The translations under genes were made by a program, and so were the position numbers. Source: an uncultured Flavobacteriales bacterium (GTDB lineage Bacteria > Bacteroidota > Bacteroidia > AKYH767-A > 2013-40CM-41-45). Taken from it: 64,000 nt of DNA. Location of the stretch: NCBI GenBank assembly GCA_964595205.1, contig CAZQOQ010000036.1, positions 242,553 to 306,552 on the forward strand. The letters run 5' to 3'. Shown here piece after piece: positions 1 through 64,000 of this stretch. Within the stretch, counting starts at the first letter, position 1. Every line of letters starts with the position of its first letter. The notes beneath the pieces were generated by a model. It did not search any database and was not told the DNA's origin. It was given only the letters and a program-made list of their open reading frames with translations.

Positions 1-1698
1 ATCGGAGCCGCGACAATCGGTATGCGCACTCAACTCAATTTTCAGACAGGGATGAGAGTTCATCAGGTCAACCAGCCTGTTCAATTCAGTGGCAGCATCT
101 TCACGGATATTATATTTATTTACATCATACAATATTTTATTCCATCTCAGGATTGTATTAGGCGCATAGGCATTCTCGATCTCAATGTTCAACGCAAGTG
201 AATCTCCCGTCATGTTCGATGCATTTGCCGTGAAGTTAATGGTGTCGTTTACATAGTCCTTATTTGTTGAAACCAATTCATATTTTTTTTCAGGGATAAC
301 TGATGACCTGAATCTGCCATATCGATCTGTTTTTAATACCCCGACATTATCTCCATCTTTGTTAAGATATACTGTGCAGCCAAGGCAGGGTTCATTGGTA
401 AGCTTATCCACAATGAATCCCATCAGTGGAACCATGTTCGACCGAATGCTCAGTATGTCATCATTTTCTTTCTGATGATAACGATTGGAGCTCAGGTAAC
501 CGGAATTGGTGCCGATGTTATAGTGCAGGGCAAAGTCATCGTCGGAGCTGTTTATCGGAGCACCAAGGTTCGTGGGCTCAACATATCGTTCACCATTAAA
601 ATATGTTGAGAAAATATCCAGTCCGCCAATTCCGGGATGTCCGGTAGAAGAGAAATAGAGAGCTCCATCATCACCGACGGTAGGATAAATTTCATTTTCC
701 CGCGTGTTAACCGACTTACCAAGATTTTCCGGTTTCGACCAGTGATTGTTGTCGCGATGACATACCCAAATATCCATTCCGCCAAATGTTCCATTCATGT
801 CGGAGGAAAAGTAGAGCAAGGTGCCATCTGCGTTTAGGTAAGGATGTGCCACCGAGTAATCCCGGCTATTGTATTCAAAAGCAACCGGCCGGGAGAATTT
901 TCCGTTTTCCATTTTCATGCTGTAGATACAAAGATTTTCAGTCTTATGACTCACAGTGCTGATCTCCGGTTCATCAGGATTATTGGTGGTAAAATAAATT
1001 TCACCTGTATTTTTATTATAAGCCACAGGTCCATAATTTGAATTTAACTTTGCAGCAGGAATGAATAATTCCGGTTCCGAAAACGTCTCCTCGATTCCTT
1101 TTGCATAATAGACCGAAACAAATGGTTTTGCCGTCCAGGGATCGATTTTATTTTTCTTGAAATCGTTTTTAGCCCGTGAGGAAGCAAACAGGATTCCGTC
1201 TTTGTATTGTACAGCACCGAAATCCGCATTCCCGGAATTGATATTTATTTTTCTAATTATAAATCGATTACTGTCCTGTACCAGTTTTTGTTTATATAAC
1301 ATCGCATTCATGTAGTCTCTCCCTGCCTCATCGTCCGGATTTGAGTTGAAGTATTCTATAAACCAGTTTTGTGCCTGTTCATAGTTGCCGTTTATTAAAA
1401 GAGTTTGAGCATAGTAAAATTTATATATCGCCGGCGTTTGCTGATCTTTCATGACCATCGAATAACACTTTTCCGCCATCTCTGGCTGGTTGGTTAATCG
1501 ATAACAGTCGGCAAGCTTCATCCATGCATTTGAATTCGTGCTGTCTTTCTGAAGACCTTTCACATATTCCGGTATTGCTTTTGAATATTGAAGGTTGTTA
1601 AACTTTCTGTCTGCACCTGCAAAATTTTGTGCATTTGAATTTTCCAGCATCGTTGAGCTTAAGAAAATTAAAAACAGTATTTTTTGTAAGTGGTTCAT
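1..1698 (-). CDS. OmpA-family protein with N-terminal TPR, TolB/PD40-like beta-propeller and C-terminal OmpA/MotB peptidoglycan-binding domain (3' end truncated by window edge)
   Basis: The minus-strand frame opens at an ATG at 1696-1698 (MNHLQKILFLIFLSSTMLENSNAQ, signal peptide). TPR-like text follows, PD40-like YLNADGTLLYFSSDMNGTFGG lies near 780-840, and the OmpA motif LKIELSAHTDCRGSD lies near 1-60. The gene is not in the ORF track because it has no stop inside the window. It is the usual third gene of sprB-porP-ompA type modules. Confidence 0.8.
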   Translation of the reverse strand, partial: MNHLQKILFLIFLSSTMLENSNAQNFAGADRKFNNLQYSKAIPEYVKGLQKDSTNSNAWMKLADCYRLTNQPEMAEKCYSMVMKDQQTPAIYKFYYAQTLLINGNYEQAQNWFIEYFNSNPDDEAGRDYMNAMLYKQKLVQDSNRFIIRKININSGNADFGAVQYKDGILFASSRAKNDFKKNKIDPWTAKPFVSVYYAKGIEETFSEPELFIPAAKLNSNYGPVAYNKNTGEIYFTTNNPDEPEISTVSHKTENLCIYSMKMENGKFSRPVAFEYNSRDYSVAHPYLNADGTLLYFSSDMNGTFGGMDIWVCHRDNNHWSKPENLGKSVNTRENEIYPTVGDDGALYFSSTGHPGIGGLDIFSTYFNGERYVEPTNLGAPINSSDDDFALHYNIGTNSGYLSSNRYHQKENDDILSIRSNMVPLMGFIVDKLTNEPCLGCTVYLNKDGDNVGVLKTDRYGRFRSSVIPEKKYELVSTNKDYVNDTINFTANASNMTGDSLALNIEIENAYAPNTILRWNKILYDVNKYNIREDAATELNRLVDLMNSHPCLKIELSAHTDCRGSD

Positions 1699-1727
1699 TT
1701 TATTTTTCTGAGATGATTGTAATCAAA

Positions 1728-2687
1728 TTAAAAATACCTGATAGACTTAATCCGGGTTTTATAGATGCCTATGTCGTAACTGATTGTAAATTCATGCGAT
1801 CCGTAACTGTATTTTTGCAAATGTGATATTGTGTAATCGTATGAATACCCGAACCTGAATTCCCTGCTGATTTGAAAACCGATCAGGCACGACACCGCAT
1901 CACCCGTGCGGTAAGCAGTGCCCAGCCAGAGTAAGTCGTTCAGGACGAAATTTAAACTTGCATCAAGTTGTACCGGTGCATTCTGAACACATTTAATCAT
2001 TACCGACGGCTTGAATTTCACATTCTCGTCCAGATCCATCACATAACCTGTCGCAAAATAGTAGCTCCATACTTTCGGGTTGCCAATATTTTTTACAACG
2101 CTGTTTGGTTTTGATGGATCGATCTTGTTTTCCAGCAGTCTTGGAATCGAAAACCCTGCGTAAAAATTCTTCTTATAGTAGTAAGTGCCGAAACCTGCAT
2201 TAGGAAGAAAATATTTCCTGACGTCGCTGCTAAACTGCCGGTCACCCGGAGTCGTTGTATTTACATCCGTAAAATTCTCGACATCGTTTACAATTCCACC
2301 CTGCAAACCGAAGGCAAGTACGGAAGACGGCATCAGTATTCTGTATGCAAAATTCCCGCAGATCAGAAATTTGTTTGATACGCCAATCGATTCATTCATC
2401 ATCGAAAGACCAATTCCAAGTTTCCTGTTTTCTACCGGAAGATGTATGCTGAATGCCTGGGTTTTCGGACTGCCTTTTATTCCTGCCCACTGATTTCTGT
2501 AAACCATATTCATCGCAAGACCTTCATGCGATCCCACATAAGCAGGATTGATAAATGTCTCGTTGAACATATACTGGGTGAACATGGGCTCCTGCTGTGC
2601 TTTCACACACATAGAAGTAAGAATTAACAGCGCGATCGCACAGTGGCATTTCAACTTCCCGGTAATATGTGTTATAAATGAATTCAT
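1728..2687 (-). CDS. porP: Type IX secretion system membrane protein PorP/SprF family
   Basis: The 319-aa protein has a signal peptide and the hallmark PorP/SprF N-terminus QQEPMFTQYMFNETFINPAYVG. It lies immediately downstream of the T9SS type-B cargo gene. Confidence 0.9.
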   Translation of the reverse strand: MNSFITHITGKLKCHCAIALLILTSMCVKAQQEPMFTQYMFNETFINPAYVGSHEGLAMNMVYRNQWAGIKGSPKTQAFSIHLPVENRKLGIGLSMMNESIGVSNKFLICGNFAYRILMPSSVLAFGLQGGIVNDVENFTDVNTTTPGDRQFSSDVRKYFLPNAGFGTYYYKKNFYAGFSIPRLLENKIDPSKPNSVVKNIGNPKVWSYYFATGYVMDLDENVKFKPSVMIKCVQNAPVQLDASLNFVLNDLLWLGTAYRTGDAVSCLIGFQISREFRFGYSYDYTISHLQKYSYGSHEFTISYDIGIYKTRIKSIRYF

Positions 2688-2710
2688 TTTTAAATTTTAT
2701 ATACCTGGAT

Positions 2711-5700
2711 TTAATACCTGATAATGAGGTATCCTGTTTTATTTATTTCTGTAACTCCCAGCTTCAGAATGTAGAAGTATGTTCCTGGTGGCACCTTGCC
2801 CTCGCCCAATGTAATTCCATTACTGCTGGCAATGGCATCCCACGAATTGTCGTAGTCGCTCGTCGAATAGATCACATTTCCCCATCGGTTAAACACCTCA
2901 AGTGACGTACCCGGATATTTTTCAAGTCCATCGATTACAAATAAATCATTCACGCCATCACCATCAGGAGAAAATCCATCCGGAATGATCAGCGAATCGC
3001 AATCAACCACGATTAGTATTGTGCCTGAAGCTGAACACATATATGAGTTGGTCACCGTTACAAAATACTGAGTGGTTCCATCCGGAACTGCAATTGGATT
3101 TGGAATGTTGATGGAATCCAATCCGGTTGAAGGCGACCATATGTAGTCTGTCCCACCCGTTGCTGTTAGTTGTGTTCCCTTTTCACAGTCGTATGTCGAT
3201 GAAGAAATTGTTACTACCGGAAGTGGATTCACCGTAACCGTTACTGTCGTGTCTTTTGCGCATCCGAGACTTGTTCCTGTAATCGTATACGTTGTAGAAG
3301 AAGCAGGCGATGCAATCGGGTTTCCAATACCGGAATCGCTCAAACCTGTCGACGGGCTCCATTGAAAATTGTCTGCACCGGTAACATCCAGTTGTGATGA
3401 ACTTCCTTCACACATCGTCAACCCGCCGTTGATTGTCAATGCAGGTATCGGATTAACAAGTATGTTGAGTGTGTTTGAGACAAAGTTTCCGCAGCTATGG
3501 GTAAGCGTCAGGTAATAATCTCCTGTCTGTCCTGTTACGTATGAACTGTCTGATGCACCGGAAATCGGGACGCCATTCTCGTACCACTGGAAAACTCCTC
3601 CTGAAGACGTCGTGCTCATCGTCGTGCTGATACCTTCACAGAATGTTGATGACGCCGAGGAAATAATTAATACAGCAGAAACATCATTGATTGTGATTGG
3701 GGAAGATTTAACGCAGCCATTGGTGTCGGAAACAGTGACTGTGTAGGTTCCTGCGATCTCGCTTAAGTCCTCTCCTGATTGTCCGTTGCTCCACGAATAT
3801 ACATATCCCGGAGTTCCGCCGTTTACTGTAATGTCAATCAGCCCATTCGAATTCTCCAGGCAATTTGCAGGAGTAACAATCGAGTAGAAGGTGAGTGGAG
3901 TAGCAGGCTGACTAACGACAGCAGAGACCGTCTCCGTACATCCGTTGCCATCAGTGATTAATACGGAATATGTATTTGCAAAAACCTGGAGAAGATCCTC
4001 ATTTGTATCACCGTTATTCCATTGGAAAATGTAAGGCGGTGTTCCTCCGGCTACACTAAGGTCTGCCTCCCCGCTGTTGTCACCAAAACATTTTACATGG
4101 GTCGCGGATGCTGATGCTGAAAGTCCGGCCGCCGGCTGCTGCACAGTTGCCGAATCGGTTTTACTGCATCCAAGTGAATCGGTAATTGTTACTGTATAAT
4201 TTCCTGCCGGAACACCTGATATGTTTTGTGTGGTCGCACCTGTATTCCATGAATAAAGGAATGGAGTAATTCCGACCGGAGCAGTTGTTACTGATCCCGT
4301 ACTGTCTCCATTACATAGAATATCATTGACAGTAATGCCTGTGCTGATAATGCCGGTTACCGTAAAGAAAACCTTTCCGGAAGAACAAAGCTGAGGAATT
4401 CCGTTATCGCAGGCTGTGTAATCAAGCGAGTCGTTTCCGATAAATCCTGCGTCCGGAATGTAAATAATATTAATGCCATCCGATATGGCTAGTCCGTTTA
4501 CCGGCTGCGTGATTGATGAGATGGACAAAGTATCCTGGTCGATGTCTGTGTCATTTAACAAGGGACTCGCCTGGACGCCTAAACCGGAACATACGCTTGC
4601 TGAATCATTCATAGTGGCAGGCGGATCGTTTACCGGATTCACGGTAATGAAAAGAGTGTCGTTTATGCAGAATGCAGGTAACGGCCGGCCGCTGTCGCAC
4701 ACGCTCAAAACTACAGTATCCTCTCCGTAGAAATCAGCCGAAGGCGTATATGTATATGTACCCGGACTTCCAGCTATAAATAATCCATGCGATGGTCCGG
4801 ATACAGGTGTTGTATTCACGGATAGCGCCGTGGTGTCAATGTCATAATCGGCACCGGTAAGGATGTTGCCGCTGAATGGAGTGTCTTCATCCGTTACTCC
4901 GATATCATTTGCAACAACAACGGTATCATTTACCGGGTGCACGGTAAAATAAAGCGTGTCATGCACGCAAATGGAAGGAAGCGGGCTGCCGTCGTCACAT
5001 ATATCTATGATTACGACATCGTCTCCATTGTAATTTAAAGAAGGAGTATACTGATAGGTTCCGTCTGTGTTTATAATGATCGATCCGTGAGCGGGACCTG
5101 AAACAGGAACTGTATCGGCCGTTAATTGTACCCCGTCAATATCGGTATCCAACCCGCTGATAACCGATCCGATTACGTAACTGTCTTCATCCACTTCTGC
5201 AGTATCGTTTGTTATAACAGGCGCATCATTGATTGGATTCACTGTAATAATCAATGTGTCGTTTACGCAGATCGATGGCAGAGGAATACCGTTGTCACAA
5301 ATACTGATAACGATTGTATCGACACCATTGAAATCAGTCGATGGAGTATAGGTATAAGAACCGGTGGTGTCGATGATAAATATTCCGTTGGCAGGACCAC
5401 TTAAAGGAATCGTATCAACAATAAGCGGTGTGCCGTCAGGGTCCGTATCGCCTCCGGTAATGATAGTGCCCGCAACTGATACATCTTCATTTGTTGTATT
5501 GTTGTCGTTTACGATCACAGGGGCGTCATTCGATGCTGTGACATTAAATATCAATGTGTCGTTCACGCATATCCCCGGAAGCGGATTCCCTGAATCGCAG
5601 ACGCTGATGATTATCGTATCAGTTCCGTTAAAATCGGGATCGGGAGTGTATGTGTAATTCCCTGCTGTATCGATATCGAAAGTGCCATTGGCCGGACCCG

Positions 5701-8700
5701 CTATCGGAACGGTGTCGATGGTGAGAGTGGTGGAGTCGGGATCGAAATCTCCCGCAGTGATTATGGTGCCGTTGAATGTGTTTTCCTCTGTGAGTGTCGT
5801 AGTGTCATTTTCGATCACAGGAGGATCGTTGACAGCAATGACTGTAATTATTAATGTATCGTTGAGACATGTTGCAGGCATTGGAGTGCCGCCGTCACAA
5901 ACGTTGAATATAATAGTGTCTGTCCCGTTAAAATTGAGATCCGGAGTATAGGTATAATTTCCAGCTGCATCGACAACAATTCCTCCATGTGCAGGACCAG
6001 CCACAGGTGTTGTATTTACTACCAGTCCCGTCGTGTCAATATCATAATCGCCGGCTGTAATGATCAGGCCGTTCACGGGCGTATCCTCCGGTGTTGTATT
6101 GGCGTCGTTTACAAGTATGACCTGGTCGTTTACCGGATTCACAATAATATAAACCGTATCGGCAGTACACAACGACGAGCTGTCGCAAACATTTACGATG
6201 AAGAAATCGGTCCCGTTGAAATTGCTGTCGGGTAAATATGTAAAGCTTCCATCCGCCATTACCGAAAGCGCCCCGTATGCAGCATTTGTTACAGGTACGG
6301 TATCCACAGTGAGCACGGTGCCGTTTGGATCGAAATCTCCGTTCGAAATTATTCCACCTGCCGGAGGCACATTAAGAAACAGGTCTTCATTTACGGAGAG
6401 TGTATCGGTGATCGTAACAGGTGCGCTGTCGGGTACAATGATGTTTAATGTAGCATAAGAACACATTACGGGGTTGCCGGTATCACACACTTCGTAGTAT
6501 ACATATTCGATTCCTGTAAAACCGTTATATGCAGTGTAGGTGTAACTTCCGTCTGGATTGAAGATGATATCTCCATTGATAGGTCCTGTTATTAATGTAA
6601 ATCCTGCCGGATCGAGATTGCCATTCGGGTCATTATCGTTCGTGCCGACATTGCCCGAATATGGGGTTACGCCATAAGTTATTATGGTATCTGCAACAGC
6701 ATTCGGAGGTACGTTTGAGGTTGTTACCGATATCGTAACTAAGGCCGTATCGCACATGGAAGGAGTAGCATCATCGCAAACCAGGTAAGTGAAAAATTCG
6801 TCCCCGATAAAGACGCCGTCGGGTGTATAGGTGAAAGTTCCGTCAGCATTTACAATTACGCTGCCCATTGCCGGCGGTGTGATGAGACTGTATGTCATCC
6901 CCTGGCCGTCAGGTTCTACATCATCATTTGCGGCTACGGAATTGCTGATTGCAAATGTATTTGTCGTGGAAAAAAAATCATCGTTTGCAGCCGGAGGCCG
7001 GTTGTTAATGGAGACATACACTTTTGCAATGGAACATGTACTTATAATGTTTATACAGCCGGCGCCGAAATGATGGATATCACAGACTTTATATTCAAAG
7101 CTGTCAAGGCCCATGACACCCGGATCTGGCGTATACTGAATTTGCCCGTTGTCGAGGTATTCTATGGTTCCCAATGCCGGTGCAAGTAAACCTGAAGCTG
7201 TTGAATCGACTTCGAGTGAATCTGCATTTGGGTCAGTATCGTTATTGAGAACAAAGATTGGTAATATTTCGTTTATGAAAGTTGAGTCAGTATCGGCAAC
7301 TGCATTCGGCGGATCGCTTGGAGGGTTGTTGCTGTTTACCGTTACACTCACATTCCCATTTGTGCATTGTTGTGAATTTCCATTATCACAGACCTGGTAA
7401 GAAAATGTTGCAATGCCGGTAAATACCGGTGAGTCGGATGGAGTATAGACAATCTGGTTGTTTGAGATAACCGCACTTCCATTGGAGGGCACTGAGACCG
7501 ATGTAACGGTAAGTGTTCCATTCTCCGGATCGGTATCATTGGAAACAACATCTATGATTACTGCATTGCAGGCGCTGGTTGTTATCGTATCGTCGTTTGC
7601 CGTGGGAGCCTGGTTAGTGACGGTTATATAAAGGATAGCTGTATCGCATGCTGCCGGTGAATCGTTATCACAGATCTCATAGGCGACGGAATCTATTCCC
7701 GTAAAATCTGCATTCGGTGTGTATTGAATGGAGTTGCCGGCCAATACCGCTGATCCGTTTGAAGCAGACAAAATGGACTCCATTAGGGAAGTGGTATATG
7801 TAAATGCATTGACGGAAAGTGTATCGTTACTCTGAACATTTACCAATATGGGTGTTGCACTCGGTGTGGTGCTGTTATCTGTCATTGCCACGGGAGGCCC
7901 TGGCGCTGTCGTTACAATGAACAAGGCCGTGTCGCAGAGCGATGGCGTTCCCGTGTCGCATAACTTATACATCACGGTATCGACACCCGTAAATCCGAAA
8001 TCCGGAGTATAGGTAATGTTGTTTCCGTTTACGTTCGCCGAACCATTCGATGCCGGTGGATTTATGATGCTTACTGAAAAAGAATTTCCATCCGGATCTG
8101 CATCATTGGAAGTCACGCCATAATCAACAGCCCGGTTTGCATACGTTGTAGTCGTATCGTTATTGGCAACAGGAGGCCGGTTTGGAATATTCGTGCACTT
8201 CCAGAAATCAAAACTTACTGCATCTGCATCCACACCGCCAGTCGTTGTTGTCTGCCTGATCCTGATGAAGCGAGTCTGTCCCGATACGATGAAATTATAA
8301 TTTGCAAATATTTTGTCAGACGCTGCCGGAAGATTAAAAACAGTTGTCGTCGTTGGACTCCCCCATGCGTTGGTAAGATTTCCTTCTACGGTGATTGTAT
8401 TCGCAGAAGCATTATCGGGAGCCATCCGTATCACTATTGTGTCTGATGATGGAACGGTATCGGTCAGATCGAGGACAACATTTGATCCAATCACATTTAC
8501 GATTATTGCCGAAAGGGCATTGCTGCCATTTGATGCATCCGGAATGCCAAGAGCATCATTCGGATTTGTTGCATTCAGGCTCGACATAACAGCCGTTGCA
8601 TGCCCGCTGGTAAATGTTCCCACCTGGTTAGAGGCACAGGGATTATCCAGAATTGTATATGTGACAAAAGCTGTATCGCACAGGCAATTTGTATTACACA

Positions 8701-11098
8701 CCCTGTATATAACCTGATCGGTACCTGTATACCCCGAGTCGGGAGTATACACAATATTTCCTGCTCCGTTAATGCCTGCAGTACCATTGGCAGGATTCGA
8801 AACGATATCGATGCTCAATGGAAGGCTCTGCGGATCCGTATCATTTGATCTTATGTTGCTGGTGATGGCAGTATTCTTTCCGGTTGATATTGCGTCGTCG
8901 ATGGCGATTGGAACTGCTGAGGTGCAATACCTGTGAATTGCGCGCATCGCATCAAGATTTATCTTGTTCGAACATCCACCTGGCCGGATTACAATTTTTA
9001 CGTATTGTGTAGGTGACGAAACGATTAAATTATAATAATTAAAAATGTCAGCTGTTCCTCCAGGAATTGTAAAATCAGAACTGTTCACACCCGGAATAAA
9101 TCCTCCGGCTGTGAGTGAACCGGAAGCGGTGAGGTCTATACACGTAGCGTTATCATCGGCCATGCGAATCCGGATTGTATCACCAGCGCCTATGGCCGAG
9201 CTTAGACGTACGATGATCGAATCGTTGTCGTTGTTAAATTGTGCGGTATTGGCATTTGATCCATTGGATGCATCAAAATCCCCAATTGCCTCATCGGGAG
9301 TCGTGATGCTGTTTTGATATTGAATGCTATCGATGTATACAGTATCGATACGGTAATATTCGCTCAACGTACAAATGCCATTATCGGGTGTCGTAATTAC
9401 AATTGTTGCCTGTGAACATAACGGCGTGTTGTCGCATACCTGGTAACGCATGGTGTCGATTCCCTGGAATAACCAGCCAGGCGTATAAGTAACACTTCCA
9501 TTTCCGTTATTTGTGAACGTCCCGTGATTGCCGCCTCCGATGAAGGAAATGGAATTGACCATGTTGCCGTTCGGATCCGAGTCGTTGGATAATACATTTA
9601 TGGTTCTGCTGGATGTATTACAAAGATTCGTGTACCGGATCGTGTCATTCACAGCTACCGGAGCCGAAGAAGGAGGGAAGATGGAAACGCTTACAGGGTT
9701 AATTGTACTTCTGCCGCATGCATCTGTAATTTTACAGTAGATGAAAGCAGGAGTTTGCGAGACCACTACAGGAGGAGTGTAATTTGTTGTAGCCGAATTA
9801 ACGGCTGAAAATGTTCCCCCGATCGTGGAATACCATTTATAGGTAAACGATGAAAGCCCTACCGGAGAAGAGGGTGTTGCTGTAAGATTATTATAAAGCA
9901 CTCCGCTGTTCATCAGTGATGGAACGTTTGCATAAGAAACACCGGGCGATTTATCGGGCGCAACTATCAAAGCATAATTGAAAAATTCCCTTTGTGCCGA
10001 AACCTCCTCGGCGTTGTTGCCTCCGATATCATGGCCTCCCTGGTACATGACATAACCCCGGGCAGGGTTGTCAAAACCCCGACCATATAATGTCGCTGCT
10101 GCAGGCCCGTTCGATTTACCCGGTATGTCATGATGCGTAGGATCGTAACAAGAGATTTTCACTCCCGGATACCAGTCGCTTCCCGGTTTTGAGGGAAGAA
10201 ATAATTCATCATGGCCTTTATGTGCATCATCCTCCGGCCCAATCATCTGAAATACCGGATCGGAAACGTTCATGTAGCTGTATGGTGGAGTGCCTTTCTT
10301 TGCAGATTTGAGTAAGCCGCCGGTACTCAGGAACCTGAGACTTTGAGAGGGATTCGAATGATTGAAACCCTTATCTCCTTCCATATTACCCGCAGTCTTC
10401 CCTCCGGCCCAGATACTCCCTCTTGAATTCAGGTTCCAGAAAAACAGATTCTGATGCGAATTCCATTTGGCATCTGAATGCGGCGACATAAATAAATCAT
10501 CGCAGCTGTTAAGCATGGCCGGAGTACGATAGTAATAAGCAGTAGAAGGAATATCTGCTTCGTCGAGAATTTTTTTACTCCGATTTGCGTCATGCGGATC
10601 GATAGCCCACTTTGGAGCTGATCCCAGCGTCAGCGTTACATCTAAACTTATCGGGTATATGGTCGTTACTCCAATAACTCCTTTAGCCTGCCAGGATGCG
10701 ATGAGAGCATTCACGGCTGCTGTCCGGAATTCAGCATGTATGATGAATGTACCTCCCCTGTAATTCTGGCCATTGTAAGTGAAATCAATCCCGTCTTTTA
10801 TCTTCGATGGATTGATTACCCATTTGACAGGTACATCATAATTCTTGATTAATTCATAAATTAAACCATAAGGCTTGAGTCCGTTGGAAGGCGTCTGCGG
10901 AGCAATACCCATATTGATAATGAATGACCCGGTGCCGAAAGTCTCATTTGCTGCAAAGCCTGTATGCCTGGTTAGTACCAGCACGATTAAACAAACTATA
11001 ACTCTTTTCGCTAAACTGAAATTAGAAAATAGCGGAAAGGAGAGACGTCGTTGTTTTAATTGAACAAATAAAGAAGCAACCGTGCTATTAATATTCAT
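2711..11098 (-). CDS. Giant T9SS (type-B CTD) cell-surface adhesin, SprB-like: unassigned N-terminal ~450-aa domain, >20 Ig/cadherin-like ~100-aa repeats, 3 SprB repeats, gliding-motility-associated C-terminal domain
   Basis: This is a single 2,795-aa ORF. The C-terminal ~100 aa ([45 protein letters not shown]...GTYFYIL) match the gliding-motility C-terminal (type-B T9SS sorting) domain. SprB repeats of the form [15 protein letters not shown]...YSWNTG...[14 protein letters not shown] occur three times. Tandem VNDAPV...TDPDG...YTYTP...NGxDT units (tandem-95 / VCBS-like) are present. Confidence 0.9.
   Translation of the reverse strand: [2795 protein letters not shown]
4600..6450. repeat. Intragenic tandem DNA repeats, about 300-bp period and 6 or more copies (encoding ~100-aa Ig-like units of the adhesin)
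   Basis: Near-identical blocks recur about every 300 nt (for example around 4640, 4930, 5230, 5530, 5830 and 6130: '...cgtttac(c/g)g...attcac(g/t)gtaat...'). The antisense ORFs 5364-5657 and 5682-5951 have parallel translations, which shows the periodicity. Confidence 0.65.
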
Positions 11099-11439
11099 TA
11101 TTCTTACCCTCGCCGATTTAAATAATTGCTTATCCTGAACCGGACATTGATAGAATCTATATACTATATATAAATGAAAACGATACCTTCCCGAATTGCA
11201 ATTTGCCCGGGGAACTTACACTTTATTATTACCGGAATTTCAGGAGTCGTTTTGACTTAATGACAGTAAAAACGACATTTTTAGCCGTAACAGGCATTCC
11301 CCACATTGGGAAATTCCTTGAAATTATTCTCAATGTTGCGCATGGTTGTGCATCGTATTTTGTTTTATTCCTTACGATTTTTTTTGTAAGTTTCTCTATC
11401 GCCAAATGATTATGTAAATTGGCTTTCAAACAAGTAAAA
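11099..11439. promoter_or_regulatory. Divergent intergenic/promoter region between the adhesin operon (-) and the metalloprotease gene (+)
   Basis: A 340-bp AT-rich non-coding gap between two divergently oriented start codons. No promoter motifs were individually verified. Confidence 0.4.
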
Positions 11440-13893
11440 ATGTCCAGATTTCTATCATTTTTGATTTTTATTTTCACCTGTATAATTGCTTCCGGGCAAC
11501 AAAAAAACATACCTGATTTATCTGAATTACAAGAAGCAGATATCAGGACATTCAGAATCAAATCAACATTTAATGATCCTGCAAACGCAGGCATGCATGT
11601 CGAATACCCTCTCCAGGATTATTATCACAAGCCATTTCTTTCTGCTCCTGCTTTCACAAACTCTTTAATCGCTGACGTAACGCCTCCATCGGATCCCTCA
11701 AACTTTGTTGTCCATACATCAGGCACCTTCAGCGTATATGTAGAATTCGACCCGTCAGCTGATCCGGAATCGGGAATCAGCTATTACGCATTTGCCATCG
11801 GCACAGCTCCGGGGCTGACAAATATCAGGTATTGGCAGAGTCTTGGTACCAGCACGACCACCCAGTCATTCAGCCTCAGTAGCCTGGGAATCACGGAAGG
11901 TTCAGTATTTTATTTTTCATTCTATGCGGTGAACGGAGCAAATCTATTAAGCAATACAGTGAGTACTCCGCCAATTACCATGAACTGGGAGGATTACGGG
12001 GACGCATCAAATAATCTTACAATCATATACTCTGGTCAGGGTTACGATACTGACGGCACAACGCCAATCGCCGGCTGGACCCCGTCACAGATAAATACCT
12101 TCGATCATTTTATTTCAAGGATGCTGCCCATTATTAAGGATATTTACGGACCGCCGTCAAAACCTAATACCATTACACTCGTGAGAAATCTTTATTACAG
12201 TGGTTCTAATATATATTTTCCAAACTCAAACCAGATTCATAAGGATGATTCATTCTATCCGCAACTGCTCACTCACGAACTCATTCATGCCTTTCGTGAT
12301 GATGTGATTCTCGCAATGGATGCCAGCTGGAATTACCATCCAAAACTCAGCGGGTTTGAAGAATCGTTTGCTCAGGGGGCAAGTTATGCCTGCATGAACA
12401 GATATGTACAACTTTATCCGAACGATCCGATCGTAAATTCAACCTCACTCTTCGGTTCTTCCATGGACTGGGACTATGACTTCAGAAATGTATCAAACAT
12501 CACTACTGAAGATTTCTGGAGCGACTATGGCGGCATGCTCATCTATTGGGAGCGGTATGAATTAGGTGCAGCTGCCATGAGAAAGATGCAGCTCGAGGAT
12601 ACGATGATGTACAGGAAATTCAATATTGCTTATTACAATTATCTGAACAGTCATCACCAGGCAACTCCGACACGAAGTCTTTGTGTGGATCTGCTTTCTT
12701 CCATTCTTCCTGTTGTAGAAGGAATACCGACGACTGACTGGATTAATAAGCAGCGGATTTTTGATTGCACCATTCAACCCGGGTATAAAGGATGGGTAAG
12801 GACGCAGCATTATCCATGGTCAGAATATATAATCTTCCAGCGGCTGCATTATTATGAAACTTTTTCCAATGGAAGTGATTGGGCCCATTATAACAACAAT
12901 ACAAGTTCCTGGATATTTTATAATCTGAACGGCAGTACCGGAGCGGGAACTGTTTATGATTACAACAATTCAATTGTTTCACAGAGGAATTTAATCATTT
13001 CAAATAATCCCGGCGGATTTGGAGATCAGGTTTTGAATTTCAGCACCGATAATGATGTGTTGCCATGGCCCGGAGGAAATGCCTCAGATTATCTGCTTAG
13101 TATGAATCTGCTTGGTCTCTACAAGCTTCAATTCACTTTCGGCAGCACGTCAACAATTGCATATCGTGTGATGGGAAATCAATTAAGAAATACGACCGGG
13201 GTTTTTGGCGGCATACTACACGCAAACGGCGGGCATCTCTTTATAGATCATGATGGATTTCCGCTCGAACCACAACTCAATCTGACAAACGGAGCATTCT
13301 GGGGAAGCCGTTCCTGGGCCTCTCTGCCGAACATACTAACAGGCGGCAAAGATTCCAGGCCCGGTAAACTTACATTTCGGTATTTTGATGCATCCGGAAA
13401 TGCATTTCGTACGAAGCGGAATATCGATTACGGAAGTTCTTCGGGAAATCAGCTTTTCCTGCTTGATGTAAACGAAATGATCCCCTGTGACAATGGCGAA
13501 ATTTTTTCAAACGAAACCGATGATGATTGTGACGGACTCGTTGATGAGCCTTCTCCGGTTACCCTCAATTTAAAATTGTTTATCGAAGGCCTTTATCTTT
13601 CAGGCGGTATGATGACTCCCGCCTTGTTCAATTCCGGCGTCAGCATTGATCAGACAAAGTGTGATTCGATAGTTATTGAGCTGCATGGATCGGAAGTGCC
13701 ACATTCGCTTTTATTCAGTACAAAAGGAATTATTGATATTAATGGAAATGGAAGTTTTGTGTTTCCACAGGCAACTAACAACAATTCTTATTATATCGTG
13801 ATTCGACATCGCAATTCAATAGAAACCTGGAGTGCGATGGATGTTTTGTTTGACAAGGCTGAAATCAATTATAATTTTTCGGGATTTAATTGA
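11440..13893 (+). CDS. Secreted zinc metalloprotease-like protein (HExxH) with N-terminal FN3-like region and cysteine-containing C-terminal domain
   Basis: The ATG at 11440 gives MSRFLSFLIFIFTCIIASGQQ, a signal peptide (the ORF-track start at 11419 is a TTG). The zinc motif is LLTHELIHAFRDD. The C-terminal DCDGLVDE...CDSIVIELHG domain has no assigned family. The protein is 817-824 aa. Confidence 0.55.
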   Translation: MSRFLSFLIFIFTCIIASGQQKNIPDLSELQEADIRTFRIKSTFNDPANAGMHVEYPLQDYYHKPFLSAPAFTNSLIADVTPPSDPSNFVVHTSGTFSVYVEFDPSADPESGISYYAFAIGTAPGLTNIRYWQSLGTSTTTQSFSLSSLGITEGSVFYFSFYAVNGANLLSNTVSTPPITMNWEDYGDASNNLTIIYSGQGYDTDGTTPIAGWTPSQINTFDHFISRMLPIIKDIYGPPSKPNTITLVRNLYYSGSNIYFPNSNQIHKDDSFYPQLLTHELIHAFRDDVILAMDASWNYHPKLSGFEESFAQGASYACMNRYVQLYPNDPIVNSTSLFGSSMDWDYDFRNVSNITTEDFWSDYGGMLIYWERYELGAAAMRKMQLEDTMMYRKFNIAYYNYLNSHHQATPTRSLCVDLLSSILPVVEGIPTTDWINKQRIFDCTIQPGYKGWVRTQHYPWSEYIIFQRLHYYETFSNGSDWAHYNNNTSSWIFYNLNGSTGAGTVYDYNNSIVSQRNLIISNNPGGFGDQVLNFSTDNDVLPWPGGNASDYLLSMNLLGLYKLQFTFGSTSTIAYRVMGNQLRNTTGVFGGILHANGGHLFIDHDGFPLEPQLNLTNGAFWGSRSWASLPNILTGGKDSRPGKLTFRYFDASGNAFRTKRNIDYGSSSGNQLFLLDVNEMIPCDNGEIFSNETDDDCDGLVDEPSPVTLNLKLFIEGLYLSGGMMTPALFNSGVSIDQTKCDSIVIELHGSEVPHSLLFSTKGIIDINGNGSFVFPQATNNNSYYIVIRHRNSIETWSAMDVLFDKAEINYNFSGFN

Positions 13894-14071
13894 GTGCCGG
13901 GTTTTTAATTCTTCCCCCTGATTTCCACGAGATATTCCACAATTGCATCTCTAACGGAAGAATCGGCAATGGAGAAGATATTTTGCATCAGGGGTTATTG
14001 TGACGAATATCAAATAATTTTATGGAACTGCAAGTATTTGTTTGCTTCTAAACTCCGTTTTACAGATCAAC

Positions 14072-14656
14072 TCACAACTCATGGATGTTTGACGTATTTT
14101 TTTTCCCTTTTAAAGATTTATAAGAAACCGCAGCAAGTGCCACGAATAGTAAAAATTTGCCGGCGTATTCCTTAATCCGAATTCCTGATTCACTTTCCAT
14201 CGACATTGCAAATCCCCTTTCGCTGCCTGACAAATAATCTAAAAGGAAAAAGGCTGCATACCATAAAATCACCATATATAAGGCAATGTAAAAGGAGACT
14301 CTCATTTTTTTTATCCAGAACACATTCGGTAAAATTCCAAAACATATAAATGGAATCATGAATTTATACCATTGCGATCCTGTAACCATACTCAACATGA
14401 AATTAAACTCATCACTGCTGCCGGTACGCAGTGTAGCCAGTAAATTTATCGAGATAGCACCAAGAAATAGAATTCCTCCCGTTAAAATAAGTGTGTTGAT
14501 CGTAGTAGTGAGAATCTTCTGATCGGGACTTTTTAATCCTGGTTTTAGAATCTTAACAATGAGCATCAGCGGAACAAGAATTTTCGCACCAAGGAAAATG
14601 CTGTCCGACAAATAACTGAATAAACCAAGTAAAAAGGAAATCGTGCTATTGCTCAT
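14072..14656 (-). CDS. Hypothetical polytopic membrane protein
   Basis: 194 aa with 5-6 hydrophobic segments and no recognisable motif. Confidence 0.4.
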   Translation of the reverse strand: MSNSTISFLLGLFSYLSDSIFLGAKILVPLMLIVKILKPGLKSPDQKILTTTINTLILTGGILFLGAISINLLATLRTGSSDEFNFMLSMVTGSQWYKFMIPFICFGILPNVFWIKKMRVSFYIALYMVILWYAAFFLLDYLSGSERGFAMSMESESGIRIKEYAGKFLLFVALAAVSYKSLKGKKNTSNIHEL

Positions 14657-14682
14657 AAATCAACACTAATTCTACTTCGTAA

Positions 14683-15747
14683 TTATGAATTTGATATTGC
14701 ATATTTTTTACAGAACCACCTGATCATGGAGTCGAGTGAATTCAGTGAAACAGAATCTGTACTGGATTTTTGGCCAATCTCATTCATCTCGTCATGTATC
14801 AGGTTATACAGCACGGCATCCCTGTATGGCCTTTCAAGAAGTCTAACGGCCAGCTTGTATTTTTCTGCCTGAGGAATCAGCCTTACTGTTTTGCTTTGTT
14901 GAAATTCGCCCTGTTCCACCATTCTTTCATAGGTATCTTTAATATACAGATTAAGAAAACGGATGTATGCAGGACAGTTCATGGCGTCAGGATTTTGAAT
15001 GAATGTCTTCGTCTCAAAGCTAAAAAATGCCGAATCACCCCGGATGTTTTCTATCTTCATTCGTTTCTTCCAGAGATAATAGAGTTTGTCAGACCCTATT
15101 CCATAGTTGATCGTGTTTAAAACATATTTTTTAAAATCAGAATTCGTCGAATCATTTTCAAAATAATTGTAAAAAAAGTCGAGCTGTTTCTGTTTTCTGC
15201 TTTCTATGTATAACGAGAACTGATGGATATCCATAAAGTTTGAAGCGATATAATATTCATTTTTTACTTCAGGATGATAAAAAAACGAGTCCAGGAATTG
15301 TATAAGAAATGAATTGTTTCCGGAACCCGGTCCGGAAGAAGTAATCACCGGTTTGTTTTCATTTCCTTTGAAATTAATCTCGAGGCGATTACCCGGCTCC
15401 AGGAATAGATTGTTTGCGAGTATAACGTTTCCGTTTTGAATGTTAAAAACAAGCGGCCTTTGATTATGAAGGATAAAGGAATAATGTCCATCCTTGTCAG
15501 CGACTGAAGAATCCAACGCAGTCTTATTATCGATATATAGAGACATTGAGTCGGCATAAGTGCAGAAATAAATTTTCCCTCCGGAAGCATTTTCAATTCT
15601 GCCCTCAACAACAGAGGAGCCGGGACTTATCTTTTCCTTTACGTTACAGGAAAAAAGAAATGGAATTACTGCAACGGATAATATCAGAAATCTCTTAAGT
15701 AACTGCATGTTCGTTGACAATGAGGCTGCAATAATAACACTTATCAT
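14683..15747 (-). CDS. Hypothetical secreted/lipoprotein (DUF4369-like N-terminal beta-sandwich?)
   Basis: 354 aa with a signal peptide followed by FSCNVKE. No catalytic motif was recognised. Confidence 0.35.
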   Translation of the reverse strand: MISVIIAASLSTNMQLLKRFLILSVAVIPFLFSCNVKEKISPGSSVVEGRIENASGGKIYFCTYADSMSLYIDNKTALDSSVADKDGHYSFILHNQRPLVFNIQNGNVILANNLFLEPGNRLEINFKGNENKPVITSSGPGSGNNSFLIQFLDSFFYHPEVKNEYYIASNFMDIHQFSLYIESRKQKQLDFFYNYFENDSTNSDFKKYVLNTINYGIGSDKLYYLWKKRMKIENIRGDSAFFSFETKTFIQNPDAMNCPAYIRFLNLYIKDTYERMVEQGEFQQSKTVRLIPQAEKYKLAVRLLERPYRDAVLYNLIHDEMNEIGQKSSTDSVSLNSLDSMIRWFCKKYAISNS

Positions 15748-15831
15748 TTAAAAGGGGACTGTAAAAAAATTTATCATACCCGATCGCGGCTCATCCTGGA
15801 AACAGCGCCATTTCAGAGTCATAAAATAAAT

Positions 15832-15868
15832 AAACCCGTAATGATCTAAAATGAATCACCACGGGTTT
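15832..15868 (-). terminator. Putative Rho-independent terminator closing the cytochrome/FeS/NrfD operon
   Basis: An 8-bp stem aaacccgt/acgggttt with a 21-nt loop, followed on the minus strand by a U-rich tract (tttatttatttta). It sits just 3' of the last operon gene. Confidence 0.4.
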
Positions 15869-15910
15869 TGGAAAAGAAAATTGTCAAATAACAAATCGGC
15901 AGTTATTCAA

Positions 15911-16345
15911 TCATTTTGCCTTAAGGGAACGGATGTATGTAATGACAGTCCATCTTTCGTTGTCGCTTAACTTTTCTTTGTAAGACGGCATCGGTTTTCT
16001 TCCTTCAGTGGTTTTCCAGTAAGCTTCACCATCTGTTACTTTTGCAAATTCATCACCCGTAAAATCTCCGCATGAGATATCGATCTTCTCAGCCTTTGTT
16101 CCATCGCCCTTGCCTTTTACTCCATGGCAGGATTTGCAGTGTTGAGAATAGAGTTCCTTGCCTTCTTTCAATGCTGCTTCATCTGCCTTGATCGGGTTTT
16201 TGGCTTTAATGGCAGACTCAGGGGCCGGCCATGGTTTTCCTTTTGGTTTATCCTGCGCCTGGATATTATTAAGTCCAATGAACAGAAAAGCACCGAGAGC
16301 AACAATTGCAAATAGATTATTTGCATTCATTAATTTTGATTCCAT
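15911..16345 (-). CDS. Monoheme c-type cytochrome (class I)
   Basis: Signal peptide and a single CKSCHG (CxxCH) motif, with a conserved Met-rich C-terminus (PMPSY). 144 aa. A NosC-like position as the last gene of the operon. Confidence 0.8.
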   Translation of the reverse strand: MESKLMNANNLFAIVALGAFLFIGLNNIQAQDKPKGKPWPAPESAIKAKNPIKADEAALKEGKELYSQHCKSCHGVKGKGDGTKAEKIDISCGDFTGDEFAKVTDGEAYWKTTEGRKPMPSYKEKLSDNERWTVITYIRSLKAK

Positions 16346-16351
16346 GATTTC

Positions 16352-16918
16352 TTACTTTTTAGAATTATTTATTTTAATTAAATGCTTGCTTATTTTTTTA
16401 ATTTTAAATATTTGTGTTATCACATAGATTAATGTTCCCCAAATTCCAAGGATAATCAGGTTAGAGACTACAATGAAATAAATCGGAGCATTTTCTCTCG
16501 ATGCATATAATGAGCGACCCATTTCTTCTGCCTTAACCTTTGGAATTCCCCAGTTGATGTTTTCTTTTGTTTCCAGGGTGCCGTAATTCTCATCGTCTTC
16601 AATTTTAGCGATTACAGTAAGGTTCCCCTTTTCATCGCCTGGAATATCTTCAGGGAAATTAATTTTGGCGATTCCATTTTCATCAGTAGTTGCATCGTCG
16701 CCAACGGGCAACTGGCTGAAAAGTCGCTGGACATAAATTTTAACGGCCACTTCGCTTACCGGCTTTTCTTCTGAGATAACCTGTACTTTGCAAACTTTCG
16801 TACTGTCCTCCATTTCGAAACTCAAAGTCATTTTTGCCTCCTTTTCCTGCGCAAACGAAAAAAGCGAAACAAAGATAAACCCCGTAATCAGCTGGAATAT
16901 ATAATGAACGTTTTTCAT
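16352..16918 (-). CDS. Hypothetical bitopic protein (signal peptide plus C-terminal TM anchor)
   Basis: 188 aa with an N-terminal signal and a C-terminal hydrophobic helix IYFIVVSNLIILGIWGTLIYVI. It is tightly packed between the NrfD-like gene and the cytochrome c gene. Confidence 0.4.
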   Translation of the reverse strand: MKNVHYIFQLITGFIFVSLFSFAQEKEAKMTLSFEMEDSTKVCKVQVISEEKPVSEVAVKIYVQRLFSQLPVGDDATTDENGIAKINFPEDIPGDEKGNLTVIAKIEDDENYGTLETKENINWGIPKVKAEEMGRSLYASRENAPIYFIVVSNLIILGIWGTLIYVITQIFKIKKISKHLIKINNSKK

Positions 16919-16926
16919 CTAATTAT

Positions 16927-18300
16927 CTATTTATAATTTATGATTTCATCTTTCCCTTCCAGTCTTCCTTCCGCGACTTCCCAGACTGAAATGATCGGGA
17001 AGAATTTTGAAAACAATGTCACTATCAATAATAATGCAGCAAATGTTGCCCCTACAATCGTCATCTCAACCAGGCTTGGCGTATAGTGCTTCCAGGATTC
17101 GGGAACATCCTGTATCGGAAGATACGGATGTGCAAGCCCTGGTATAACAATCAGGTACCGTTTAAACCATGCGGCAATTACAACAAATACTGCTATGATT
17201 GTAAGCGGTAACGGCTTACGAACCCTCTTAAAGAGCGGTAATGTTGCCGGTAAAATCATTCCGAAAAATACAACAGACCAGTATAATGGAGCATCTTCGC
17301 CAATGAAAAGGCTCAGTAAATGATTTGCATGCAGGCCCGACATTTTATAAGCCGGTACAAGATATTCGTTAACGTTAAAATAAATGTAAACGAATGACAT
17401 CAACGCAAGTGCCTTGCCGAGTTTGTCGAAGTGCATCTCCGTGAGATAATTCTGGAGGCTGTATGCTTTTCTGATTACAAAGACGGCTATAATCATTCCC
17501 GCTACACCAAGAAGGAAAGCTCCTGAAACGAAATAGGCTCCGAAGTTGGTGCTATCCCATTCCGAACGCAACGTCGTTGCAAACAGCCAGGCTGTAACCG
17601 TGTGTATCGAAATACCAAGTGGTATGACCATAATGGTTAATATCTTCATGCACTTCTTCAGAATTCTCCACTGCTCTGCTGTTCCCTCCCAGCCGAACGA
17701 CAGGAAGTCGTACATCTTCATTTGCCATTTTGGTTTGTTCTGAAGGTGATTCTTGCAGGTAGACATCGACGGAATTAAAGGAATGTATAATAGAACCAGG
17801 CTCGTCGCCAGATAAGTCATGATTACGATTATGTCCCAGACAATCGGCGATTGAATTCTTCCGTGTATTACAAGATAATGCAGCCTGTCCGGACGACCCA
17901 TGGCGGCAACAATACTTACTCCCGCAAGCATGATTGCCCCCAGTGCAATCACTTCTGCTATCCTCGACAATGGCCTGTACCATTCGAAGTTGGTCAGTTT
18001 AAGGACGGCAGACATTAATACACCTATTAAACTGAGCGCAACGAAGAATACGAAGTTTGAAATATAAACACCCCACATCGTATAATCCCTCAGCGAAACA
18101 GTGACATACTTACTCTTAGTTTCCTGGATATAATATGCATAAAGTCCGAGCAGGCAGACAAGAACTAAAAATGCAATCCATACCTTGCCCCACTTGCCCA
18201 GATGTTGTACAGGACGGAGTAAATCTCTCTTCATCACCATATACTCTTCCTGCGTAAATGTTTCGTAGGTAGTCGCTTCTTTTGGATTAAATGCGCTCAT
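16927..18300 (-). CDS. NrfD/PsrC-family polytopic membrane quinol-interacting subunit (NosH/ActC-like)
   Basis: A 457-aa integral membrane protein with 8-10 TM helices. It lies immediately downstream of a Tat FeS protein (14-nt gap), the classic NrfC-NrfD / PsrB-PsrC / NosG-NosH arrangement. Confidence 0.75.
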   Translation of the reverse strand: MSAFNPKEATTYETFTQEEYMVMKRDLLRPVQHLGKWGKVWIAFLVLVCLLGLYAYYIQETKSKYVTVSLRDYTMWGVYISNFVFFVALSLIGVLMSAVLKLTNFEWYRPLSRIAEVIALGAIMLAGVSIVAAMGRPDRLHYLVIHGRIQSPIVWDIIVIMTYLATSLVLLYIPLIPSMSTCKNHLQNKPKWQMKMYDFLSFGWEGTAEQWRILKKCMKILTIMVIPLGISIHTVTAWLFATTLRSEWDSTNFGAYFVSGAFLLGVAGMIIAVFVIRKAYSLQNYLTEMHFDKLGKALALMSFVYIYFNVNEYLVPAYKMSGLHANHLLSLFIGEDAPLYWSVVFFGMILPATLPLFKRVRKPLPLTIIAVFVVIAAWFKRYLIVIPGLAHPYLPIQDVPESWKHYTPSLVEMTIVGATFAALLLIVTLFSKFFPIISVWEVAEGRLEGKDEIINYK

Positions 18301-18314
18301 AATAATTGATGTTT

Positions 18315-19247
18315 TTATTCCTCCTTGTTGTGTTCTTCAGTGGCATCTTCAAACGGAAATTGTCTCTTCACCGGAGGCAGATAATAAACTCTGGGTTTTG
18401 TTCCAAGCTCTTCAAACTGGCGATAGCCTGCCCGGCTCCTGAGCAATTCTTTCAGGCGGAATGTTTCTTCGCCATTTGTAACTGTGTCCTCATATTCGTC
18501 ACCGAAAAAGATCGTCCCGTTTGGACATTCAGTCACGCATTTAGGTAATTCACCCTTTGCAGCATGACCGGGACAAAAATCACATTTCGAAACAGTGCCA
18601 ACCGTTGAAGACTTCGTCGTACAACAGTGATCATCTGTACAGCCGTTTTTCTCGCTGTAAGCGACTTGCTCAGGCCTGCCAAAATTGAATGTCCGTGCGG
18701 AATACGGACAAGCGGCCATACAAAATTTGCAACCGATACATCGATCGCTGTCTACAGCTACAATGCCGTCTGATCTTTTAAATGTTGCATCAACAGGACA
18801 TACTTTCGTACATGGAGGATTGTCGCAGTGATAACAGGGTTGAGGAAACCAATATGGAGAAGCAAGTTCTGAATCCTGCATCTTTTTTACCTTGATGTAT
18901 TCCACCGGTGGGAGCATGTTGTGCATATGCTGGCAGCCTTCCACACACTTTCTTTCATTGGCACATCGTGCAAGATCGATGACCATAACAAATTTTCTGC
19001 CTTCTATTCCCTGTCGGATCTGTTCCTTCGATAAATCGTATTCTGTTGCATGATGGGTAACATGAGAACTGTCTACTTCCAGAAGTTTGCCATCGGCGGT
19101 CAGCACCTTTACTTTCTTACCCGTCTCCTCTTTTTCGCCACCGATGAGTTTATTTTGAAGAGCTAAACCGGCTAAGGTTGCACCTCCGGCAAGTAATCCG
19201 AATTTGAGAAATTTTCTGCGATCGGAATTTTCATTTTCTTTTTCCAT
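18315..19247 (-). CDS. Tat-exported 4x[4Fe-4S] ferredoxin-type subunit (NrfC/PsrB/NosG-like)
   Basis: Twin-arginine signal SDRRKFLKFGLLAGGATLAGLA. There are four Cys clusters: CANERKCVEGC, CYHCDNPPCTKVCP, CIGCKFCMAACP and CDFCPGH...CVTECP. Confidence 0.85.
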   Translation of the reverse strand: MEKENENSDRRKFLKFGLLAGGATLAGLALQNKLIGGEKEETGKKVKVLTADGKLLEVDSSHVTHHATEYDLSKEQIRQGIEGRKFVMVIDLARCANERKCVEGCQHMHNMLPPVEYIKVKKMQDSELASPYWFPQPCYHCDNPPCTKVCPVDATFKRSDGIVAVDSDRCIGCKFCMAACPYSARTFNFGRPEQVAYSEKNGCTDDHCCTTKSSTVGTVSKCDFCPGHAAKGELPKCVTECPNGTIFFGDEYEDTVTNGEETFRLKELLRSRAGYRQFEELGTKPRVYYLPPVKRQFPFEDATEEHNKEE

Positions 19248-19312
19248 AAAATCTTTTTTCAGCTTTTCTCATATAAAGATATACTTATTCCAGAATGAAT
19301 TTCATTCAACAA

Positions 19313-20212
19313 TTATTTGAATCCCCATTGACGGGTAATATTAAATCCGATCAACATATCACCTTCAAAAAAATCATTCTTATTGAAGACCCTGAAGTCC
19401 TGGTTCATGATTTCCTGTGAAGAACAGACAAATACCTGGAACTGGTGGCTGCCTGTGGAAACCTCATAGCCGATTCCAAAATTTGGTTTAGGCCTGTAGA
19501 TTTCATCCATGTCGGAAACATTCAGCAGGTAATCGTATTCGATCAATACCGAGGACTGTGGGCTGAATTTATATCGTCCTGCGAATGAAATGCCGTAGAA
19601 GTCGTTTTTCCCATAAACGGAATCGATGATGTTGAAGTGTGAGTACGTGCCTGCCACCTGTGCAGAAATCTTACTGGTGAACTTTCTGCCTACTATGATT
19701 TCGTTGAAATAGGAAAACTTGTTTGCTTTTTTAAATTCATTTTCCTGGTTGATGAAATTTTCATCTTCCAAAGAACTCTTTGAAACATCTCCATAATATG
19801 TTACGGAAACCGGAACTCCTTTCCCCTTGGTCTGTTTAAGAATGATTGCCTTGCCCTGTAGGTCGTACTGCATTTTATTTTTTGTAACTCCTGCCCCAAG
19901 TGAAATTCGTTTGGTGATTCCATAACTCATTCCAAGCCTGATATTGGCCGGCGCATAGATTCCAAACAGGTCGTCTGAATTTTTTACCAACCCGAACCGG
20001 TGCTGGATCATAAATTCAAGAGATTTATGCCCGTTATTTTCTATCGTCTGATTGTTTATCAAAACAGGATTTTCAAAAGTTGCTTTTACATATTCTTTTG
20101 CTGCAACCGGAGCGCCTGCTTCTGTGGTTTCCTGTGAATACGATACAGCTGTGATCGCCAGTAAAATCAGAAGTGAAATTCCCTTTAACAAATAATTTTT
20201 ACGGTAATTCAT
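19313..20212 (-). CDS. Outer-membrane beta-barrel protein of unknown function
   Basis: 299 aa with a signal peptide, alternating amphipathic strands and a C-terminal aromatic residue (...QWGFK). It is embedded in the electron-transfer operon. Confidence 0.5.
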   Translation of the reverse strand: MNYRKNYLLKGISLLILLAITAVSYSQETTEAGAPVAAKEYVKATFENPVLINNQTIENNGHKSLEFMIQHRFGLVKNSDDLFGIYAPANIRLGMSYGITKRISLGAGVTKNKMQYDLQGKAIILKQTKGKGVPVSVTYYGDVSKSSLEDENFINQENEFKKANKFSYFNEIIVGRKFTSKISAQVAGTYSHFNIIDSVYGKNDFYGISFAGRYKFSPQSSVLIEYDYLLNVSDMDEIYRPKPNFGIGYEVSTGSHQFQVFVCSSQEIMNQDFRVFNKNDFFEGDMLIGFNITRQWGFK

Positions 20213-20224
20213 ATTTTTTATGTG

Positions 20225-20611
20225 TTAGTTGTTTTGTGCTCCTTGTTCAATCCATGCCAGGATGTATCCGATCTCTTCTGCAGTGAGCGGTGCTGAAGGC
20301 GGCATTGGATTAACGGGCGAAATAATTCTTTTATAAAGTAAACTTTCTTCAGCATTTGATGTGTCCACGTAACCAAGCCCGGTTAATTCATTGTAAGCGT
20401 TTGGAGCGGATAAGTCCGGCGACGGTCCGCCACTTACGTGACAGGTTGGAATTGCACAATCTGCAGTGAAGATTGGTATAATGTCCTCTGAAAAACTTAC
20501 AGGCTCAGTAATTTCAACCGGTGCTGTGGTATAATAATCTTTTTCACACCCGATTAAAAAAAGCAGGCTTAATGATACAATCGTTAGAAGGCCGTATTTT
20601 TTCATTTTCAT
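20225..20611 (-). CDS. Small lipoprotein with a CAIPTCH motif (possible atypical heme site)
   Basis: 128 aa with lipobox LIGC. The mature N-terminus CEKDYYTTAPVEITEP is paralogous to that of the upstream 478-aa cytochrome. The gene overlaps the upstream gene by 4 nt (ATGA). Confidence 0.5.
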   Translation of the reverse strand: MKMKKYGLLTIVSLSLLFLIGCEKDYYTTAPVEITEPVSFSEDIIPIFTADCAIPTCHVSGGPSPDLSAPNAYNELTGLGYVDTSNAEESLLYKRIISPVNPMPPSAPLTAEEIGYILAWIEQGAQNN

Positions 20612-21978
20612 TTGAATGTGAGAGTTTCTTTTGCAGAGCCAATATGATTTTTTCCGTCGTTATCCATCAGCGCAACACCAAATGTGTAGCTCTTGTTTGC
20701 AGCGACATCGAACTGAGCATCGTCAGCATTGTTTGTTTTTAATTTACGAACCAGCAGAACCTGGTAAAGCGTGTGCACGTTTGTGCCGGGGAGCATGGCA
20801 TCTTTTATCTGAAGTGGTGTAAGGTTGCTGGTTGCAGTTATGTCGGCATTGCTGCCGTCAGGAGTCTGAAGGTAATAACCCGGTACGCCCGACAATCCTC
20901 TAAGGAAAGCAACCACATCATCTCTCTCCTGGCTGTTTAAAGTGCCCCAATACGGTCCCATATCAGCTACGAAATCCATGCTCGACATTAATGCTGAGCG
21001 GGATTTTTTATTTTGTGAAATGTGATTGATCGCTCCTTCGGTTCCGCCCTGACCGCGGTTGCCATGACAACCGGCGCAATCACCCGGAGGCGATGTCCTG
21101 TTATAAATGGAATCTCCTCTTTGTGCGTCACCAAGGAATGGCGATTTATTTAAAATGTAAAAAGCAGGATCGAGAATCGATGACTGTCCGTTAGGTAATG
21201 TAACAGATTGAGACGAGCCATCCCATTCATATGCCGGACCGGAACGATCAGTACTGCCTGCAGCATTTCGTTCAAACATTTTTTGTCCGCCATCGTCGAC
21301 CATGCTGTCCGTTTTGGCAATCATGTCTTCTGCATAACCCATAGGAGCCGATTTAGCTATATTCCAGTTCCAGAGATCGATACTTCCGGCAGTCGGATAC
21401 ATGTAGTTTTCTCCTGCAGCAGAGTGGCAGGAAGCTGCACATCCAACATTTGAAAATGTACCTGAGGGACTTGAAGCAGAATTTATCTCAAATGCAAATG
21501 CTAAACGGTCGGTGTTGCGTTGGGATGTCCAGCCACTTACCGCATCTGTCTTTAACGGGTCGACTGGTCCGCCAAACATCCAGCTGGAATTTGAAAGATC
21601 AACGTCTGAGTCGATCCACTCCGCCAGGATATAAATGTTGTCATTGTCATAGGCGGCCTTTAAGATCAACCCGGGATCATCACCGCCATTAAATGATGCA
21701 AGCCCGGTATATGTGCCTGTCATGTTCAGCAAACCATCACCATAAAGATTGTTTGTACTCAGATTTCCGGAACTCACTTTCAGATAATCAGCAGTTTTCC
21801 AGTAAGCCGAAGTGAGTGACACCGGAGGGCTGTTTACAAATTTTGCTTCCAGGGTTGATGTTGGTTCTGAAGTGTCAGGTGGCGGAGGAGTGTAGTAATA
21901 ATCCTTCTCACAGGAAACCATCATTACAATTAGCAGGATGAAGATGCTGACTTTAACAGGATGCTGAACGTATTTCAT
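20608..21978 (-). CDS. c-type cytochrome lipoprotein (about 455 aa mature)
   Basis: The likely start is the ATG at 21976-21978 (MKYVQHPVKVSIFILLIVMMVSC, lipobox). The ORF could extend to 22044. There is a canonical DCAGCH heme motif plus a CAASCH (Cx3CH) motif. The N-terminus is CEKDYYYTPPPPDTSEP. Confidence 0.7.
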   Translation of the reverse strand: MKYVQHPVKVSIFILLIVMMVSCEKDYYYTPPPPDTSEPTSTLEAKFVNSPPVSLTSAYWKTADYLKVSSGNLSTNNLYGDGLLNMTGTYTGLASFNGGDDPGLILKAAYDNDNIYILAEWIDSDVDLSNSSWMFGGPVDPLKTDAVSGWTSQRNTDRLAFAFEINSASSPSGTFSNVGCAASCHSAAGENYMYPTAGSIDLWNWNIAKSAPMGYAEDMIAKTDSMVDDGGQKMFERNAAGSTDRSGPAYEWDGSSQSVTLPNGQSSILDPAFYILNKSPFLGDAQRGDSIYNRTSPPGDCAGCHGNRGQGGTEGAINHISQNKKSRSALMSSMDFVADMGPYWGTLNSQERDDVVAFLRGLSGVPGYYLQTPDGSNADITATSNLTPLQIKDAMLPGTNVHTLYQVLLVRKLKTNNADDAQFDVAANKSYTFGVALMDNDGKNHIGSAKETLTFK

Positions 21979-22112
21979 AATTTTTATTTTAAAAGAAACT
22001 GATGTACCGTCTTCCTGTTTAACTTTCCTCTTGAATCGATACATCAGTTTTTCTTTTACTTAGATAATGAGATTAAAAATTAGATGTGATATTCAGAAAC
22101 ATTAGAATTGAA

Positions 22113-22979
22113 TCAGTGATTTTTATAGAACACAGCATTGATTGTCATTTCCATTTCATCGGAAGTGGAAATTGACCAGACACCATAGGTTTTATTGTTC
22201 GCTGCTGTTACGTTGGTAATAGCTTCAGAAGCCTTAGGCACCGGCCAATATGGAACGGTTGACTGGTTATCCATGTAATCAGACCTGTTGAATTTAAAAG
22301 TAGCTGTTAATCCTGCCCTGAGTTTATCATACGTTCCGTCATTGTTGGTGTCGAAGTCCCTCATCCCGTTGAAAGACAAATGAATATCTACGTTGTTAAC
22401 GATAGGCTCACCATTTGTATGACCGGGAGCATTCAGCCACCTGTTAAATGTTAACGTACCATGCATTGTGTACCCTTCGTGTGAATCGACTGTAATTGAA
22501 TTACAGTGGAATTTAGCTGTATCGCTCAATGGATCCACCTGTGTTTTTAAAGTGTCTAGGTAAACAATTCCTAAATAATTCAAACCACATTTTCCCAAAC
22601 CGTCTCTTCCAGGTTCTCCGGTATTATAGGTGGAAAGCTGCACCCAAAAATCAATTACAGCAGCGGATATGTTTGTTTCATCAAACTGGAATTCCGGATT
22701 GAACAGAAAATTATTAAATCTTCCAGTCAACATAGTAGAAGAAAAATCATAATACTTGGATTGCCAGTTCACATTCGAGTGTGATTTTTCAAATGTCCAG
22801 GTTGTGTCGATTGCTGCAGTTCCCGGTACAAATACTCCTGTATCATTCGGGTCAACATAAACGGTGTCATGAACCGTATTAGTAACTGTTTCCGTATCTT
22901 TTTTACATTGAGTTAAGAATAAACTCAATCCTGCGATGGTTAATATTGCCAGTGCGAGGAAATTTTTTTTGTTTTTCAT
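22113..22979 (-). CDS. Hypothetical lipoprotein (first gene of the operon)
   Basis: 288 aa with signal and lipobox LFLTQC. No recognisable motif. Confidence 0.4.
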   Translation of the reverse strand: MKNKKNFLALAILTIAGLSLFLTQCKKDTETVTNTVHDTVYVDPNDTGVFVPGTAAIDTTWTFEKSHSNVNWQSKYYDFSSTMLTGRFNNFLFNPEFQFDETNISAAVIDFWVQLSTYNTGEPGRDGLGKCGLNYLGIVYLDTLKTQVDPLSDTAKFHCNSITVDSHEGYTMHGTLTFNRWLNAPGHTNGEPIVNNVDIHLSFNGMRDFDTNNDGTYDKLRAGLTATFKFNRSDYMDNQSTVPYWPVPKASEAITNVTAANNKTYGVWSISTSDEMEMTINAVFYKNH

Positions 22980-23291
22980 AATGTTGTTTTTGTATTGACC
23001 TGTTGAAATGATTTATTGCGCTTTGTTTTATTTTTTCTGAGTCCAAATCTCCAACCTTACGAATTTTTATAAAATGATTGGCCTCATATTTAATGCAAGT
23101 TTGATATGATTTGTATCATGTATTCCGGGATACTTCATTATTTCTGGCTCATTCTGATTATTGATATGGATTGCTGCCGAATTGATATCGGAATACCAGG
23201 CAAAATGATTTAGATCCCCTTGTGTTTTCATTATTTTCATCTAAATTCGTCGAATTGCCATTCAATTCATCAAATTCAATTATAGTTTTTC
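22980..23291. promoter_or_regulatory. Divergent promoter region between the NrfCD-like operon (-) and the octaheme cytochrome gene (+)
   Basis: A 312-bp AT-rich non-coding gap flanked by divergent start codons. Confidence 0.4.
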
Positions 23292-25538
23292 ATGATCCGA
23301 AGGAACTGGGCCGTTTTTGGTATTGTTTTTTGTACTTTCATTTTGATTCATGCTTTAGTTTCCAGTTGCTCCAATCCTCAGTCACCCGCCGATTCAAAGG
23401 CCGAAGCGTTGCAGGAAGCCAAATATATTGGAGGCGAACAATGCAGAACGTGCCATCCTCACCAATTTGATGACTGGAAAAAATCAGATCATTTCAAAGC
23501 CATGTCCCCGGCAAATGATTCAACCATATTGGGAAATTTTAATAATGCAACATATATAGCAGATGGCGTCACTAGTAAATTTTTCAAAAGAGACGGTAAA
23601 TATTTTATTAATACACAAGGTGAGGATGGCGGCAATCATGATTTTGAAATTAAATATACATTCGGATACTATCCATTGCAGCAATATCTTGTTGCATTTC
23701 CCGGAGGACGAATGCAGTCGACACGCCTAAGCTGGGATGTAAAAAATAAAAAATGGTTTCACCAGTATGCCGGGCAAAAGATTCATCATCGCGACTGGCT
23801 TCACTGGACAGGGAACAGTCAGAACTGGAATACTATGTGTGCCTCCTGTCATTCTACTGATCTCAGGAAAAATTACAACTATTCATCGGACGAGTATCAT
23901 ACTGTGTGGAAAGAAATAAACGTAAGCTGTGAAACATGTCACGGCCCGGGTAGCAGACACATCTCTTTCATTCAATCAAGCGGATACAAGAGCGGAGAAA
24001 AGATTACCAACTCTGGATTTATTTATTCGCGCGATACAATTTCAAAGTTACAAATCAACTCCTGTGCACCCTGTCATGCCAGGAAGAGCGACATTTCTGG
24101 CGATTGGGTTAATTCCCCGGAAATCATGGACAACCTGATTCCGGAGATTATCAGTAATGAATATTATTTCCGCGACGGACAGATAAACCAGGAAGATTAT
24201 GAGTATGGCTCATTTCTTCAGAGTAAAATGTTTAAACACAATGTGCGATGCAGCAATTGTCATAACCCGCACTCCGATAAGCTCAGGATAGAAGGAAATA
24301 ATTTATGCCTCAGTTGTCATAAATCAAAATATGACTCGCCCGATCATCATTTTCATGAAATGTTTACAGAAGGATCTCAATGTATCAATTGTCATATGCC
24401 AATGAAAACTTACATGGGGATCGACAACCGCAGAGATCATTCTTTCCGTATTCCACGGCCTGACCAGTCGGTTTCTTACGGCACCCCGAATGCCTGTACG
24501 GGCTGTCATAAAAATAAATCCGATGAATGGGCTTCTTCAGCAATTATCAAATGGTACGGAAACAAAAGGAAATATCATTTTTCAGATGACCTGGCTCCGG
24601 GGAGTCTGTTGAATAATGAAAGCGAAGAACATTTGCTGCGATTATTAAGCGATACCGCACAACCTGCAATTGCCCGGGCAACTGCTGCTTATTATCTCGG
24701 TAATTTAGTCAGCGAAGGAAGTGCAAGAGGACTTCTTTCTGTTTTACAGGATAATGAAGCGCTCGTTCGTTATCATGCAATTCGCTCACTGGAGAATTTT
24801 GACAGGAATGTTTGGATGGACCACGTTTACGGAAACCTCTCTGATAATGTTCGGGCTGTGCGTATAGCTGCCGCAGATCTCTATCATAAGCTGCCATTGG
24901 AAAAGATTCCTTCTTCTTTTTTATCAGCATATCATGCTGCAGATGCCGAGAATAAAAATTTCCTTCACTATCAAACTGATTTTTCAGTAGGGAATGTCAT
25001 GCTCGGCGATTATAATTTGCAGGATGGGGATAATGTGAGTGCAATTGCTAATTATTTAAGGGGGTTAACAAAAGACAGCCTGATGAATTATGCGAGGCTG
25101 AATTTGTCGGTGGCCTATAGTAGTATCGGAAAAAATGAAGAAGCATTAAAGACTTTAAAAGAGGCAGCAGCAATTGATCCTGAAAATGACAGAGTGTATT
25201 ATAACCTGGGACTCCTGTACTATGAATTGAATGATACCGCATCCGCCTTGATCAATTTCAGAAAGGCCGTTCAATTAAATTCCCTAATTCCGGGACTGTA
25301 TTATAATTTTGGTTTAGCACTAATGAATCAGAAAAAACTAAAAGAGGCGGAAAAAATATTTTTAAGGGGAATCAGCATATTTCCTGATGCATTAAATTTA
25401 AATTATACTTTGGCTTTTCTATATTTGAATCAAAATGATTCTCAAAAAGCAAAGCCTTATATTGAAACTTTGTATCGGTTAGATCCTCAAAATTCCGAAT
25501 ATCAGTCAATGTACAGAAAATTTGGTTTATTAAATTGA
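23292..25538 (+). CDS. Octaheme c-type cytochrome with C-terminal TPR/HEAT-like repeat domain
   Basis: ATG at 23292 with signal/lipobox (LVSSC). There are 8 CxxCH motifs: CRTCH, CASCH, CETCH, CAPCH, CSNCH, CLSCH, CINCH and CTGCH. The C-terminal ~300 aa have TPR-like repeats (YYNLGLLYYELND, YYNFGLALMNQ). Confidence 0.85.
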   Translation: MIRRNWAVFGIVFCTFILIHALVSSCSNPQSPADSKAEALQEAKYIGGEQCRTCHPHQFDDWKKSDHFKAMSPANDSTILGNFNNATYIADGVTSKFFKRDGKYFINTQGEDGGNHDFEIKYTFGYYPLQQYLVAFPGGRMQSTRLSWDVKNKKWFHQYAGQKIHHRDWLHWTGNSQNWNTMCASCHSTDLRKNYNYSSDEYHTVWKEINVSCETCHGPGSRHISFIQSSGYKSGEKITNSGFIYSRDTISKLQINSCAPCHARKSDISGDWVNSPEIMDNLIPEIISNEYYFRDGQINQEDYEYGSFLQSKMFKHNVRCSNCHNPHSDKLRIEGNNLCLSCHKSKYDSPDHHFHEMFTEGSQCINCHMPMKTYMGIDNRRDHSFRIPRPDQSVSYGTPNACTGCHKNKSDEWASSAIIKWYGNKRKYHFSDDLAPGSLLNNESEEHLLRLLSDTAQPAIARATAAYYLGNLVSEGSARGLLSVLQDNEALVRYHAIRSLENFDRNVWMDHVYGNLSDNVRAVRIAAADLYHKLPLEKIPSSFLSAYHAADAENKNFLHYQTDFSVGNVMLGDYNLQDGDNVSAIANYLRGLTKDSLMNYARLNLSVAYSSIGKNEEALKTLKEAAAIDPENDRVYYNLGLLYYELNDTASALINFRKAVQLNSLIPGLYYNFGLALMNQKKLKEAEKIFLRGISIFPDALNLNYTLAFLYLNQNDSQKAKPYIETLYRLDPQNSEYQSMYRKFGLLN

Positions 25539-25550
25539 AAATTAAGACAT

Positions 25551-27023
25551 ATGAAAAAAAGTTTACTCATAAGAGCAGCTCTTATTTTCTTTATCAGTTC
25601 TCTTTTTGTAACTGAAATAAGAGCGCAGTTCAATTCTCAGGCTAATCGCAATTTCAGCAGGGAATCGCTTGCGTTTAAACCCATCAGGATCGAAAAGACC
25701 CTCTTCAGTGAAGATGCTGTCGATGACACTCTGTATATAAAGAAAAGATTCTGGCGGGCTTCCGGTGAATTAATGTTAGTACAAGTGATTCCTTGGGCAT
25801 ATAACTATTTTGTAAGAGACGCAGAATTTGCTCACATCACCTGGGAAAGCATCTGGTATAACATGCATTTTAAAAACTGGGAATGGGATGATAATAGTTT
25901 TAATACAAATCAGTTTGCTCACCCATATCAGGGAAACATGTATTTCAGTTCTTTCAGAACCAATGGATATAGTTTCTGGGAATCGGCACCTGCTGCTTTT
26001 ATAGGCAGTTATATGTGGGAAGTTGCCGGTGAAACTCATCCCGCTGCTCCCAATGATTTACTCAATACAGGATTGGGTGGAATTTCTCTTGGTGAAATGA
26101 CCTATCGTTTTTCGAACTTAATTGTCGATAACAAACAAACAGGATTTAAACGGCAGGTTAATGAAGTGCTTGCATTCCTCGTCAATCCCATGAACGGGCT
26201 GAACAGGATCATCGACGGAAACTGGGGCAGGGTAAAGGCTAACCCGCCAGGCAGGGTACCCGGTTTTCTCAGCGGTAACTTCGATGTCGGCTACAGGCGG
26301 TACAGTCAGAATGTCGATGACGTATTCACAAAAGGCAATAACGAATTTTATGTCAGGGCAAGTATTCAATATGGAAATCCATTTACAGATTTCGAAAAAC
26401 CATTCAGCAGCTTTGCTCTCATCGGCGAATTAGGAGCTTCCGATTCCGCCACTCTCAATAACCTGCAGGTTGTAGGCAGTCTCTATGGAAATACCCTGAA
26501 GGAAAATGAAAGTGTAAATCATATATTGTTGGTTACAATGAATTATGATTATATCAAGAATACTTCTATACAGTTTGGCGGACAAAGTTTTAGTTTAAAG
26601 GTGCTTTCTGACCGGATCTATAAAAATAACAATCACTTTTACACTGAAGCAGGCATCATAGGAATTGCCATTGCTGCCATTCCCGACGATTATCTGTCAT
26701 ATGGCGAAGGAAGAAACTATGATTTTGGTCCCGGTGGAGGATTAATTTTAGGTTCCCGGCTGAGCTTGAATGATAAATTCTGGTGGAATATTAATTATAA
26801 AGGTCTATGGCTGCATACCGTGAATGGAAATGCTTCTGATTTCTTTATCAGTAATGGTTCTACAGATGTCAGGTACTTTATATCTTCCCAATTTTCACTC
26901 CAGGCCCAAATCGGTTATATTGTTCAAAACAGCAACTACAGGGATTTTGAAGACACCATAAAAAAATATCCTTACGGAAGAATCGGAATTGGATTTACTA
27001 TCGGTTCCAAAGAACATATTTAG
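25551..27023 (+). CDS. Secreted outer-membrane-type protein of unknown function (12 nt downstream of the octaheme cytochrome)
   Basis: 490 aa with a signal peptide (IRAQ), an aromatic-rich sequence with a conserved NQFAHPYQG motif, and a C-terminal Phe-rich strand. Confidence 0.45.
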   Translation: MKKSLLIRAALIFFISSLFVTEIRAQFNSQANRNFSRESLAFKPIRIEKTLFSEDAVDDTLYIKKRFWRASGELMLVQVIPWAYNYFVRDAEFAHITWESIWYNMHFKNWEWDDNSFNTNQFAHPYQGNMYFSSFRTNGYSFWESAPAAFIGSYMWEVAGETHPAAPNDLLNTGLGGISLGEMTYRFSNLIVDNKQTGFKRQVNEVLAFLVNPMNGLNRIIDGNWGRVKANPPGRVPGFLSGNFDVGYRRYSQNVDDVFTKGNNEFYVRASIQYGNPFTDFEKPFSSFALIGELGASDSATLNNLQVVGSLYGNTLKENESVNHILLVTMNYDYIKNTSIQFGGQSFSLKVLSDRIYKNNNHFYTEAGIIGIAIAAIPDDYLSYGEGRNYDFGPGGGLILGSRLSLNDKFWWNINYKGLWLHTVNGNASDFFISNGSTDVRYFISSQFSLQAQIGYIVQNSNYRDFEDTIKKYPYGRIGIGFTIGSKEHI

Positions 27024-27054
27024 AAAAATATGGGGTTTAGTCTGCACAGAGAAT

Positions 27055-28035
27055 TCAATTCTCCAGTGATATATTAAAAATCAATCCGGTTTCCACGTCG
27101 CTAAAATCATCTTTTAACCTGTACGATGTTACTTTGAGATGGTTGCTGTTACGGCTCAAGGTGAGATAATGAAACATCGGTTTGTAATCTTTTGCAAGAT
27201 CTGTATAGCCTGATGGTTTGGTTTTCTGCGGATGATTTAACCCGCCACCGCCACCAATGACCAGAAAATCTTTACCTTTTATTTTAAAGTGCTGGAAAAG
27301 ATGAGCGTGACCGGTGATGAATAATTTACATTTGTTTGTCTGCAGATATAACGGGACAAATTTTGCCTGTACAGGTTCGGAAGAACCGACAAGTTTACTG
27401 TCGCTGTAAGGTGAATGATGACAGCAAACTACAATAGCCTTAATAGCCGCTGAAGAATCGAGCGTCATGAGTTCCTGCTTATACCATTGATCCTGTTTCA
27501 TGATTTGCGACTTCTCCATCTTTGAAAAATTGGAATTTAAAAAAACGGTAGCCACGGAATCGCTTACAACCGTATAGCCCGTATTTACATGATCCGGAAA
27601 TCGATCCTGGAAATTTTTTTCACCCTCTTTTTTATTTTTCATCAATTCATGATTGCCGAGACAGGCATGCACCGGCAAACCTGACGACTGGCAAATTACC
27701 AAACAGCTGTCGATCGATTCCCATCGATTATTCCTGCACGAAAGGTTTGTTATATCACCCAGGAAATATAATTGTGAAGGATTTCTCTTTGCAATATCGT
27801 TAATCAGAATTCGTGTCGCTTCTGTATTCCGGTTACTCTTCAGGAAAACATCTTCTATCCACATCGGAGCCTGCGTGTCGCTGATATAAGCAACTTCGAT
27901 TCTTCGATCTGAAGTTGTGTCCTGACCGTTTGCAGAAAAGAAGAAGAACAGGAAAGCAATTAGGTTAAATACCAACCGGCTACCAAAGACGGACCTTTTA
28001 ACTGAATTGACGATTTTATGTATGTCTGCGTACAC
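27055..28035 (-). CDS. Calcineurin-like metallophosphoesterase
   Basis: Motifs LGDITN, CLGNHE and ITGHAH. Signal peptide present. Confidence 0.7.
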   Translation of the reverse strand: MYADIHKIVNSVKRSVFGSRLVFNLIAFLFFFFSANGQDTTSDRRIEVAYISDTQAPMWIEDVFLKSNRNTEATRILINDIAKRNPSQLYFLGDITNLSCRNNRWESIDSCLVICQSSGLPVHACLGNHELMKNKKEGEKNFQDRFPDHVNTGYTVVSDSVATVFLNSNFSKMEKSQIMKQDQWYKQELMTLDSSAAIKAIVVCCHHSPYSDSKLVGSSEPVQAKFVPLYLQTNKCKLFITGHAHLFQHFKIKGKDFLVIGGGGGLNHPQKTKPSGYTDLAKDYKPMFHYLTLSRNSNHLKVTSYRLKDDFSDVETGLIFNISLEN

Positions 28036-28087
28036 CCTGAGATCACAAACGAAGGCGGGTTAAAAATATTTCGGGTAAAAAGGATAG

Positions 28088-28669
28088 TTATAGTGCATAG
28101 CCAAGCAGGAATAATAAGGCTATATTCTTATCATCCAATTTGGAAGCGAAGAAAAATTTTGTTTCAGCGCTGATTGAAAGCCTGTTTTTTAGTTTGTGTT
28201 TGTAGCCGATCGATCCGGAAAAATCGCCAAGAGATATGGTCGATGCATTATTATCTCCGTTTGGAGTGGATACTTTATTCAGCAAAATCGATTGTCCGGA
28301 TGCAAAATTGAAATAAAATGTTTTCAAAAATTTCATGTTGACCACTATTTGAATGGGAATGGCATAGTTTGAAATGTCGACACCCGGAACTTCACTGGGG
28401 GAGACGGTGTATAAGCGATAATAACCGGTTTCAAATCCAAGACTTAGTAAATATTCAGGCTCCCACATGAATCTTGCAGCAAATGAATAATTCAGTTCCT
28501 TTACATCTTTTTTTGCCAGCACAAGATTATTGAAATAGATATTAGGTCCCAGTCCTCCGTATACAACAAAGGCATTTTTCTTTTCTGACGGCGCAGATTC
28601 TGATTGCGCTGATGTATTTGATGAAATCATGCAGAACAAAATTCCGATATAAATTATAAAACGATTCAT
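28088..28669 (-). CDS. Small outer-membrane beta-barrel protein (OmpW/OprG-like size)
   Basis: 193 aa with a signal peptide, amphipathic strands and a C-terminal ...LGYAL. Confidence 0.45.
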   Translation of the reverse strand: MNRFIIYIGILFCMISSNTSAQSESAPSEKKNAFVVYGGLGPNIYFNNLVLAKKDVKELNYSFAARFMWEPEYLLSLGFETGYYRLYTVSPSEVPGVDISNYAIPIQIVVNMKFLKTFYFNFASGQSILLNKVSTPNGDNNASTISLGDFSGSIGYKHKLKNRLSISAETKFFFASKLDDKNIALLFLLGYAL

Positions 28670-28696
28670 TTTACCAGTGAATTTATATTTTTTTTA

Positions 28697-29968
28697 TTAA
28701 AACATCGTGTAATAATCGTACACTATATAGGCCGGATAATCCGTAATCATTCCGTCGAATCTTCCGTTTTCCAGATAGTTTCTGATAATGTTTTTATCGT
28801 TTAGTGTCCAGCTATAGACTTTGATTCCGAGCGAGTGTGCCTGGTCGACCTCATCAAGTAATAGTCCTTCGGAATAGCGTGGTCCCCAGTATTCACAACC
28901 ATTGTCAATAACATCCTGAAGTGATAATTCACACATCGAAGGTAAATCTGAATACGCAGGCCATGCTCTGTATTCATCAATGACTTCCTGTGTTGGAATA
29001 TCTGCAATGATTATAACATCACGATTTAATGTTGCGGCATGAGCATAAGCATTTCTGACGATAGGTTCGAGATATTTAAATATGTCTGTATTCCCCTTCA
29101 CGTCAAGCCACATAAATTTCAGTGTGGTTGATTCGATAAAAGCATTGAGTACTTCCTCTACCGATGGGATTTTCTGACCGTCTTTAAGCCGGATATAATC
29201 AGACAGCACGCTGAAATTATACTGATCATAACTTCCTGCAAGGGGGCCCTTCAGGGTAAGTCTTGTGTTAATCGTGCCATCGTGAATACAGATGGGAACA
29301 TGATCTTTGGTCATCCGTACATCAAACTCCAATCCATTCACGCCATAGTCCTCACCGTTTATAACACCATCAAGTGAGTTTTCTGCATAAGGCGGATTGG
29401 AAGTAGTTTGTATGCCGTGATGCGCGAAAATTGCAAAGTCATTATTTACATCGTTGTCGCTTTCACGATCGATGATAGCCTGTGAAAAATGCCTGTGAAA
29501 TTTATAGCTTACAGTCCTGGTATACAAGTCTTCATCGAGATACATGCCCATGATATTGATATTATCTGCAACCTGGTTTTGCAATAATTCAGCAGCGCCA
29601 CTGTCCTTCGGAATATAAAAGCCAATCTTGCCTTGAGTTGTTTTTTCAGAATATCTCCAGAAGCCGGCAAACTGGATGGAACTGTCGACTGGATTCAAAC
29701 CATATTTCAGGATAAAATAAATTCCTGATTGGTTACTGAAAAATGAAATACGATGTTTGGAAACTTTACATACAAACTCGCTTCCAAGGTTACCGTTTCC
29801 GCCTGAAAGCCTGTAGATTCCTTCCATTTTTTCAATAATAGTGTTTGAAATCGGAACGGTATTTTCCAGGTTGGTTTCCGGATTATAGGGAGGCAGAGTA
29901 ATTTCATTCTTCGAACACGAAATAAAAATGATCAGGATAAGAATGGTCGTTTTGAATAATTTTATCAT
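28697..29968 (-). CDS. Glycerophosphodiester phosphodiesterase (GDPD) family lipoprotein
   Basis: Lipobox FISC. GDPD-like core: FAHHG...ENSLDGV...GLEFDVRMTKDHVPICIHD. Confidence 0.6.
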   Translation of the reverse strand: MIKLFKTTILILIIFISCSKNEITLPPYNPETNLENTVPISNTIIEKMEGIYRLSGGNGNLGSEFVCKVSKHRISFFSNQSGIYFILKYGLNPVDSSIQFAGFWRYSEKTTQGKIGFYIPKDSGAAELLQNQVADNINIMGMYLDEDLYTRTVSYKFHRHFSQAIIDRESDNDVNNDFAIFAHHGIQTTSNPPYAENSLDGVINGEDYGVNGLEFDVRMTKDHVPICIHDGTINTRLTLKGPLAGSYDQYNFSVLSDYIRLKDGQKIPSVEEVLNAFIESTTLKFMWLDVKGNTDIFKYLEPIVRNAYAHAATLNRDVIIIADIPTQEVIDEYRAWPAYSDLPSMCELSLQDVIDNGCEYWGPRYSEGLLLDEVDQAHSLGIKVYSWTLNDKNIIRNYLENGRFDGMITDYPAYIVYDYYTMF

Positions 29969-29978
29969 GTCGTTTTTT

Positions 29979-30743
29979 TTAAAAATTTAATCCAAGCTGA
30001 ACTTCAGGAACGAAGTAACGATAAGAATTTACAGGGAAAGCCGGCCATGCAAGGATGTGGTATCTAAGGTAACTGTATTTAAATCCAAAGGACATGACCC
30101 TGTTTTTTGTAATTCTTTGTTCGAGATTGAGTGAAATGCTGTATCCGTTCAAATAGCCGTCGTCAAACGTTATTACATTGCCACCTTCATTCAGGTTGAG
30201 AACATTTGTCCAGTACAGATCACTTCTCAATGTTAGAGCCATTGTCTGGAAACTGTAACCGATTAACAGAGATGGTTGTTGCTCCCATCCTGTCAGAGTT
30301 GTATGAAAACCGAATTGTTTTAACACACCATAATTATAAACTACCTGGTATCCTAAACCAAAATGCCAGTTACTTGCAGAATAATTCCAGGACGGACCGA
30401 GGGTAATTCTGTTTGAAATCAGTAAGGTTGAGAGACTTGCTTCAATATTGAATCCTTTTGGTAATGAATATTTGCCGGCATAACAAATCATAGGAGCTTT
30501 TATCATGTCAAGAGTCCAGTCTTTGGGAACAAAAATATTCAATAAGAACAATGAAGACTTGTATTTCCCGGATGGCAAACGTTGAGGTAAGAGAAAGCTG
30601 CCGGTTTTAATATCAAATTTTTCACCTGAGGTTTCCTGGACTACCCCGGCTGTAGTATCGGCAATAGAATTATAAATGTTAGAAACTAGAAATATCAGTA
30701 TTAATATAAATTTCTTCTTTGTTATTTTCGAAAATACGTGCAT
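29979..30743 (-). CDS. Outer-membrane beta-barrel protein, hypothetical
   Basis: 254 aa with a signal peptide and a C-terminal ...QLGLNF. Confidence 0.45.
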   Translation of the reverse strand: MHVFSKITKKKFILILIFLVSNIYNSIADTTAGVVQETSGEKFDIKTGSFLLPQRLPSGKYKSSLFLLNIFVPKDWTLDMIKAPMICYAGKYSLPKGFNIEASLSTLLISNRITLGPSWNYSASNWHFGLGYQVVYNYGVLKQFGFHTTLTGWEQQPSLLIGYSFQTMALTLRSDLYWTNVLNLNEGGNVITFDDGYLNGYSISLNLEQRITKNRVMSFGFKYSYLRYHILAWPAFPVNSYRYFVPEVQLGLNF

Positions 30744-30994
30744 GATTTGGAATTGTATTTTTTGAAATGAATTTTGAATTGAAAAATCACGAATATTAAT
30801 TTTGAGACTTCTAAGCTATTGCATGAAATAATAAAATATATACATTTGCCGGTAAATATAAACAAACTACACTAATAATTATTATTTATTACTAACTCAA
30901 ATTTTGCTGTGCTGAGGTAATATATGATGCAAATCATGTTTTATAATTGTAGCATTCTATACTTTAGCCGGCTGAAAATTTTAAAAAAAAACAG

Positions 30995-31444
30995 ATGAAA
31001 AAAATCATTGCCCTTTTGTCATTCGCATTTATCATGAATGGCCTGTATGCCCAACAGCATACGGAAATTGAACTAATCAGAAGCCAATACAAACTGGAAA
31101 AGAAAGCCGTCGTATCGGAGTATTTAAAATTATCGAATGAAGATGCAGGTAAATTTTGGCCTATCTATAATGCTTATGAAGCAGAGAGAACCGCACTCGG
31201 AGATCGCAGGATCGCACTTATTACTGGCTACGTTAATGACAAACACGTTGGAAATGTGAAGAATGCCGATAGTATGGTAAAAGAAAGCTCAGAAATTCAA
31301 CGTAAAGAAACTTCTCTTCGTGAAAAATATTACGAAAAAGTAAAAACAGGTGTTAATCCTGATGTTGCCATTAATTTCTACCAGATTGAAGATGCTATCT
31401 CTGCAACTGTGAAAGCAAAACTCTGGGAGGAGTTGGGAAAATAG
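30995..31444 (+). CDS. Small secreted hypothetical protein
   Basis: 149 aa with a signal peptide and a charged, helical sequence. Confidence 0.4.
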   Translation: MKKIIALLSFAFIMNGLYAQQHTEIELIRSQYKLEKKAVVSEYLKLSNEDAGKFWPIYNAYEAERTALGDRRIALITGYVNDKHVGNVKNADSMVKESSEIQRKETSLREKYYEKVKTGVNPDVAINFYQIEDAISATVKAKLWEELGK

Positions 31445-31471
31445 TTATAGATAAAATCAATAGCTTATAGT

Positions 31472-31516
31472 CGGGAAACTGGAATTTATTTCCGCTTTCC
31501 CGGCTTTTGTGTTTCT
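31472..31516. terminator. Putative bidirectional terminator between convergent genes
   Basis: Stem cgggaaa/tttcccg followed by gcttttgtgtttct. It lies between the 3' ends of 30995-31444 (+) and 31515-32111 (-). Confidence 0.35.
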
Positions 31517-32111
31517 AGCGTAACCGATACGCCACCGTTAGATTCACCACCTGGGATTCAACGTCAATATCCGGAGCTTCCGTTAAATCAACAAAGCCAT
31601 TTATTAATTTCAGGTCGAAAGAAAACTTTGCTAAATCAACTCCGGCACCAAAAAGAATACTGTGATTGTTTGTGTTCACATCACTCGCATCGAAAATATT
31701 TCCGTCAATTGAATAGGTGATGTCGGAAAAATTGTTCCAATTATAGCCTCCGAAAATTCTGACATTTCCCATATTTCCAATACCAAAGAGTTTTAACCCG
31801 AGGATGGCCGAAAAATCCATTCCTTTTAGTTTGTATGTTGCATTATTATTTCCGCTTGTATCATTTACGGTAACTGATGCACTCTTTGTACCATAGGAAA
31901 CTTCAGCCTGAGCATAAAGCATCAGCAGTTTTAATCTTATCATTCCGCCAAAATTATATCCTGATCCGGAAACCTGGTCAACAAAATCAGGATCAGCTTT
32001 TAATGAAGTACTTGTCATGGATACAATAGGTCCGAATGTAAGTGGAATAATATCCTGAGCAATGCTCCTTGACGAAACTAACAGGAATGCAAATGCGAAT
32101 ATTTTTTTCAT
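31515..32111 (-). CDS. Small outer-membrane beta-barrel protein (OmpA-like N-domain / PorT-like)
   Basis: 198 aa with a signal peptide and a C-terminal ...VAYRLR. Confidence 0.45.
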   Translation of the reverse strand: MKKIFAFAFLLVSSRSIAQDIIPLTFGPIVSMTSTSLKADPDFVDQVSGSGYNFGGMIRLKLLMLYAQAEVSYGTKSASVTVNDTSGNNNATYKLKGMDFSAILGLKLFGIGNMGNVRIFGGYNWNNFSDITYSIDGNIFDASDVNTNNHSILFGAGVDLAKFSFDLKLINGFVDLTEAPDIDVESQVVNLTVAYRLR

Positions 32112-32193
32112 TAGAATTAGTTTTTCAAATTGAAATGTAATATTATTTATTCAGGCTATTACCCGAACAATCAAATGTAAAAATAATATATTA

Positions 32194-32747
32194 TTAAATC
32201 GCTTTATTCAAATCGACTTCGGCGGGCTTCTTCCTGCTAAAAAGATTCCTGGCCGTGATGTATAATAAAAAAATGCTCAACAGCAGCGTATAAAATCCTA
32301 CAATAAACTGAATCGTATTTGTTCCCGTAAACGGATTCATAAAGATGAGACCGCCGAAAAAGACAGAAATAATTCCCATACTTATCAGAAATACCCTGGC
32401 ATTTTTACTTTTAATCGAAACAATGAGTTGTATAAGTCCTGATAAAATCGCCCACGCAGCCATGATCGTCGTAAATTTTCCGGCAGCTACATCAGCATTT
32501 CTGATCATGTAATAACCGGTAACTGCAAATGTGACTGAGACAAAAAGCAGCCACGGCCAATACGAAAGTTTTTTTCGCATCAGCAAACTCACGGCACCCT
32601 GAACACCTCCGATGATAAGCAACATCACGCCAAAGTAAAGCATCAGTGTTGGAACTGTCATGTTTGGTGCAGTTACGGAAACGATTCCCAAAATAAAAAG
32701 AGCAAGTCCTAAGATGCCCATCGTCCATAATAGTTGTTTTATCATTG
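32194..32747 (-). CDS. HdeD/DUF308-family membrane protein
   Basis: Repeated GxxxG-rich TM hairpins (MIKQLLWTMGILGLALFILGIVSV...). The start was moved to the internal ATG to avoid overlap with the upstream gene. Confidence 0.5.
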
Positions 32748-32770
32748 ATATTATTTTAATGGATGCGTTT

Positions 32771-34027
32771 TCAATATGCTTCCTGAAAATTAAAATATAA
32801 TCCGTTGGAGTCTTTCCCCCAGCCAAAATCGATGCGGACATTCAGCCTGTGCTCGACTTCAAACCGGTAGCCGATTCCGAAGTTTGGAAGAGTATTGACA
32901 AAGAATGATTTTCCGGTTTCCGGACCAATGCTTCCCACGGCACCCCAAACTACAAAGCCGCTTCGTTGGGCCATAAAAGAATTCCCATGAAATTTGTGTC
33001 GGTACTCAACAACAAAATTATTGCTAACACGATCCCGGAACCGTAACGTACGATACCCTCTGATGTCGTTCGAAGAACCCGAGTAACTTAGCTCACCATA
33101 AGGCACTTCATTAAAGCAGTGTCGGGCATGAAAATTAATCGCAATTATTCTTCCTTCTTTCTTCCTGGAAACGGAAAAATATTTTCTGTATTCCAGATCA
33201 AGTACCTGGTATCTATTTTGGCCTTTTAACGCATAGCTATATTTAGTAAAACTGAGGGCAACCATAGCCCCACTGTAAGCATTTTGTGGGAAATCGCGTG
33301 TATCATAGGATATTGCTCCTCCAAAACCAGTATTTTTATTTTTTGCTCCATCTTCAATGTAGTACTCGTCTCTTGCCATATGATCATTTACATCATACGC
33401 TTCTGTAAAATTCAAGTCAGCTACGAAACCAAGATAAACGGTCTTTGATATTTTCCACATAGGCTTACCATATACCTGCCAGTATATTCTTTTATACTTT
33501 GTTGAATCCGGATAGATGGTATTCAGGCCGTTTTCGTATCCTACTCCATAATAATGATCTGCCAGGTCACGGTATTGAAAAATTCCGGTCAATAATAAAT
33601 TGTTACTAAGGAAAAAAGTAGTCCAGTATGACGTGAGTAATTTCGAGCCATTACTCGAAATTGTAAATGCTACAGGCACCGATGATCTGGTTAATAATGT
33701 ATCGGATGGCTTTGTTGAAAATGTAACTAACGCACCCCCTGAAATTGCAAATTCCAGTTCGGGAGAATAAGCCGGTGCAATGTAGGGAGTAAAAACCCAT
33801 TTCCCGTCTTTGATTCGTTGCGCTTTCTTTTCTTTTTTCGTCAGAGGTTTTCCGGATGCTGCAGCCTTTGCACTATCTTCAGCACTTAATTTTGTATTTC
33901 GAATATTCGAAAAGACTTCATCAATTTTTATCAAATCCTTTTCTTTTTCAGGCTCCTGTGCCAGTAACATATTAACGAACAGTAACTGAAACAAAAACAG
34001 GATTTTTATGATAAATTTATTCTCCAA
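32771..34027 (-). CDS. Outer-membrane beta-barrel protein (Omp85/surface-antigen-like?)
   Basis: 418 aa with a signal peptide, a Lys-rich linker and a C-terminal ...YFNFQEAY. Confidence 0.4.
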   Translation of the reverse strand: MENKFIIKILFLFQLLFVNMLLAQEPEKEKDLIKIDEVFSNIRNTKLSAEDSAKAAASGKPLTKKEKKAQRIKDGKWVFTPYIAPAYSPELEFAISGGALVTFSTKPSDTLLTRSSVPVAFTISSNGSKLLTSYWTTFFLSNNLLLTGIFQYRDLADHYYGVGYENGLNTIYPDSTKYKRIYWQVYGKPMWKISKTVYLGFVADLNFTEAYDVNDHMARDEYYIEDGAKNKNTGFGGAISYDTRDFPQNAYSGAMVALSFTKYSYALKGQNRYQVLDLEYRKYFSVSRKKEGRIIAINFHARHCFNEVPYGELSYSGSSNDIRGYRTLRFRDRVSNNFVVEYRHKFHGNSFMAQRSGFVVWGAVGSIGPETGKSFFVNTLPNFGIGYRFEVEHRLNVRIDFGWGKDSNGLYFNFQEAY

Positions 34028-34291
34028 GAAATTCTTTTTTAAATCTATATTGAAAATTCAAATTAGAGCGGTTCATCTAATGTCGATAAATTGCGAAAGT
34101 TATACTTCAGACACAAGCCATCAATGAACGATATCAAACTGAAACCTGATTAATATCATATAATATACCTACAAGAATATAAAAAAGCATCGATTACTAC
34201 TAATAAATATGATTATTTTTGAAGCCGTATCCTGCTTTTCCAGGGTATATTTTTGTTAATTTTGATGCTCACTATATTTATGTACAGTGCC

Positions 34292-35458
34292 ATGAATAGA
34301 AAAAGATTTTCATTGTTAATTTTAGCATTCTGTTTGATAAGTGTTTCCGTTTTTTCTCAAACAGAAAACAAGACAGGAAAGGATACAACTTTATTGGGTT
34401 TGCCAGGAGATAATCTGAATCTCTATGCAGTCCTGGACCTTTTTCAAAAATCAAAGACTATAGAAGAATTTGAAAAAAACTTAAACCTGGAAAAAACAGG
34501 AATCAATAATCTGGATTTGAATTTAGACGGTAAAGTCGATTTCATAAAAGTTGAGACTAAAAAGAAAGACGATGATTTTACATTCATCCTTCAGGTTGAT
34601 GTAACTAAGTCGGAGAAACAAGATGTAGCCGTCATATTAGTTTCAAAGGATAAAAACAAGAAAGTTACAATGCAGATTGTAGGCGACAAAGATCTATACG
34701 GTAAGGATTTTATTGTTGAACCTAAAGAGACTACGACCCCCGCAAAAACTCCAAATCCTGGTTATACGGGAGACAATCCCGACACTGTTTATGTGCCTGC
34801 AAAAACTACCACAGTAGTAGTCGAGTCAACGCCTATCGTTCAGTATGTATATTCACCTGCATATGTTCCATATTATCCGCCGTATTATTATGGATATTAT
34901 CCGCCCTATTTTGCCACGTTTGCTGTTGTTTCAATGAGCATATATTGGGGTAGCCATGCACATTATTACGGAGGTTACGGGTATCATGGAAATACAACTG
35001 TAATACATAATACAAATAATTTTAATAATTATAATAACATCAGAAATACTTCCAATACCGTTAGAAATAATGCAGGGCAGGGAAATTACAACAGAGGGAA
35101 TAATGTTTCAACACGTCCGTCTACAGGTGCCGGCGGTTCTGGTCGCCCGTCAACGGGCACCGGCGGTGGTGGAGGCACCCGGCCGTCGACCCAACCATCA
35201 CGTGGTGGCAATGCAGGCTCCGCAGGCGGAGGCGCGCGACCATCCACTCAGCCATCAACCGGAATGGGTGGTGGTGGAGGCAACCCTGGAGTTTCTACAC
35301 AACCATCAAATCGATCTTCAGGTGGATTTTCAGGATCGCAAGGAGGTTCCCGTCCGTCTACACAACCATCAACACGTTCTTCCGGCGGAGGCTCGCGTTT
35401 TAGCGGAGGCGGAGGCTCAAGAGGCGGAGGTGGAAGAGGCGGCGGCGGAAGAAGATAA
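34292..35458 (+). CDS. Secreted protein with folded N-domain, Tyr/Pro-rich hydrophobic segment, Asn-rich linker and Gly/Ser/Arg (RGG-like) repeat tail
   Basis: Signal peptide MNRKRFSLLILAFCLISVSVFSQ. The Tyr/Pro-rich segment is YSPAYVPYYPPYYYGYYPPYF. Five RPSTQPS repeats occur within Gly runs, and the tail ends GGGGSRGGGGRGGGGRR. Confidence 0.6.
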   Translation: MNRKRFSLLILAFCLISVSVFSQTENKTGKDTTLLGLPGDNLNLYAVLDLFQKSKTIEEFEKNLNLEKTGINNLDLNLDGKVDFIKVETKKKDDDFTFILQVDVTKSEKQDVAVILVSKDKNKKVTMQIVGDKDLYGKDFIVEPKETTTPAKTPNPGYTGDNPDTVYVPAKTTTVVVESTPIVQYVYSPAYVPYYPPYYYGYYPPYFATFAVVSMSIYWGSHAHYYGGYGYHGNTTVIHNTNNFNNYNNIRNTSNTVRNNAGQGNYNRGNNVSTRPSTGAGGSGRPSTGTGGGGGTRPSTQPSRGGNAGSAGGGARPSTQPSTGMGGGGGNPGVSTQPSNRSSGGFSGSQGGSRPSTQPSTRSSGGGSRFSGGGGSRGGGGRGGGGRR

Positions 35459-35544
35459 AATTTACTATTTACCTGACTTCATTATTCTTTAATCGATATT
35501 ATTTTGTTCAATATTGAAAATCGATTAACGAATGATGTAGCTAT

Positions 35545-36036
35545 TTATTCAATGGGCATATCAGAGGTACTCATTTCTCTTACGCTCACATATTTCCCAT
35601 TTCTTTTCTCAAATAGAACCATGTAGTTTCCTGTATTAATAGGAACATTTGCAGAATCGACCAATTTGTAATATCCAATTTCTAAAACCTGGTTCCCATC
35701 ATTGGATGGAAAAACATCATTGGTTTTAAAAGAAATTACATTACCCGTCGCAGAGGAATCGAAACTGGCTTTTATATAATCTAGAATTGCAGGTTTGCCG
35801 ATCAAAGGAGCTTTGTTTTCAGAAAAGACCACAGCATCATCTGCATAATAGCCGATATTCTTCATTTCACCTGAATTGTATACGGCAGCAAATTCATTTT
35901 CCCTGTCCTGAATTTCTTTTTTAATTTGTTCTTTATCGACCGTTACTGCTGCCTTCTGTTCATTTTTTGAATTGCATGAGACAGTCATAGAAATAAAACA
36001 GGAAAGAATGATTCCGGTTAAAATTTTATTTTTCAT
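35545..36036 (-). CDS. SnoaL/NTF2-like (DUF4440-like) lipoprotein
   Basis: Start MKNKILTGIILSCFISMTVSC (lipobox). About 160 aa. Confidence 0.4.
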   Translation of the reverse strand: MKNKILTGIILSCFISMTVSCNSKNEQKAAVTVDKEQIKKEIQDRENEFAAVYNSGEMKNIGYYADDAVVFSENKAPLIGKPAILDYIKASFDSSATGNVISFKTNDVFPSNDGNQVLEIGYYKLVDSANVPINTGNYMVLFEKRNGKYVSVREMSTSDMPIE

Positions 36037-36116
36037 AATTGTATTTTTTATGTTGCAGGTATTGGTCAAAGTTATGAAGTTCAAATTAATAAAAAAATTT
36101 TGAGACGGCTTTGTTT

Positions 36117-36698
36117 TTATTTTACATCGAGTGTGCTCGATTCGCTGAGTACCTTGTCAAGGTGCAGCCATCCAAATTTTCTTGCCTGGAAATAATTCAA
36201 ATCTTTGCCTGCAAAATTTTTTCTTATGATGTCGTCAAGAATTTCCTTTCTCACGAGGTATTTATTCAGATCTTCTGTTTTGATTTTAAGGTTATTCTTC
36301 CGGATGTATTCTTTAAACAGATCCAAATGCTGATCGCTGAAGATTGGATAGATGTCAGGCTTATGATAATTGCAATAAATAGAAGCAAAGTTAAGCAGTC
36401 GGTATGGGGTCCCGTTAAACTTAATATCAGCAATATCTTCAACCACCGAGAGGTCGTTTGAATTTAATTTCTTGTCGATGTTTAATTTTAATATATGATC
36501 TGCCATAACATCAACTGCACCCAGTTTCTTAATGTCGCCATGATTGATTGCACTGATTTTATTTTTAATGGTTTCCTTGTCATTGTTTAATGGATTCTTT
36601 TCAAAGAACTCCATATTCCTGATGTCGCTGACAAAATACATTTCCTGACCCTGCAGAGTATCGAAGTGTTTTTTGATATTGTTGCTTAAATTTTCCAT
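36117..36698 (-). CDS. Hypothetical cytoplasmic protein, AT-rich orphan
   Basis: 193 aa with no signal peptide. GC is visibly lower than that of neighbouring genes. Confidence 0.35.
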   Translation of the reverse strand: MENLSNNIKKHFDTLQGQEMYFVSDIRNMEFFEKNPLNNDKETIKNKISAINHGDIKKLGAVDVMADHILKLNIDKKLNSNDLSVVEDIADIKFNGTPYRLLNFASIYCNYHKPDIYPIFSDQHLDLFKEYIRKNNLKIKTEDLNKYLVRKEILDDIIRKNFAGKDLNYFQARKFGWLHLDKVLSESSTLDVK

Positions 36699-36810
36699 GA
36701 TTGTTTTTTATACCATTAAAAGTAAATTATTTTTTTTACAAGTATTATTAAAATCAACAAAAGAAAACCTGATTTAAATCATGTATTCGAAATTTATAAA
36801 ATAAAAAAAA

Positions 36811-36840
36811 GCCTTTCCGATTAAAAGTACCGGAAAGGCT
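36811..36840 (-). terminator. Rho-independent terminator for the 36861-37568 gene
   Basis: A perfect 9-10-bp stem gcctttccg/cggaaaggc with an 11-12-nt loop. An A8 tract (36803-36810) lies upstream on the plus strand and reads as a U8 run on the minus-strand transcript. Confidence 0.7.
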
Positions 36841-36860
36841 TTCTGCGTGAGTTTACAAGT

Positions 36861-37568
36861 TTACTTTCTTAGTAAATTGTGCTTGTTAATATCATCAACC
36901 ACTAATTTGGCGAAAGCATTAAACAATTCCGTTGAAGGTTCTTTCGTATAGCTTTTTGATTGACCGAACCAGAGTAAATCGGGAGTATTAACATCGAATA
37001 AACGACTTTCAATTATTACTTCCACATCGGTAACTGTATAACCTGGCGTTTCACGGGTTTCATAAATTGTCTGGTAATTCAGTGCAGAATAATTGTAGTA
37101 ATTATAATAATTGCCATAATAACTATTGTAGTACGGATTATAAGGTGTTGCATAAGTGCCAACCGGTACCTGTTCGGTTGTTCCGGGAACATATCGTTCT
37201 TTCTCGGTAACATTTGTAATAGCATTGGTAAGTAACATATCTACATTATTCTGGCGAAGCAGGTTTACCATTGTGGCAGAATCGTATTTCTGAACGTCCG
37301 GCTTGAAGACATCCAGTGCTGCTATCGCATTGTGTCCGCCTGCTTTCATCAAAGCAACAATATCATTTTCAACTACCATCCGGTTATTTAAATCTTTGCC
37401 TAAAACCATTACCATGATCTTTGGGCTGCTTTTTACTGTTGCTGTCTTATTAGACCACGATGATGTCAGTACGATTGGTTCAGCGCATGAAGAGATGAAA
37501 ATAGCCACAATGAATAAAAAGACAAGCTGCCTGATTTTTAACAGAAAATAATTTTTCATAATAATCAA
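36861..37568 (-). CDS. Hypothetical lipoprotein
   Basis: 235 aa, lipobox ISSC, Tyr/Asn-rich C-terminal half. Confidence 0.4.
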   Translation of the reverse strand: MIIMKNYFLLKIRQLVFLFIVAIFISSCAEPIVLTSSWSNKTATVKSSPKIMVMVLGKDLNNRMVVENDIVALMKAGGHNAIAALDVFKPDVQKYDSATMVNLLRQNNVDMLLTNAITNVTEKERYVPGTTEQVPVGTYATPYNPYYNSYYGNYYNYYNYSALNYQTIYETRETPGYTVTDVEVIIESRLFDVNTPDLLWFGQSKSYTKEPSTELFNAFAKLVVDDINKHNLLRK

Positions 37569-37660
37569 TTTATTTGAGTTCGTGCAAATATAAAAAGTTA
37601 ATGTTGATATATTGGAAACGATACAATTTTAATAGCTTTGCTTCAATTCATTCTAAAATT

Positions 37661-38263
37661 ATGAAATATCCCATCATTTATATTATTTTTTTATTTACAG
37701 CCCAACTGTCTTTTGCCCAGGTGAATGATTCGCTACAATCCAAAAATGATTCTATTGCAAAGGTCCAGGAAAAACCTCAAAAGGAGAGAAGAGATACCAG
37801 GCCTTTCAAAGACAGGATCGGATTTGGTCTCGGTACATCATTCTGGATTACGCCGAGTCAGACGTACCTAGAAGTTACTCCTGTATTGGCGTATCGTTTT
37901 CCTAAGACATTGATAACAGGCGTCGGTTACCGTTATATTTATCGTCACGATCGCGTATGGGGCAGAGATCTGAATGCATGGGGCCCTAATGTTTTTGCCC
38001 GCGTAAATCTCTTACGACGTGTGTATTTATGGACGCAATACGAAGTGTTGCGAAATGAGCACCTTACACAAATTGCAGGAAATGAAGTTACTAAGAATAC
38101 GCAGACAACAGAATCGTGGTTTGCAGGACTTGGTTTCGTTAAATCCGTCGGAAAAAAAGGAAGAGGTGGAATCAGTTTGCAAATTCTTTACAATTTCCTT
38201 TACGACAGGGATGATAATTTGTATTATTCTCCCGTTACATATCAGGTTGGATATTTCTTTTAA
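37661..38263 (+). CDS. Outer-membrane beta-barrel protein (DUF2490-like)
   Basis: ATG at 37661 gives MKYPIIYIIFLFTAQLSFAQ. The C-terminus is ...YQVGYFF. Confidence 0.45.
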   Translation: MKYPIIYIIFLFTAQLSFAQVNDSLQSKNDSIAKVQEKPQKERRDTRPFKDRIGFGLGTSFWITPSQTYLEVTPVLAYRFPKTLITGVGYRYIYRHDRVWGRDLNAWGPNVFARVNLLRRVYLWTQYEVLRNEHLTQIAGNEVTKNTQTTESWFAGLGFVKSVGKKGRGGISLQILYNFLYDRDDNLYYSPVTYQVGYFF

Positions 38264-38499
38264 TTTTTTGTTTCTTCTTTTTTTATTAATGTTGTATCAG
38301 AATTTGATTAATTGGGTATGGTATAAATACACCCCTTTAATAATAATCTAATTATTAGAGATAATTATTCATGATTAAGATCAATTTCATTCATGATTAG
38401 GGTCGTTAGAATAAATAAACCATCGTTTTTTCTTTGCTGGTATTTGGTGATTCAAACAGAAATTTTTCATTGCAAACTATTATCTAAAAATAAAAAAAT

Positions 38500-39702
38500 A
38501 TGAAAAATAAATTAATTCTTATTGTTCTCTTAATGAGCAGTACTTTTGCTTTCTCCCAGCAAACTACGGAAGAAAAGCGACTCGACATTTATGGCTTCGT
38601 TATGTTGGATGCAGGCTATAATGCCGGCCAGATTCATCCGGATTGGTACGACGTTGTTCGTCCCACAAAGCTTTCTGCTTATAAGGATCAGTATGGTCCG
38701 GATGGAAACTTTTTTATGAGTGTCCGTCAAACCCGTCTTGGATTTAAAGGATATTCTCCAACCAAATACGGCACATTAAAAACGCAATTTGAATTTGAAT
38801 TATTCGGAACCGGCGTGGATGCCGGTCAGACAACAATACGTCTGCGTCATGCATACGGTGAACTCGGCAAGTGGGGATTCGGACAGACATGGAGTCCGTT
38901 CATGGACATCGATGTTTTTCCAAATTCAATTGAGTACTGGGGACCGACCGGAATGGTTTTCTTCCGGAACATTCAGGCGCGTTACATGCCAATTCAGGGG
39001 GATACACGTTTAACGATTGCACTTGAACGCCCCGGTGCCAGTGCCGACCAGGGTCCATATGGTGTATGGCTGGACAGTTTTTCCGATATACGTCCGCATT
39101 TTCCATTGCCTGATTTATCAGCCGAATACCGTTTAGGACAAAAATGGGGTTACGTGGAATTAGCCGGTATTGTCAGGCAGATGAGTTGGGAAGATTTGGA
39201 TAATACCGGGGATGATCTTTCCGGCAGCCTGATGGGATGGGGACTTAACCTTAGTACAAATATTAAAATTGGTGGCAACGATGTCATCAGGGGTCAGGTA
39301 GTATATGGAGAAGGAATTCAGAATTACATGAACGATGCAACCGTTGATGTTGGCATCGACGCTCCGGCAAATGCCACTGCCGTAACTCCTGACGATGCCG
39401 TTGCATTGCCTTTGACAGGCATCGTAGCTTTCCTCGATCACAAATGGAACGATCGTTTTAGTACTTCTGTTGGATATTCATCAATTGATATCGATAATGC
39501 AGATGTTTCAAATGATACTTTCAAGAAAGGTCAGTATGCTTTAGTGAATTTGCTTTATACCCCTGTTGAAAATATGATGGCCGGAGTTGAATTGCAATGG
39601 GGCGATCGTGAGAACGAAGGATCAGTTGCCGGTTATGACGGAACTTCCATCACTAAAGTGCAGTTTTCTTTTAAATATAATTTCAGTGCAACAGTTAAAT
39701 AA
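38500..39702 (+). CDS. Outer-membrane porin (DcaP-like / Bacteroidota putative porin) co-transcribed with ansB
   Basis: 400 aa with a signal peptide and beta-strand periodicity. Its stop lies 3 nt before the ansB start codon. Confidence 0.55.
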   Translation: MKNKLILIVLLMSSTFAFSQQTTEEKRLDIYGFVMLDAGYNAGQIHPDWYDVVRPTKLSAYKDQYGPDGNFFMSVRQTRLGFKGYSPTKYGTLKTQFEFELFGTGVDAGQTTIRLRHAYGELGKWGFGQTWSPFMDIDVFPNSIEYWGPTGMVFFRNIQARYMPIQGDTRLTIALERPGASADQGPYGVWLDSFSDIRPHFPLPDLSAEYRLGQKWGYVELAGIVRQMSWEDLDNTGDDLSGSLMGWGLNLSTNIKIGGNDVIRGQVVYGEGIQNYMNDATVDVGIDAPANATAVTPDDAVALPLTGIVAFLDHKWNDRFSTSVGYSSIDIDNADVSNDTFKKGQYALVNLLYTPVENMMAGVELQWGDRENEGSVAGYDGTSITKVQFSFKYNFSATVK

Positions 39703-39705
39703 TCC

Positions 39706-40761
39706 ATGATCATGAAAAAAACACTATCTATTGCTGTCCTGTTGATTTGCATCTTTCTGCAAACTTTTGGTGAATTGCCAAGAGTGAAAATTCTCGCTAC
39801 CGGTGGAACCATTGCAGGTGCCGGTTCTGCAGCCGACCAGGCTGGTTATAAAGCAGGTGCTCTTCCGATCGACGATTTATTGAATGCCGTTCCACAGATT
39901 CACAAATTTGCCAGAGTTACCGGCGAGCAGATTTCCAGTATCGGTAGCCAGGATATGAGTATTGAAATCTGGTTGAAACTGAATAAACGGATCAATGAGA
40001 TTTTTGCCAAAGACGAAGCGGATGCTGTTGTGATCACACATGGTACTGATACGCAAGAGGAAACTTCTTTTTTCCTTAACCTGACTTTGCGCAGTGATAA
40101 GCCTGTTGTTTTTACAGGCTCAATGCGTGCCGCTACAGCAATCAGTGCCGACGGACCAAAAAATCTTTTCGATGCCGTTGTGGTTGCTGCAAGTCCGGCC
40201 AGTAAAGGCAAAGGACCAATAGTCGTTTTTTCTGAAAACATATACGATGGAAGAGACATTGTAAAAACAAACTCAACGCATATGGAACCTTACACTGCTC
40301 CAAACGCAGGCCCTATCGGTCAGGTTTACGATGCAAAAGTTTTTTATTACACCGAATCATTGCGTACATCCGACAAGGACACTCCATTTGATATAACCGG
40401 ATTAACTAAGTTGCCTCGCGTTGAAATCGTTTACATGTATGCGGATGCCAGTCCAACACTGATCAATACCCTGGTGAATGAAAAGGTAGATGGAATTGTG
40501 GTTGCAGGAGTCGGTAACGGTAATTTTAACAAAGCTTATTATGATGCAATCGACAATGCTGTAAAAAAGGGCGTTGTTGTGTGCAGGGCAACAAGATGTA
40601 CCGGTGGCCGCGTTGTTCTTAAAGATGAAGTGGATGATGATAAACTCGGTACGATCGTTAGTGATGACCTGAATCCGCAAAAGGCAAGAATTTTATTGAT
40701 GCTGGGTCTCACAAAGTCAAAAGATAAAAAACAACTGCAGGAGTATTTCTTTCAGTATTGA
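39706..40761 (+). CDS. ansB: Periplasmic L-asparaginase II
   Basis: Signal peptide. N-terminal LPRVKILATGGTIAGAG and ITHGTDTQEETSFFL motifs (type II asparaginase threonine triad region). Confidence 0.9.
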   Translation: MIMKKTLSIAVLLICIFLQTFGELPRVKILATGGTIAGAGSAADQAGYKAGALPIDDLLNAVPQIHKFARVTGEQISSIGSQDMSIEIWLKLNKRINEIFAKDEADAVVITHGTDTQEETSFFLNLTLRSDKPVVFTGSMRAATAISADGPKNLFDAVVVAASPASKGKGPIVVFSENIYDGRDIVKTNSTHMEPYTAPNAGPIGQVYDAKVFYYTESLRTSDKDTPFDITGLTKLPRVEIVYMYADASPTLINTLVNEKVDGIVVAGVGNGNFNKAYYDAIDNAVKKGVVVCRATRCTGGRVVLKDEVDDDKLGTIVSDDLNPQKARILLMLGLTKSKDKKQLQEYFFQY

Positions 40762-40783
40762 GAGTTAATATTTTTCATTAATA

Positions 40784-40817
40784 AAAAAAGCCTGGATTTA
40801 ATTCGGGCTTTTTTTGT
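40784..40817. terminator. Bidirectional Rho-independent terminator between ansB (+) and the malic enzyme gene (-)
   Basis: The sequence aaaaaaagcctggatttaattcgggcttttttt gives a roughly 8-bp stem flanked by an A-run and a T-run. Confidence 0.6.
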
Positions 40818-40851
40818 AAATTATAATATAGTTTTGTAACAGCGATGAAGA

Positions 40852-42468
40852 TTATTTATAGTCTGGTTCGTACATTTTACTTTTAATAAATGCACGAATA
40901 TCATTTGGTTTTTCAACTCCGGCCAGTCCACTTTCAAAAATCTGATTTGCAACTTTAACCGCTACGTTAAAGGATACGTTCAGGATGTTGTCGATAACGG
41001 GATAAATCAGGCCTTTATTATAATTTTCTTCAGTAACCTGTTCGGCCACGGCTTCAGCGGCGGTGATTAACATCTCATCCGTCACTCTTTTTGCTTCCGT
41101 TGCAAAAATCGCAAGACCCATTGCAGGAAAAATATAAACGTTGTTGCCTTGTCCCGGAGTAATTTTACGTCCTCCAATAGTTACAGGTTCAAAAGGACTG
41201 CCGCTTGCAAATATTGCTTTGCCTTTGCTCCATGTATAGGCTTGTTCAGCCGTACATTCAGAGTGAGATGTTGGGTTTGAATAAGGGAAGATTACCGGTC
41301 GTTCGTTGACTTTACACATGTTTTCAATGACTTGTTGATTGAAGGCTCCTCCCACAGTGCTCACGCCAATGATAGCGGTCGGCTTCAATTTCAGAATAGT
41401 TTCAGCAAAATCTTTCGAAGCATCACCTTCATGAGCGAAAGGTTTCTGATAATCGGCGAGATCAGTTCTGGATTTGACGAGTAAGCCGTTTACATCAAAC
41501 ATGCTGATGTGCTTATACGCTTCTTCTTTCGACAGCCCTTCTTTTTGAAATTTTCGGACCAACATTTCTGCAATTCCAAATGCTGCGGCACCGGCTCCCA
41601 GGAAAAGAATTCGTTGTTCATTAAAAGGCTTACCCGAAAAACGGCTCGCTGAAATAATTCCTGCAGTAGCAATGGCAGCTGTTCCCTGTATGTCGTCATT
41701 AAATGTGCAAATCCTGTCACGGTATTTTTCAAGGATGCGAATCGCATCCGCGCCAGGGAAGTCTTCCCATTGAATACAGATCTTCGGGAAAACTTCGTTC
41801 ACTGCAGTCACGAATTCTTCAACGAAATCATCAAATTCTTTTCCCCTGATTCTTTTTTTCTTCAGTCCGGGATAAAGAGGATCATTTAAAAAAGCTTCAT
41901 TGTTTGTTCCAACATCCAGTATGATAGGAAGCGTATACTCCGGTGGTACACCTGCACAGCTCGTGTATAAAACCAGTTTGCCTATTGGAATGCCGATACC
42001 GCAAATCCCAAGGTCCCCTAAGCCAAGTATACGGCCGCCGTCAGTAACAACTGTAAAACGCACGTCTTTAACAGGCCAGTTTTTCAGTATAGATTTGATA
42101 TTCCCTTTTTGTTCAATCGAAATAAATAAGCCTCTCGGCCTTCTCGCAATATGCCCAAAGCGCTGACAGGCTTCGCCCACTGTCGGTGTATAAACAAGCG
42201 GTAAAAATTTAGCAGGATTGCTTATGATCGTCCTGAAAAATAATGTCTCGTTACTGTCCAGAAGATGATTGAGATAAATGTATTTATTAATTGGAGTATC
42301 GAAACTTTCAAGTTGCTCATTCACCCGGAGAATTTGTGTTTCAATCGTCTCGATCGTGTCAGGAATAATTCCTTCAAGCCCGTATTTCTTTCTTTCTTCT
42401 TTCGTAAATGCATTCCCTTTGTTAGTCCGGGGATTTCGCAATAACGAATAACCAGTTGCCTCTTCCAT
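40852..42468 (-). CDS. maeA: NAD(P)-dependent malic enzyme
   Basis: 538 aa. Malic-enzyme N-terminus GYSLLRNPRTNKGNAFTKEERKKYGLEGIIP and NAD-binding GAGAAAFGIAEML. Confidence 0.85.
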   Translation of the reverse strand: MEEATGYSLLRNPRTNKGNAFTKEERKKYGLEGIIPDTIETIETQILRVNEQLESFDTPINKYIYLNHLLDSNETLFFRTIISNPAKFLPLVYTPTVGEACQRFGHIARRPRGLFISIEQKGNIKSILKNWPVKDVRFTVVTDGGRILGLGDLGICGIGIPIGKLVLYTSCAGVPPEYTLPIILDVGTNNEAFLNDPLYPGLKKKRIRGKEFDDFVEEFVTAVNEVFPKICIQWEDFPGADAIRILEKYRDRICTFNDDIQGTAAIATAGIISASRFSGKPFNEQRILFLGAGAAAFGIAEMLVRKFQKEGLSKEEAYKHISMFDVNGLLVKSRTDLADYQKPFAHEGDASKDFAETILKLKPTAIIGVSTVGGAFNQQVIENMCKVNERPVIFPYSNPTSHSECTAEQAYTWSKGKAIFASGSPFEPVTIGGRKITPGQGNNVYIFPAMGLAIFATEAKRVTDEMLITAAEAVAEQVTEENYNKGLIYPVIDNILNVSFNVAVKVANQIFESGLAGVEKPNDIRAFIKSKMYEPDYK

Positions 42469-42484
42469 TTTTATTTTTGTTTGA

Positions 42485-43867
42485 TCAGGTAATAAGAAGA
42501 ATCCATAGAATCGCTAAAAGCGGTCCTAATAATCCCACAACAATACCCCCTGTTTTGAAATCCGAAATTTTTAAAAAACCGGTACTGTATGCAATTGCAT
42601 TTGGTGGTGTTGAGACCGGCAGGAACAATGCTGTTGATGCCGCAAGACCAATGATGATCGCTATCTGCATCTGGAAACCTGCAAGTATTGCAATACCAAG
42701 CGGAATCAGGACTGTACCGGTGGCGGTATGACTCATGATGTTTGAAAATGCCATCGTCATGTAAGCGAGTATGAACATGAGAACAATATGATTGACATCG
42801 AGATTTCTCATCCGTTGTGCATAATGTTCTAAAAGACCGGAGTTCTGTAAAGCAATTCCGAGCGACAATCCACCTGCGACCAATAGCAAGGTATCCCATG
42901 GAAGCCCCTGAACGTCTTTACTTTTCAGTACCCCCGTAAGCGTAAGAAATACCAGCGGTATAGCGGAAACAGCTCCAACCTTAATTCCGTGTATGGATGT
43001 AGTCAGCCATAATAAGACAGTTACTATGATGATCACAAGGACTATTAATCGATTTGTCTTTTCTTCTTTCGTTTTTACGGTTTTATCTGCATGAAGAAAG
43101 TCAAGAGAAATTGGAGTATTGTCTTTGATATACTTCTTTGTTAGGACAAAGCAACTTATCCCTGTGAGTGCAAGTGAGAGGGGCAGGCCGTACATCATCC
43201 AGTCGAGAAACGATACCTGGATTCCAATATTTTCCAAAGCTCCGACAGCAATCAGATTCGGCGGACTCCCAATGATGGAGCCCATTCCACCGGTTGTGGC
43301 AGCAATGGGTACGCCGAGCAATAATGCTTTCGAGATACCTGATTTGTTTCCAAGAGAATTCAACAGAGGCATGATTGAAGCAATTACCATGGCAGTGGAA
43401 GCGGTGTTCGACATCAGCATGGATGCTATCATCGTAGTTGTCATTAGGCCGATAAGAAGATTTCTTGGATTCGATCCTGATACTTTCAGGGTAAAGCGAA
43501 ATAGTCCTTCATCCAGTTTGGTTTTCGTCATTGCGGCGGCAAGAAAAAATCCGCCGAGCATAAGCCAGATTACACTGCTGGAAAAAGTGGCGACATACTT
43601 TTCAATATTTTCTGGTGAAGCATTGAGATTTTTATTTCCAAGCGTAAAAACGAGGTATGCTATTATAAATATACTCACGGAAAAAGGAGGGACGGCTTCA
43701 GTGAACCAAAGCAACATGGCAAAGAACAATAGAAACAGCACATACACCTGAGTGGTTGTAAAGTCTGGCTCCTTAAGTATATACGTCAGTGCAAAGGATA
43801 CAATTAGAGAGAGTAAAAAATAAATTACCTGTTTATTTTTTGCTTTTGCTACGGGTTTATCTGACAT
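42485..43867 (-). CDS. DASS/SLC13-family anion (di/tricarboxylate or sulfate):Na+ symporter
   Basis: 460 aa and polytopic. Duplicated SNT/SNTA-like hairpin motifs are present (MSNTASTAMV...). The gene lies 16 nt upstream of the malic enzyme gene. Confidence 0.6.
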   Translation of the reverse strand: MSDKPVAKAKNKQVIYFLLSLIVSFALTYILKEPDFTTTQVYVLFLLFFAMLLWFTEAVPPFSVSIFIIAYLVFTLGNKNLNASPENIEKYVATFSSSVIWLMLGGFFLAAAMTKTKLDEGLFRFTLKVSGSNPRNLLIGLMTTTMIASMLMSNTASTAMVIASIMPLLNSLGNKSGISKALLLGVPIAATTGGMGSIIGSPPNLIAVGALENIGIQVSFLDWMMYGLPLSLALTGISCFVLTKKYIKDNTPISLDFLHADKTVKTKEEKTNRLIVLVIIIVTVLLWLTTSIHGIKVGAVSAIPLVFLTLTGVLKSKDVQGLPWDTLLLVAGGLSLGIALQNSGLLEHYAQRMRNLDVNHIVLMFILAYMTMAFSNIMSHTATGTVLIPLGIAILAGFQMQIAIIIGLAASTALFLPVSTPPNAIAYSTGFLKISDFKTGGIVVGLLGPLLAILWILLIT

Positions 43868-43923
43868 AGTAAAAAGATTTTAGTAAAACCATTCAACAAA
43901 AGTTTCTTCCATTGAGGTATAAA

Positions 43924-45207
43924 TCAAAGCATGAACTGTATCCTTGTTTGGAAGAACTGAGTGACTCCTTCTTTGTCAAACCGATTGAGCACACCATAAC
44001 CATATTCCAATTCTAACCTGACATTATCAGAAAGGTACCAGTTTAAAACCGGGGTGATCCGCCAGAACTTACCACCACGGAGAGTGCCATCGTTAAGGTT
44101 AATATTGGAAAACTGAAGTACCACTTCCCAGGCGCCGGGTCCGCCATCGAAGACGGATTTTTTCACCGGCACAAAACCAAACACACCGGTTGTTGTCCGG
44201 TATGGTCTTGTTTCGCCAGTAAGAATATAGGACGCCATAATCTCTCCACCATAAAATAAAGGATTTCCGGTTTCGGGGGAGGTAAACTTATGAGCATAAT
44301 ATTCCGAACCAATCATAAATGAATGATGTTGGAAATAAAACTCCCCTCCATAATGCACCGAGTGATCAGCCGGAAAAACCTCTGTGTCCACGAAGTAAGG
44401 TGCAGGATTAGCAAGGGGCCTTGATTTAACCCTGATCTTTTTATCTTCAGGTTCTGCGTAACGGCCATTGAAGGCAATTTGTATCACAGTCTTACCATCC
44501 GATGAATAAACAGGAAGCCACCCCAACCTGATAACTCCTGTCATATGAAAAGTTGAAAACGACTGATCTTTTGAAATCCAGTCTTTAAAGAAACCAATAT
44601 TCCATAGTATACGCGACTTTGGATCATATCCCATGTATTTAATTCCATCGGCAAGAATCGGAATGATGTCTATTCCTAATTGTCTTTCCATCGACCATCC
44701 TGCATATCCTACCATTATTTTATTCAGTGAAAATCCTTCCTTTGTACGACCGATGAAAACCCTGCCTTTTATTTCGGGTATATTAACCAACACACCCGTC
44801 TCACGTGCCCACCAGCTTCTTTGTCCGCCATCATACATCAATCCGAATTTCCAGGTGATTTCTCTTTTCGATTTGATTCTTCCCATCATGGTCAGGCGCA
44901 TATCTCTCAACTCGAATTTGGATTCAGCATCAATCTGTTCTTTGCTTACATCATCCTGATAGAATCCGGCGTACTCATATAGAAACCCACCTCCAAATTG
45001 TAATGAGGATACTGGTCCATCAAACTTATACCAGTAACTATAATCTTTTAAAGAGGAAGCAGAACTTTTATAAGTGGTATCCAAAACTTCTCCCTGTGTT
45101 CCATCCGGAATAGGTTCTCCAGGTTGCTGACCGATTATACGAAATGGTAAGGTCATCCCTGTTAATAGAGTCACAATGGAGATTAGAAACTTCCTCTTTA
45201 AAGACAT
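43924..45207 (-). CDS. Outer-membrane porin (phosphate-selective OprO/P-like?)
   Basis: The likely start is MSLKRKFLISIVTLLTGM. The C-terminus ...IQFML is beta-barrel-like. Confidence 0.45.
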   Translation of the reverse strand: MSLKRKFLISIVTLLTGMTLPFRIIGQQPGEPIPDGTQGEVLDTTYKSSASSLKDYSYWYKFDGPVSSLQFGGGFLYEYAGFYQDDVSKEQIDAESKFELRDMRLTMMGRIKSKREITWKFGLMYDGGQRSWWARETGVLVNIPEIKGRVFIGRTKEGFSLNKIMVGYAGWSMERQLGIDIIPILADGIKYMGYDPKSRILWNIGFFKDWISKDQSFSTFHMTGVIRLGWLPVYSSDGKTVIQIAFNGRYAEPEDKKIRVKSRPLANPAPYFVDTEVFPADHSVHYGGEFYFQHHSFMIGSEYYAHKFTSPETGNPLFYGGEIMASYILTGETRPYRTTTGVFGFVPVKKSVFDGGPGAWEVVLQFSNINLNDGTLRGGKFWRITPVLNWYLSDNVRLELEYGYGVLNRFDKEGVTQFFQTRIQFML

Positions 45208-45274
45208 ATATAAACACAACTCTGGTTTAACATTCGGAACTAACAAAACATCGAGGTTGTTTTAATAGTAAATG

Positions 45275-46729
45275 TTATTGTTTCTGTCCAGTCATTGCTG
45301 CAGGATCGAGTAGCTTTTTAATCTGATCCTCTGTAAGCAATTTCTTTTCACGAATTAATTCTAATATTCCTTTATTTGTCTGAAGTGCTTCTTTCGCAAG
45401 TTCAGTTGTTTTTTCATAACCCAAGACCGGATTTAGGGCAGTAACAATTCCTACACTGCGATCGATGTAATGTTTTAATACATCAGGATTCGCCGTAACT
45501 CCATCTATACAGCTTTTGCGCATAATTGGAAATGTTTTAAAGAACAGAGCCTGTGATTCCATGATTGCGACGGCAACTACAGGTTCGTACGCATTCAATT
45601 GAAGAAGTCCATCGCGTGAAGCAACAGTCACTGTCATATCATTTCCGATTACTTTGTAACAGATTTGATTCATTAATTCAGGAATAACCGGATTGACTTT
45701 GCCCGGCATAATGGATGAGCCTGGCTGAAGTGCGGGTAAATTGATTTCAAAAATACCTGTACGCGGACCGGATGCAAGAAAAATCAAATCGCTGCTGATC
45801 TTTGACATTGTAACGGCAAGATTTTTTAATGCAGAAGAATACATAACAAAACCCTGCATGCTGCTTGTTGCGGCGATAAGATTTTTTGGTTCGGAGATTG
45901 GTTTACCGGTGATTTTTGCAAGGTTAGCCACGCATTTTTCTGCATAACCCGGCGATGCTGTAAGTCCTGTACCAATAGCTGTTGCACCCATATTCACCTC
46001 ATACATATAGGACTCTGATTTTTTTAATGCATCAATGGCTTCGTCAAGTTGTCCTCCAAATGCATGAAACTCCTGTCCGAGTGTCATCGGTACGGCATCC
46101 TGACCCTCTGTACGGCCCATCTTTAAGAGGTTTTTGAATTCTTCTCCTTTTTTATGAAAAGCCTGAGATAATAATTCAGCTTCTTTAACGAGTTTATCAT
46201 TATGAAGAATAAGTGCAATGTGGATGGCAGTCGGGTAAACATCATTTGTTGACTGACCCATGTTTAAATCATCATGAGGTTCGATAAATTGATATTCACC
46301 TTTTTTGTGGCCGCTCATTTCCAGTGCAATGTTTGCAAGCACTTCATTCGCATTCATATTCGCAGACGTTCCTGCACCGCCCTGGTAAAGATCCGTTAAA
46401 AACTGATCATGATATTTTCCATCGATAACTGCCTGGCAGGCTTTCTGAATTGCGTCGAAACGATCTTTCTTCATTCTTCCAATTTCAGTATTAGCCTGCG
46501 CTGCTGCCAGCTTCACCATTGCATATGCTTTTACATAGTCGGGATAGAAATTAGTCTTCACGCCGCTGACCTGGAAATTTTCAAGCGCGCGGAGTGTTTG
46601 TACGCCATAGTATGCATCGGCTGGAATTTGTTTCTCGCCAAGAAGATCTTTTTCTGTCCTGGTCTGAGCAAAACTGATTTGAGCAGTAAAAAAAGTCAGT
46701 AATAATAGAATTGATTTGAATTTTTTCAT
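45275..46729 (-). CDS. aspA: Aspartate ammonia-lyase (aspartase) with an apparent N-terminal Sec signal peptide
   Basis: Fumarase/aspartase superfamily signature GSSIMPGKVNPVIPE (the VIPE form is aspartase-type). A 22-aa N-terminal extension MKKFKSILLLLTFFTAQISFAQ precedes the conserved DLLGEKQIPADAYYG start. Confidence 0.8.
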   Translation of the reverse strand: MKKFKSILLLLTFFTAQISFAQTRTEKDLLGEKQIPADAYYGVQTLRALENFQVSGVKTNFYPDYVKAYAMVKLAAAQANTEIGRMKKDRFDAIQKACQAVIDGKYHDQFLTDLYQGGAGTSANMNANEVLANIALEMSGHKKGEYQFIEPHDDLNMGQSTNDVYPTAIHIALILHNDKLVKEAELLSQAFHKKGEEFKNLLKMGRTEGQDAVPMTLGQEFHAFGGQLDEAIDALKKSESYMYEVNMGATAIGTGLTASPGYAEKCVANLAKITGKPISEPKNLIAATSSMQGFVMYSSALKNLAVTMSKISSDLIFLASGPRTGIFEINLPALQPGSSIMPGKVNPVIPELMNQICYKVIGNDMTVTVASRDGLLQLNAYEPVVAVAIMESQALFFKTFPIMRKSCIDGVTANPDVLKHYIDRSVGIVTALNPVLGYEKTTELAKEALQTNKGILELIREKKLLTEDQIKKLLDPAAMTGQKQ

Positions 46730-46765
46730 TGTATTATTTTTTATTGGTTAGATTATTTCGATTTA

Positions 46766-48118
46766 TCAGAGTAAAACAGATTGTAGCAGCAAACCTGCAA
46801 TTACAGCGGCAGCAGTTGTCACTAAGCCGGGCAACATGAAACTATGATTGAGGACATACTTGCCGATTTTAGTGGTTCCCGTCCGATCGAATTGAATCGC
46901 AGTAAGTAGCGTTGGATATCCTGGAATAAAAAAATGTCCGTTGACCGCAGGGAAAATTCCAACCATGAATGCCGGAGTTAATCCCAGCGCGAGTCCGAGA
47001 GGCATCAGGGCCTTTGTAGTTGCAGCCTGGCTGAAAAGTAAAATACTTAATGTGAACAAGGCAACGGCAAACAGCCATGGATATGAGGTTACCAATTCGC
47101 CGAGGGAACTTTCAATTGTTTTATAATTATGATTCATGAATGTTCCACTCATCCAGACCACACCAAACACAGCAATAGTTGCCTGTCCGGCGGAAGAAAA
47201 CAAACTCGCTTTAGTAACTTCTGCAGCGGTAGTCTTTGCAAACAGTATGATCATTCCTGCAGCGGCGAGCATGATCATCATGATCATCGACGGCATTTGT
47301 ACCTGCCCGGCGGCATTAACAGAAAAACCAGGAACAAATCCTTCCTTATCCCCAAAGGATGGCAATAGTTCAGGGAACGATCCAAACAGAACTACGCAAA
47401 AGACTGCAATTGCAAAGATGATTACGGAAGTAATAGCGCCCGGTTTGAGGTCCTTTTGCTTATCATCTCCATTTCCTGAAATGTTTTTAGCAAATACGGG
47501 GTCTTTCATCTTTTCCAGAAATTCCGGATCGTTGTTGAGTTCTTTCCCTCTTTTCAGCACGAATAGAATTCCGACTATCACTCCGATTAGTGTAGAAGGA
47601 ATACAAACCATTAAAATATCAGAAAGTTTAACCCCGCTTGCGGCTAATACTGTAAGCAATGCTGCAGATGCTGCCGAAACCGGACTGGCAGTAATTCCCA
47701 TGTGAGCTGCTGTCACGCTCATACTCAATGCACGTTCAGGACGAATGCGCGCCTTGATGGCAACTTCGGAAATGATCGGCATGATGGAATATGAAATATG
47801 TGCGGTTCCTGCAAATAATGTAAAGACATATGTTATCAGTGGTCCGAGAATGGTAATTTGTCCGGGATGTTTCCTGAGAATTTTAGCTGCGAGATTGACC
47901 AGATAATCCATTCCTCCCGCTGCCTGTAATGCGGCTGCTGCTGTTACCACACTTAGTATAATTAGCATAACCTCGAGCGGAGGATCAACCGGCTGCATTT
48001 TAAATATCAGTAACAAAATCAACAGTCCAATCATACCCATTACTCCGAGGCCAATTCCAGACATGCGTGCACCAATGAAAATGCAAAAAAGCAAAACAGC
48101 AAGTTGTACAAAAATCAT
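46766..48118 (-). CDS. dcuA: Anaerobic C4-dicarboxylate transporter DcuA/DcuB family
   Basis: The N-terminus MIFVQLAVLLFCIFIGARMSGIGLGVMGMIGL...AAAALQAAGGMDYLV matches DcuA. The gene lies 36 nt upstream of aspA. Confidence 0.8.
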   Translation of the reverse strand: MIFVQLAVLLFCIFIGARMSGIGLGVMGMIGLLILLLIFKMQPVDPPLEVMLIILSVVTAAAALQAAGGMDYLVNLAAKILRKHPGQITILGPLITYVFTLFAGTAHISYSIMPIISEVAIKARIRPERALSMSVTAAHMGITASPVSAASAALLTVLAASGVKLSDILMVCIPSTLIGVIVGILFVLKRGKELNNDPEFLEKMKDPVFAKNISGNGDDKQKDLKPGAITSVIIFAIAVFCVVLFGSFPELLPSFGDKEGFVPGFSVNAAGQVQMPSMIMMIMLAAAGMIILFAKTTAAEVTKASLFSSAGQATIAVFGVVWMSGTFMNHNYKTIESSLGELVTSYPWLFAVALFTLSILLFSQAATTKALMPLGLALGLTPAFMVGIFPAVNGHFFIPGYPTLLTAIQFDRTGTTKIGKYVLNHSFMLPGLVTTAAAVIAGLLLQSVLL

Positions 48119-48314
48119 TTTGTAGTATTTAAAAAAATATTACATTATTAATTAATTTTTTACCTCATTGTAAAGTATCTTAATTTGATTTTGGCAAGGT
48201 ATGATAATAATCATATATTTTTCTAACTTATGTTTGGTTCAATGAATTTTAGTTTTGTTAATTTAGCAAATTATAAGAACCTAATAATTTTCAATTCATA
48301 AATCCCAAAAAACC

Positions 48315-49394
48315 ATGAAAAATAAAATTAATTTTCATATCATGAACAGGACATTGATTTTGGCTGCTGTTTCTATGTTCGTATTCTTTTCCTCTGTTGC
48401 ACAGGAAAAGACAAAAGGAAAAGCGGAAACTACCCAGGTGTCACAGGAACTGATGACCAAGGCTAATATTGAAGCCGTACTGAACGATGCGTACAATAAA
48501 TTTGTAAATGTAAAGGATGGTGCGAATGCTGATTACATTAAGGAACTCGCAAACGTAGACCCTAAAATTTTCGGAATCGCTTTGGTTACCACCGACGGAC
48601 AGGTTTATACTAAAGGTGATATCACCTCGATGGTTTCGATTCAAAGTGTAAGCAAGGCTTTCGTCATGGCGCAGATCATTGATGAATCAGGTCACCAGGC
48701 TATTCAGGACAAAATCGGAGTTGATGCAACCGGATTAAAATTCAATTCCATCGTTGCAGTGGAAGAACATCGGGGGAAAGAAATAAACCCATTGGTTAAC
48801 CCGGGTGCCATAGCAGCAACCAGCCTGGTAATAGGTGCCGATTCTGCCGCGAAATGGAAAAGCATTCTTAACAAACAAAGTGAGTTTGCCGGTCGGCCAC
48901 TGTCTTTGAATATGCCTGTGTATATCAGCGAAGCCGGTGATAATTTACGCAACCAGGCAATCGCTCACCTGCTTCTCGCTTATGGAAGAATGTATTTTGA
49001 TCCTGTTCAATCCACAGATATTTATACCAAGCAATGCGCCATTAATGTTAGCGCAAAAGATCTGGCAACCATGGCTGCAACGTTGGCTAACGGAGGAGTA
49101 AATCCGGTTACAAAAAAGAAAGTGGTATCTCCGGAATCAGCCATGTATACGTTGCCTGTGATGGCCACTGCCGGCCTCTATGATGATTCCGGAATCTGGT
49201 TTTATAATTCCGGCCTGCCTGCAAAGAGCGGAGTTGGCGGTGGATTACTTGCCGTTTGTCCGGGTAAATTTGGAATCGCAGTTGTATCGCCGCCATTGGA
49301 TGAAGCCGGTAATAGTGTGAAAGGTCAGCTGGTAATTAAATATGTAGTCGAACAATTAAAGGCTAATCCATATTTGATAAAGCCAAAAATGTAA
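48315..49394 (+). CDS. glsA: Glutaminase (GlsA family) with signal peptide
   Basis: ALVTTDGQVYTKGD...SIQSVSKAF (Ser-x-x-Lys active site) and NPGAIA. Hydrophobic N-terminal signal (alternative ATG at 48342). Confidence 0.8.
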   Translation: MKNKINFHIMNRTLILAAVSMFVFFSSVAQEKTKGKAETTQVSQELMTKANIEAVLNDAYNKFVNVKDGANADYIKELANVDPKIFGIALVTTDGQVYTKGDITSMVSIQSVSKAFVMAQIIDESGHQAIQDKIGVDATGLKFNSIVAVEEHRGKEINPLVNPGAIAATSLVIGADSAAKWKSILNKQSEFAGRPLSLNMPVYISEAGDNLRNQAIAHLLLAYGRMYFDPVQSTDIYTKQCAINVSAKDLATMAATLANGGVNPVTKKKVVSPESAMYTLPVMATAGLYDDSGIWFYNSGLPAKSGVGGGLLAVCPGKFGIAVVSPPLDEAGNSVKGQLVIKYVVEQLKANPYLIKPKM

Positions 49395-49411
49395 ATTTTT
49401 CTAAGTTGTAT

Positions 49412-49463
49412 ATCAAAAGAGAATATCTTGTCATTAAAACTGAACAATATATTCTCTTTTGAT
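49412..49463 (+). terminator. Perfect 15-bp inverted repeat (hairpin) downstream of glsA and upstream of the porin gene
   Basis: atcaaaagagaatat ... atattctcttttgat with a 22-nt loop, followed by a T-rich stretch. Confidence 0.45.
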
Positions 49464-49511
49464 TATTTCTTTGATTTAATTGAATACTAATATGTCATTA
49501 ATAAAAGATTT

Positions 49512-50888
49512 ATGAGAAAAGTAATTACAGTACTTCTTTATGTTGTTGTTTTTGCACTGTATGTATTGAAAAATGATCAGGTATTTGGGCAAACGGAAGT
49601 TCCTGAGATCGATACTACGTTGGGTAAGAATACTAAAGAACCTTTGATGCTGGTTAACGATACAATTTATGCCACCAACCAGGCCAGTGGTCAGTTTGCT
49701 CCGGGGCAGGGAAAAGGATTCCAGCTTGTTAAAAATGATTTTGCAAGTCTTAACATTAGTATTTATGCGATGGTAAGGTACCTGAATCAAATGCCGGGTC
49801 ATCAAACCTGGAAGGATCATTTGGGTAGAGAACATGAGCTGGTTGGCAGGAATGATTTTCACTGGCATCGCTCGATGATTTGGTTTAGCGGCTTCGTCGG
49901 CACTCCAAAATTTACATACATGGCTACCGTATGGAGCATTTTAACCACACAGCAAACATTAGTATATGGCAACCTGAAGTATAAATTTAATAAACATTTT
50001 TCTTTGGGTATGGGCATTACACCGAATGTTTGCATACGCAGCCTGAATATTTTTCCTTTTTTTAGTTCCACAGACAGGACAATGTCTGAAGATGCACTTC
50101 GCGGAGGATTCAGTATGGGTGTATTTTCTACAGGCGAAATAGTTCCCAAACTCGAGTATACGGTTGTGATTGCAAACAACCTCAGTACACTTGGTGTTAA
50201 AGCAGCAACACTTACACGGGATCTTGCATCAAGTGCAACAATAGTCTGGATGCCCACAACAGGTGAATATGGTCCACGCGGAGGGCAAAGCGATCTGGAG
50301 CACCACACGCGACTTGCAACACGCTTTGGAGCTTCATTTGTTCATAGCAGAGAGGATCGCTTTAATAATATAGGCACTCCGGCACCTGATAATACACAGG
50401 TGCGAATGTCGGATGGATTATTGTTTTTTGAATCCGGTGCACTCGGAGATGGGATCACAATAGACCAGGCAGATTTTGATTTATTGTCAATCGACCTGGG
50501 TTTTAAAATTAAAGGCATTTCAATTTTCACGGAATTTTATTACCGTACACTTACAAAATTTGATGCGATCGGACCGGATAACCTTACGCCGGTGACTCCT
50601 TCAATCAGCTCCATAACCGATAAAGGGTATTCATTACAGGTTTCATATATGATCATAAAAAAGAAATTAAACCTGTATGGAATTAATACGATGCTTTTTG
50701 ATGAATTCAAAAGAAAACCATGGGAAGCAGGGGGAGGAGTAAACATTTATCCTCTGGGAAATCGCAATTGGCGGATAAATGCTCAATGCATCTATGTTTA
50801 CAAATCAGCAGCAGGTGGAACATTTGGTTTATATACGGCCGGCCAAACCGGTCCGACAATAACTATTGGAGCCGATATACTTTTATAA
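49512..50888 (+). CDS. Outer-membrane porin-like beta-barrel protein
   Basis: 458 aa with a signal peptide, abundant Gly/aromatic strand pattern and a C-terminal ...IGADILL. Confidence 0.45.
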   Translation: MRKVITVLLYVVVFALYVLKNDQVFGQTEVPEIDTTLGKNTKEPLMLVNDTIYATNQASGQFAPGQGKGFQLVKNDFASLNISIYAMVRYLNQMPGHQTWKDHLGREHELVGRNDFHWHRSMIWFSGFVGTPKFTYMATVWSILTTQQTLVYGNLKYKFNKHFSLGMGITPNVCIRSLNIFPFFSSTDRTMSEDALRGGFSMGVFSTGEIVPKLEYTVVIANNLSTLGVKAATLTRDLASSATIVWMPTTGEYGPRGGQSDLEHHTRLATRFGASFVHSREDRFNNIGTPAPDNTQVRMSDGLLFFESGALGDGITIDQADFDLLSIDLGFKIKGISIFTEFYYRTLTKFDAIGPDNLTPVTPSISSITDKGYSLQVSYMIIKKKLNLYGINTMLFDEFKRKPWEAGGGVNIYPLGNRNWRINAQCIYVYKSAAGGTFGLYTAGQTGPTITIGADILL

Positions 50889-50920
50889 TAAATTATATTC
50901 ACAGTATAAATAAAATTACA

Positions 50921-52057
50921 ATGAAACTAAATTACTCAGTAAAAATTTTGATTGTTGATTTTGTACTAACGTGTTTCTTTTTAACCGCATCCGTTACCGC
51001 ACAAACTAATTCAGCTAATCAGAATAATTATATATTGAATGACTGTCATTTTCATTTGACAAATTACATACAGGAAGGAGTTGACATTAAGAAATTCCTT
51101 GGAATTATGGGTGATAAAGTCGGACGTGTTGCGCTCTTTGGAATCCCCCTGCAACAGCAATGGTCTTTTGGCAACAGCGGGAATTTTGCTCCTTACTATT
51201 ATTTGCAGTCTGATGCGCCGCTTTATTATTATTCATTCACGGATGCATACATAGCTATGGCTTACATGTCGCTCACCAAAGAACAGCAGAATCGTTTTGA
51301 TCCCATGATAACAGGTTTTAATCCTGCAGACATGTATGCGAAGGATCATATTAAACGGGTATTAAAAACATTTCCCGGAGTATTCTCTGGTATCGGTGAG
51401 TTCACCATTCATAAAGAGTTTGTTTCATCAAAAATCGCAGGTGAAACGGCCAGCCTGACAAATCCCGCACTTGATTCCATTTTTGAATTTGCTGCAGAGA
51501 CTGGCCTTGTGGTTTTGTTGCACAATGATGTTGATATGCCATTTCCAAAACCCGGACAGGATCCATACCTGGTAACACAATTGAGAGAACTGTTTATCCG
51601 TCACCCGAACACAACTGTTATTTGGGCACATTGCGGTGTGGGTCGCATCGTGCACCCGGTAAAGGATCAGTTTGCCATGCTTGAAAGAGCACTTGCTAAG
51701 CCGGAGCTAAAACACGTGAACATTGATATTTCATGGGATGAGACTGCAAAATATATTGTTGCAACTCCGGAATCCGTAAAGGCGGTCGCAGAAATGATAA
51801 ATAAATTTCCGGATCGCTTTCTTTTCGGCACCGACGAAGTTGCGCCACAGGACCAGCAGAAGTACTTAAAAGTGTATGATATGTATGCGCCTTTGTTTGC
51901 ATTACTGACTCCGGATACGAAACAGAAATTACTTAAAGGCAATTATGAGCGCTTGTTCAATGAGGCTAGAATAAAAGTAAGAGCATGGGAAAAAGCACAT
52001 GCCAACGATGCTCCTGTAATTCCTGTTCCTACTCCTTCTTCCGGAGTTGGGAAGTAA
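50921..52057 (+). CDS. Secreted amidohydrolase-2 family (TIM-barrel metal-dependent hydrolase)
   Basis: ATG at 50921 (MKLNYSVKILIVDFVLTCFFLTASVTAQ). Motifs DCHFHL, WAHCG and FGTDE. Confidence 0.55.
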   Translation: MKLNYSVKILIVDFVLTCFFLTASVTAQTNSANQNNYILNDCHFHLTNYIQEGVDIKKFLGIMGDKVGRVALFGIPLQQQWSFGNSGNFAPYYYLQSDAPLYYYSFTDAYIAMAYMSLTKEQQNRFDPMITGFNPADMYAKDHIKRVLKTFPGVFSGIGEFTIHKEFVSSKIAGETASLTNPALDSIFEFAAETGLVVLLHNDVDMPFPKPGQDPYLVTQLRELFIRHPNTTVIWAHCGVGRIVHPVKDQFAMLERALAKPELKHVNIDISWDETAKYIVATPESVKAVAEMINKFPDRFLFGTDEVAPQDQQKYLKVYDMYAPLFALLTPDTKQKLLKGNYERLFNEARIKVRAWEKAHANDAPVIPVPTPSSGVGK

Positions 52058-52209
52058 TCTTTAGCTTTTATTAATATTTTTTGAATGCTGTTTTAGTTTT
52101 ATCATGTTGTGTAAAGGGAATCGGAAGAATATTAAATTTTCGGATTTAATTTGACTTTTAAACATTAATCGAGTGGAAAATGATATAATAGATTTTTAAA
52201 AGTGAAAAA

Positions 52210-53406
52210 ATGGAATCTGGCCTGAATCAAACTTCTGCCGCTAACAAGAGTGCAGTTTTAGGTGCTGCTTTTTTAATGGCAACGTCAGCTATTGGTCCCG
52301 GATTTCAGACTCAAGTCTCGGTGTTCACACAGGAATTAATGGCCAGTTTTGGTTTTGTAATTCTGCTTACTATCCTGATCGATATTGCAACACAGTTGAA
52401 TACATGGAGAATATTAACCGTGTCAGAAATGAGAGCCCAGGATATTGCGAATAAAATAATTCCGGGTCTTGGATACGTTCTTGCAATAATGGTAATGCTC
52501 GGCGGGCTGGCTTTCAATATTGGTAATGTTGCAGGCTGTGGTCTTGGCTTGAATGTTCTGTTCGGATTAAATACGATTACAGGCGCTGTAATCAGCTGTG
52601 TAATTGCTCTTACCATTTTCTGGATGAAAGAAGCCGGAAAGGCAGTAGACACGTTCACAAAAATTCTCGGTGCTTTAATGCTTTTGCTTACGATGTATGT
52701 TGCAATCAGTTCTCATCCGCCAATGGCAGAAGCAGTGGAACGGACATTTGCACCGGAGAAAATAAGTTTATATGCAATTATAACACTCATCGGAGGTAGT
52801 GTAGGGGGATATATTTCGTTTGTTGGCGGTCATCGTTTACTGGATGCAGGAATAAAGGGTGAAAAAAATTTACCGTTGGTAAATCGGAGTGTTTTTTCCG
52901 GAATTGCAATCACAGGAAGTATGCGCATCGTTTTATTTCTCGCTGCTCTCGGTGTGGTTGCCGGTGGCGCAATATTGGATAGCAGTAATCCGCCCGCATC
53001 TGTTTTTAAAATTGCAGCCGGCGAACTAGGATACAGGTTTTTTGGAATTGTGATGTGGAGTGCTGCGATAACCTCGATTGTCGGTGCAGCGTTTACATCT
53101 GTTTCTTTTTTCAGAACACTCCATCCTTGGTTCGATAAGTATAATCGTCAACTTACCAGTTTCATAATTATTTTTTCCACAATCGCCTTTATAATTGCAG
53201 GAAATCCGGTAAAATTATTGGTAATTGCAGGTACCATAAACGGCTTGATCCTGCCTATATCGTTATCGGTAATATTGACAGCCACACACAAGAAATCAAT
53301 TATGAAAGGATATAATCACCCGGCATGGTTGCGGATATGCGGTTGGGTGGTTGTTTGTATTATGACAGGATTAAGTATATATTCAATCAATGAATGGATG
53401 ACATAA
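52210..53406 (+). CDS. NRAMP-related polytopic metal-ion transporter (distant)
   Basis: 398 aa with 10-11 TM helices and an N-terminal AIGPGF motif reminiscent of NRAMP/NRMT. The canonical DPGN motif is absent. Confidence 0.4.
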   Translation: MESGLNQTSAANKSAVLGAAFLMATSAIGPGFQTQVSVFTQELMASFGFVILLTILIDIATQLNTWRILTVSEMRAQDIANKIIPGLGYVLAIMVMLGGLAFNIGNVAGCGLGLNVLFGLNTITGAVISCVIALTIFWMKEAGKAVDTFTKILGALMLLLTMYVAISSHPPMAEAVERTFAPEKISLYAIITLIGGSVGGYISFVGGHRLLDAGIKGEKNLPLVNRSVFSGIAITGSMRIVLFLAALGVVAGGAILDSSNPPASVFKIAAGELGYRFFGIVMWSAAITSIVGAAFTSVSFFRTLHPWFDKYNRQLTSFIIIFSTIAFIIAGNPVKLLVIAGTINGLILPISLSVILTATHKKSIMKGYNHPAWLRICGWVVVCIMTGLSIYSINEWMT

Positions 53407-53438
53407 AAATTTTAGGAAAGTGGTTTTGAATATCTCCT

Positions 53439-54599
53439 ATGAAAATAAAAAATAATAAATCCGTTTTTCCGAAATACTGTTTCTCATTGGCGGTTGTTTT
53501 TATTTTTCCATTAATTTTATTTTCCCAGCAAAAAGATTCATCTAAAACAATAGCTAATACAAACGATCAATCAGATTCTCAATTTTCAGATTCAACATCA
53601 GCTTCTGGAATAAAGGATACAGACCCCAGGGTTTATATTCCTGATACGGTTTATTTGTTAACCGGAGATAAAATAACGGGAAAGATCATTTCATTTGAGC
53701 AAGGGAGATTAAAAATAGATGCACAGGCCACAGGAGTGGTTACGATTAAATGGAATAAAATTTCTTCGATAAATGGAGGAAACAGGATTTTCAAGGTGGA
53801 GGATGTTAATGGTGAGATTTATAAGGGGAAGCTTGGGCTTTCTACTGACACAGGTGAAGTACACGTTTTAAGCAAACTTACTTATGGGATCCGGATGGAA
53901 AATATTGTCAGGATTTATCCCCTGGAGAGTGAATGGTACCGCGGTATTAAAGGTACATTAGGAGCAGGTTTAAATTATGCAAAATCATCAGATGTGCTAA
54001 CAACAAATGCAGAATACAATTTATACTATGTGATTTCGAAATGGAGATTTATAAATGATTTTTCTTTTGTCTCAACATCTACTAATAGTGAAAATGCTTC
54101 GGTACGGCTCTCAATAAATTTTCAGGCACTTTACGCATTACCTCACAAATGGGTATTATCCGAAATAAATTCATTCAGCAGGAATGATGAACTGGGAGTT
54201 AAGTCCAGGGTTTCTTTTGGTGCCGGAGGCGGTAACAGCCTCATTCAAACGGACTGGCAGCGATTGCTTTTACTTACAGGCCTGGTCGAGAATTTGGAAA
54301 AAAATATTGAAACAAATGAAGTCGTATCCAATGTTGAATGGCCATTTACCATTCACCATACTATTTATAAATTTGCTTATCCCAATCTGTCTTCTTCTTC
54401 TTCCATCACATCTTTCGTAGGTGTCACTGAGAAGGGCAGGTACCGACTCGATGCAAACCTGGATCTAACTTGGGAGTTTGTAAAAAATTTTAAATTGCAA
54501 ATTACATTTTACTATAATTATGATAATAAGACGATTGAAGGAAAGGATACTAAAAAAGATTACGGCTCAGTCATATCGTTATTACTCGATTTAAAATAA
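53439..54599 (+). CDS. Secreted outer-membrane-type hypothetical protein (DUF481-like?)
   Basis: 386 aa with a signal peptide and a Ser/Asp-rich linker. Confidence 0.35.
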   Translation: MKIKNNKSVFPKYCFSLAVVFIFPLILFSQQKDSSKTIANTNDQSDSQFSDSTSASGIKDTDPRVYIPDTVYLLTGDKITGKIISFEQGRLKIDAQATGVVTIKWNKISSINGGNRIFKVEDVNGEIYKGKLGLSTDTGEVHVLSKLTYGIRMENIVRIYPLESEWYRGIKGTLGAGLNYAKSSDVLTTNAEYNLYYVISKWRFINDFSFVSTSTNSENASVRLSINFQALYALPHKWVLSEINSFSRNDELGVKSRVSFGAGGGNSLIQTDWQRLLLLTGLVENLEKNIETNEVVSNVEWPFTIHHTIYKFAYPNLSSSSSITSFVGVTEKGRYRLDANLDLTWEFVKNFKLQITFYYNYDNKTIEGKDTKKDYGSVISLLLDLK

Positions 54600-54692
54600 T
54601 TAAACATATTGAAACTTGTTTAAATTAAGTTTAAAAACTATACCTTGTTCTGTAAGTTACAACTGTGATATTTGGTTCTTAAATTAAAAAAC

Positions 54693-55772
54693 ATGACTCA
54701 ACTTTCAAACAATAGTACATCGCCTTATAATTTTGAAAAAATAGTAGATATTATTATCAAGCTGGGAGTTCTTTTCCTGCTCGTAGGCTGGTGTCTGGAC
54801 ATTTTAAATCCTTTCATATTAATATTGATCTGGGGTTCTGTTATTGCTATTGCAATTTATCCCCTTCAAATGACTATTTCGCGAATGATAGGAGGACGTA
54901 AAACACTCGCAGCTATAATTCTTACAATAATAATGATTAGTGTCCTTTTGATTCCGGGAATAATTGTTACTGAATCTTTATTCGAAGGTGTCAGAAAAGT
55001 TAAAGACCTGTATGCTGAAGGTAAACTGGTTGTGCCCGCACCCGGCGAACGCGTTGCAAACTGGCCATCCTTTGCCAAGCCTCTTGCAGATTTCTGGCAG
55101 CTTGCTTCTGATAACCTGGAGGCTGCTGCCCTGAAATATTCTGATCAGCTTAAGACCACAGGCGCCTGGGTTTTATCTTCTCTTGCCGGTATCGGTAAAG
55201 GATTATTGCAATTTGTTGTTTCAATTATTATTGCATGTGTGATGCTGATTTATTCCGGCGAGTTATCGGGCGGCGCTAAAAAAATATTTAATAACCTTGC
55301 AGGTGAGGGTGGAGATAAATACTCTTCGATAATCGTGGGAACCATCCGGAACGTCGTTAAAGGAATTCTCGGTGTTGCAATCATACAGGCGGCCATGGCA
55401 GGACTTGGATTTTTCATTGCGGGAGTGCCGTTTGCAGGTATCTGGACAGTTATCTGCCTCATCCTTGCTATCGTCCAGGTCGGTGTCGGACCCATTGCAA
55501 TACCCATTGCGATTTATATGTTTTCTGTAAGCGATACTCTCACGGCTGTACTGCTTGCTATCTGGCTGGCGATTACACTCGTTTCTGATAATGTATTGAA
55601 ACCAATCTTACTTGGCCGCGGCGCGCCTGCTCCCATGCTTGTCATTTTTATGGGAGCAATCGGTGGATTTATTTCAAATGGATTTCTGGGACTATTTCTT
55701 GGTGCTGTTATTCTCACTATCGGTTATAAACTTACAATAACTTGGATGAATAAAGATGCTGTTGTTAATTGA
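54693..55772 (+). CDS. AI-2E family transporter (UPF0118/PerM-like)
   Basis: ATG at 54693 (the ORF-track start at 54672 is a TTG). About 8 TM helices with conserved G-rich C-terminal helices (GLFLGAVIL). Confidence 0.6.
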   Translation: MTQLSNNSTSPYNFEKIVDIIIKLGVLFLLVGWCLDILNPFILILIWGSVIAIAIYPLQMTISRMIGGRKTLAAIILTIIMISVLLIPGIIVTESLFEGVRKVKDLYAEGKLVVPAPGERVANWPSFAKPLADFWQLASDNLEAAALKYSDQLKTTGAWVLSSLAGIGKGLLQFVVSIIIACVMLIYSGELSGGAKKIFNNLAGEGGDKYSSIIVGTIRNVVKGILGVAIIQAAMAGLGFFIAGVPFAGIWTVICLILAIVQVGVGPIAIPIAIYMFSVSDTLTAVLLAIWLAITLVSDNVLKPILLGRGAPAPMLVIFMGAIGGFISNGFLGLFLGAVILTIGYKLTITWMNKDAVVN

Positions 55773-55813
55773 TGAATTATTATTTATAATTACTATTACA
55801 TTAAAATAATATC

Positions 55814-56893
55814 ATGAAAAAAATTCTTAAGCCGGGAATTCATTGGCTGTTGATATTTATACCTGTTTCCCTGGTGTTGGAATATTCACATGCGTCTGCA
55901 CCGCTTATCTTTTTTTCCGCGGCCCTTTCAATTATTCCCATTGCCCGACTAATCGGAACTTCAACGGAACAACTGGCAAACTATACAGGAGAAGCTGTCG
56001 GTGGATTGTTAAATGCAACTTTCGGCAATGCCCCGGAATTGATCATCAGCATCATTGCGCTCAAAGCCGGATTGTACGATATCGTTCTGGCCTCGCTCGC
56101 CGGTGCAATTCTTGCGAATTTGTTACTTGCAATGGGGATTTCATTTCTGGTTGGAGGAATTAAATGGAATATACAGGAATATAATCTGTCCGGTATTCGC
56201 GTATACAGTTCGATGATGATGATTGCAGTAATCAGCCTGATGGTGCCGAGTGCGTTCAATCGTTTTCTTGGAGATGGCCCTTCGGGAAACGAGGACATGC
56301 TGAATATCTCGGTGGCAATCGTATTGCTGGTTACTTATATATTATACCTTGTGTTCATGTTAAAGTCACACCCTGAATTTTTCAGGAGTGAGAAAGGGAA
56401 GGCGGAAACCCATGATGATGAAAAGCGTTGGTCGCTAAAGGCTGCTCTGATATCTCTGGTAATTGCTTCAGTCGTTGCGGCCTTCATGAGTGAAGTACTT
56501 GTTGGTGCCGCAGAGGAAACAGGCAAGGTGCTGGGAATGTCGAGTGTTTTTATCGGCGTCATTTTTCTCGCAGTGATCGGCGGTGCTGCAGAAAGTATCT
56601 CCGCGATAACCATGGCGGCAAAAAATAAGATGGATCTGAGTATCGGAATCGCATTGGGCAGCTCCATACAGATTGCAATTTTTGTCGCGCCGCTTTTAGT
56701 GCTTCTGAGTTTATTTGTCGGCCCGCATCAGCTTAACCTGACATTCTCCCGTGCATTAATCGGAACATTGTTTCTCGCAGTTTTACTCGGAGCATTAATT
56801 GCCGGCGATGGAAGATCAAACTGGTACAAGGGTGTTCAATTGATCATGGTTTACCTGATCATGGCATTAATGTTTTTCTTTATCCCTTCTTAA
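55814..56893 (+). CDS. Ca2+/H+ antiporter (CaCA family, ChaA/Cax-type)
   Basis: Duplicated alpha-repeat motifs LLNATFGNAPELIISIIALKAG and IFLAVIGGAAESISAI. Confidence 0.8.
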   Translation: MKKILKPGIHWLLIFIPVSLVLEYSHASAPLIFFSAALSIIPIARLIGTSTEQLANYTGEAVGGLLNATFGNAPELIISIIALKAGLYDIVLASLAGAILANLLLAMGISFLVGGIKWNIQEYNLSGIRVYSSMMMIAVISLMVPSAFNRFLGDGPSGNEDMLNISVAIVLLVTYILYLVFMLKSHPEFFRSEKGKAETHDDEKRWSLKAALISLVIASVVAAFMSEVLVGAAEETGKVLGMSSVFIGVIFLAVIGGAAESISAITMAAKNKMDLSIGIALGSSIQIAIFVAPLLVLLSLFVGPHQLNLTFSRALIGTLFLAVLLGALIAGDGRSNWYKGVQLIMVYLIMALMFFFIPS

Positions 56894-56895
56894 CT

Positions 56896-57570
56896 TTGGA
56901 AAATCAGAATTTTTGGAACCGGAAGATAAAAGAAAGCGCCGTTCTGAATCGCGTCGACAGAACCTCGGAAATCCTATTCGGTCTGATCATGGTGCTCACA
57001 TTTACCGGTGCAATCAGTGCCGCTACATCTGGCAAAGAGGAAGTTAAAGAATTATTGTGGGGCGCACTCGGATGCAACCTTGCCTGGGGATTCGTGGATG
57101 CAATCATGTACCTGATAAGCACATCGATTGAGCGTGGACACGGATTTTCTGTAATCCGCCGCATTGAAAAATCAGATCATAAAAGCGACATTCGCCAAAT
57201 ACTGGAGGAAGAAATTCAACCAGTGGTTTATTCTCTCATGAAAGAAGAAGAAATCGATGAACTCGGTCGTCGAATTAAGCAACTTCCCACTCCTGAAAAT
57301 AAATTTATTTTGACCTGGAGCGACTGGAAATCGGCGTTTCTGATTTTCCTGCTTGTTTTCTTTTGCATCGTTCCCGTTGCAATACCTTTTGCACTTTTTA
57401 ACGAAGTCGAATTGGCCAAACGTGCTTCTAACGGTGTTGCTCTTGTTTTATTATTTGTTGCCGGGTATAAACTCGCAGGTTATGCCGGATTCAAAAAGAT
57501 TCCAACCGCCTTTTTATATACCGGCATCGGAGTTTTTCTTGTCCTGCTTACAATGGCTCTTGGCGGATGA
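56896..57570 (+). CDS. VIT1/CCC1-family (Fe/Mn) transporter-like membrane protein
   Basis: 224 aa. An N-terminal cytosolic helical region is followed by TM helices. The start lies 3 nt after the cax stop. Confidence 0.45.
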   Translation: MENQNFWNRKIKESAVLNRVDRTSEILFGLIMVLTFTGAISAATSGKEEVKELLWGALGCNLAWGFVDAIMYLISTSIERGHGFSVIRRIEKSDHKSDIRQILEEEIQPVVYSLMKEEEIDELGRRIKQLPTPENKFILTWSDWKSAFLIFLLVFFCIVPVAIPFALFNEVELAKRASNGVALVLLFVAGYKLAGYAGFKKIPTAFLYTGIGVFLVLLTMALGG

Positions 57571-58181
57571 AAAAAAACATTTTTCTTTTTTTAATATTTC
57601 TTTTAAATGTTTCACCGGCTTCGGGCCAGGAAGAAAAAGAGGTTAAATGGGATTTCGGTGCTGACCTCAATTTCTATTTTCTCACGGATGATTTTTTCAT
57701 GCTCCCCGTTTTACGGGCAGATAATAACAAAGTGCATCTTGAGACCCGTTATAATTATGAAGACATGCAGACATTTTCAGCGTGGATTGGCTACAATATA
57801 TCAGGTGGAAATAATTTAGAGTATCTGATTACTCCAATGATCGGTGGCGTAACTGGAAATACAGATGGAATAGCGCCCGGACTCGAATTGACTTTAGGCT
57901 ATAAAAAATTTGAACTTTACAGCGAAAGCGAACATTTATTCGATTTGGAAGACAAGGAAAATAATTTTTATTATAACTGGTCGGATCTTACCTATTCTCC
58001 AAAGGAAAACTGGTGGTTTGGATTAAGCGGTCAGAGAACGAGGCTGTATCAAACTGATTTGGAAATTCAACGCGGCCTACTTCTGGGGGGAAGCGTTAAG
58101 AAATTTGAAATGACTTGTTATCTCTATAACTTGTTTTTTGATGACCCCTTTTTTTTACTTGCTGTTTCAATGAATTTTTAA
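57567..58181 (+). CDS. Small outer-membrane beta-barrel hypothetical protein
   Basis: 204 aa with a signal peptide. It overlaps the upstream gene by 4 nt. Confidence 0.4.
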   Translation: MKKNIFLFLIFLLNVSPASGQEEKEVKWDFGADLNFYFLTDDFFMLPVLRADNNKVHLETRYNYEDMQTFSAWIGYNISGGNNLEYLITPMIGGVTGNTDGIAPGLELTLGYKKFELYSESEHLFDLEDKENNFYYNWSDLTYSPKENWWFGLSGQRTRLYQTDLEIQRGLLLGGSVKKFEMTCYLYNLFFDDPFFLLAVSMNF

Positions 58182-58202
58182 TTGATCAATTGAATCCGTT
58201 TT

Positions 58203-59894
58203 TTATTTAGGATTTCCATCCGTTGCCAAAGGAGTCTCCCATTGTCCTTTCGGTACAACCTTTGGAGTCTCAGGATCATTTTCATAAGCAGGTGTCATGA
58301 TTTGTACGTTGTTTTCATTGAAAACATCCAGAATGTTTTGAATCAATACATTTTTATAATCCTGCATTTTACTTACTTCATGGCAGTAGGCATTAATCTC
58401 GTATTTGACGGCGAAATCGTCCAGAGAATGTTTAAGTATATATGGCGGTGGTTGCTTGGCTAAACCTTCTGTACGATCAGCTGCTTCTTTCAGCATGGAA
58501 TCCACAAGCCGCCAGGGAGTTTCATACCCGATCCCCACGGTAATATGAATGATCACACCTTGCTCTTTTGCCCGGGTGTTATAGTTAATGATGTTACTGT
58601 TCAGCAAAATGGAATTCGGAATTATTATTTCTTCATTCTTAAAAGACCGCAGACGAGTAACTAATAATTTTTGCTCTTCCACAAATCCTATAAAATTATC
58701 AACTTTTATCCTGTCGCCTTTCTTAAACGCTCCTCTGTATGTCATGGAATACCCAGCTATCAGGTTTCCGATAAATGAGGACGAACCTAAAGAAAATAAT
58801 ACACCGATAAATACTGTCACTCCTTTGAATGCACTTGTTTCTGATCCGGGTATGTATGGATACGCAACTATTATTGCAAAAGCGACAATAAACATGCGTA
58901 AAATTCTATAAGTAGGCATTGCCCACTCCGGATCAAAATTATTGAGAGAAATACCCCCGTGACTAATACCGGTGAAAAGTAATTTCGTAAGTTTCAGAAA
59001 ATACCTTGTTATCAAAAAAATGACGACAAGGAAGGCGAGACTGGGCAGAAAATTTATAAATCCCTTCCAGATGGATAAAAAAGGATTTATAAATAAATCC
59101 AGCAGGTAGACTGCCGCGCTGTTTGTCCAGGGAAATAATGTAAGTATGTAATTTACAAAAAACGCAATAGTAAAGACTACAACAATAACTCTTATTACGT
59201 TAAAGAAAACATTAAAAGCCTTCCACAACTGGTTTGATTTTATCAGTTTGAAAGTCTTGGTCTCCATCGTATCGATCTTCGTTTTAATACGGGCCTGCAG
59301 CATCCGGTTGGATTTTCTTATCAGCCATAGCAATACAATAAGAACTAGTACCAACAAAGCTGTTGCCGCTAATGCACGCCATACATGATTCAAAATTACA
59401 GCCCTGCTTCTATCATGCCTGTAGGTAACAATGGTGTTAGTGATTTTTTGTTTTATTATCTGGGCAAGAATACTGCGGCCGACACCTTCTGTTTCAGCAT
59501 CAGCATCGTAAACACTCATGATAAATTCTTTACCTGCAAATATTCGCAATGCATTATCTGTAGGGATTATTTTTACAGAATCCGGGACTATGGATTGATC
59601 GGCAGCGGCCTTTTGAATTCTTTTGCTTATTGTTGATGCACGGACTTCTGCCGGAAATGCTGAGACACCCCTGACAAAAAACAATGTCATTCCATCAACT
59701 TTTACAGGAGCCAGATTTTGTTTCGATTCACTTATGTCTATATCAGCCTCACTGTTTTCCTGAGCTGTTGAAAATCTGCCGGCAAGAATAAAAATAAGGA
59801 ACAGAATGGTTAAAAATTTCAAACCTGGATTTATTCTATTTGCAGGAAAACATATAACATCTCTCATCTGATTTTGAATTAATATTAAAATCAA
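58203..59894 (-). CDS. Mechanosensitive ion channel (MscS family) with large N-terminal periplasmic domain
   Basis: The C-terminal MscS core is GDRIKVDNFIGFVEEQKLLVTRLRSFKNEEIIIPNS. There are several TM helices. Confidence 0.75.
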   Translation of the reverse strand: MILILIQNQMRDVICFPANRINPGLKFLTILFLIFILAGRFSTAQENSEADIDISESKQNLAPVKVDGMTLFFVRGVSAFPAEVRASTISKRIQKAAADQSIVPDSVKIIPTDNALRIFAGKEFIMSVYDADAETEGVGRSILAQIIKQKITNTIVTYRHDRSRAVILNHVWRALAATALLVLVLIVLLWLIRKSNRMLQARIKTKIDTMETKTFKLIKSNQLWKAFNVFFNVIRVIVVVFTIAFFVNYILTLFPWTNSAAVYLLDLFINPFLSIWKGFINFLPSLAFLVVIFLITRYFLKLTKLLFTGISHGGISLNNFDPEWAMPTYRILRMFIVAFAIIVAYPYIPGSETSAFKGVTVFIGVLFSLGSSSFIGNLIAGYSMTYRGAFKKGDRIKVDNFIGFVEEQKLLVTRLRSFKNEEIIIPNSILLNSNIINYNTRAKEQGVIIHITVGIGYETPWRLVDSMLKEAADRTEGLAKQPPPYILKHSLDDFAVKYEINAYCHEVSKMQDYKNVLIQNILDVFNENNVQIMTPAYENDPETPKVVPKGQWETPLATDGNPK

Positions 59895-59970
59895 ATATAA
59901 AAAAGATAGTTATGATTAAGCCCGATTTAGTGCAATTCGAGAAATGATTTTAATCATAAATGGATATTTG

Positions 59971-60768
59971 TCATTTGAACATGTATCGTAATTCTATGAT
60001 TTTATCATTTGGTATGTCCATGCTTATAAACCCGCTGCGGGGACGATCTAAATCAATAATATTGAAAACTGTAATCGAGAGCATTGTCGCCAGGCCAATT
60101 ACGAGTATCCTGTCAATTTTATTTTGATTATTATCATAGCCGAGCAGAAATGAGGAACAGAAGCAAAGCCCGAAAAGGAAATACATGATTGAATCAGGCA
60201 CAGTCGATTCTCCGGCCGATCTCCTGGTAGTCGTAATATCAATCATATCGTTTAGAGCGGGGATCATCTGGTTTGAGCGTAACATGACATTATTCAATTT
60301 AGCATCAGTTGTAACGATATTCCATAATATTTTACCTAAACTGTCTGCCTTTAGAAAAAAGCCAACTGTTTTGTCGTAATCTATCCCGGCCTGATAAAAG
60401 CTAATACGCGCTTCAACATATTCCCGGAAATTATCGCGAAGCAACTGGCGAATGCTATCCGGATAAAGGTCAGCTCTCAAAATGGCTGTACCTATATCAT
60501 TTGCTTCTTCTATTACAAGTTCCCTCCGTTTGTCATATCGTGTACTGGACATGCTGAATGTAAAAGCCAATAATAATCCCAGTAAGCCAAGAAGTGTTCC
60601 GTTTATTGTTCCGAGATCAACCTTTGACAAATCAGGATCTTTCTTTATGAGGTTGGTTTTTAAGCGGTGACCAGCCAGGTAAGAAAATATTATTAAAACA
60701 AAAACTATTAGCGCTACAAGAATAGTTGAGGCTGATTGGAGTAGAGTAAGTTTTAGCATGTTGTACAA
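59971..60768 (-). CDS. Hypothetical membrane protein (DUF4239-like)
   Basis: 265 aa with TM helices at both ends. Confidence 0.35.
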   Translation of the reverse strand: MYNMLKLTLLQSASTILVALIVFVLIIFSYLAGHRLKTNLIKKDPDLSKVDLGTINGTLLGLLGLLLAFTFSMSSTRYDKRRELVIEEANDIGTAILRADLYPDSIRQLLRDNFREYVEARISFYQAGIDYDKTVGFFLKADSLGKILWNIVTTDAKLNNVMLRSNQMIPALNDMIDITTTRRSAGESTVPDSIMYFLFGLCFCSSFLLGYDNNQNKIDRILVIGLATMLSITVFNIIDLDRPRSGFISMDIPNDKIIELRYMFK

Positions 60769-60874
60769 ATATTTTATAAATTGTCAAATATACAGGATTG
60801 AACATGATTCCGAATATGATTATCAATCTGGTATTTTTCTTTGTTTGGTTAAATTGATATGAATTGTTTATATA

Positions 60875-61585
60875 TTGGCTCTTAACTTTTTTGATTTCTA
60901 TATGTTGACTTCAGGAATATTAAAAAAAATAAGTGATAGTCTTTACCTGCACCGATTTTATTTCCTGCTCGCAGGTCTTTTGGTTAATTTCTTTATTCCT
61001 CCCCTGGTCTATTTACCTTTAATACAAGTTTTCTTTAAAATATTTACGACAGTTATTCTATTGATGTCGGGGGCCAATTTTATTCAAAAGGGGAAAACAC
61101 ATCTGCGTAATTTATGGTTTGTATTCGGATTTATTAATATCGTTGTAGCTGTTTTCTCGGAATTGAATCCTGAGAACGTGATATTATCTGTAACAAGATT
61201 CCTGCTTTTATTTGCATTTTTTTTTGTAATTACTGTTAGCCTTCTCCAGCAAATATTTTCCATTAAGAATGTCACGCATGATGTTATCATAGGGTCGTTT
61301 TGCGGCTACCTTCTGATCGGCATATTCAGCTTCTTCACCTTTTCGTTAATAAATTATGCCGATTCAGATGCTTTTTCAGGGCTGAGCACAGAACCAACGC
61401 AGAGATTAGCCCAAATTTTTTACTTTACATTTACCTGCCTGACCACACTTGGCTTTGGAGATATTTTGCCGGTTAATTTATTTGCCCAGAAATTGTCTGT
61501 CTTAACTGCCTCTGTCGGTCAGTTTTACATTGCAGTGATAGTGGCTATTTTGGTCAGCCGTTTTATGAATCAGCGTAATAATTAA
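60875..61585 (+). CDS. Two-TM-type potassium channel (ion_trans_2)
   Basis: Selectivity filter TTLGFGDILP between hydrophobic helices. Confidence 0.7.
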   Translation: MALNFFDFYMLTSGILKKISDSLYLHRFYFLLAGLLVNFFIPPLVYLPLIQVFFKIFTTVILLMSGANFIQKGKTHLRNLWFVFGFINIVVAVFSELNPENVILSVTRFLLLFAFFFVITVSLLQQIFSIKNVTHDVIIGSFCGYLLIGIFSFFTFSLINYADSDAFSGLSTEPTQRLAQIFYFTFTCLTTLGFGDILPVNLFAQKLSVLTASVGQFYIAVIVAILVSRFMNQRNN

Positions 61586-61721
61586 TGAAAATAAATTTGG
61601 TATTAGGAATTTTTGTATGATATTCGTCATGTTCCGGGGTGACGGTTTACCTGAACCAGATATAATTATCTCAATAAATTTAATTTTGTAAATTCCCTGA
61701 CCTTTCAAAACAAATAAAAAT

Positions 61722-62879
61722 ATGTTTTTAAAATATATTCCTTTTTCATTCCTCGCCATCATTCTAATTTTAAACGGCGGATGTAAAAACAAGGAAGCGC
61801 CCAGGGAGCTTGTTTTAGATGTACCCATTGTTAAGGTCTTTCAGGAAGATGTTCCGTTGGTTTCTGAATTCACCGGGCAGACTTATGGTGAATCGGATAT
61901 TCAGATTGCCCCACGTGTAAAGGGTCTCATCGAGAGCATTGAATTTAAAGAAGGTTCGTTTGTTAAAAAAGGGCAATTACTCTATACAATAGAGCCACTC
62001 ACATACCGCAACAACGTAAGCGTCGCACAGGCAAATTTGTCAGAGGCAAAATCAGTACTTTCTGCAGCTAAAACCGACTATGAACGAATCGACCTCCTCG
62101 CCAACATGAATGCGGTAAGCAAAAGGGAACTCGACGGCGCCAAAGCCAGATATGAATCTTCTCTCGAAAAAGTGGCATCCACAGAAGCACAATTAAGAAA
62201 TGCCCAAATTGATCTGGGATATTGCAGCATCACTTCTCCTATCGACGGAATAATAGGAATAACAAAAGCTCAGGTTGGAGATTATGTAAGTCCGGGACCT
62301 TTTACAAATATCAATACGGTTTCTTCCACTTCAAATATCCGCGTAAGGTTTACCTTAAGCGAACAGGAATTTTTAAGACTGTATCGTGAAAGCAGGAAGG
62401 AAAATTCATCATTACAAGGCGGCAAAGACATTCAACTTATTTTATCGGATGGTTCTGAATATGAACAGAAAGGCGAATTTCGTTTTGCCGACCGCCAGGT
62501 CGATCCGTCTACCGGCGCAATTACACTCGAAGCACTATTTCCCAATCCCGATCAGTTGCTTCGCCCCGGGCAGTTTGTAAAAGTTCGTGTAGCAGCAGAA
62601 ATGCGAAAGAGTGCATTAGTAATCCCTCAACGATCAGTCATCGAGATGCAGGGAATTTTCCAGGTCTATCTTTTGGGCAGCGACAATAAGGTGAATATGA
62701 AAATAATTCAGGTTGGTCCTTCTTTTAAAGATGCCTACATAGTTGAAGACGGATTGAAGGAAGGTGATAAAATTGCAATGGGCGGAACCCAGTTATTACG
62801 TAACGGAAGCACCATTACTCCCAAATTAACGGAATGGCAACCCGGTATGCCAGTTGCGCAAACAAGCCAGTCTAAATAA
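61722..62879 (+). CDS. RND efflux periplasmic adaptor (membrane fusion protein, HlyD/AcrA family)
   Basis: Lipoprotein start (NGGC). Coiled-coil hairpin and beta-barrel motifs (ITSPIDGIIG). Confidence 0.8.
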   Translation: MFLKYIPFSFLAIILILNGGCKNKEAPRELVLDVPIVKVFQEDVPLVSEFTGQTYGESDIQIAPRVKGLIESIEFKEGSFVKKGQLLYTIEPLTYRNNVSVAQANLSEAKSVLSAAKTDYERIDLLANMNAVSKRELDGAKARYESSLEKVASTEAQLRNAQIDLGYCSITSPIDGIIGITKAQVGDYVSPGPFTNINTVSSTSNIRVRFTLSEQEFLRLYRESRKENSSLQGGKDIQLILSDGSEYEQKGEFRFADRQVDPSTGAITLEALFPNPDQLLRPGQFVKVRVAAEMRKSALVIPQRSVIEMQGIFQVYLLGSDNKVNMKIIQVGPSFKDAYIVEDGLKEGDKIAMGGTQLLRNGSTITPKLTEWQPGMPVAQTSQSK

Positions 62880-62897
62880 TCTCAGAAAAAATTTTAT

Positions 62898-64000
62898 ATG
62901 GGAGAATTTTTTGTACGAAGACCAATAGTTGCCATGGTGATAAGTATCATAATAGTGATACTGGGTCTCCTGGCACTAAAGAAAACACCGGTTGCGCAAT
63001 ACCCTGATATTAATCCGCCTGTCGTAAAAATCACAACCACATTTACTGGTGCAAATGCCCTCAACGTTGAACAGGCCGTAGCTACTCCAATCGAACAAAA
63101 AGTAAACGGCGTTGAGCAGATGCTCTACATCAAATCAATAAACACGTCTGACGGTGCACTCACCATCGAGGTGACTTTTGATGTAGGCACCAACCTCGAC
63201 AATGCAAACATGCTCACGCAGAACAGGCAGGCGCAGTCAGCCCCATTCATGCCGCCGAGCGTAAAACAACAGGGTGTCGTAGTTAAGAAATCGCTTTCTT
63301 TCCCGATGATGCTGTTCACCATCACGTCAACGAATCCAAAATACGACGCGAGATTTCTGAACAACTTTGCTAATATTAATATTGTGGATGCCCTTGCCCG
63401 TATCAGGGGAGTAGGTGAGGTTGCACTCTTTGGCGGCAGCGATTATGCCATGCGTATATGGTTGAAGCCGGGGATCATGAGTAAACTCGGAGTTACCGTT
63501 GAAGATGTAAAGAATGCGCTCAACGCTCAAAACATGATCAGCCCCGGAGGAAAATTTGGCGCAGAACCAGCACCGCCCGGTACGGAATTTACCTATGGCA
63601 TCACACTCCAGGACCGGTTAGTTACGGAAAAGCAATTCGGAAATATCGTCGTTCGCAGCAAGACCGACGGTTCGCGTGTTTTGCTAAGCGACATTGCGCG
63701 CGTCGAACTGGGAACTGAAAACTATAGTTCCACCGGCCGCAGAAACGGTTCTGCGAGTGCGGTTATCACATTGTTCCAGATGCCCGGCAGCAACGCCCTC
63801 GATGTAGCCGATGCAGCAAAGAAAGCGATGAAGGAGATGTCGTTAAAGTTTCCCAAAGACATCGAGTACCAGGAATCATTAGACACAACGCTTGCCATCA
63901 CTGCCGGTGTTGATGACATTGTTCATACACTTTTTGAAGCTGTCATACTCGTGATTTTAGTCGTATTTATATTTCTGCAAAATTGGCGCGCTACATTAAT
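62898..64000 (+). CDS. RND efflux permease (AcrB/HAE1 family), 5' portion only
   Basis: ATG at 62898 gives MGEFFVRRPIVAMVISIIIVILGLLAL, the canonical AcrB N-terminus. It follows the MFP gene. The ORF runs off the window, so it is absent from the ORF track. Confidence 0.85.
   Translation, partial: MGEFFVRRPIVAMVISIIIVILGLLALKKTPVAQYPDINPPVVKITTTFTGANALNVEQAVATPIEQKVNGVEQMLYIKSINTSDGALTIEVTFDVGTNLDNANMLTQNRQAQSAPFMPPSVKQQGVVVKKSLSFPMMLFTITSTNPKYDARFLNNFANINIVDALARIRGVGEVALFGGSDYAMRIWLKPGIMSKLGVTVEDVKNALNAQNMISPGGKFGAEPAPPGTEFTYGITLQDRLVTEKQFGNIVVRSKTDGSRVLLSDIARVELGTENYSSTGRRNGSASAVITLFQMPGSNALDVADAAKKAMKEMSLKFPKDIEYQESLDTTLAITAGVDDIVHTLFEAVILVILVVFIFLQNWRATL

Follow-up and report, generated by a model that had tools for sequence, protein, structure and literature searches.

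A predicted GATase1-like head module of Bacteroidota T9SS cargo proteins, with a probably degenerate copy on a SprB-like giant adhesin

A giant T9SS cargo protein with a two-domain head

Among the closest described systems are the SprB-type giant adhesins, type-B T9SS proteins that are paired with a cognate PorP/SprF shuttle (PMC12618676). T9SS giant adhesins are plentiful in environmental Bacteroidota. The window (the whole 64,000-nucleotide stretch analysed, from an uncultured Flavobacteriales bacterium) contains a giant ORF of this kind. The ORF, its parts and the adjoining gene are as follows.

2711..11098, minus strand: giant ORF, 2795 aa, with signal peptide, two-domain head, repeat stalk and type-B T9SS C-terminal domain
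10952..11098, minus strand: leader / Sec signal peptide region, aa 1-49 (sequence and homologue alignment)
9950..10951, minus strand: predicted alpha/beta domain, class I glutamine-amidotransferase-like (ThuA-like), aa ~50-383
9701..9949, minus strand: predicted Ig-like beta-sandwich, aa 384-466 (model and Foldseek Ig matches)
2990..9700, minus strand: stalk of ~15 Big_9/cadherin-like 'tandem-95' repeats, 3 SprB repeats, two ~150-aa modules without assignment and further Ig-like segments
2720..2989, minus strand: CHU_C / type-B T9SS sorting domain, aa 2704-2793 (profile matches)
1728..2687, minus strand: PorP/SprF-family gene directly downstream of the giant ORF (PF11751, E 2.7e-81)

The C-terminal domain matches CHU_C with an E-value of 1.9e-25 and TIGR04131 with an E-value of 1.9e-10 (Pfam, NCBIfam), and the ORF has both features used to recognise a SprB-like type-B adhesin, a type-B C-terminal domain (CTD) and an adjoining downstream porP/sprF gene. 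The PorP/SprF product is presumed to be the cognate shuttle or anchor of this cargo; a PorP/SprF gene also directly follows the related loci L002, L077 and L040 in the neighbourhood comparison. The signal peptide has a hydrophobic core and is probably cleaved after GFA and before ANETF, since the mature domain of the homologues begins at ANETF. The original prediction of a globular N-terminal region on a SprB-like T9SS giant is upheld by the CHU_C domain, the SprB repeats and the downstream PorP/SprF gene, and the region is conserved as a unit far beyond chance. Its placement after the signal peptide and ahead of the first repeat also holds; the first Big_9/cadherin-like repeat begins at aa 478 (Pfam), which shows that the claimed head boundary is right.

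In the AF2 model (pLDDT 94.4, pTM 0.92) the head divides into an alpha/beta domain, aa ~50-383, and a beta-sandwich of Ig-like type, aa ~384-466, where a single ~450-aa domain had first been proposed. The modelled alpha/beta domain has a flavodoxin-like core of the GATase1 type, and Foldseek agrees with a glutamine-amidotransferase-like / ThuA-like fold; Ig-domain matches for aa 384-466 are at ranks 41-42. The Ig-like domain belongs to the conserved family module, as seen from W383, G389 and D420-x-C422-G-R424. As modelled, therefore, the fold of the head is not novel, contrary to expectation, but one already known: class I glutamine-amidotransferase-like / ThuA-like, followed by an Ig-like domain.

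At the sequence level, the earlier failure to assign the region to a family is confirmed. Over aa 1-466 there is no Pfam, NCBIfam or PDB-sequence match even at E-values up to 1 or 10, including PDB phmmer and PDB profile searches. The Ig-like part has no Pfam match, and at E<=1 neither the window's domain nor 30 homologues match any Pfam family, PF00117 and PF06283 included. An hhalign comparison of the family profile with an approximate T. maritima HisH sequence gave no signal. No confident match to a known adhesin repeat or carbohydrate-binding module (CBM) was found for aa 40-466 in Pfam or NCBIfam; by structure the head matched the GATase1-like fold and no CBM, and only its last ~83 aa are Ig-like. 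Genuine GATase1 genes were absent from the window and from 81 loci in a local search.

Size and spread of the head family

Homologues of the head region fall into 255 clusters, the best at an E-value of 1e-120, with identities of 40-63% and ~97% of the query covered. In the representative library, 763 clusters (made at 50% identity) reach E<=1e-30. This is the only count used from that search, which ran on full-length rows, so that matches to the CTD and to Ig domains swell the numbers at E<=1e-3 and 1e-10. Among species-representative genomes there are at least 477 family loci, nearly all in Bacteroidota, with a best match 62% identical to the window's head. The nearest relatives are P0001 (63%), L067 (62%) and L002 (59%), and none more than 63% identical was found among the homologue clusters and species-representative genomes. 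A search of public assemblies for an exact copy of the giant protein gave no hit.

In 232 of 244 proteins the family domain begins no further in than residue 120. Family proteins range from ~440 to 4735 aa in length and include short T9SS proteins of ~640 aa as well as giants. This two-domain module is a large unannotated family of Bacteroidota T9SS cargo, placed almost always directly after the signal peptide. The window's head belongs to it, having full-length two-domain homology at 40-63% identity, the same position after the signal peptide, and a T9SS cargo protein with a CTD behind it. The module is not particular to one adhesin and is also carried by short stand-alone T9SS proteins. The presence of one head on proteins of 0.5 to 4.7 thousand residues suggests a functional unit held at variable distance from the cell. 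When neighbours were clustered across 80 homologous loci, the only ones to recur were other T9SS cargo, PorP/SprF where it follows a type-B giant, and genes in synteny within single lineages (ribosomal protein S1, histidine kinase); they gave no functional clue to the head. The literature yielded nothing relevant on GATase-like T9SS cargo or on an N-terminal GATase1-like head of SprB-like proteins.

The Cys/His site in the family and in the window's copy

Residue numbers 160-331 are those of the family model, in which Cys194 corresponds to ORF residue 233. Among 324 distinct homologues H168, C194 and H317 are invariant (324/324), and E258, R331 and C160 (323/324 each) and S198 (320/324) are nearly so; further conserved histidines are His195, His176 and His227. 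In the AF2 model (DSSP) only residue 194 separates strand 189-193 from helix 195-201, and this residue is flanked by small residues, the family elbow motif being [A/S]-[G/A]-C-H-[A/S] and the consensus xIWAG-CHAVSx-LE. H195 covaries with S257 across the 324 homologues, which ties the 257-258 loop to the elbow. His317 lies three residues past the last core strand; the position two residues beyond it is I/H/L, and the Glu that is the third triad residue of GATases is not conserved there, although the invariant Glu258 or Glu201 could substitute for it.

From this secondary-structure topology and covariation we infer that the strand-Cys-helix at Cys194 is a nucleophile elbow equivalent to the GATase nucleophile. 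The same topology and covariation suggest that the invariant residues cluster in space. The simplest reading is that the family site is catalytic, of a Cys/His hydrolase or acyl-transfer type; the ancestral chemistry would then have been located at the Cys194 elbow, with His168, His317, Glu258, Arg331 and Ser198. Against a Cys nucleophile, the sequence searches connected the head with no GATase1 family, and the invariant Cys/His residues might bind a metal instead. For hundreds of 'hypothetical' T9SS cargo proteins, this very common tip or head module, an unannotated GATase1-like family with an invariant Cys/His site, suggests a concrete role as a hydrolase, an acyl-enzyme or a metal site.

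The corresponding residues of the window's copy, and the three peptides that the original prediction had singled out as His/Asp-rich, are as follows.

10478..10480, minus strand: His207 (model His168), retained, in PHSDA against PHADP in the family; 324/324 in homologues
10379..10417, minus strand: degenerate nucleophile elbow, aa 228-240, with Cys194->Gly233, His195->Lys234 and Ser198->Gly237
10208..10213, minus strand: His296-Asp297 in place of the family Ser257-Glu258 (Glu in 323/324), within HKGHDE
10031..10033, minus strand: His356 (model His317), retained, the His of GGHD; 324/324 in homologues
10163-10222, minus strand: first peptide, containing HKGHDE, aa 293-312
10118-10141, minus strand: second peptide, PTHHDIPG, aa 320-327
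10004-10057, minus strand: third peptide, containing GGHD, aa 348-365

Six site positions are substituted (Cys194->Gly, His195->Lys, Ser198->Gly, His227->Ala, Ser257->His and Glu258->Asp), and H168, H317, R331 and Cys160 are kept. The combination of G194/G198/D258 with K195/A227/H257 is unique to the window's copy among 325 domains, and it alone lacks Cys194 among the 120 + 80 + 150 homologues examined; the nearest relatives P0001, L067 and L002 retain CHAVS and GSE. With Gly at aa 233 the head is without the elbow Cys of PF00117, and it departs from the invariant family set of H168, C194, S198, E258, H317 and R331. Since the conserved site centres on a Cys that is absent here, any Cys-dependent family function is beyond the window's copy. 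A compensated frameshift behind the change of CHAVSV to GKTAGN was considered and rejected, as the other frames do not contain CHAVS and the flanks are in register. An apparent H317N in P0001 is an artefact, that sequence stopping at query residue 293.

Seven of 47 near-invariant columns are changed in the window's copy (median 0 in the others), the highest number of the set; 40 of the 47 are kept, including fold-determining Gly, Pro and Trp. Its branch is only ~15-25% longer than those of its sisters, so the fold is still conserved. The excess of changes, the somewhat longer branch and a state not common to any close relative would also fit a functionless remnant with no new role, on an adhesin still expressed or recently inactivated. 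We consider such decay very unlikely: most near-invariant positions survive, the 8.4-kb ORF is intact with its signal peptide, CTD and downstream PorP/SprF gene, and the changes are concentrated on putative site residues and not scattered over the domain.

The three peptides are all present, and the enrichment in His is mild, with 11 His (2.6%) against 1.75 +/- 0.4% in homologues. The peptides do not form a conserved metal-binding His/Asp pattern; only His356 (GGH) is invariant, KGHDE replaces an invariant G-S-E, and PTHHD is variable. An alternative close to the earlier His/Asp metal idea is a structural or catalytic metal site made of His168, Cys194 and His317 (with Glu258), which the window's copy would have lost or rebuilt with His296/Asp297. 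There are three invariant residues of metal-ligand type and the conserved His195, His176 and His227, and the window's copy has gained a His at 257 and an Asp at 258 and is slightly richer in His than its homologues. Some members of the GATase1-like superfamily, such as Hsp31, bind metals. We regard this reading as doubtful, as a strand-Cys-helix elbow with small flanking residues is classic nucleophile geometry, the window's copy keeps only two of the three core ligands and has lost two accessory His, and no library searched (Pfam, NCBIfam) matches a metal-site motif in the head.

A further alternative is that the family head is no enzyme. On this view a GIFT/ThuA-like module would bind carbohydrates or surfaces, its Cys being structural, and the window's copy would be a divergent functional binder. 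A C160-C194 disulfide is conceivable because C160 is likewise near-invariant. Cys160, however, lies three residues before strand 163-166 and Cys194 at the C-terminal end of a neighbouring parallel strand, positions that from the model topology would be expected at opposite sheet edges; the window's copy retains Cys160 yet has lost Cys194; and His168, Cys194 and His317 are conserved without exception in 324 sequences at ~40% identity, as one would sooner expect of reactive sites than of binding surfaces. We think this alternative distinctly unlikely.

On balance we favour an inactivated GATase1-like head, in which a catalysis-type family site has been lost from the window's copy, now a pseudoenzyme tip. 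Residues 1-466 would comprise the signal peptide, the GATase1/ThuA-like domain and the Ig-like sandwich, forming the head of a C-terminally anchored T9SS filament; we infer both that the head is distal on the filament and that it now acts by binding. With fold-determining residues kept and site residues replaced, the ancestral chemistry is most likely gone, and the head would have become a non-catalytic tip, ligand-binding or structural. The window's head is probably a degenerate, non-catalytic, binding-only tip domain, and it may set the ligand specificity of the giant protein, as had been suggested. As a putative natural active-site-dead variant it would serve as a ready-made control to tell catalysis and binding apart, with the caution that an activity later established for the family is not to be assumed for the window's protein.

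A bolder extension, to which we give little credence, is an undescribed class of T9SS-displayed Cys-nucleophile heads at filament tips. These might act as stalked enzymes or, much as thioester domains do in Gram-positive adhesins, as a 'covalent harpoon' that would form an acyl-thioester with the gamma-glutamyl or amide groups of a targeted surface, the window's protein being a pseudoenzyme derivative turned non-covalent binder.

Relationship to described protein families

ThuA-like proteins (PF06283; PDB 4jqs, 1t0b, 4e5v) are structurally similar to the head, yet share only 7-9% sequence identity with it and give no Pfam match. The window's domain, by comparison, is ~335 aa long and contains ~130 aa of insertions, and the Ig-like domain behind it is specific to the family. 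The invariant Cys/His set of the head family is not known to be a ThuA signature.

Class I glutamine amidotransferases (PF00117; the HisH, Pdx2 and GuaA/PabA glutaminase domains, with the peptidase C26 gamma-glutamyl hydrolase related) have no detectable sequence relationship to the head family, which is without Glu at His+2; the window's copy has no Cys at the site altogether. They are cytoplasmic, whereas the head family is T9SS-secreted and has no synthase partner. GIFT domains, which are not known to have an invariant nucleophile-elbow Cys, are not T9SS cargo heads, and those of GldG / IFT52 / OST48-WBP1 (PF09822) have no sequence match to the head.

The giant ORF as a whole resembles the SprB-type type-B T9SS giants (PMC12618676): it has SprB repeats in a long stalk of Ig/cadherin-like character, ends in a CHU_C type-B CTD and is adjoined downstream by a porP/sprF gene. 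It differs from them in its stalk, which is composed mostly of Big_9/tandem-95 repeats and not of SprB repeats.

The giant protein and its neighbours

The N-terminal head of the giant T9SS cargo protein lies ahead of a long repeat stalk, and the gene has the following features:

2711..11098, minus strand: giant ORF, 2795 aa (ORF translation)
Residues 2704-2793 of the giant protein, minus strand: CHU_C (type-B T9SS) domain (Pfam)
1728-2687, same strand (minus): PorP/SprF family gene, directly downstream of the giant ORF (family match)

PorP/SprF proteins are the usual partners of type-B T9SS cargo (PMC12618676). Pfam recognizes about 15 Big_9/cadherin-like repeats and three SprB repeats in the stalk, the first Big_9/cadherin-like repeat starting at residue 478, and searches of Pfam, NCBIfam and the PDB sequences give nothing for residues 1-466. 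The original prediction of an unassigned region before the first repeat is thus borne out, and its ORF description and coordinates are correct, with the three quoted peptides found at residues 293-312, 320-327 and 348-365. The Big_9 array is broken up by two modules of ~130-155 aa (window 8894-9376 and 8144-8611, both minus strand; aa ~575-735 and ~830-985), which align with one another at 36% identity (E 2e-18), share the motifs DASNGSNA and IRMA(D/P)DNA, and match no Pfam family.

Divergent from the giant gene is an 824-aa ORF (11419-13893, plus strand) with an HELIH (HExxH-like) motif; it has no Pfam match and was not found beside the giant genes of relatives. A redox/respiratory-type cluster at 15911-25538, unrelated to the adhesin, encodes a small cytochrome c, an NrfD-like membrane subunit, a 4Fe-4S protein, a DUF5777 beta-barrel, an EB_dh/cytochrome c protein, a YceI-like protein, and a multihaem cytochrome of 748 aa that carries fused TPR repeats.

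The head family

Residues 40-466 retrieved 255 protein clusters (E down to 1e-120, 40–63% identity, nearly the full query), none with a Pfam annotation over the head part. A profile search of 1.84 billion representatives gave 763 cluster representatives at E<=1e-30, a threshold adopted because more permissive counts also include hits to the query's CTD and Ig columns. At least 477 relatives were found in a scan of species-representative genomes, nearly all labelled Bacteroidota (Chitinophagaceae, Saprospiraceae/Lewinellaceae, Runella, Dyadobacter, Sphingobacteriales, Aquirufa); one locus is in a bin labelled Methylophilus. The family is absent from Pfam-A (2025 copy) and NCBIfam 20, and a literature search found no paper describing it.

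In 232 of 244 proteins the module starts within 120 residues of the N-terminus, immediately behind the signal peptide; what comes next varies from ~190 aa up to Ig/cadherin-like repeat arrays of over 3,300 aa. A short form of ~640 aa (module, extra sandwich, and type-A or type-B CTD) is common, and the longest proteins reach 4735 aa; giant ORFs also encode the four nearest relatives of the window's copy in the genomes scanned (57–62% identity). No gene consistently neighbours family members except other T9SS cargo and, behind type-B giants, PorP/SprF. The module appears internal in about 5% of proteins (homologues L035, P0224, P0221, P0259, P0190 and P0251), which may be genuine internal placements or separate genes joined in one call; in L035 it sits at aa ~2901 within a stop-to-stop frame of 5030 aa. 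Some genomes carry tandem paralogues, two family genes lying near each other on one contig (locus L020, 5517-6734 and 9090-10415; locus L042, 3-1202 and 3008-4303).

Fold and conserved site

An AlphaFold2 model built from a 121-sequence alignment of head homologues is very confident (mean pLDDT 94.4, pTM 0.92) and has two domains:

Model residues ~11-343 (ORF ~50-383): alpha/beta domain
Model residues 347-427 (ORF ~384-466): beta-sandwich

Structural relatives include Pdx2 (13.8), the HisH, GuaA, PabA and PurQ glutaminase domains (10–12), gamma-glutamyl hydrolase or peptidase (10.6–11.5), the GIFT domains of IFT52 and OST48, and the GH42 middle domain; Foldseek agrees with this picture and matches the C-terminal sandwich to Ig domains. 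Pfam searches of 30 homologues gave no match, hhalign of the family against an approximate HisH sequence gave no signal, and the family does not qualify by sequence for PF00117 or PF06283. On this model the head is of the known GATase1/ThuA-like fold, out of reach of sequence methods, and is not a novel fold.

Conservation was counted over 324 distinct full-length homologous domains (model numbering; add 39 for the ORF residue):

His168, Cys194, His317: each 324/324
Glu258, Arg331, Cys160: each 323/324
Ser198: 320/324
Glu201: 314/324
His195: 279/324

Residue 194 alone separates strand 189-193 from helix 195-201 in the model, and in the alignment small residues flank the Cys ([A/S/V]-[G/A]-C-H-[A/S/G]), a predicted setting that matches the classic nucleophile elbow found in GATase1 and other alpha/beta hydrolytic folds. 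His168 comes after the adjacent strand 163-166, where GATases have their oxyanion-hole loop, and His317 lies three residues past the last core strand, ahead of the terminal helix, as does the catalytic His of GATases. Residues 195 and 257 covary strongly (pairs HS, KA, NA, RA, IW and others; Fisher p ~1e-31, kinship ignored), which links the elbow with the G-S-E loop, and we infer that the conserved residues would form one functional pocket. We read this as a probable hydrolase or acyl-enzyme type site; alternatively, the family may be purely binding, with the invariant Cys structural.

Positions 195, 257 and 170 define subfamilies in which His195 and Ser257 switch jointly—K/A in Runella (L011, L021, L022, L065), N/A with D170A/S in others (L036, L041, L061)—while Cys194, His168 and His317 stay invariant; the sequences suggest alternative versions of one pocket. 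A small group fused to SdrD-B-like/CarboxypepD_reg domains (P0101, P0005, L017) keeps the Cys with several near-invariant positions changed (C-L/R-T-G-S, PHADA, H176Y), forming a second, milder divergent lineage.

The window's copy and its proposed role

Cys194 is missing from the window's copy only, among 325 domains; with Gly at this position it lacks the putative catalytic Cys. It has Gly194, Lys195, Gly198, Arg216, Ala227, His257, Asp258 and Ala171, and 7 of 47 near-invariant columns are changed, the most of any sequence (median 0). Its nearest relatives keep WAGCHAVS, the His227 position and NGSE.

The main alternative to the hydrolase or acyl-enzyme reading would be a His/Cys metal site in the family, lost or rebuilt here. 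The three quoted motifs do not amount to the conserved metal-binding His/Asp pattern that was originally to be looked for: one (ten residues) holds the family-invariant G309, V311, Y313, G316 and His317; another (ten residues, then a Trp) is the family x-N-G-S-E-Q-x-Y-L-P...W loop, in which His-Asp here takes the place of Ser-Glu; and PTHHDIPG is a variable segment, with only Asp280 just before it conserved. The description of the domain as His/Asp-rich stands insofar as it is His-enriched, if only mildly.

The copy may also simply be decaying. The CHAVSV-to-GKTAGN block is in frame with identical residues on both flanks, the 40 other near-invariant positions are kept, including fold-shaping Gly, Pro and Trp, and the distance to outgroups is only ~15–25% above that of its sisters. 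Our preferred reading is that most family heads would have a pocket around the nucleophile-elbow Cys and two invariant His, and that here the pocket would be dismantled and the scaffold preserved; the window's head is most likely a non-catalytic tip, ligand-binding or structural. Recognizing the family helps annotation and gives its many members a clear working hypothesis, with the window's copy as the degenerate one.

Sec would export the giant protein, its type-B CTD would then direct it through the T9SS, and the cognate PorP/SprF-like protein would hold it at the surface via its C-terminus; with such anchoring the head, being N-terminal, would sit at the distal tip of a ~2,200-residue Ig/cadherin-like repeat stalk. 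New here is a GATase1-like family, so far without annotation, whose members are specialised as N-terminal heads on T9SS cargo; the fold itself is known. The Sec/T9SS/PorP-SprF anchoring route is established for SprB and Fjoh_3952 (PMC12618676), and by analogy the window's giant protein probably follows the same one.

Follow-up and report, generated by a model that had tools for sequence, protein, structure and literature searches.

What becomes of the electrons handled by an iron-sulfur (FeS) and NrfD protein pair when no catalytic subunit is encoded with it? The question is raised by a locus at 15911–22979 of the window (the whole 64,000-nucleotide stretch analysed here), which the initial annotation described as eight same-strand genes in which an orphan pair of this kind is tied to lipoprotein cytochromes and an outer-membrane barrel. 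ORF listing together with Pfam and NCBIfam searches places eight co-oriented minus-strand ORFs there, and the composition was rightly called undescribed, in that a literature search found no paper describing it.

Organization of the operon

The eight minus-strand genes constitute a genuine operon that is kept in many Bacteroidota. The first encodes a YceI-like lipoprotein (22113..22979; 288 aa) and is followed by genes for an EB_dh plus cytochrome c lipoprotein (20608..21978, or with a start at 22044; 456 or 478 aa), a small lipoprotein, lip128 (20225..20611; 128 aa), a DUF5777 outer-membrane protein (19313..20212; 299 aa), a Tat four-cluster ferredoxin-like FeS subunit (18315..19247; 310 aa), an ActC-like NrfD-family membrane subunit (16927..18300; 457 aa), an Ig-like single-pass protein, bit188 (16352..16918; 188 aa), and an ActE-like monohaem class-I cytochrome c (15911..16345; 144 aa). 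The intergenic gaps in this order are 68 or 134 (for an EB_dh start at 22044 or 21978, respectively), −4, 12, 65, 14, 8, and 6 nt, such that five junctions lie within the 16 nt first reported and two, at 68 or 134 and 65 nt, exceed it. Several 4-nt overlaps had also been reported, but there is one, shared by the lip128 and EB_dh genes.

In this genome the operon is closed by a terminator-like hairpin (15832..15868, minus strand) with a 15-bp stem followed by a T-run. Beyond it on the same strand is a possible accessory lipoprotein of no assigned family (14683..15747; 354 aa), a homologue of which directly follows the cytochrome c gene in 19 other loci. At the opposite end, 313 nt upstream and divergent to the operon, is a gene for a cytochrome-HEAT-TPR protein with eight CXXCH motifs (23292–25538) that the initial annotation did not mention and that is not kept beside the module in other genomes.

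A four-gene core and exchangeable cassettes

We compared 80 loci from species-level genomes, with NrfD identities of 52–87%; 45 of these are fully flanked, and cassette linkage was counted within 10 kb. Four genes, encoding the Tat FeS protein, the ActC-like NrfD protein, bit188, and the ActE-like cytochrome c, are the invariant unit across the 80 genomes, with their order preserved in all 45 fully flanked loci from other species, and this core module is specific to Bacteroidota. The complete order YceI-EB_dh-lip128-DUF5777-FeS-NrfD-bit188-cytochrome c is found again in many fully flanked loci; with the core order kept throughout and the full order recurrent, the arrangement is not a matter of chance. 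The operon is nonetheless a four-gene core plus exchangeable cassettes and not an indivisible eight-gene unit. The lip128 (CX4CH) and DUF5777 pair is within 10 kb of the core in 35 of the 45 fully flanked loci, a co-inheritance that upholds the link to lipoprotein cytochromes and a barrel, and EB_dh and YceI are present in 21 and 18 of the 45; in the remaining 10 there is no cassette within that distance, and on one contig (P0091) the core stands alone.

The cassette lies upstream of the core in some lineages and downstream in others. As a rule, an EB_dh/DOMON lipoprotein in which CX3CH is invariant comes before the lip128 and DUF5777 pair; in its place Flavobacterium has a six-haem, MtrC-like lipoprotein that matches the MtrC/MtrF domain (E 9.6e-14) and also passes the threshold for Pfam Cytochrom_C552, the NrfA family (27.4 versus 24.1 bits). 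In L068 and L070 a second type of cassette, with a cytochrome and putative barrel, takes the place of the usual one, and in L085 the core and three EB_dh cassettes share a single island of one genome. Two or three paralogous cores often occur in one genome (L023 with L049, L026, L051, L058, and L076).

The FeS and NrfD pair is an orphan both in the window and in all 80 loci, as no catalytic subunit is linked to it. There is no Mo/W enzyme, NosZ, or NrfA among 33 window ORFs scanned with Pfam, a scan that took in all ORFs of at least 350 aa except 55814–56893, 58203–59894, and 61722–62879. Across the 80 loci no molybdoenzyme, NosZ, ActA, or ActB1 adjoins the core, and neither nosZ nor any other reductase is recurrently adjacent; oxidase genes are likewise absent from the recurrent neighbours. 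Di-haem proteins that look peroxidase-like by eye are present in four loci.

Relationship of the core to alternative complex III and NrfCD modules

The FeS protein (Pfam Fer4_11) has its own twin-arginine signal (RRKFLK), which argues against its being part of a split ActB. It aligns with PsrB (5.8e-26) and, over residues 82–298, with the C-terminal domain of ActB (1e-15) among PDB entries, and reaches 163 bits against NCBIfam DsrO, under the cutoff of 200. The Tat export and four clusters originally assigned to it hold, but the alignment has 15 conserved cysteines rather than 16, grouped 3+4+4+4, and the protein is therefore not a clean 4x[4Fe-4S] protein; the grouping suggests three [4Fe-4S] clusters and one three-cysteine cluster.

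The NrfD subunit (Pfam NrfD, 89.2 bits) has about 10 transmembrane helices in a hydropathy scan and presumably contains the menaquinol site. Its PDB matches are limited to ActC (E 1e-44 with the single sequence, 1e-54 with a profile) and, weakly, ActF (1e-4) of alternative complex III (ACIII); an ActC encoded within a full ACIII-like operon in L087 shares 39% identity with it, and it scores 103 against DsrP, for which the family cutoff is 350. These structural matches do not favour the analogy to NosGH drawn at the outset. NosH is NapH-like and not NrfD.

The bit188 protein is the signature subunit of the core and falls outside known families, with sub-threshold Pfam matches to bMG3 and Big_1 and no significant match of its profile in the PDB, ActD included. 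Its signal peptide (..FAQ|E) is followed by a periplasmic beta-sandwich of Ig-like type, and the C-terminal part consists of one transmembrane helix and a basic tail; since the signal is cleavable, the mature protein is single-pass, which refines its earlier description as bitopic. It is present in 78 of the 80 loci, invariably between NrfD and the cytochrome c. The latter, found in 72 of the 80, has a type-I signal peptide, C70xxC73H74, and Met119 (Pfam Cytochrom_C, 51 bits), and matches, among PDB entries, 6h5l_B (1e-18) and the ActE proteins of F. johnsoniae (6.4e-11), Roseiflexus, and R. marinus; it also resembles the cytochrome domain that in cbb3 is fused to subunit II (NCBIfam PRK14486, E 6e-16).

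The core thus shares with ACIII (ActABCDEF; 6BTM, 6F0K, 6LOD) an ActC-type membrane subunit, an ActE-matching monohaem cytochrome c, an FeS subunit that can be aligned to the corresponding domain of ActB, and a gene order (FeS, NrfD, small transmembrane protein, cytochrome c) that parallels ActB-C-D-E. In contrast to ACIII it is without the pentahaem ActA, the molybdopterin-like ActB1 domain, and the second NrfD protein, ActF; its small subunit is unrelated to ActD, its FeS sequence is nearer to DsrO/PsrB than to ActB, and its genes are linked to those of an outer-membrane cassette. Nor is the rest of ACIII encoded with it, as the four genes are self-contained in all 45 fully flanked loci, with no ActA, ActB1, ActD, or ActF.

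Modules with NrfCD-type proteins but no Mo subunit include the DsrJOP part of DsrMKJOP, QrcABCD, Hmc/Nhc, and the FeS, NrfD, and cytochrome clusters of Melioribacter roseus and MBNT15. In these, too, a periplasm-facing FeS protein and a 10-helix NrfD protein link the quinone pool to c-type cytochromes in electron exchange, and the best-scoring NCBIfam families for the core are DsrO and DsrP. However, both matches are under their family cutoffs, the partner here is a monohaem and not a multihaem cytochrome c, and the core adds the Ig-like subunit, its restriction to Bacteroidota, and its outer-membrane linkage. The novelty lies in this composition, as the concept of FeS, NrfD, and cytochromes acting without a Mo subunit as quinol:acceptor oxidoreductases was proposed earlier from genomes (PMC9386147).

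The outer-membrane cassette

The YceI-like lipoprotein scores 37.3 bits (cutoff 23.7) against Pfam YceI and has an invariant lipobox Cys25 and a mature N-terminus of C-K-K-D-T-E; its homologues occur in 22 of the 80 loci, each time upstream of the EB_dh gene. The EB_dh protein, for which the lipobox form (MKYVQ...VSC) begins at 21978, is a lipoprotein cytochrome c as annotated, with a class-I domain (CXXCH) inserted in an EB_dh/DOMON fold, and an invariant C-x3-C-H and invariant His add a second motif to that description. It is predicted to be a two-haem protein, with covalent haem attachment through CX3CH. In EbdC and NxrC, the gamma subunits of the type II DMSO-reductase family, the haem b is by contrast non-covalent; the protein here also differs in lacking alpha and beta (Mo, NarH-like) partners, in being a lipoprotein, and in its inserted cytochrome c domain.

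The 128-aa protein is a lipoprotein as first reported, but is also itself a putative monohaem cytochrome, a property overlooked previously: it is PSCyt1-like with conserved C52-x4-C57-H58 and Met103, and has weak Pfam matches to Cytochrome_CBB3 (E 0.0086) and PSCyt1 (E 0.16). Haem binding by lip128-like domains remains putative because the cysteine spacing is variable (CX4CH, CXXCH, and CXCH). The lip128 gene adjoins that for DUF5777 in 54 loci. DUF5777 (Pfam 243.5 bits), on which a literature search by that name found no published work, is modelled as a beta-barrel of 12 strands. Near its N-terminus the segment of residues 40–63 is conserved, and it has an invariant Gln27 and two invariant histidines, H71 and H256, that appear from the strand topology to lie at opposite barrel ends. 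Among its closest structural neighbours are KdgM, NanC, and COG4313, which are specific channels.

Lipoprotein cytochromes and a barrel encoded next to a quinol dehydrogenase are also found in MtrCAB, Geobacter PCC, and Cyc2 systems, and the Flavobacterium variant has an MtrC/MtrF-type domain. However, the barrel has 12 strands in place of 26 in MtrB and a predicted 16 in Cyc2, and in the model would be too narrow to enclose a cytochrome domain as MtrB holds MtrA. No periplasmic decahaem of the MtrA type is encoded, the mono- or di-haem proteins here bear CX3CH and CX4CH motifs, and no cofactor path through the outer membrane is evident in DUF5777 or the cassette.

The terminal lipoproteins of the cassette are probably surface-exposed, judging from N-terminal motifs and relatives. 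Each of the four lipoprotein families of the cassette has C-x-K-(D/E) N-termini, and C-X-K-(D/E)2 is an experimentally defined surface-export signal (PMC5080379); Ig135 matches it exactly, and lip128, EB_dh, and YceI in part, as a single acidic residue follows the lysine. Tandem copies of domains distantly related to EB_dh(CX3CH) are present in proteins with T9SS C-terminal, dockerin, or PKD domains, in some cases fused to a lip128-like domain; over its whole length lip128 aligns with the C-terminal domain of the multi-EB_dh proteins P0406 (E 2e-6) and P0488 (E 9e-7). Some proteins with the domain adjoin large multihaem cytochromes, one immediately precedes a complete ACIII-like operon, and related domains are sensor domains of the histidine kinases P0473 and P0445. 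Extracellular redox proteins with X183 cytochrome c, X158 YceI-like, and X132 domains are known in Cellvibrio and Teredinibacter (Cbp2D/Cbp2E), whereas the components here are separate lipoproteins without CBM2 rather than secreted multidomain proteins; the likeness to X183 is no closer than that among class-I cytochromes in general.

Direction of electron flow

The operon probably carries electrons from the quinone pool toward the cell surface along a route that has not been described before. We infer both this conduit function, already suggested in the initial annotation, and its direction, as related NrfD complexes run both ways. The best reading, to which we give a little under an even chance, is a two-part chain spanning the cell envelope, from menaquinol through FeS protein and cytochrome c to outer-membrane haem lipoproteins. 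The core would be a minimal ACIII-related quinol:cytochrome c oxidoreductase complex in which the NrfD subunit oxidises menaquinol and the exported FeS protein receives the electrons and hands them to the cytochrome c, with bit188 as a structural partner. The cytochrome c would then reduce haem lipoproteins grouped around the DUF5777 barrel, namely the CX4CH lipoprotein and a terminal lipoprotein, which would be the two-haem EB_dh/DOMON-c protein here and the six-haem protein in Flavobacterium; the YceI-like lipoprotein accompanying EB_dh-c would bind lipid or quinone. Terminal lipoproteins probably reduce an extracellular or outer-membrane-proximal oxidant such as a metal, a humic quinone, or an oxidative enzyme. 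Operon expression probably responds to low oxygen, as 10 of 18 adjacent Crp-family regulators have FNR-like cysteine motifs.

Electrons could instead flow inward, with lip128 and DUF5777 resembling a split Cyc2 and surface haem lipoproteins oxidising an extracellular donor such as Fe(II) or reduced humics. Periplasmic cytochrome c would then pass the electrons on to a terminal oxidase, or they would be driven uphill via the ActC-like module to reach the menaquinone pool. Cyc2 has its cytochrome domain before its barrel, an order that the gene pair parallels; ACIII-type modules appear in models of Fe(II) oxidisers; and record titles place many carrier MAGs in boreal lakes, Lac Pavin, and groundwater. 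Freshwater Bacteroidetes MAGs are also reported to have putative EET and Cyc2 genes (PMC6344600), and NrfD complexes such as Qrc are reported to run as quinone reductases (PMC13059093). We consider inward flow unlikely, however, in that the carriers look heterotrophic and would have no evident use for reverse electron flow, the barrel is 12-stranded and separate from the cytochrome, and low-oxygen induction through FNR-like regulators would better fit an alternative acceptor than O2-dependent Fe(II) oxidation.

It is less probable again that the core serves cbb3 or caa3 oxidases as an additional, compact quinol:cytochrome c oxidoreductase, in place of ACIII or beside it, the cassette having a separate role such as sensing or uptake. 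The loci and contig with the core alone, the frequent paralogous cores, the likeness of the cytochrome c to ActE and the cbb3 subunit II domain, and the histidine kinase relatives of EB_dh(CX3CH) are all consistent with this. Against it are the 78% co-localisation of core and cassette over orders of Bacteroidota, the recurrent neighbours without oxidase genes, and the replacement of cassettes by others that again encode haem proteins and a putative barrel; moreover there is one apparent operon here, with its 4-nt overlap, gaps of 6–65 nt from EB_dh onward, and a terminator in this window only after the cytochrome c. Equally doubtful is a periplasmic respiratory or detoxifying reductase, in which DUF5777 would be a channel for a small soluble oxidant and the quinol module would supply electrons to a catalytic haem lipoprotein (EB_dh-c or multihaem). 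The channel-like neighbours of DUF5777, the Cytochrom_C552 match in Flavobacterium, the di-haem proteins, and the adjacent FNR-like regulators favour such an enzyme, but the haem lipoproteins have no identified open-coordination catalytic haem signature and other members of the EB_dh(CX3CH) domain family belong to secreted or surface proteins. In addition, unrelated folds (EB_dh-c and MtrC-like) replace one another as terminal haem protein while the rest is unchanged, and electron-transfer proteins therefore fit better than a specific enzyme.

Organization of the operon

Eight ORFs on the minus strand, identified by Pfam and NCBIfam searches, occupy positions 15911–22979. The first four code for a YceI-like lipoprotein (22979–22113; 288 aa; Pfam YceI, 37.3 bits against a gathering threshold of 23.7), an EB_dh protein with an inserted cytochrome c domain (21978 or 22044 to 20608; 456 or 478 aa; Pfam EB_dh and Cytochrom_C), a lipoprotein with only weak cytochrome matches designated lip128 (20611–20225; 128 aa), and a DUF5777 protein (PF19089; 20212–19313; 299 aa; 243.5 bits against a gathering threshold of 23.1). 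We refer to these as the cassette. The remaining four, referred to as the core, encode a twin-arginine four-cluster ferredoxin, or FeS protein (19247–18315; 310 aa; top NCBIfam match DsrO at 163 bits, below cutoff), an NrfD-family protein (18300–16927; 457 aa; Pfam NrfD), a protein with no family assignment designated bit188 (16918–16352; 188 aa), and a monohaem cytochrome c (16345–15911; 144 aa; Pfam Cytochrom_C). The successive junctions are 68 or 134, -4, 12, 65, 14, 8, and 6 nt, such that the close packing described in the initial annotation (no gap above 16 nt, with 4-nt overlaps) applies to most junctions and there is one 4-nt overlap, but the junctions of 68 or 134 nt and of 65 nt are wider.

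A strong terminator-like hairpin lies 3′ of the last gene (15868–15832), and a scan for sigma-70 promoters was uninformative, with 24 sites found and 25.4 expected. The 313-nt divergent intergenic region at the other end (22980–23291) contains three copies of ATATCAA within ~70 nt, which may be regulator sites. The three type-I signal peptides encoded by the operon all have a glutamine at the predicted cleavage site (..YSQ|E in 19313–20212, ..FAQ|E in 16352–16918, and ..QAQ|D in 15911–16345), and this residue does not vary among members of the DUF5777 and bit188 families; we take this to fit the Bacteroidetes 'Q-rule' of N-terminal pyroglutamate.

The core is related to alternative complex III

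A search of all PDB chains with the NrfD protein gave matches to ActC of alternative complex III (ACIII; E 1e-44, or 1e-54 with a profile) and, weakly, to ActF (1e-4), and to no others; PsrC is not matched. Identity to the ActC encoded in a complete ACIII-like operon at locus L087 is 39%, and a hydropathy scan gives ~9–10 transmembrane segments, as for ActC-type proteins (~10). The FeS protein has an RRKFLK Tat motif and a Fer4_11 match, its best PDB match is PsrB (5.8e-26), and residues 82–298 align with the FeS domain of ActB. It retains 15 cysteines in a 3+4+4+4 pattern, compatible with three [4Fe-4S] clusters and one three-cysteine cluster, which is the cluster complement of ActB. The core cytochrome c, which has a type-I signal peptide and no lipobox, has ActE among its closer relatives, matching the ACIII chain 6btm_E (6.4e-11) as well as 6lod_E and 6f0k_E, although two non-ACIII cytochromes score better.

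The fourth subunit, bit188, has a cleavable signal peptide, an Ig-like β-sandwich, and a single C-terminal helix. Profile searches found no relative in Pfam or in the PDB, ActD included, and we therefore reject its identification as ActD. Taken with the NrfD, FeS, and cytochrome c matches, this makes the core a minimal ACIII-related NrfCD–cytochrome c module with a new fourth subunit.

The initial annotation had raised the prospect that the FeS protein is simply the C-terminal half of a split ActB. This does not hold, as the protein has a Tat signal of its own and, wherever the set occurs, it is self-contained, and a partial ACIII is similarly rejected since ActA, the ActB B1 domain, ActD, and ActF are absent from all loci. 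Whereas ACIII has a molybdopterin-like B1 domain in ActB, the FeS protein here is only 310 aa, no ORF of a Molybdopterin family is present among the scanned window ORFs, and no large neighbor recurs in the 80 related loci described below. ACIII also has the pentahaem ActA and a second NrfD-like protein, ActF, but there is a single NrfD per module here; outside of the named cytochrome families, four or more CXXCH motifs are found in a single ORF of the related loci, and none is ActA-like by position.

Distribution and conservation of the locus

Relatives of the NrfD protein number in the thousands, the best 120 being 67–100% identical, and a scan in which each GTDB species was represented by one genome gave at least 581 confirmed matches. 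From these we kept 80 loci, nearly all from Bacteroidota, in which ORFs were mapped by BLASTP and clustered; 45 of the 80 are flanked on each side by 5 kb or more. Cultured carriers include Flavobacterium franklandianum, F. fluvii DSM 19978, F. soyangense, and F. alvei.

The core, in the order FeS–NrfD–bit188–cytochrome c, is present in all 45 fully flanked loci, and lip128 followed by DUF5777 in 35 of them, usually directly 5′ of the FeS gene; some Chitinophagales-like loci carry the pair downstream of the cytochrome c gene instead. The immediate upstream neighbor of lip128 is an EB_dh gene in 33 cases, and in six Flavobacterium loci a six-haem lipoprotein takes that position. Other components are less constant across the 80 loci: YceI (22 loci), a 350-aa lipoprotein 3′ of the cytochrome c (19 loci), a small transthyretin-like lipoprotein (17 loci), and Crp-family regulators (13 loci), with an FNR-like N-terminal cysteine cluster in 10 of 18 copies. 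No molybdopterin subunit, NosZ, ActA-like pentahaem cytochrome, or second NrfD recurs, in agreement with the initial proposal that the module has no catalytic partner, and the anticipated objection that such clusters might always adjoin nosZ or another known reductase finds no recurrent example next to the core.

Several genomes have two or three paralogous cores. A second core type, with an NrfD ~53% identical and an Ig-like subunit of ~300 aa, is present in L023, L026, L051, L058, L076, and L085, often in tandem with the first or on the same contig, with up to three cores per MAG. L085 combines the core with three EB_dh cassettes in one island. A second cassette of three genes, found in 7–9 of the 80 loci, encodes a 157-aa cytochrome c, a 389-aa protein ending in phenylalanine with the look of an outer-membrane barrel, and an 89-aa CXXCH protein (CSRCH); none of the three has an above-threshold Pfam family. 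It is located near the core or right after it (L003/L016, L006, L024, L029–L031, L046, L068, L070, and L085), and follows it directly in L068 and L070.

Cores and cassettes seem to have recombined independently, judging from their sequence identities. The cassette proteins closest to those of the window (65–75%) are in L055, L057, L061, and L065, where NrfD is only ~59% identical, and in the L005–L016 group NrfD is 84–87% identical and the cassette proteins 35–55%.

Proteins of the outer-membrane cassette

lip128 retains the lipobox cysteine, a C-x4-C-H motif, and a methionine in an MPP context, and reads as a putative small c-type cytochrome, faintly PSCyt1-like. The EB_dh cassette protein has the fold of the type II DMSO reductase γ-subunit and an invariant CX3CH motif that predicts covalent haem attachment. 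The Flavobacterium six-haem lipoprotein matches domain II/IV of MtrC/MtrF (Pfam Mtrc-MtrF_II-IV, 51.7 bits, E 9.6e-14) and is also above the Pfam threshold for the NrfA family Cytochrom_C552.

The DUF5777 model has 12 strands. H71 and H256 are invariant in 56 DUF5777 sequences (window gene 19313–20212), and in the predicted topology one falls close to where strand 1 ends on the outer side, the other where strand 11 begins on the periplasmic side. We considered a bis-histidine haem within the barrel and rejected it, as the predicted strand topology appears to place the two histidines at opposite ends.

A Bacteroidetes surface-export signal, C-X-K-(D/E)2, has been defined experimentally (PMC5080379). 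All four cassette lipoprotein families share a C-x-K-(D/E) N-terminus, and the small transthyretin-like lipoprotein matches C-X-K-(D/E)2 exactly; in the Flavobacterium multihaem lipoprotein two acidic residues come after a polar one, and the downstream 350-aa lipoprotein lacks C-x-K-(D/E).

In four Flavobacterium loci (L034, L040, L048, and L056) molybdenum cofactor and associated genes (MoeA, a ModE-like HTH protein, TauE, MobA, MoeB-rhodanese, MoaE, and MoaC-MoaB; approximately 1–5800) immediately precede the multihaem lipoprotein–lip128–DUF5777–core array and share its strand, and a CcsBA-type cytochrome c synthase is encoded a few kb downstream. We treat the molybdenum cofactor link as coincidental or unexplained, since it is confined to a few related species and there is no molybdoenzyme nearby.

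Distant relatives of the EB_dh protein

An EB_dh profile search of 1.8 billion representatives returned 2101 relatives. Among these, the distant members are multidomain and contain EB_dh repeats in tandem, two to five per protein, with the C-x3-C-H motif present in each repeat of the sequences read. Some also have a T9SS sorting, dockerin, PKD, or FlgD_ig domain, and others make up the extracytoplasmic portion of histidine kinases. The large array proteins, which are secreted or on the surface (P0406, P0408, P0411, P0413, P0423, P0442, and P0488; loci L087–L093), have the appearance of extracellular haem arrays of a class not yet described. The C-terminal domains of P0406 and P0488 each align over the full length with mature lip128 (E 2e-6 and 9e-7, respectively), a fusion that links the products of two genes adjacent in the cassette. 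A T9SS-tagged EB_dh protein is encoded directly upstream of a full ACIII-like operon, and other arrays adjoin multihaem cytochromes of 753 aa and ~1050 aa. As their extracytoplasmic sensor, the histidine kinases P0473 and P0445 have an EB_dh domain in which the CX3CH motif is also present, which suggests a haem-based redox sensor.

Comparison with known systems

The core shares a Tat-exported four-cluster FeS subunit with the Psr, Nrf, and Ttr complexes, but neither the scanned window ORFs nor the 80 loci include an adjacent Mo/W-bisPGD or NrfA subunit. NosH is a NapH-type membrane FeS protein, whereas the window protein is a Pfam NrfD without FeS motifs; with an NrfD/ActC-type membrane subunit and no NosZ-like protein in the scanned window ORFs or the loci, the analogy to clade II NosGH offered in the initial annotation is rejected. 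Similarity to DsrMKJOP falls below the NCBIfam equivalog cutoffs (DsrO, 163 against 200 bits; DsrP, 103 against 350 bits). Type II DMSO reductases have a γ-subunit with non-covalent haem b alongside a Mo α-subunit and a NarH-like β-subunit, whereas the EB_dh motif predicts covalent haem and no α or β genes are present in the scanned window ORFs or the loci. In MtrCAB and other porin–cytochrome systems a porin of at least 20 strands encloses a periplasmic multihaem cytochrome, in contrast to the 12 strands of the DUF5777 model; there is no MtrA-like gene at the related loci, and an MtrC-type multihaem lipoprotein is absent from the window but present in the Flavobacterium cassettes. In its domain repertoire of YceI with an X183-like cytochrome c, the cassette also bears a resemblance, and no more, to Cellvibrio Cbp2D/E (PMC8981238, PMC12542752, PMC10916295), extracellular redox proteins characterized by X183 cytochrome c, YceI-like X158, X132, and CBM2 domains. 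We considered X132 of Cbp2D as a candidate equivalent of EB_dh; the large hits examined from the representative search are EB_dh arrays or plain multi-cytochrome c proteins.

Combinations of FeS, NrfD, and cytochromes without a molybdenum subunit are already known in DsrJOP, Qrc, and Hmc, with genomic proposals for Melioribacter and MBNT15 (PMC9386147, PMC8076601), and putative extracellular electron transfer genes have been seen in freshwater Bacteroidetes MAGs (PMC6344600). We found no literature account of this core, of DUF5777, or of a CX3CH DOMON cytochrome, and nothing specific on ACIII-like complexes in Flavobacterium or on EB_dh with YceI in Bacteroidetes. The combination of an ActC-like core having an Ig-like subunit with a DUF5777 barrel, a CX4CH lipoprotein, and a DOMON-fold protein with a covalent-haem motif is undescribed in the literature found.

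A possible route for electrons across the envelope

The most economical reading, with somewhat less than an even chance of being correct, is that electrons pass from menaquinol through the core to outer-membrane haem lipoproteins. Menaquinol would be oxidized at the ActC-like subunit and electrons would move via the FeS protein to the monohaem cytochrome c, which would pass them to haem lipoproteins organized around the DUF5777 barrel; the outward-facing end would be the EB_dh protein, or the MtrC-like protein in Flavobacterium, with YceI as a putative lipid- or quinone-binding accessory. It is from the observed domain identities, folds, motifs, gene linkage, and fusions that we infer complex formation, the direction of electron flow, surface exposure, and the acceptor. 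The weak point of the model is the crossing of the outer membrane, as a 12-stranded barrel is too small for a cytochrome and a path of cofactors is not visible. The more specific proposal, of a trans-envelope conduit peculiar to Bacteroidota in which electrons from a minimal ACIII-like quinol dehydrogenase would enter a novel type of outer-membrane module, the small 12-stranded DUF5777 barrel and its two invariant histidines, paired 1:1 with the CX4CH lipoprotein, and would exit at surface DOMON–c cytochromes with covalent CX3CH haem, is doubtful though possible.

The same components could instead serve inward electron uptake in the manner of a split Cyc2, which we regard as improbable. Two further readings rank lower still. 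One has the core as a stand-alone substitute for ACIII next to an unrelated cassette; the other makes the system a periplasmic reductase for which DUF5777 is a substrate channel.

If outward export by the core is correct, a sizeable group of heterotrophs abundant in water and soil would join the reducers of extracellular substrates, using a conduit architecture distinct from Mtr/PCC and Cyc2, and the EB_dh(CX3CH) domain, which is found in tandem in secreted proteins of several lineages, would acquire a concrete role. Such a conduit would provide widespread freshwater and soil Bacteroidota with extracellular electron transfer to metals, humics, or extracellular oxidative enzymes, and a model for the supply of electrons to Cbp2D/E-like extracellular redox proteins. 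The breadth of the distribution and the presence of the locus in cultured strains give the finding real interest, and carriers in culture, including Flavobacterium, make the function directly testable.

Other genes in the window

A Pfam scan of 33 ORFs covered all those of at least 350 aa except 55814–56893, 58203–59894, and 61722–62879, and identified a T9SS adhesin, PorP/SprF, asparaginase, malic enzyme, an aspartase/fumarase-type lyase, DcuA/B, glutaminase, and Nramp. There is no molybdoenzyme, NosZ, or NrfA among the 33, which for these ORFs agrees with the initial statement that a catalytic subunit, nosZ, and nrfA are missing. The initial annotation overlooked a divergently transcribed gene (23292–25538, plus strand) encoding a 748-aa protein with eight CXXCH motifs together with HEAT and TPR repeats; it has cytochrome c554 and paired-CXXCH matches and a sub-threshold match to the NrfA family. 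A DUF3943 gene is located 3′ of it (25551–27023, plus strand). Both were considered as members of the system and rejected, as neither has a homologue in the 80 loci.

The cluster at 39706–48118 includes the asparaginase, malic enzyme, a citrate/sulfate-type transporter, a porin O/P-like protein, the aspartase/fumarase-family lyase, and the DcuA/B anaerobic C4-dicarboxylate carrier, and is followed by the glutaminase (48315–49394). These genes (39706–49394) hint that the host respires or ferments amino-acid-derived C4 acids at low oxygen. Near the left end, a 2795-aa SprB/cadherin-like adhesin with a CHU_C T9SS signal adjoins the PorP/SprF gene (1728–11098), indicating that the window derives from a gliding or T9SS-bearing member of the Bacteroidota.

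Follow-up and report, generated by a model that had tools for sequence, protein, structure and literature searches.

The open reading frame (ORF) at positions 34292 to 35458 (+ strand) of the window, i.e., the whole 64,000-nt stretch of DNA analyzed here, was a real gene, neither a chance frame nor an artefact. Its product is probably a common envelope component of a large uncharacterized family rather than an oddity, because that family is very large and its genes usually lie beside one small lipoprotein gene. The claims on identity (gene, export signal, family, and architecture) were near certain, and the fixed pairing of this gene with an NTF2-like lipoprotein gene was newly recognized here. 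The best overall explanation, to which we assign a probability of roughly 0.4, would be a two-gene periplasmic envelope module in which an aromatic block lies at the membrane interface and a long basic tail binds polyanions.

The ORF extended from 34253, or from the ATG at 34292, to 35458, and this ATG coincided with the starts of homologues and gave a complete exported protein of 388 aa plus stop codon. A 100% identical NCBI protein (P0001, from a 397-kb contig) had been called as 397 aa from an upstream ATG, and the identical protein was also found in an independent Logan assembly. Scanning for sigma-70 promoters and terminators gave no more matches than chance; the phylum uses other promoter types.

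A search for homologues with similar tails, as suggested in the first-pass annotation, showed how often the design recurs: homologous protein clusters number more than 3,300 (1,195 when clustered at 50% identity), and the species genomes that encode it, at least 583, are distributed over Bacteroidales, Cytophagales, Flavobacteriales, Chitinophagales, Saprospiraceae, and Ignavibacteriales (Bacteroidota and some Ignavibacteria). The joint presence of such a tail and a signal peptide, initially regarded as unusual, was thus widespread, and DUF3300 proteins (see below) share the Gly/Arg end. The shared design comprised a signal peptide with Gln at +1, an alpha/beta head, an aromatic/Pro block, a His/Tyr/Asn block, and a basic tail ending in RR. 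The window protein displayed full-length co-linear identity of 56 to 78% to 119 non-identical listed homologues and 27 to 61% identity to 44 diverse representatives, with block order unchanged, and it carried the head, aromatic block, RxxSxxV motif, and basic C-terminus of what is an unnamed GLPGD-head family. Members are currently annotated as 'hypothetical' or, misleadingly, as 'YgcG' (JGI), and neither a Pfam model nor a solved structure exists for the family. When the protein was scanned against Pfam and NCBIfam, all matches were sub-threshold, namely DUF3300 plus AcrIIA2 and SaoC (both noise); a Pfam scan of 45 diverse members returned nothing relevant, and searching the PDB sequences with the family profile gave no match.

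The protein began with a Sec signal peptide (aa 1–22; 34292 to 34357, +) with hydrophobic core FSLLILAFCLISVSV and predicted cleavage site VFS↓Q (…VSVFS↓Q). Export, already claimed from the first reading, was corroborated by an [ASGTC]Q cleavage site, which 118/118 of the close homologues and 96/105 of the distant ones possessed; Q23 did not vary in alignment A1, and its conservation in A2 was at least 90%. Gln at +1 follows the Q-rule that describes substrates of signal peptidase I in Bacteroidetes (PMC5837995). There followed a conserved folded N-terminal domain, the head (aa 23–170; 34358 to 34801, +), composed of three short helices and a four-strand antiparallel sheet, and then a conserved TPNPGYxG strip. 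The fold extended to about aa 145–170 with pLDDT >90 in the predicted structure, in agreement with the folded domain of about 170 aa noted earlier. Foldseek comparison with PDB gave a best E of 0.24, the head had no relative among solved structures, and structure and family searches with the head domain and the partner provided no functional hint. The head contained an Asp/Asn loop INNLDLNLDGKVDF (aa 72–85; 34505 to 34546, +) that was reminiscent of a calcium-binding loop: among 45 diverse members N72, D75, L76, and D83 were invariant and N73 and D79 were at least 90% conserved, and the strict DxNxDGxxD form was present here but only in 27/118 and 44/105 homologues. In line with export, a D-[ST]-[AILVMT] motif, which matches the Bacteroidetes periplasmic O-glycosylation sequon, directly preceded GLPGD in 113/118 close homologues.

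The head was followed by the aromatic/proline block PIVQYVYSPAYVPYYPPYYYGYYPPYF (aa 181–207; 34832 to 34912, +), which contained 11 Tyr and 7 Pro and was near-invariant across 120 close homologues. In the wider family it was a Trp/Tyr/Pro/Arg block with the consensus WPxVxYxYxPxYVxWxSPWYWGYYPxWW. The label 'amyloid-like' found no support in this composition, with 26% proline here and Trp/Tyr/Pro/Arg in the wider family; high proline content disfavors amyloid. The Wimley-White interfacial energy of the best 19-mer was −7.4 kcal/mol here (family median −10.6), which suggests an interface-seeking block. Next came a short hydrophobic stretch ATFAVVSMSIYWGS (aa 208–221; 34913 to 34954, +), which was not a predicted transmembrane helix, and a His/Tyr then Asn-rich block HGNTTVIHNTNNFNNYNNIRNTSNTV (aa 222–272; 34955 to 35107, +) with 16 Asn. 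The latter had been described as a low-complexity linker but proved to be a conserved motif: H232, G233, N240, N242, N245, Y247, R251, S254, and V257 were invariant or nearly so, the last seven of them invariant in 120 sequences.

The C-terminal part was a polycationic tail (aa 273–388; 35108 to 35455, +), in which RPST(Q/G)PS-type repeats are set among Gly runs and which terminates in GGGGSRGGGGRGGGGRR. It contained 43 Gly, 23 Ser, 13 Arg, and no Asp/Glu (net charge +13), hydrophobic residues made up 4% of the last 116 residues, and the tail was very probably disordered (pLDDT <50). RPSTQPS occurred in three exact copies (aa 297, 316, and 354) instead of the five first counted, a number true only of RPST, while STQPS occurred four times; RGG was located at aa 304, 377, and 382, with two residues between the second and third motifs. 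The C-terminus was basic in 116/118 and 97/105 homologues, and the net charge of the tail had a median of +16 in the close set (n = 118) and +19 in the distant set (n = 92; a single tail ≤0). The family-wide trait was a basic, acid-poor tail, often rich in Lys/Ser/Pro/Gln, and not RGG as such.

The partner gene (35545 to 36036, −) was convergent to the main gene, 86 nt past its stop codon, and encoded a 163-aa lipoprotein with an NTF2-like (DUF4440/SnoaL-like) domain, the Pfam matches to DUF4440 (E 9e-4) and SnoaL_2 (E 2e-3) both lying below threshold; its lipobox Cys21 was invariant in 39 sequences. Of 83 loci, 62 had a partner homologue no more than 2 kb from the main gene, in convergent (50), divergent (7), or co-directional (5) orientation; the 50 convergent pairs are thus not co-transcribed. 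De novo ORF clustering identified the partner as the sole widely conserved neighbor, present at 60 loci while the runner-up cluster reached 12; the partner was missing from 15 loci whose flanks were complete, and the adjacency could in part be inherited synteny. Other neighbors tried as conserved genes were rejected: the upstream Omp85-like gene recurred in 3/84 loci, the gene for a Tyr-rich 235-aa lipoprotein in 10/84, and the DUF308 gene in 0/84. The partner was likewise rejected as a distant DUF2950 (hhalign probability 0.3%), and a PDB sequence search with it gave no match. The partner N-terminus had the consensus C-N-x-K-K-E-E (C-N-S-K-N-E-Q in the window copy), in which K occupies position +4 and the acidic residues occupy +6/+7. 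The Bacteroidota surface-lipoprotein export signal C-X-K-(D/E)2-X has K at +3 and acidic residues at +4/+5, K is absent from its +4, and a shifted motif exports poorly (PMC5080379). The partner thus departed from the position rule of this signal, which favors a periplasm-facing location.

Taken together, the protein is exported by Sec and most likely remains within the cell envelope. Signal peptidase I would cleave before Gln23; the small alpha/beta head would serve as a specific interaction domain, its likeliest partner being the neighboring NTF2-like lipoprotein; and the Tyr/Trp/Pro block would lie at the periphery of a membrane leaflet, within its interfacial zone, since no transmembrane helix was predicted. 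The tail is probably exported too, for the same reason. As a flexible polycation of 116 acid-free Gly/Ser/Arg-rich residues, it may bind anionic envelope material (phosphates of phospholipid or lipopolysaccharide, carboxylates of peptidoglycan, or acidic polysaccharide), and the protein–lipoprotein pair may serve in the envelope as a tether, a spacer, or a buffer of charge. The data show the gene, its export signal, the family with its architecture, the lack of a predicted transmembrane helix, the partner, and the resemblance to DUF3300; the compartment, binding to the interface and to polyanions, and contact of the head with the partner are inferred, and the mechanism taken by itself is doubtful in this form. 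Passage of a +13 tail through Sec would be energetically awkward, and a cytoplasmic tail would suit better, which counts against this best explanation, as do the mostly convergent gene pairs, the loci without the partner, and the moderate strength of the DUF3300 homology.

The proposal of an envelope matrix, a biofilm component, or a sortase-independent surface anchor in the first-pass annotation was retained in one part: an envelope role fits the data, while surface anchoring and a biofilm matrix had nothing specific in their favor, because there was neither a type IX domain nor a sortase/exosortase signal. Pfam and NCBIfam gave no match to Por_Secre_tail or related type IX sorting domains, the C-terminus being the disordered Gly/Arg tail, and of the elements of sorting signals such as LPXTG, PEP-CTERM, and GlyGly-CTERM (a short signature motif, a transmembrane helix, and a basic cluster at the very C-terminus) the basic cluster was present but lacked a preceding hydrophobic helix. 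An amyloid-like or phase-separating biofilm component or anchor lying outside the outer membrane is unlikely, even with a signal peptide, a Tyr/Pro-rich block, an Asn-rich stretch of prion-like composition, a disordered Gly/Arg tail with two close RGG motifs at its end, and hosts that are often gliding or surface-attached Bacteroidota: (i) with neither a C-terminal domain for type IX secretion nor another Pfam domain, it has no known route across the outer membrane; (ii) the proline content of the aromatic block is unfavorable for amyloid; (iii) the Asn-rich stretch differs from generic low-complexity sequence in that some of its positions are invariant; (iv) the 60 to 78% identity across orders resembles a housekeeping part and not a variable adhesin; and (v) the partner lipoprotein does not obey the position rule for surface export. 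Compared with the functional amyloids curli CsgA and Fap, which are recognized by imperfect strand-turn-strand repeats, curlin or Fap family membership, and a secretion operon of their own, the protein had no Pfam match and no csgG- or fapF-like conserved neighbor, and its block was Pro-rich.

A type I inner-membrane protein is distinctly unlikely. In such a protein, the head would be periplasmic, a span after the Tyr/Pro block would cross the membrane, and an RGG-type tail would bind nucleic acid, ribosomes, or polyphosphate in the cytoplasm. The positive-inside rule would prefer a tail of +13 to +38 in the cytoplasm, the proteobacterial DUF3300 proteins have a Gly/Ala-rich segment with a Kyte-Doolittle mean of 1.7 to 1.9 at the equivalent position, and 47/119 close homologues reached a mean of at least 1.2. 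Yet by the simple hydropathy scales on which our topology calls rest, used without a trained predictor, the highest Kyte-Doolittle 19-residue mean past residue 120 was 0.81 in this protein and the Hessa sum of its best 19-mer was +7.9. The family median of the top Kyte-Doolittle 19-mer mean was 0.8 to 1.1, a mean of at least 1.6 was found in only 2/119 close and 3/126 representative sequences (5/245), and no 19-mer in any of the 245 family members had a Hessa sum ≤1.5. Distant members carried Arg/Pro/His/Trp sequence at the position of the hydrophobic stretch, e.g., WRPWRPVYWSVYHPYW. The hydrophobic helix of about 19 or more residues after the exported domain that defines a single-pass type I protein was hence not detected, and a conserved transmembrane anchor was rejected on the hydropathy values plus this replacement in distant members.

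Binding of Ca2+ or transition metals by the Asp/Asn loop and the His/Tyr stretch, with the tail a mere spacer, is very unlikely as the main function. The loop was conserved as NNLDLxxDxxxD, and His226 and His232 were conserved, with longer His runs elsewhere (HHHHH in P0002 and DHDHHHHD in YacH); however, the strict calcium-loop pattern was confined to the minority of homologues given above, the His count varied widely, the conserved neighbors included no metal transport or resistance genes, and the conserved cationic tail would be left unexplained. Still less can be said for a toxin or antimicrobial precursor, which we consider highly improbable. The consensus SPWYWGYYPxWWxPW followed by Arg-rich sequence resembles indolicidin and tritrpticin, and the small, tightly linked partner gene might then encode an immunity factor, as NTF2-like immunity proteins occur in polymorphic toxin systems. 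Against this stood the high conservation across orders and what is in essence a single ortholog at each locus, a pattern foreign to arms-race toxins; a convergent orientation, atypical of toxin–immunity pairs; and the finding of no processing site, secretion system, or toxin domain.

The Gly/Arg tail as a product of frameshift or mis-assembly in a GC-rich repeat, the outcome that would have undone the first reading, was effectively refuted. The tail was indeed GC-rich (0.58 to 0.64 against about 0.30 to 0.40 in the surroundings) and repetitive, and a few homologues from other assemblies (P0239, P0117, and P0102) ended in an alternative frame, with …EAEAEAEEDN in P0239 and P0117, where it looks like a frameshift error of those assemblies. 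However, the window frame agreed with the family consensus to the final residue (GGGGRR); homologues kept the tail frame to the last residues, the last or next-to-last residue being basic in 116/118; the DNA repeats of the tail had a mutual identity of merely 60 to 85%, and the three RPSTQPS copies used different codons for the same peptide (CGG/CGA/CGT, TCG/TCC/TCT, and ACC/ACT/ACA); and the identical protein occurred in NCBI and in the independent Logan assembly. The spurious 140-aa ORF over the GC-rich tail (35070 to 35492), at first described as antisense, actually lay on the + strand in the +1 frame.

The family stands among the larger wholly uncharacterized Bacteroidota protein families, and the lipoprotein partner, the module shared with YacH/DUF3300, and the probably exported tail turn a curiosity into a two-gene system. 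Members occur in tractable hosts, e.g., Flavobacterium species and Chryseolinea serpens DSM 24574. A periplasmic function of the tail would make it a clear bacterial example of a long disordered polycation at work outside the cytoplasm; failing that, thousands of genes would still gain a sound annotation. A bolder extension by analogy, which we regard as improbable, would make the pair a phylum-wide unrecognized Bacteroidota envelope module, the counterpart of proteobacterial DUF3300–DUF2950. In this module the periplasmic disordered polycationic tail would organize or bridge anionic layers of the envelope, as a charge-based tether or condensate that links the membrane to the cell wall, and the phylum would then provide a new architectural principle for the envelope.

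The comparison was also applied to three kinds of look-alikes. Indolicidin and tritrpticin are Trp/Pro/Arg-rich membrane-interface peptides, and like the aromatic block they combine dense Trp/Tyr and Pro with an Arg-rich sequence thereafter. For the block, partitioning into the interface was calculated to be strongly favorable; the likeness is a physical analogy without homology, since the block here is internal to a 388-aa conserved protein with a folded domain. RGG/RG motifs are defined as two or more RGG within a few residues in a disordered region. The protein resembled RGG/RG-motif proteins in its Gly/Arg-rich disordered C-terminus with only three RGG motifs, of which those at aa 377 and 382, in the region of pLDDT <50, agree with this definition, a likeness of composition only. 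In contrast to eukaryotic RGG/RG regions, the protein here is exported, which probably places its tail outside the nucleic-acid-rich compartment, and the family trait is a basic acid-poor tail. YgcG/TPM-domain proteins likewise have an exported N-terminal domain and then a Gly-rich C-terminal tail, but the protein here had no TPM match in Pfam or NCBIfam and no predicted transmembrane helix, and the JGI label 'YgcG' of some homologues probably stems from tail composition.

The closest known system was DUF3300 (YacH), which is likewise uncharacterized and has a signal peptide. The DUF3300-like C-terminal module (aa 162–251; 34775 to 35044, +) was recognized by a sub-threshold Pfam match (PF11737; aa 163–252 against HMM 137–217 of 227; 11.8 bits, E 0.17; gathering threshold 25 bits), with 0/45 diverse members matching at E ≤ 0.01, and by an hhalign comparison in which the close subfamily A1 matched four DUF3300 proteins over 82 co-linear columns, with a probability of 96.6% and an E of 5e-10. 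The real hhalign score was 79.4 against 30 for the reversed control, 12 to 22 for 15 global shuffles, and 25 to 66 for 15 local shuffles, one of which reached 65.6; much of the score reflects regional composition, and the diverse alignment A3 gave a probability of only 14%. Homology to the C-terminal part of DUF3300 is therefore stated with moderate confidence, and the aromatic, Asn-rich, and Gly/Arg parts appear to correspond to the C-terminal half of DUF3300, here with a different head and partner. Both shared the block order aromatic/Pro (PxxVYVPxYxP…YPPYY in DUF3300), hydrophobic segment, His/aromatic stretch, N-rich block, and basic tail; the DUF3300 block GDxNINVNxxN ('NINVNxxN') aligned with the Asn-rich block, and DUF3300 tails have Gly/Arg ends (Ensifer …HRGGGGRGGGGRRR and Paraburkholderia …GMRGGGGFRGGRR). 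They differed in that the N-terminal DUF3300 core (APIALYPD-type, HMM 1–136) was absent here, hhalign covering aa 162–251 only, and was replaced by the unrelated alpha/beta head, and in the hydrophobic segment, which in DUF3300 is rich in Gly/Ala and resembles a transmembrane helix but is aromatic here. Pairing with one gene for a small exported protein is common to both: DUF2950, reported as universal downstream of rhizobial DUF3300 genes (PMC4653623), lies in operon with DUF3300 and follows it in Burkholderiales as well, whereas here the adjacent gene encoded the DUF4440-like lipoprotein, usually in convergent orientation, and not DUF2950. The full-text literature on DUF3300/DUF2950 contained nothing functional beyond the data on E. 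coli yacH, which is Cpx-regulated and whose deletion alters survival on the polycation protamine (PMC9600279). These data fit an envelope-charge role for DUF3300-type proteins.

It is close to certain that the main gene of the window encodes a real protein with an export signal, with no predicted membrane-spanning helix, with no known outer-membrane export signal, and with linkage to a lipoprotein gene. Its ORF as listed ran from 34253 (TTG) or 34292 (ATG) to 35458 (+), and homologue starts coincided with ATG 34292, giving 388 aa. An 8-bp stem-loop followed by ATTTTTG was located at 34227-34257 (+), directly upstream of the start codon; terminator-like structures were not above chance in the terminator scan. 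The Bacteroidetes -7 promoter element is TAnnTTTG, and TATTTTTG within 34227-34257 (+), which we take to match it, would put the transcription start past TTG 34253 and thus favor ATG 34292. Every segment described in the first-pass annotation was found: hydrophobic N-terminal signal (aa 1-22), conserved region to about aa 170, Tyr/Pro block PIVQYVYSPAYVPYYPPYYYGYYPPYF (aa 181-207), hydrophobic stretch ATFAVVSMSIYWGS (aa 208-221), His/Tyr and then Asn-rich stretch (aa 222-272), and 116-residue tail (43 Gly, 23 Ser, and 13 Arg, without acidic residues) terminating in GGGGSRGGGGRGGGGRR. The same annotation counted five RPSTQPS repeats and an antisense ORF at 35070-35492, but RPSTQPS occurred three times (RPST five times and STQPS four times), and that ORF was listed on the strand of the main gene, in the +1 frame.

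Gln directly followed the signal peptide, and 118/118 close members and 96/105 distant ones had an [ASGTC]Q site upstream of the folded head; Gln at +1 follows the Q-rule that describes signal peptidase I substrates in Bacteroidetes (PMC5837995, PMC10653852). The Tyr/Pro block was almost invariant among close relatives and read WPxVxYxYxPxYVxWxSPWYWGYYPxWWxPW across the wider family, with strongly favorable interfacial partitioning (best 19-mer -7.4 kcal/mol here; representatives' median -10.6). A first rival, the reading of the first-pass annotation, is an extracellular matrix component, amyloid, or adhesin; no known outer-membrane export signal was found in the main protein. A second rival, a type I membrane protein whose RGG tail is cytoplasmic, bears on the hydrophobic stretch, which was not kept as hydrophobic in distant members (e.g., WRPWRPVYWSVYHPYW); simple scales predicted no membrane-spanning helix in the main protein (best Kyte-Doolittle 19-mer mean 0.81; Hessa sum +7.9), and only 5/245 family members were predicted to have one by the Kyte-Doolittle threshold. 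The Asn-rich stretch, earlier described as a low-complexity linker, is a motif rather than filler, because it contained invariant positions; a third rival is metal binding via an Asp/Asn loop plus the His/Tyr stretch. The family tails differed in sequence and length (20-333 aa) with conserved character: median net charge was +16 to +19, only 1/92 representatives was non-cationic, and a basic C-terminus was present in 116/118 close and 97/105 distant members. AlphaFold pLDDT in the tail was <50.

A word-indexed search with the main protein gave 3,301 clusters at E <= 1e-3, and the 120 clusters listed had 56-78% identity over most of the query length, save the identical public protein P0001. Searching exhaustively with HMMER (query aa 24-262) yielded 1,195 representatives of clusters at 50% identity (789 at E <= 1e-10), and at least 583 genomes with a family member were identified when one genome per species was scanned. 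The hosts included Bacteroidales, Cytophagales (Chryseolinea, Cyclobacteriaceae, and Algoriphagus), many Flavobacterium species, Chitinophagaceae, Saprospiraceae, Lentimicrobium, and Ignavibacteriales. Given these counts, the design, previously held to be unusual on a signal-peptide protein, is common in the phylum. Existing annotations were 'hypothetical protein', 'YgcG' (JGI), and 'DUF3300 domain-containing' (UniRef), and no Pfam or NCBIfam model scored above threshold for the main protein or its family. The specimen itself is ordinary: the family is huge, and the gene was already deposited as a hypothetical protein.

The partner gene (35545-36036, -), convergent with the main gene and 86 nt downstream of it, encoded a 163-aa lipoprotein with an invariant lipobox Cys and a sub-threshold match to DUF4440/SnoaL-like (NTF2-like). 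In 62/83 related loci, its homologue (38-77% identity) was located no more than 2 kb from the main gene: 50 downstream and convergent (median gap 255 nt), 7 upstream and divergent, and 5 co-directional. Independent look-ups found the same neighbor in six homologues, and de novo clustering of all ORFs of the 83 loci recovered the partner in 60, the next commonest neighbor occurring in only 12. The adjacency outlasted inversion across several orders, which argues for a functional pair; a toxin-immunity pair, the fourth rival, would be another reading of this linkage. The partner N-terminus C-N-x-K-K-E-E was like C-X-K-(D/E)2, the Bacteroidetes surface-lipoprotein export signal, but missed its position rule (PMC5080379), and a periplasm-facing lipoprotein is therefore weakly favored. 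Partner-less Flavobacterium loci (L038, L045, L048, L050, L056, and L061) carried copies 40-44% identical to the query, while other Flavobacterium loci (52-60% identity) had the partner; Flavobacterium probably possesses two paralogues, of which only the first is paired, with the partner-less copies as the second.

Further genes surrounded this pair. A 235-aa putative lipoprotein (…FISSC, then AEP; 36861-37568, -) with its own Tyr-rich insert PYNPYYNSYYGNYYNYYNYSALNY was a second Tyr-rich envelope protein near the main gene; it had no Pfam/NCBIfam match, and 10/84 loci, too few for module membership, had a homologue of it a few kb or less from the main gene. A 193-aa ORF (36117-36698, -) between the partner and this gene gave no family match; one other locus (L020, Roseivirgaceae) had a 46%-identical copy in the corresponding place. 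An Omp85-family outer-membrane protein gene (32771-34027, -; Pfam Omp85 E 1e-7) was divergent from the main gene and was also present in the closest relative L002, but the wider family did not share it (3/84 loci). The adjacent DUF308 (HdeD-like) membrane protein gene (32194-32841, -) overlapped the Omp85 3' end by ~70 nt as listed, and its true start is thus probably further downstream.

The weakest rival, an artefactual tail from the frameshift or assembly error against which the first-pass annotation had cautioned, was rejected: the DNA repeats were only 60-85% identical, the three identical RPSTQPS peptides were encoded by differing codons, the frame agreed with homologues through the final residue, and the identical P0001 was already in public assemblies. 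The C-termini of homologues P0117, P0102, and P0239 from other assemblies exited the Gly/Arg frame (…EAEAEAEEDN) and resembled the alternative-frame ORF of the window, which suggests frameshift errors or real frameshifts there. Since some homologues drift in this way near their ends, the G-rich region is error-prone in other assemblies, not in the window.

In the preferred mechanism, to which we give a tentative probability of about 0.3 as a whole, the main protein would be periplasmic or located on a membrane surface that faces the periplasm, its aromatic block would bind the membrane interface, its polycationic tail would bind anionic envelope polymers, and its head would contact the partner lipoprotein, the two together acting as an envelope tether, spacer, or charge buffer. 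The main objections are that Sec export of so cationic a tail is unfavorable and that convergent is the commonest gene orientation. A phylum-wide charge-based envelope module is a distinctly less probable extension.

The sole Pfam hint was a sub-threshold DUF3300 match (aa 163-252, aligned to the final third of the model), and the comparison covered E. coli YacH plus the DUF3300-DUF2950 operons of Ensifer, Eleftheria, and Paraburkholderia. Downstream of their own N-terminal domain, the DUF3300 proteins shared the block order of the main protein: PxxVYVPxYxP…YPPYY, short hydrophobic segment, His- or aromatic-rich stretch, N-rich NINVNxxN, and long basic low-complexity tail; those of Ensifer and Paraburkholderia terminated in …HRGGGGRGGGGRRR and …GMRGGGGFRGGRR, respectively, nearly identical to the ending of the main protein. 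When the close subfamily was aligned profile to profile with these four DUF3300 proteins, the probability was 96.6% (E 5e-10, 82 co-linear columns), and the diverse family alignment gave only 14%. The controls temper this match: the real alignment reached 79, compared with 30 for the reversed alignment, 12-22 for global column shuffles, and 25-66 for shuffles inside 30-column windows (regional composition kept). Judged from sequence, the C-terminal two-thirds is certainly built like, and probably homologous to, the DUF3300 C-terminal part; DUF3300 membership in the Pfam sense was rejected because the DUF3300 core is missing. E. coli yacH is Cpx-regulated, cationic peptides repress it, and survival on protamine is higher when it is deleted (PMC9600279). 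A DUF3943 protein (E 3.5e-35; 25551-27023, +) was encoded ~7 kb upstream of the main gene, as also in L002, and in Eleftheria terrae a DUF3943 gene (L087 1962-2807) directly preceded the DUF3300-DUF2950 operon, which may be chance or one more connection between these systems. What is new is the description of (i) a DUF3300-type C-terminal module in a Bacteroidota variant that is joined to a different head, (ii) a fixed NTF2-like lipoprotein partner, and (iii) a probably exported tail. In rhizobia, DUF3300 is always upstream of DUF2950 (PMC4653623); a relationship of the partner to DUF2950 was rejected (hhalign probability 0.3%), and the two pairs are thus parallel in organization, not in homology.
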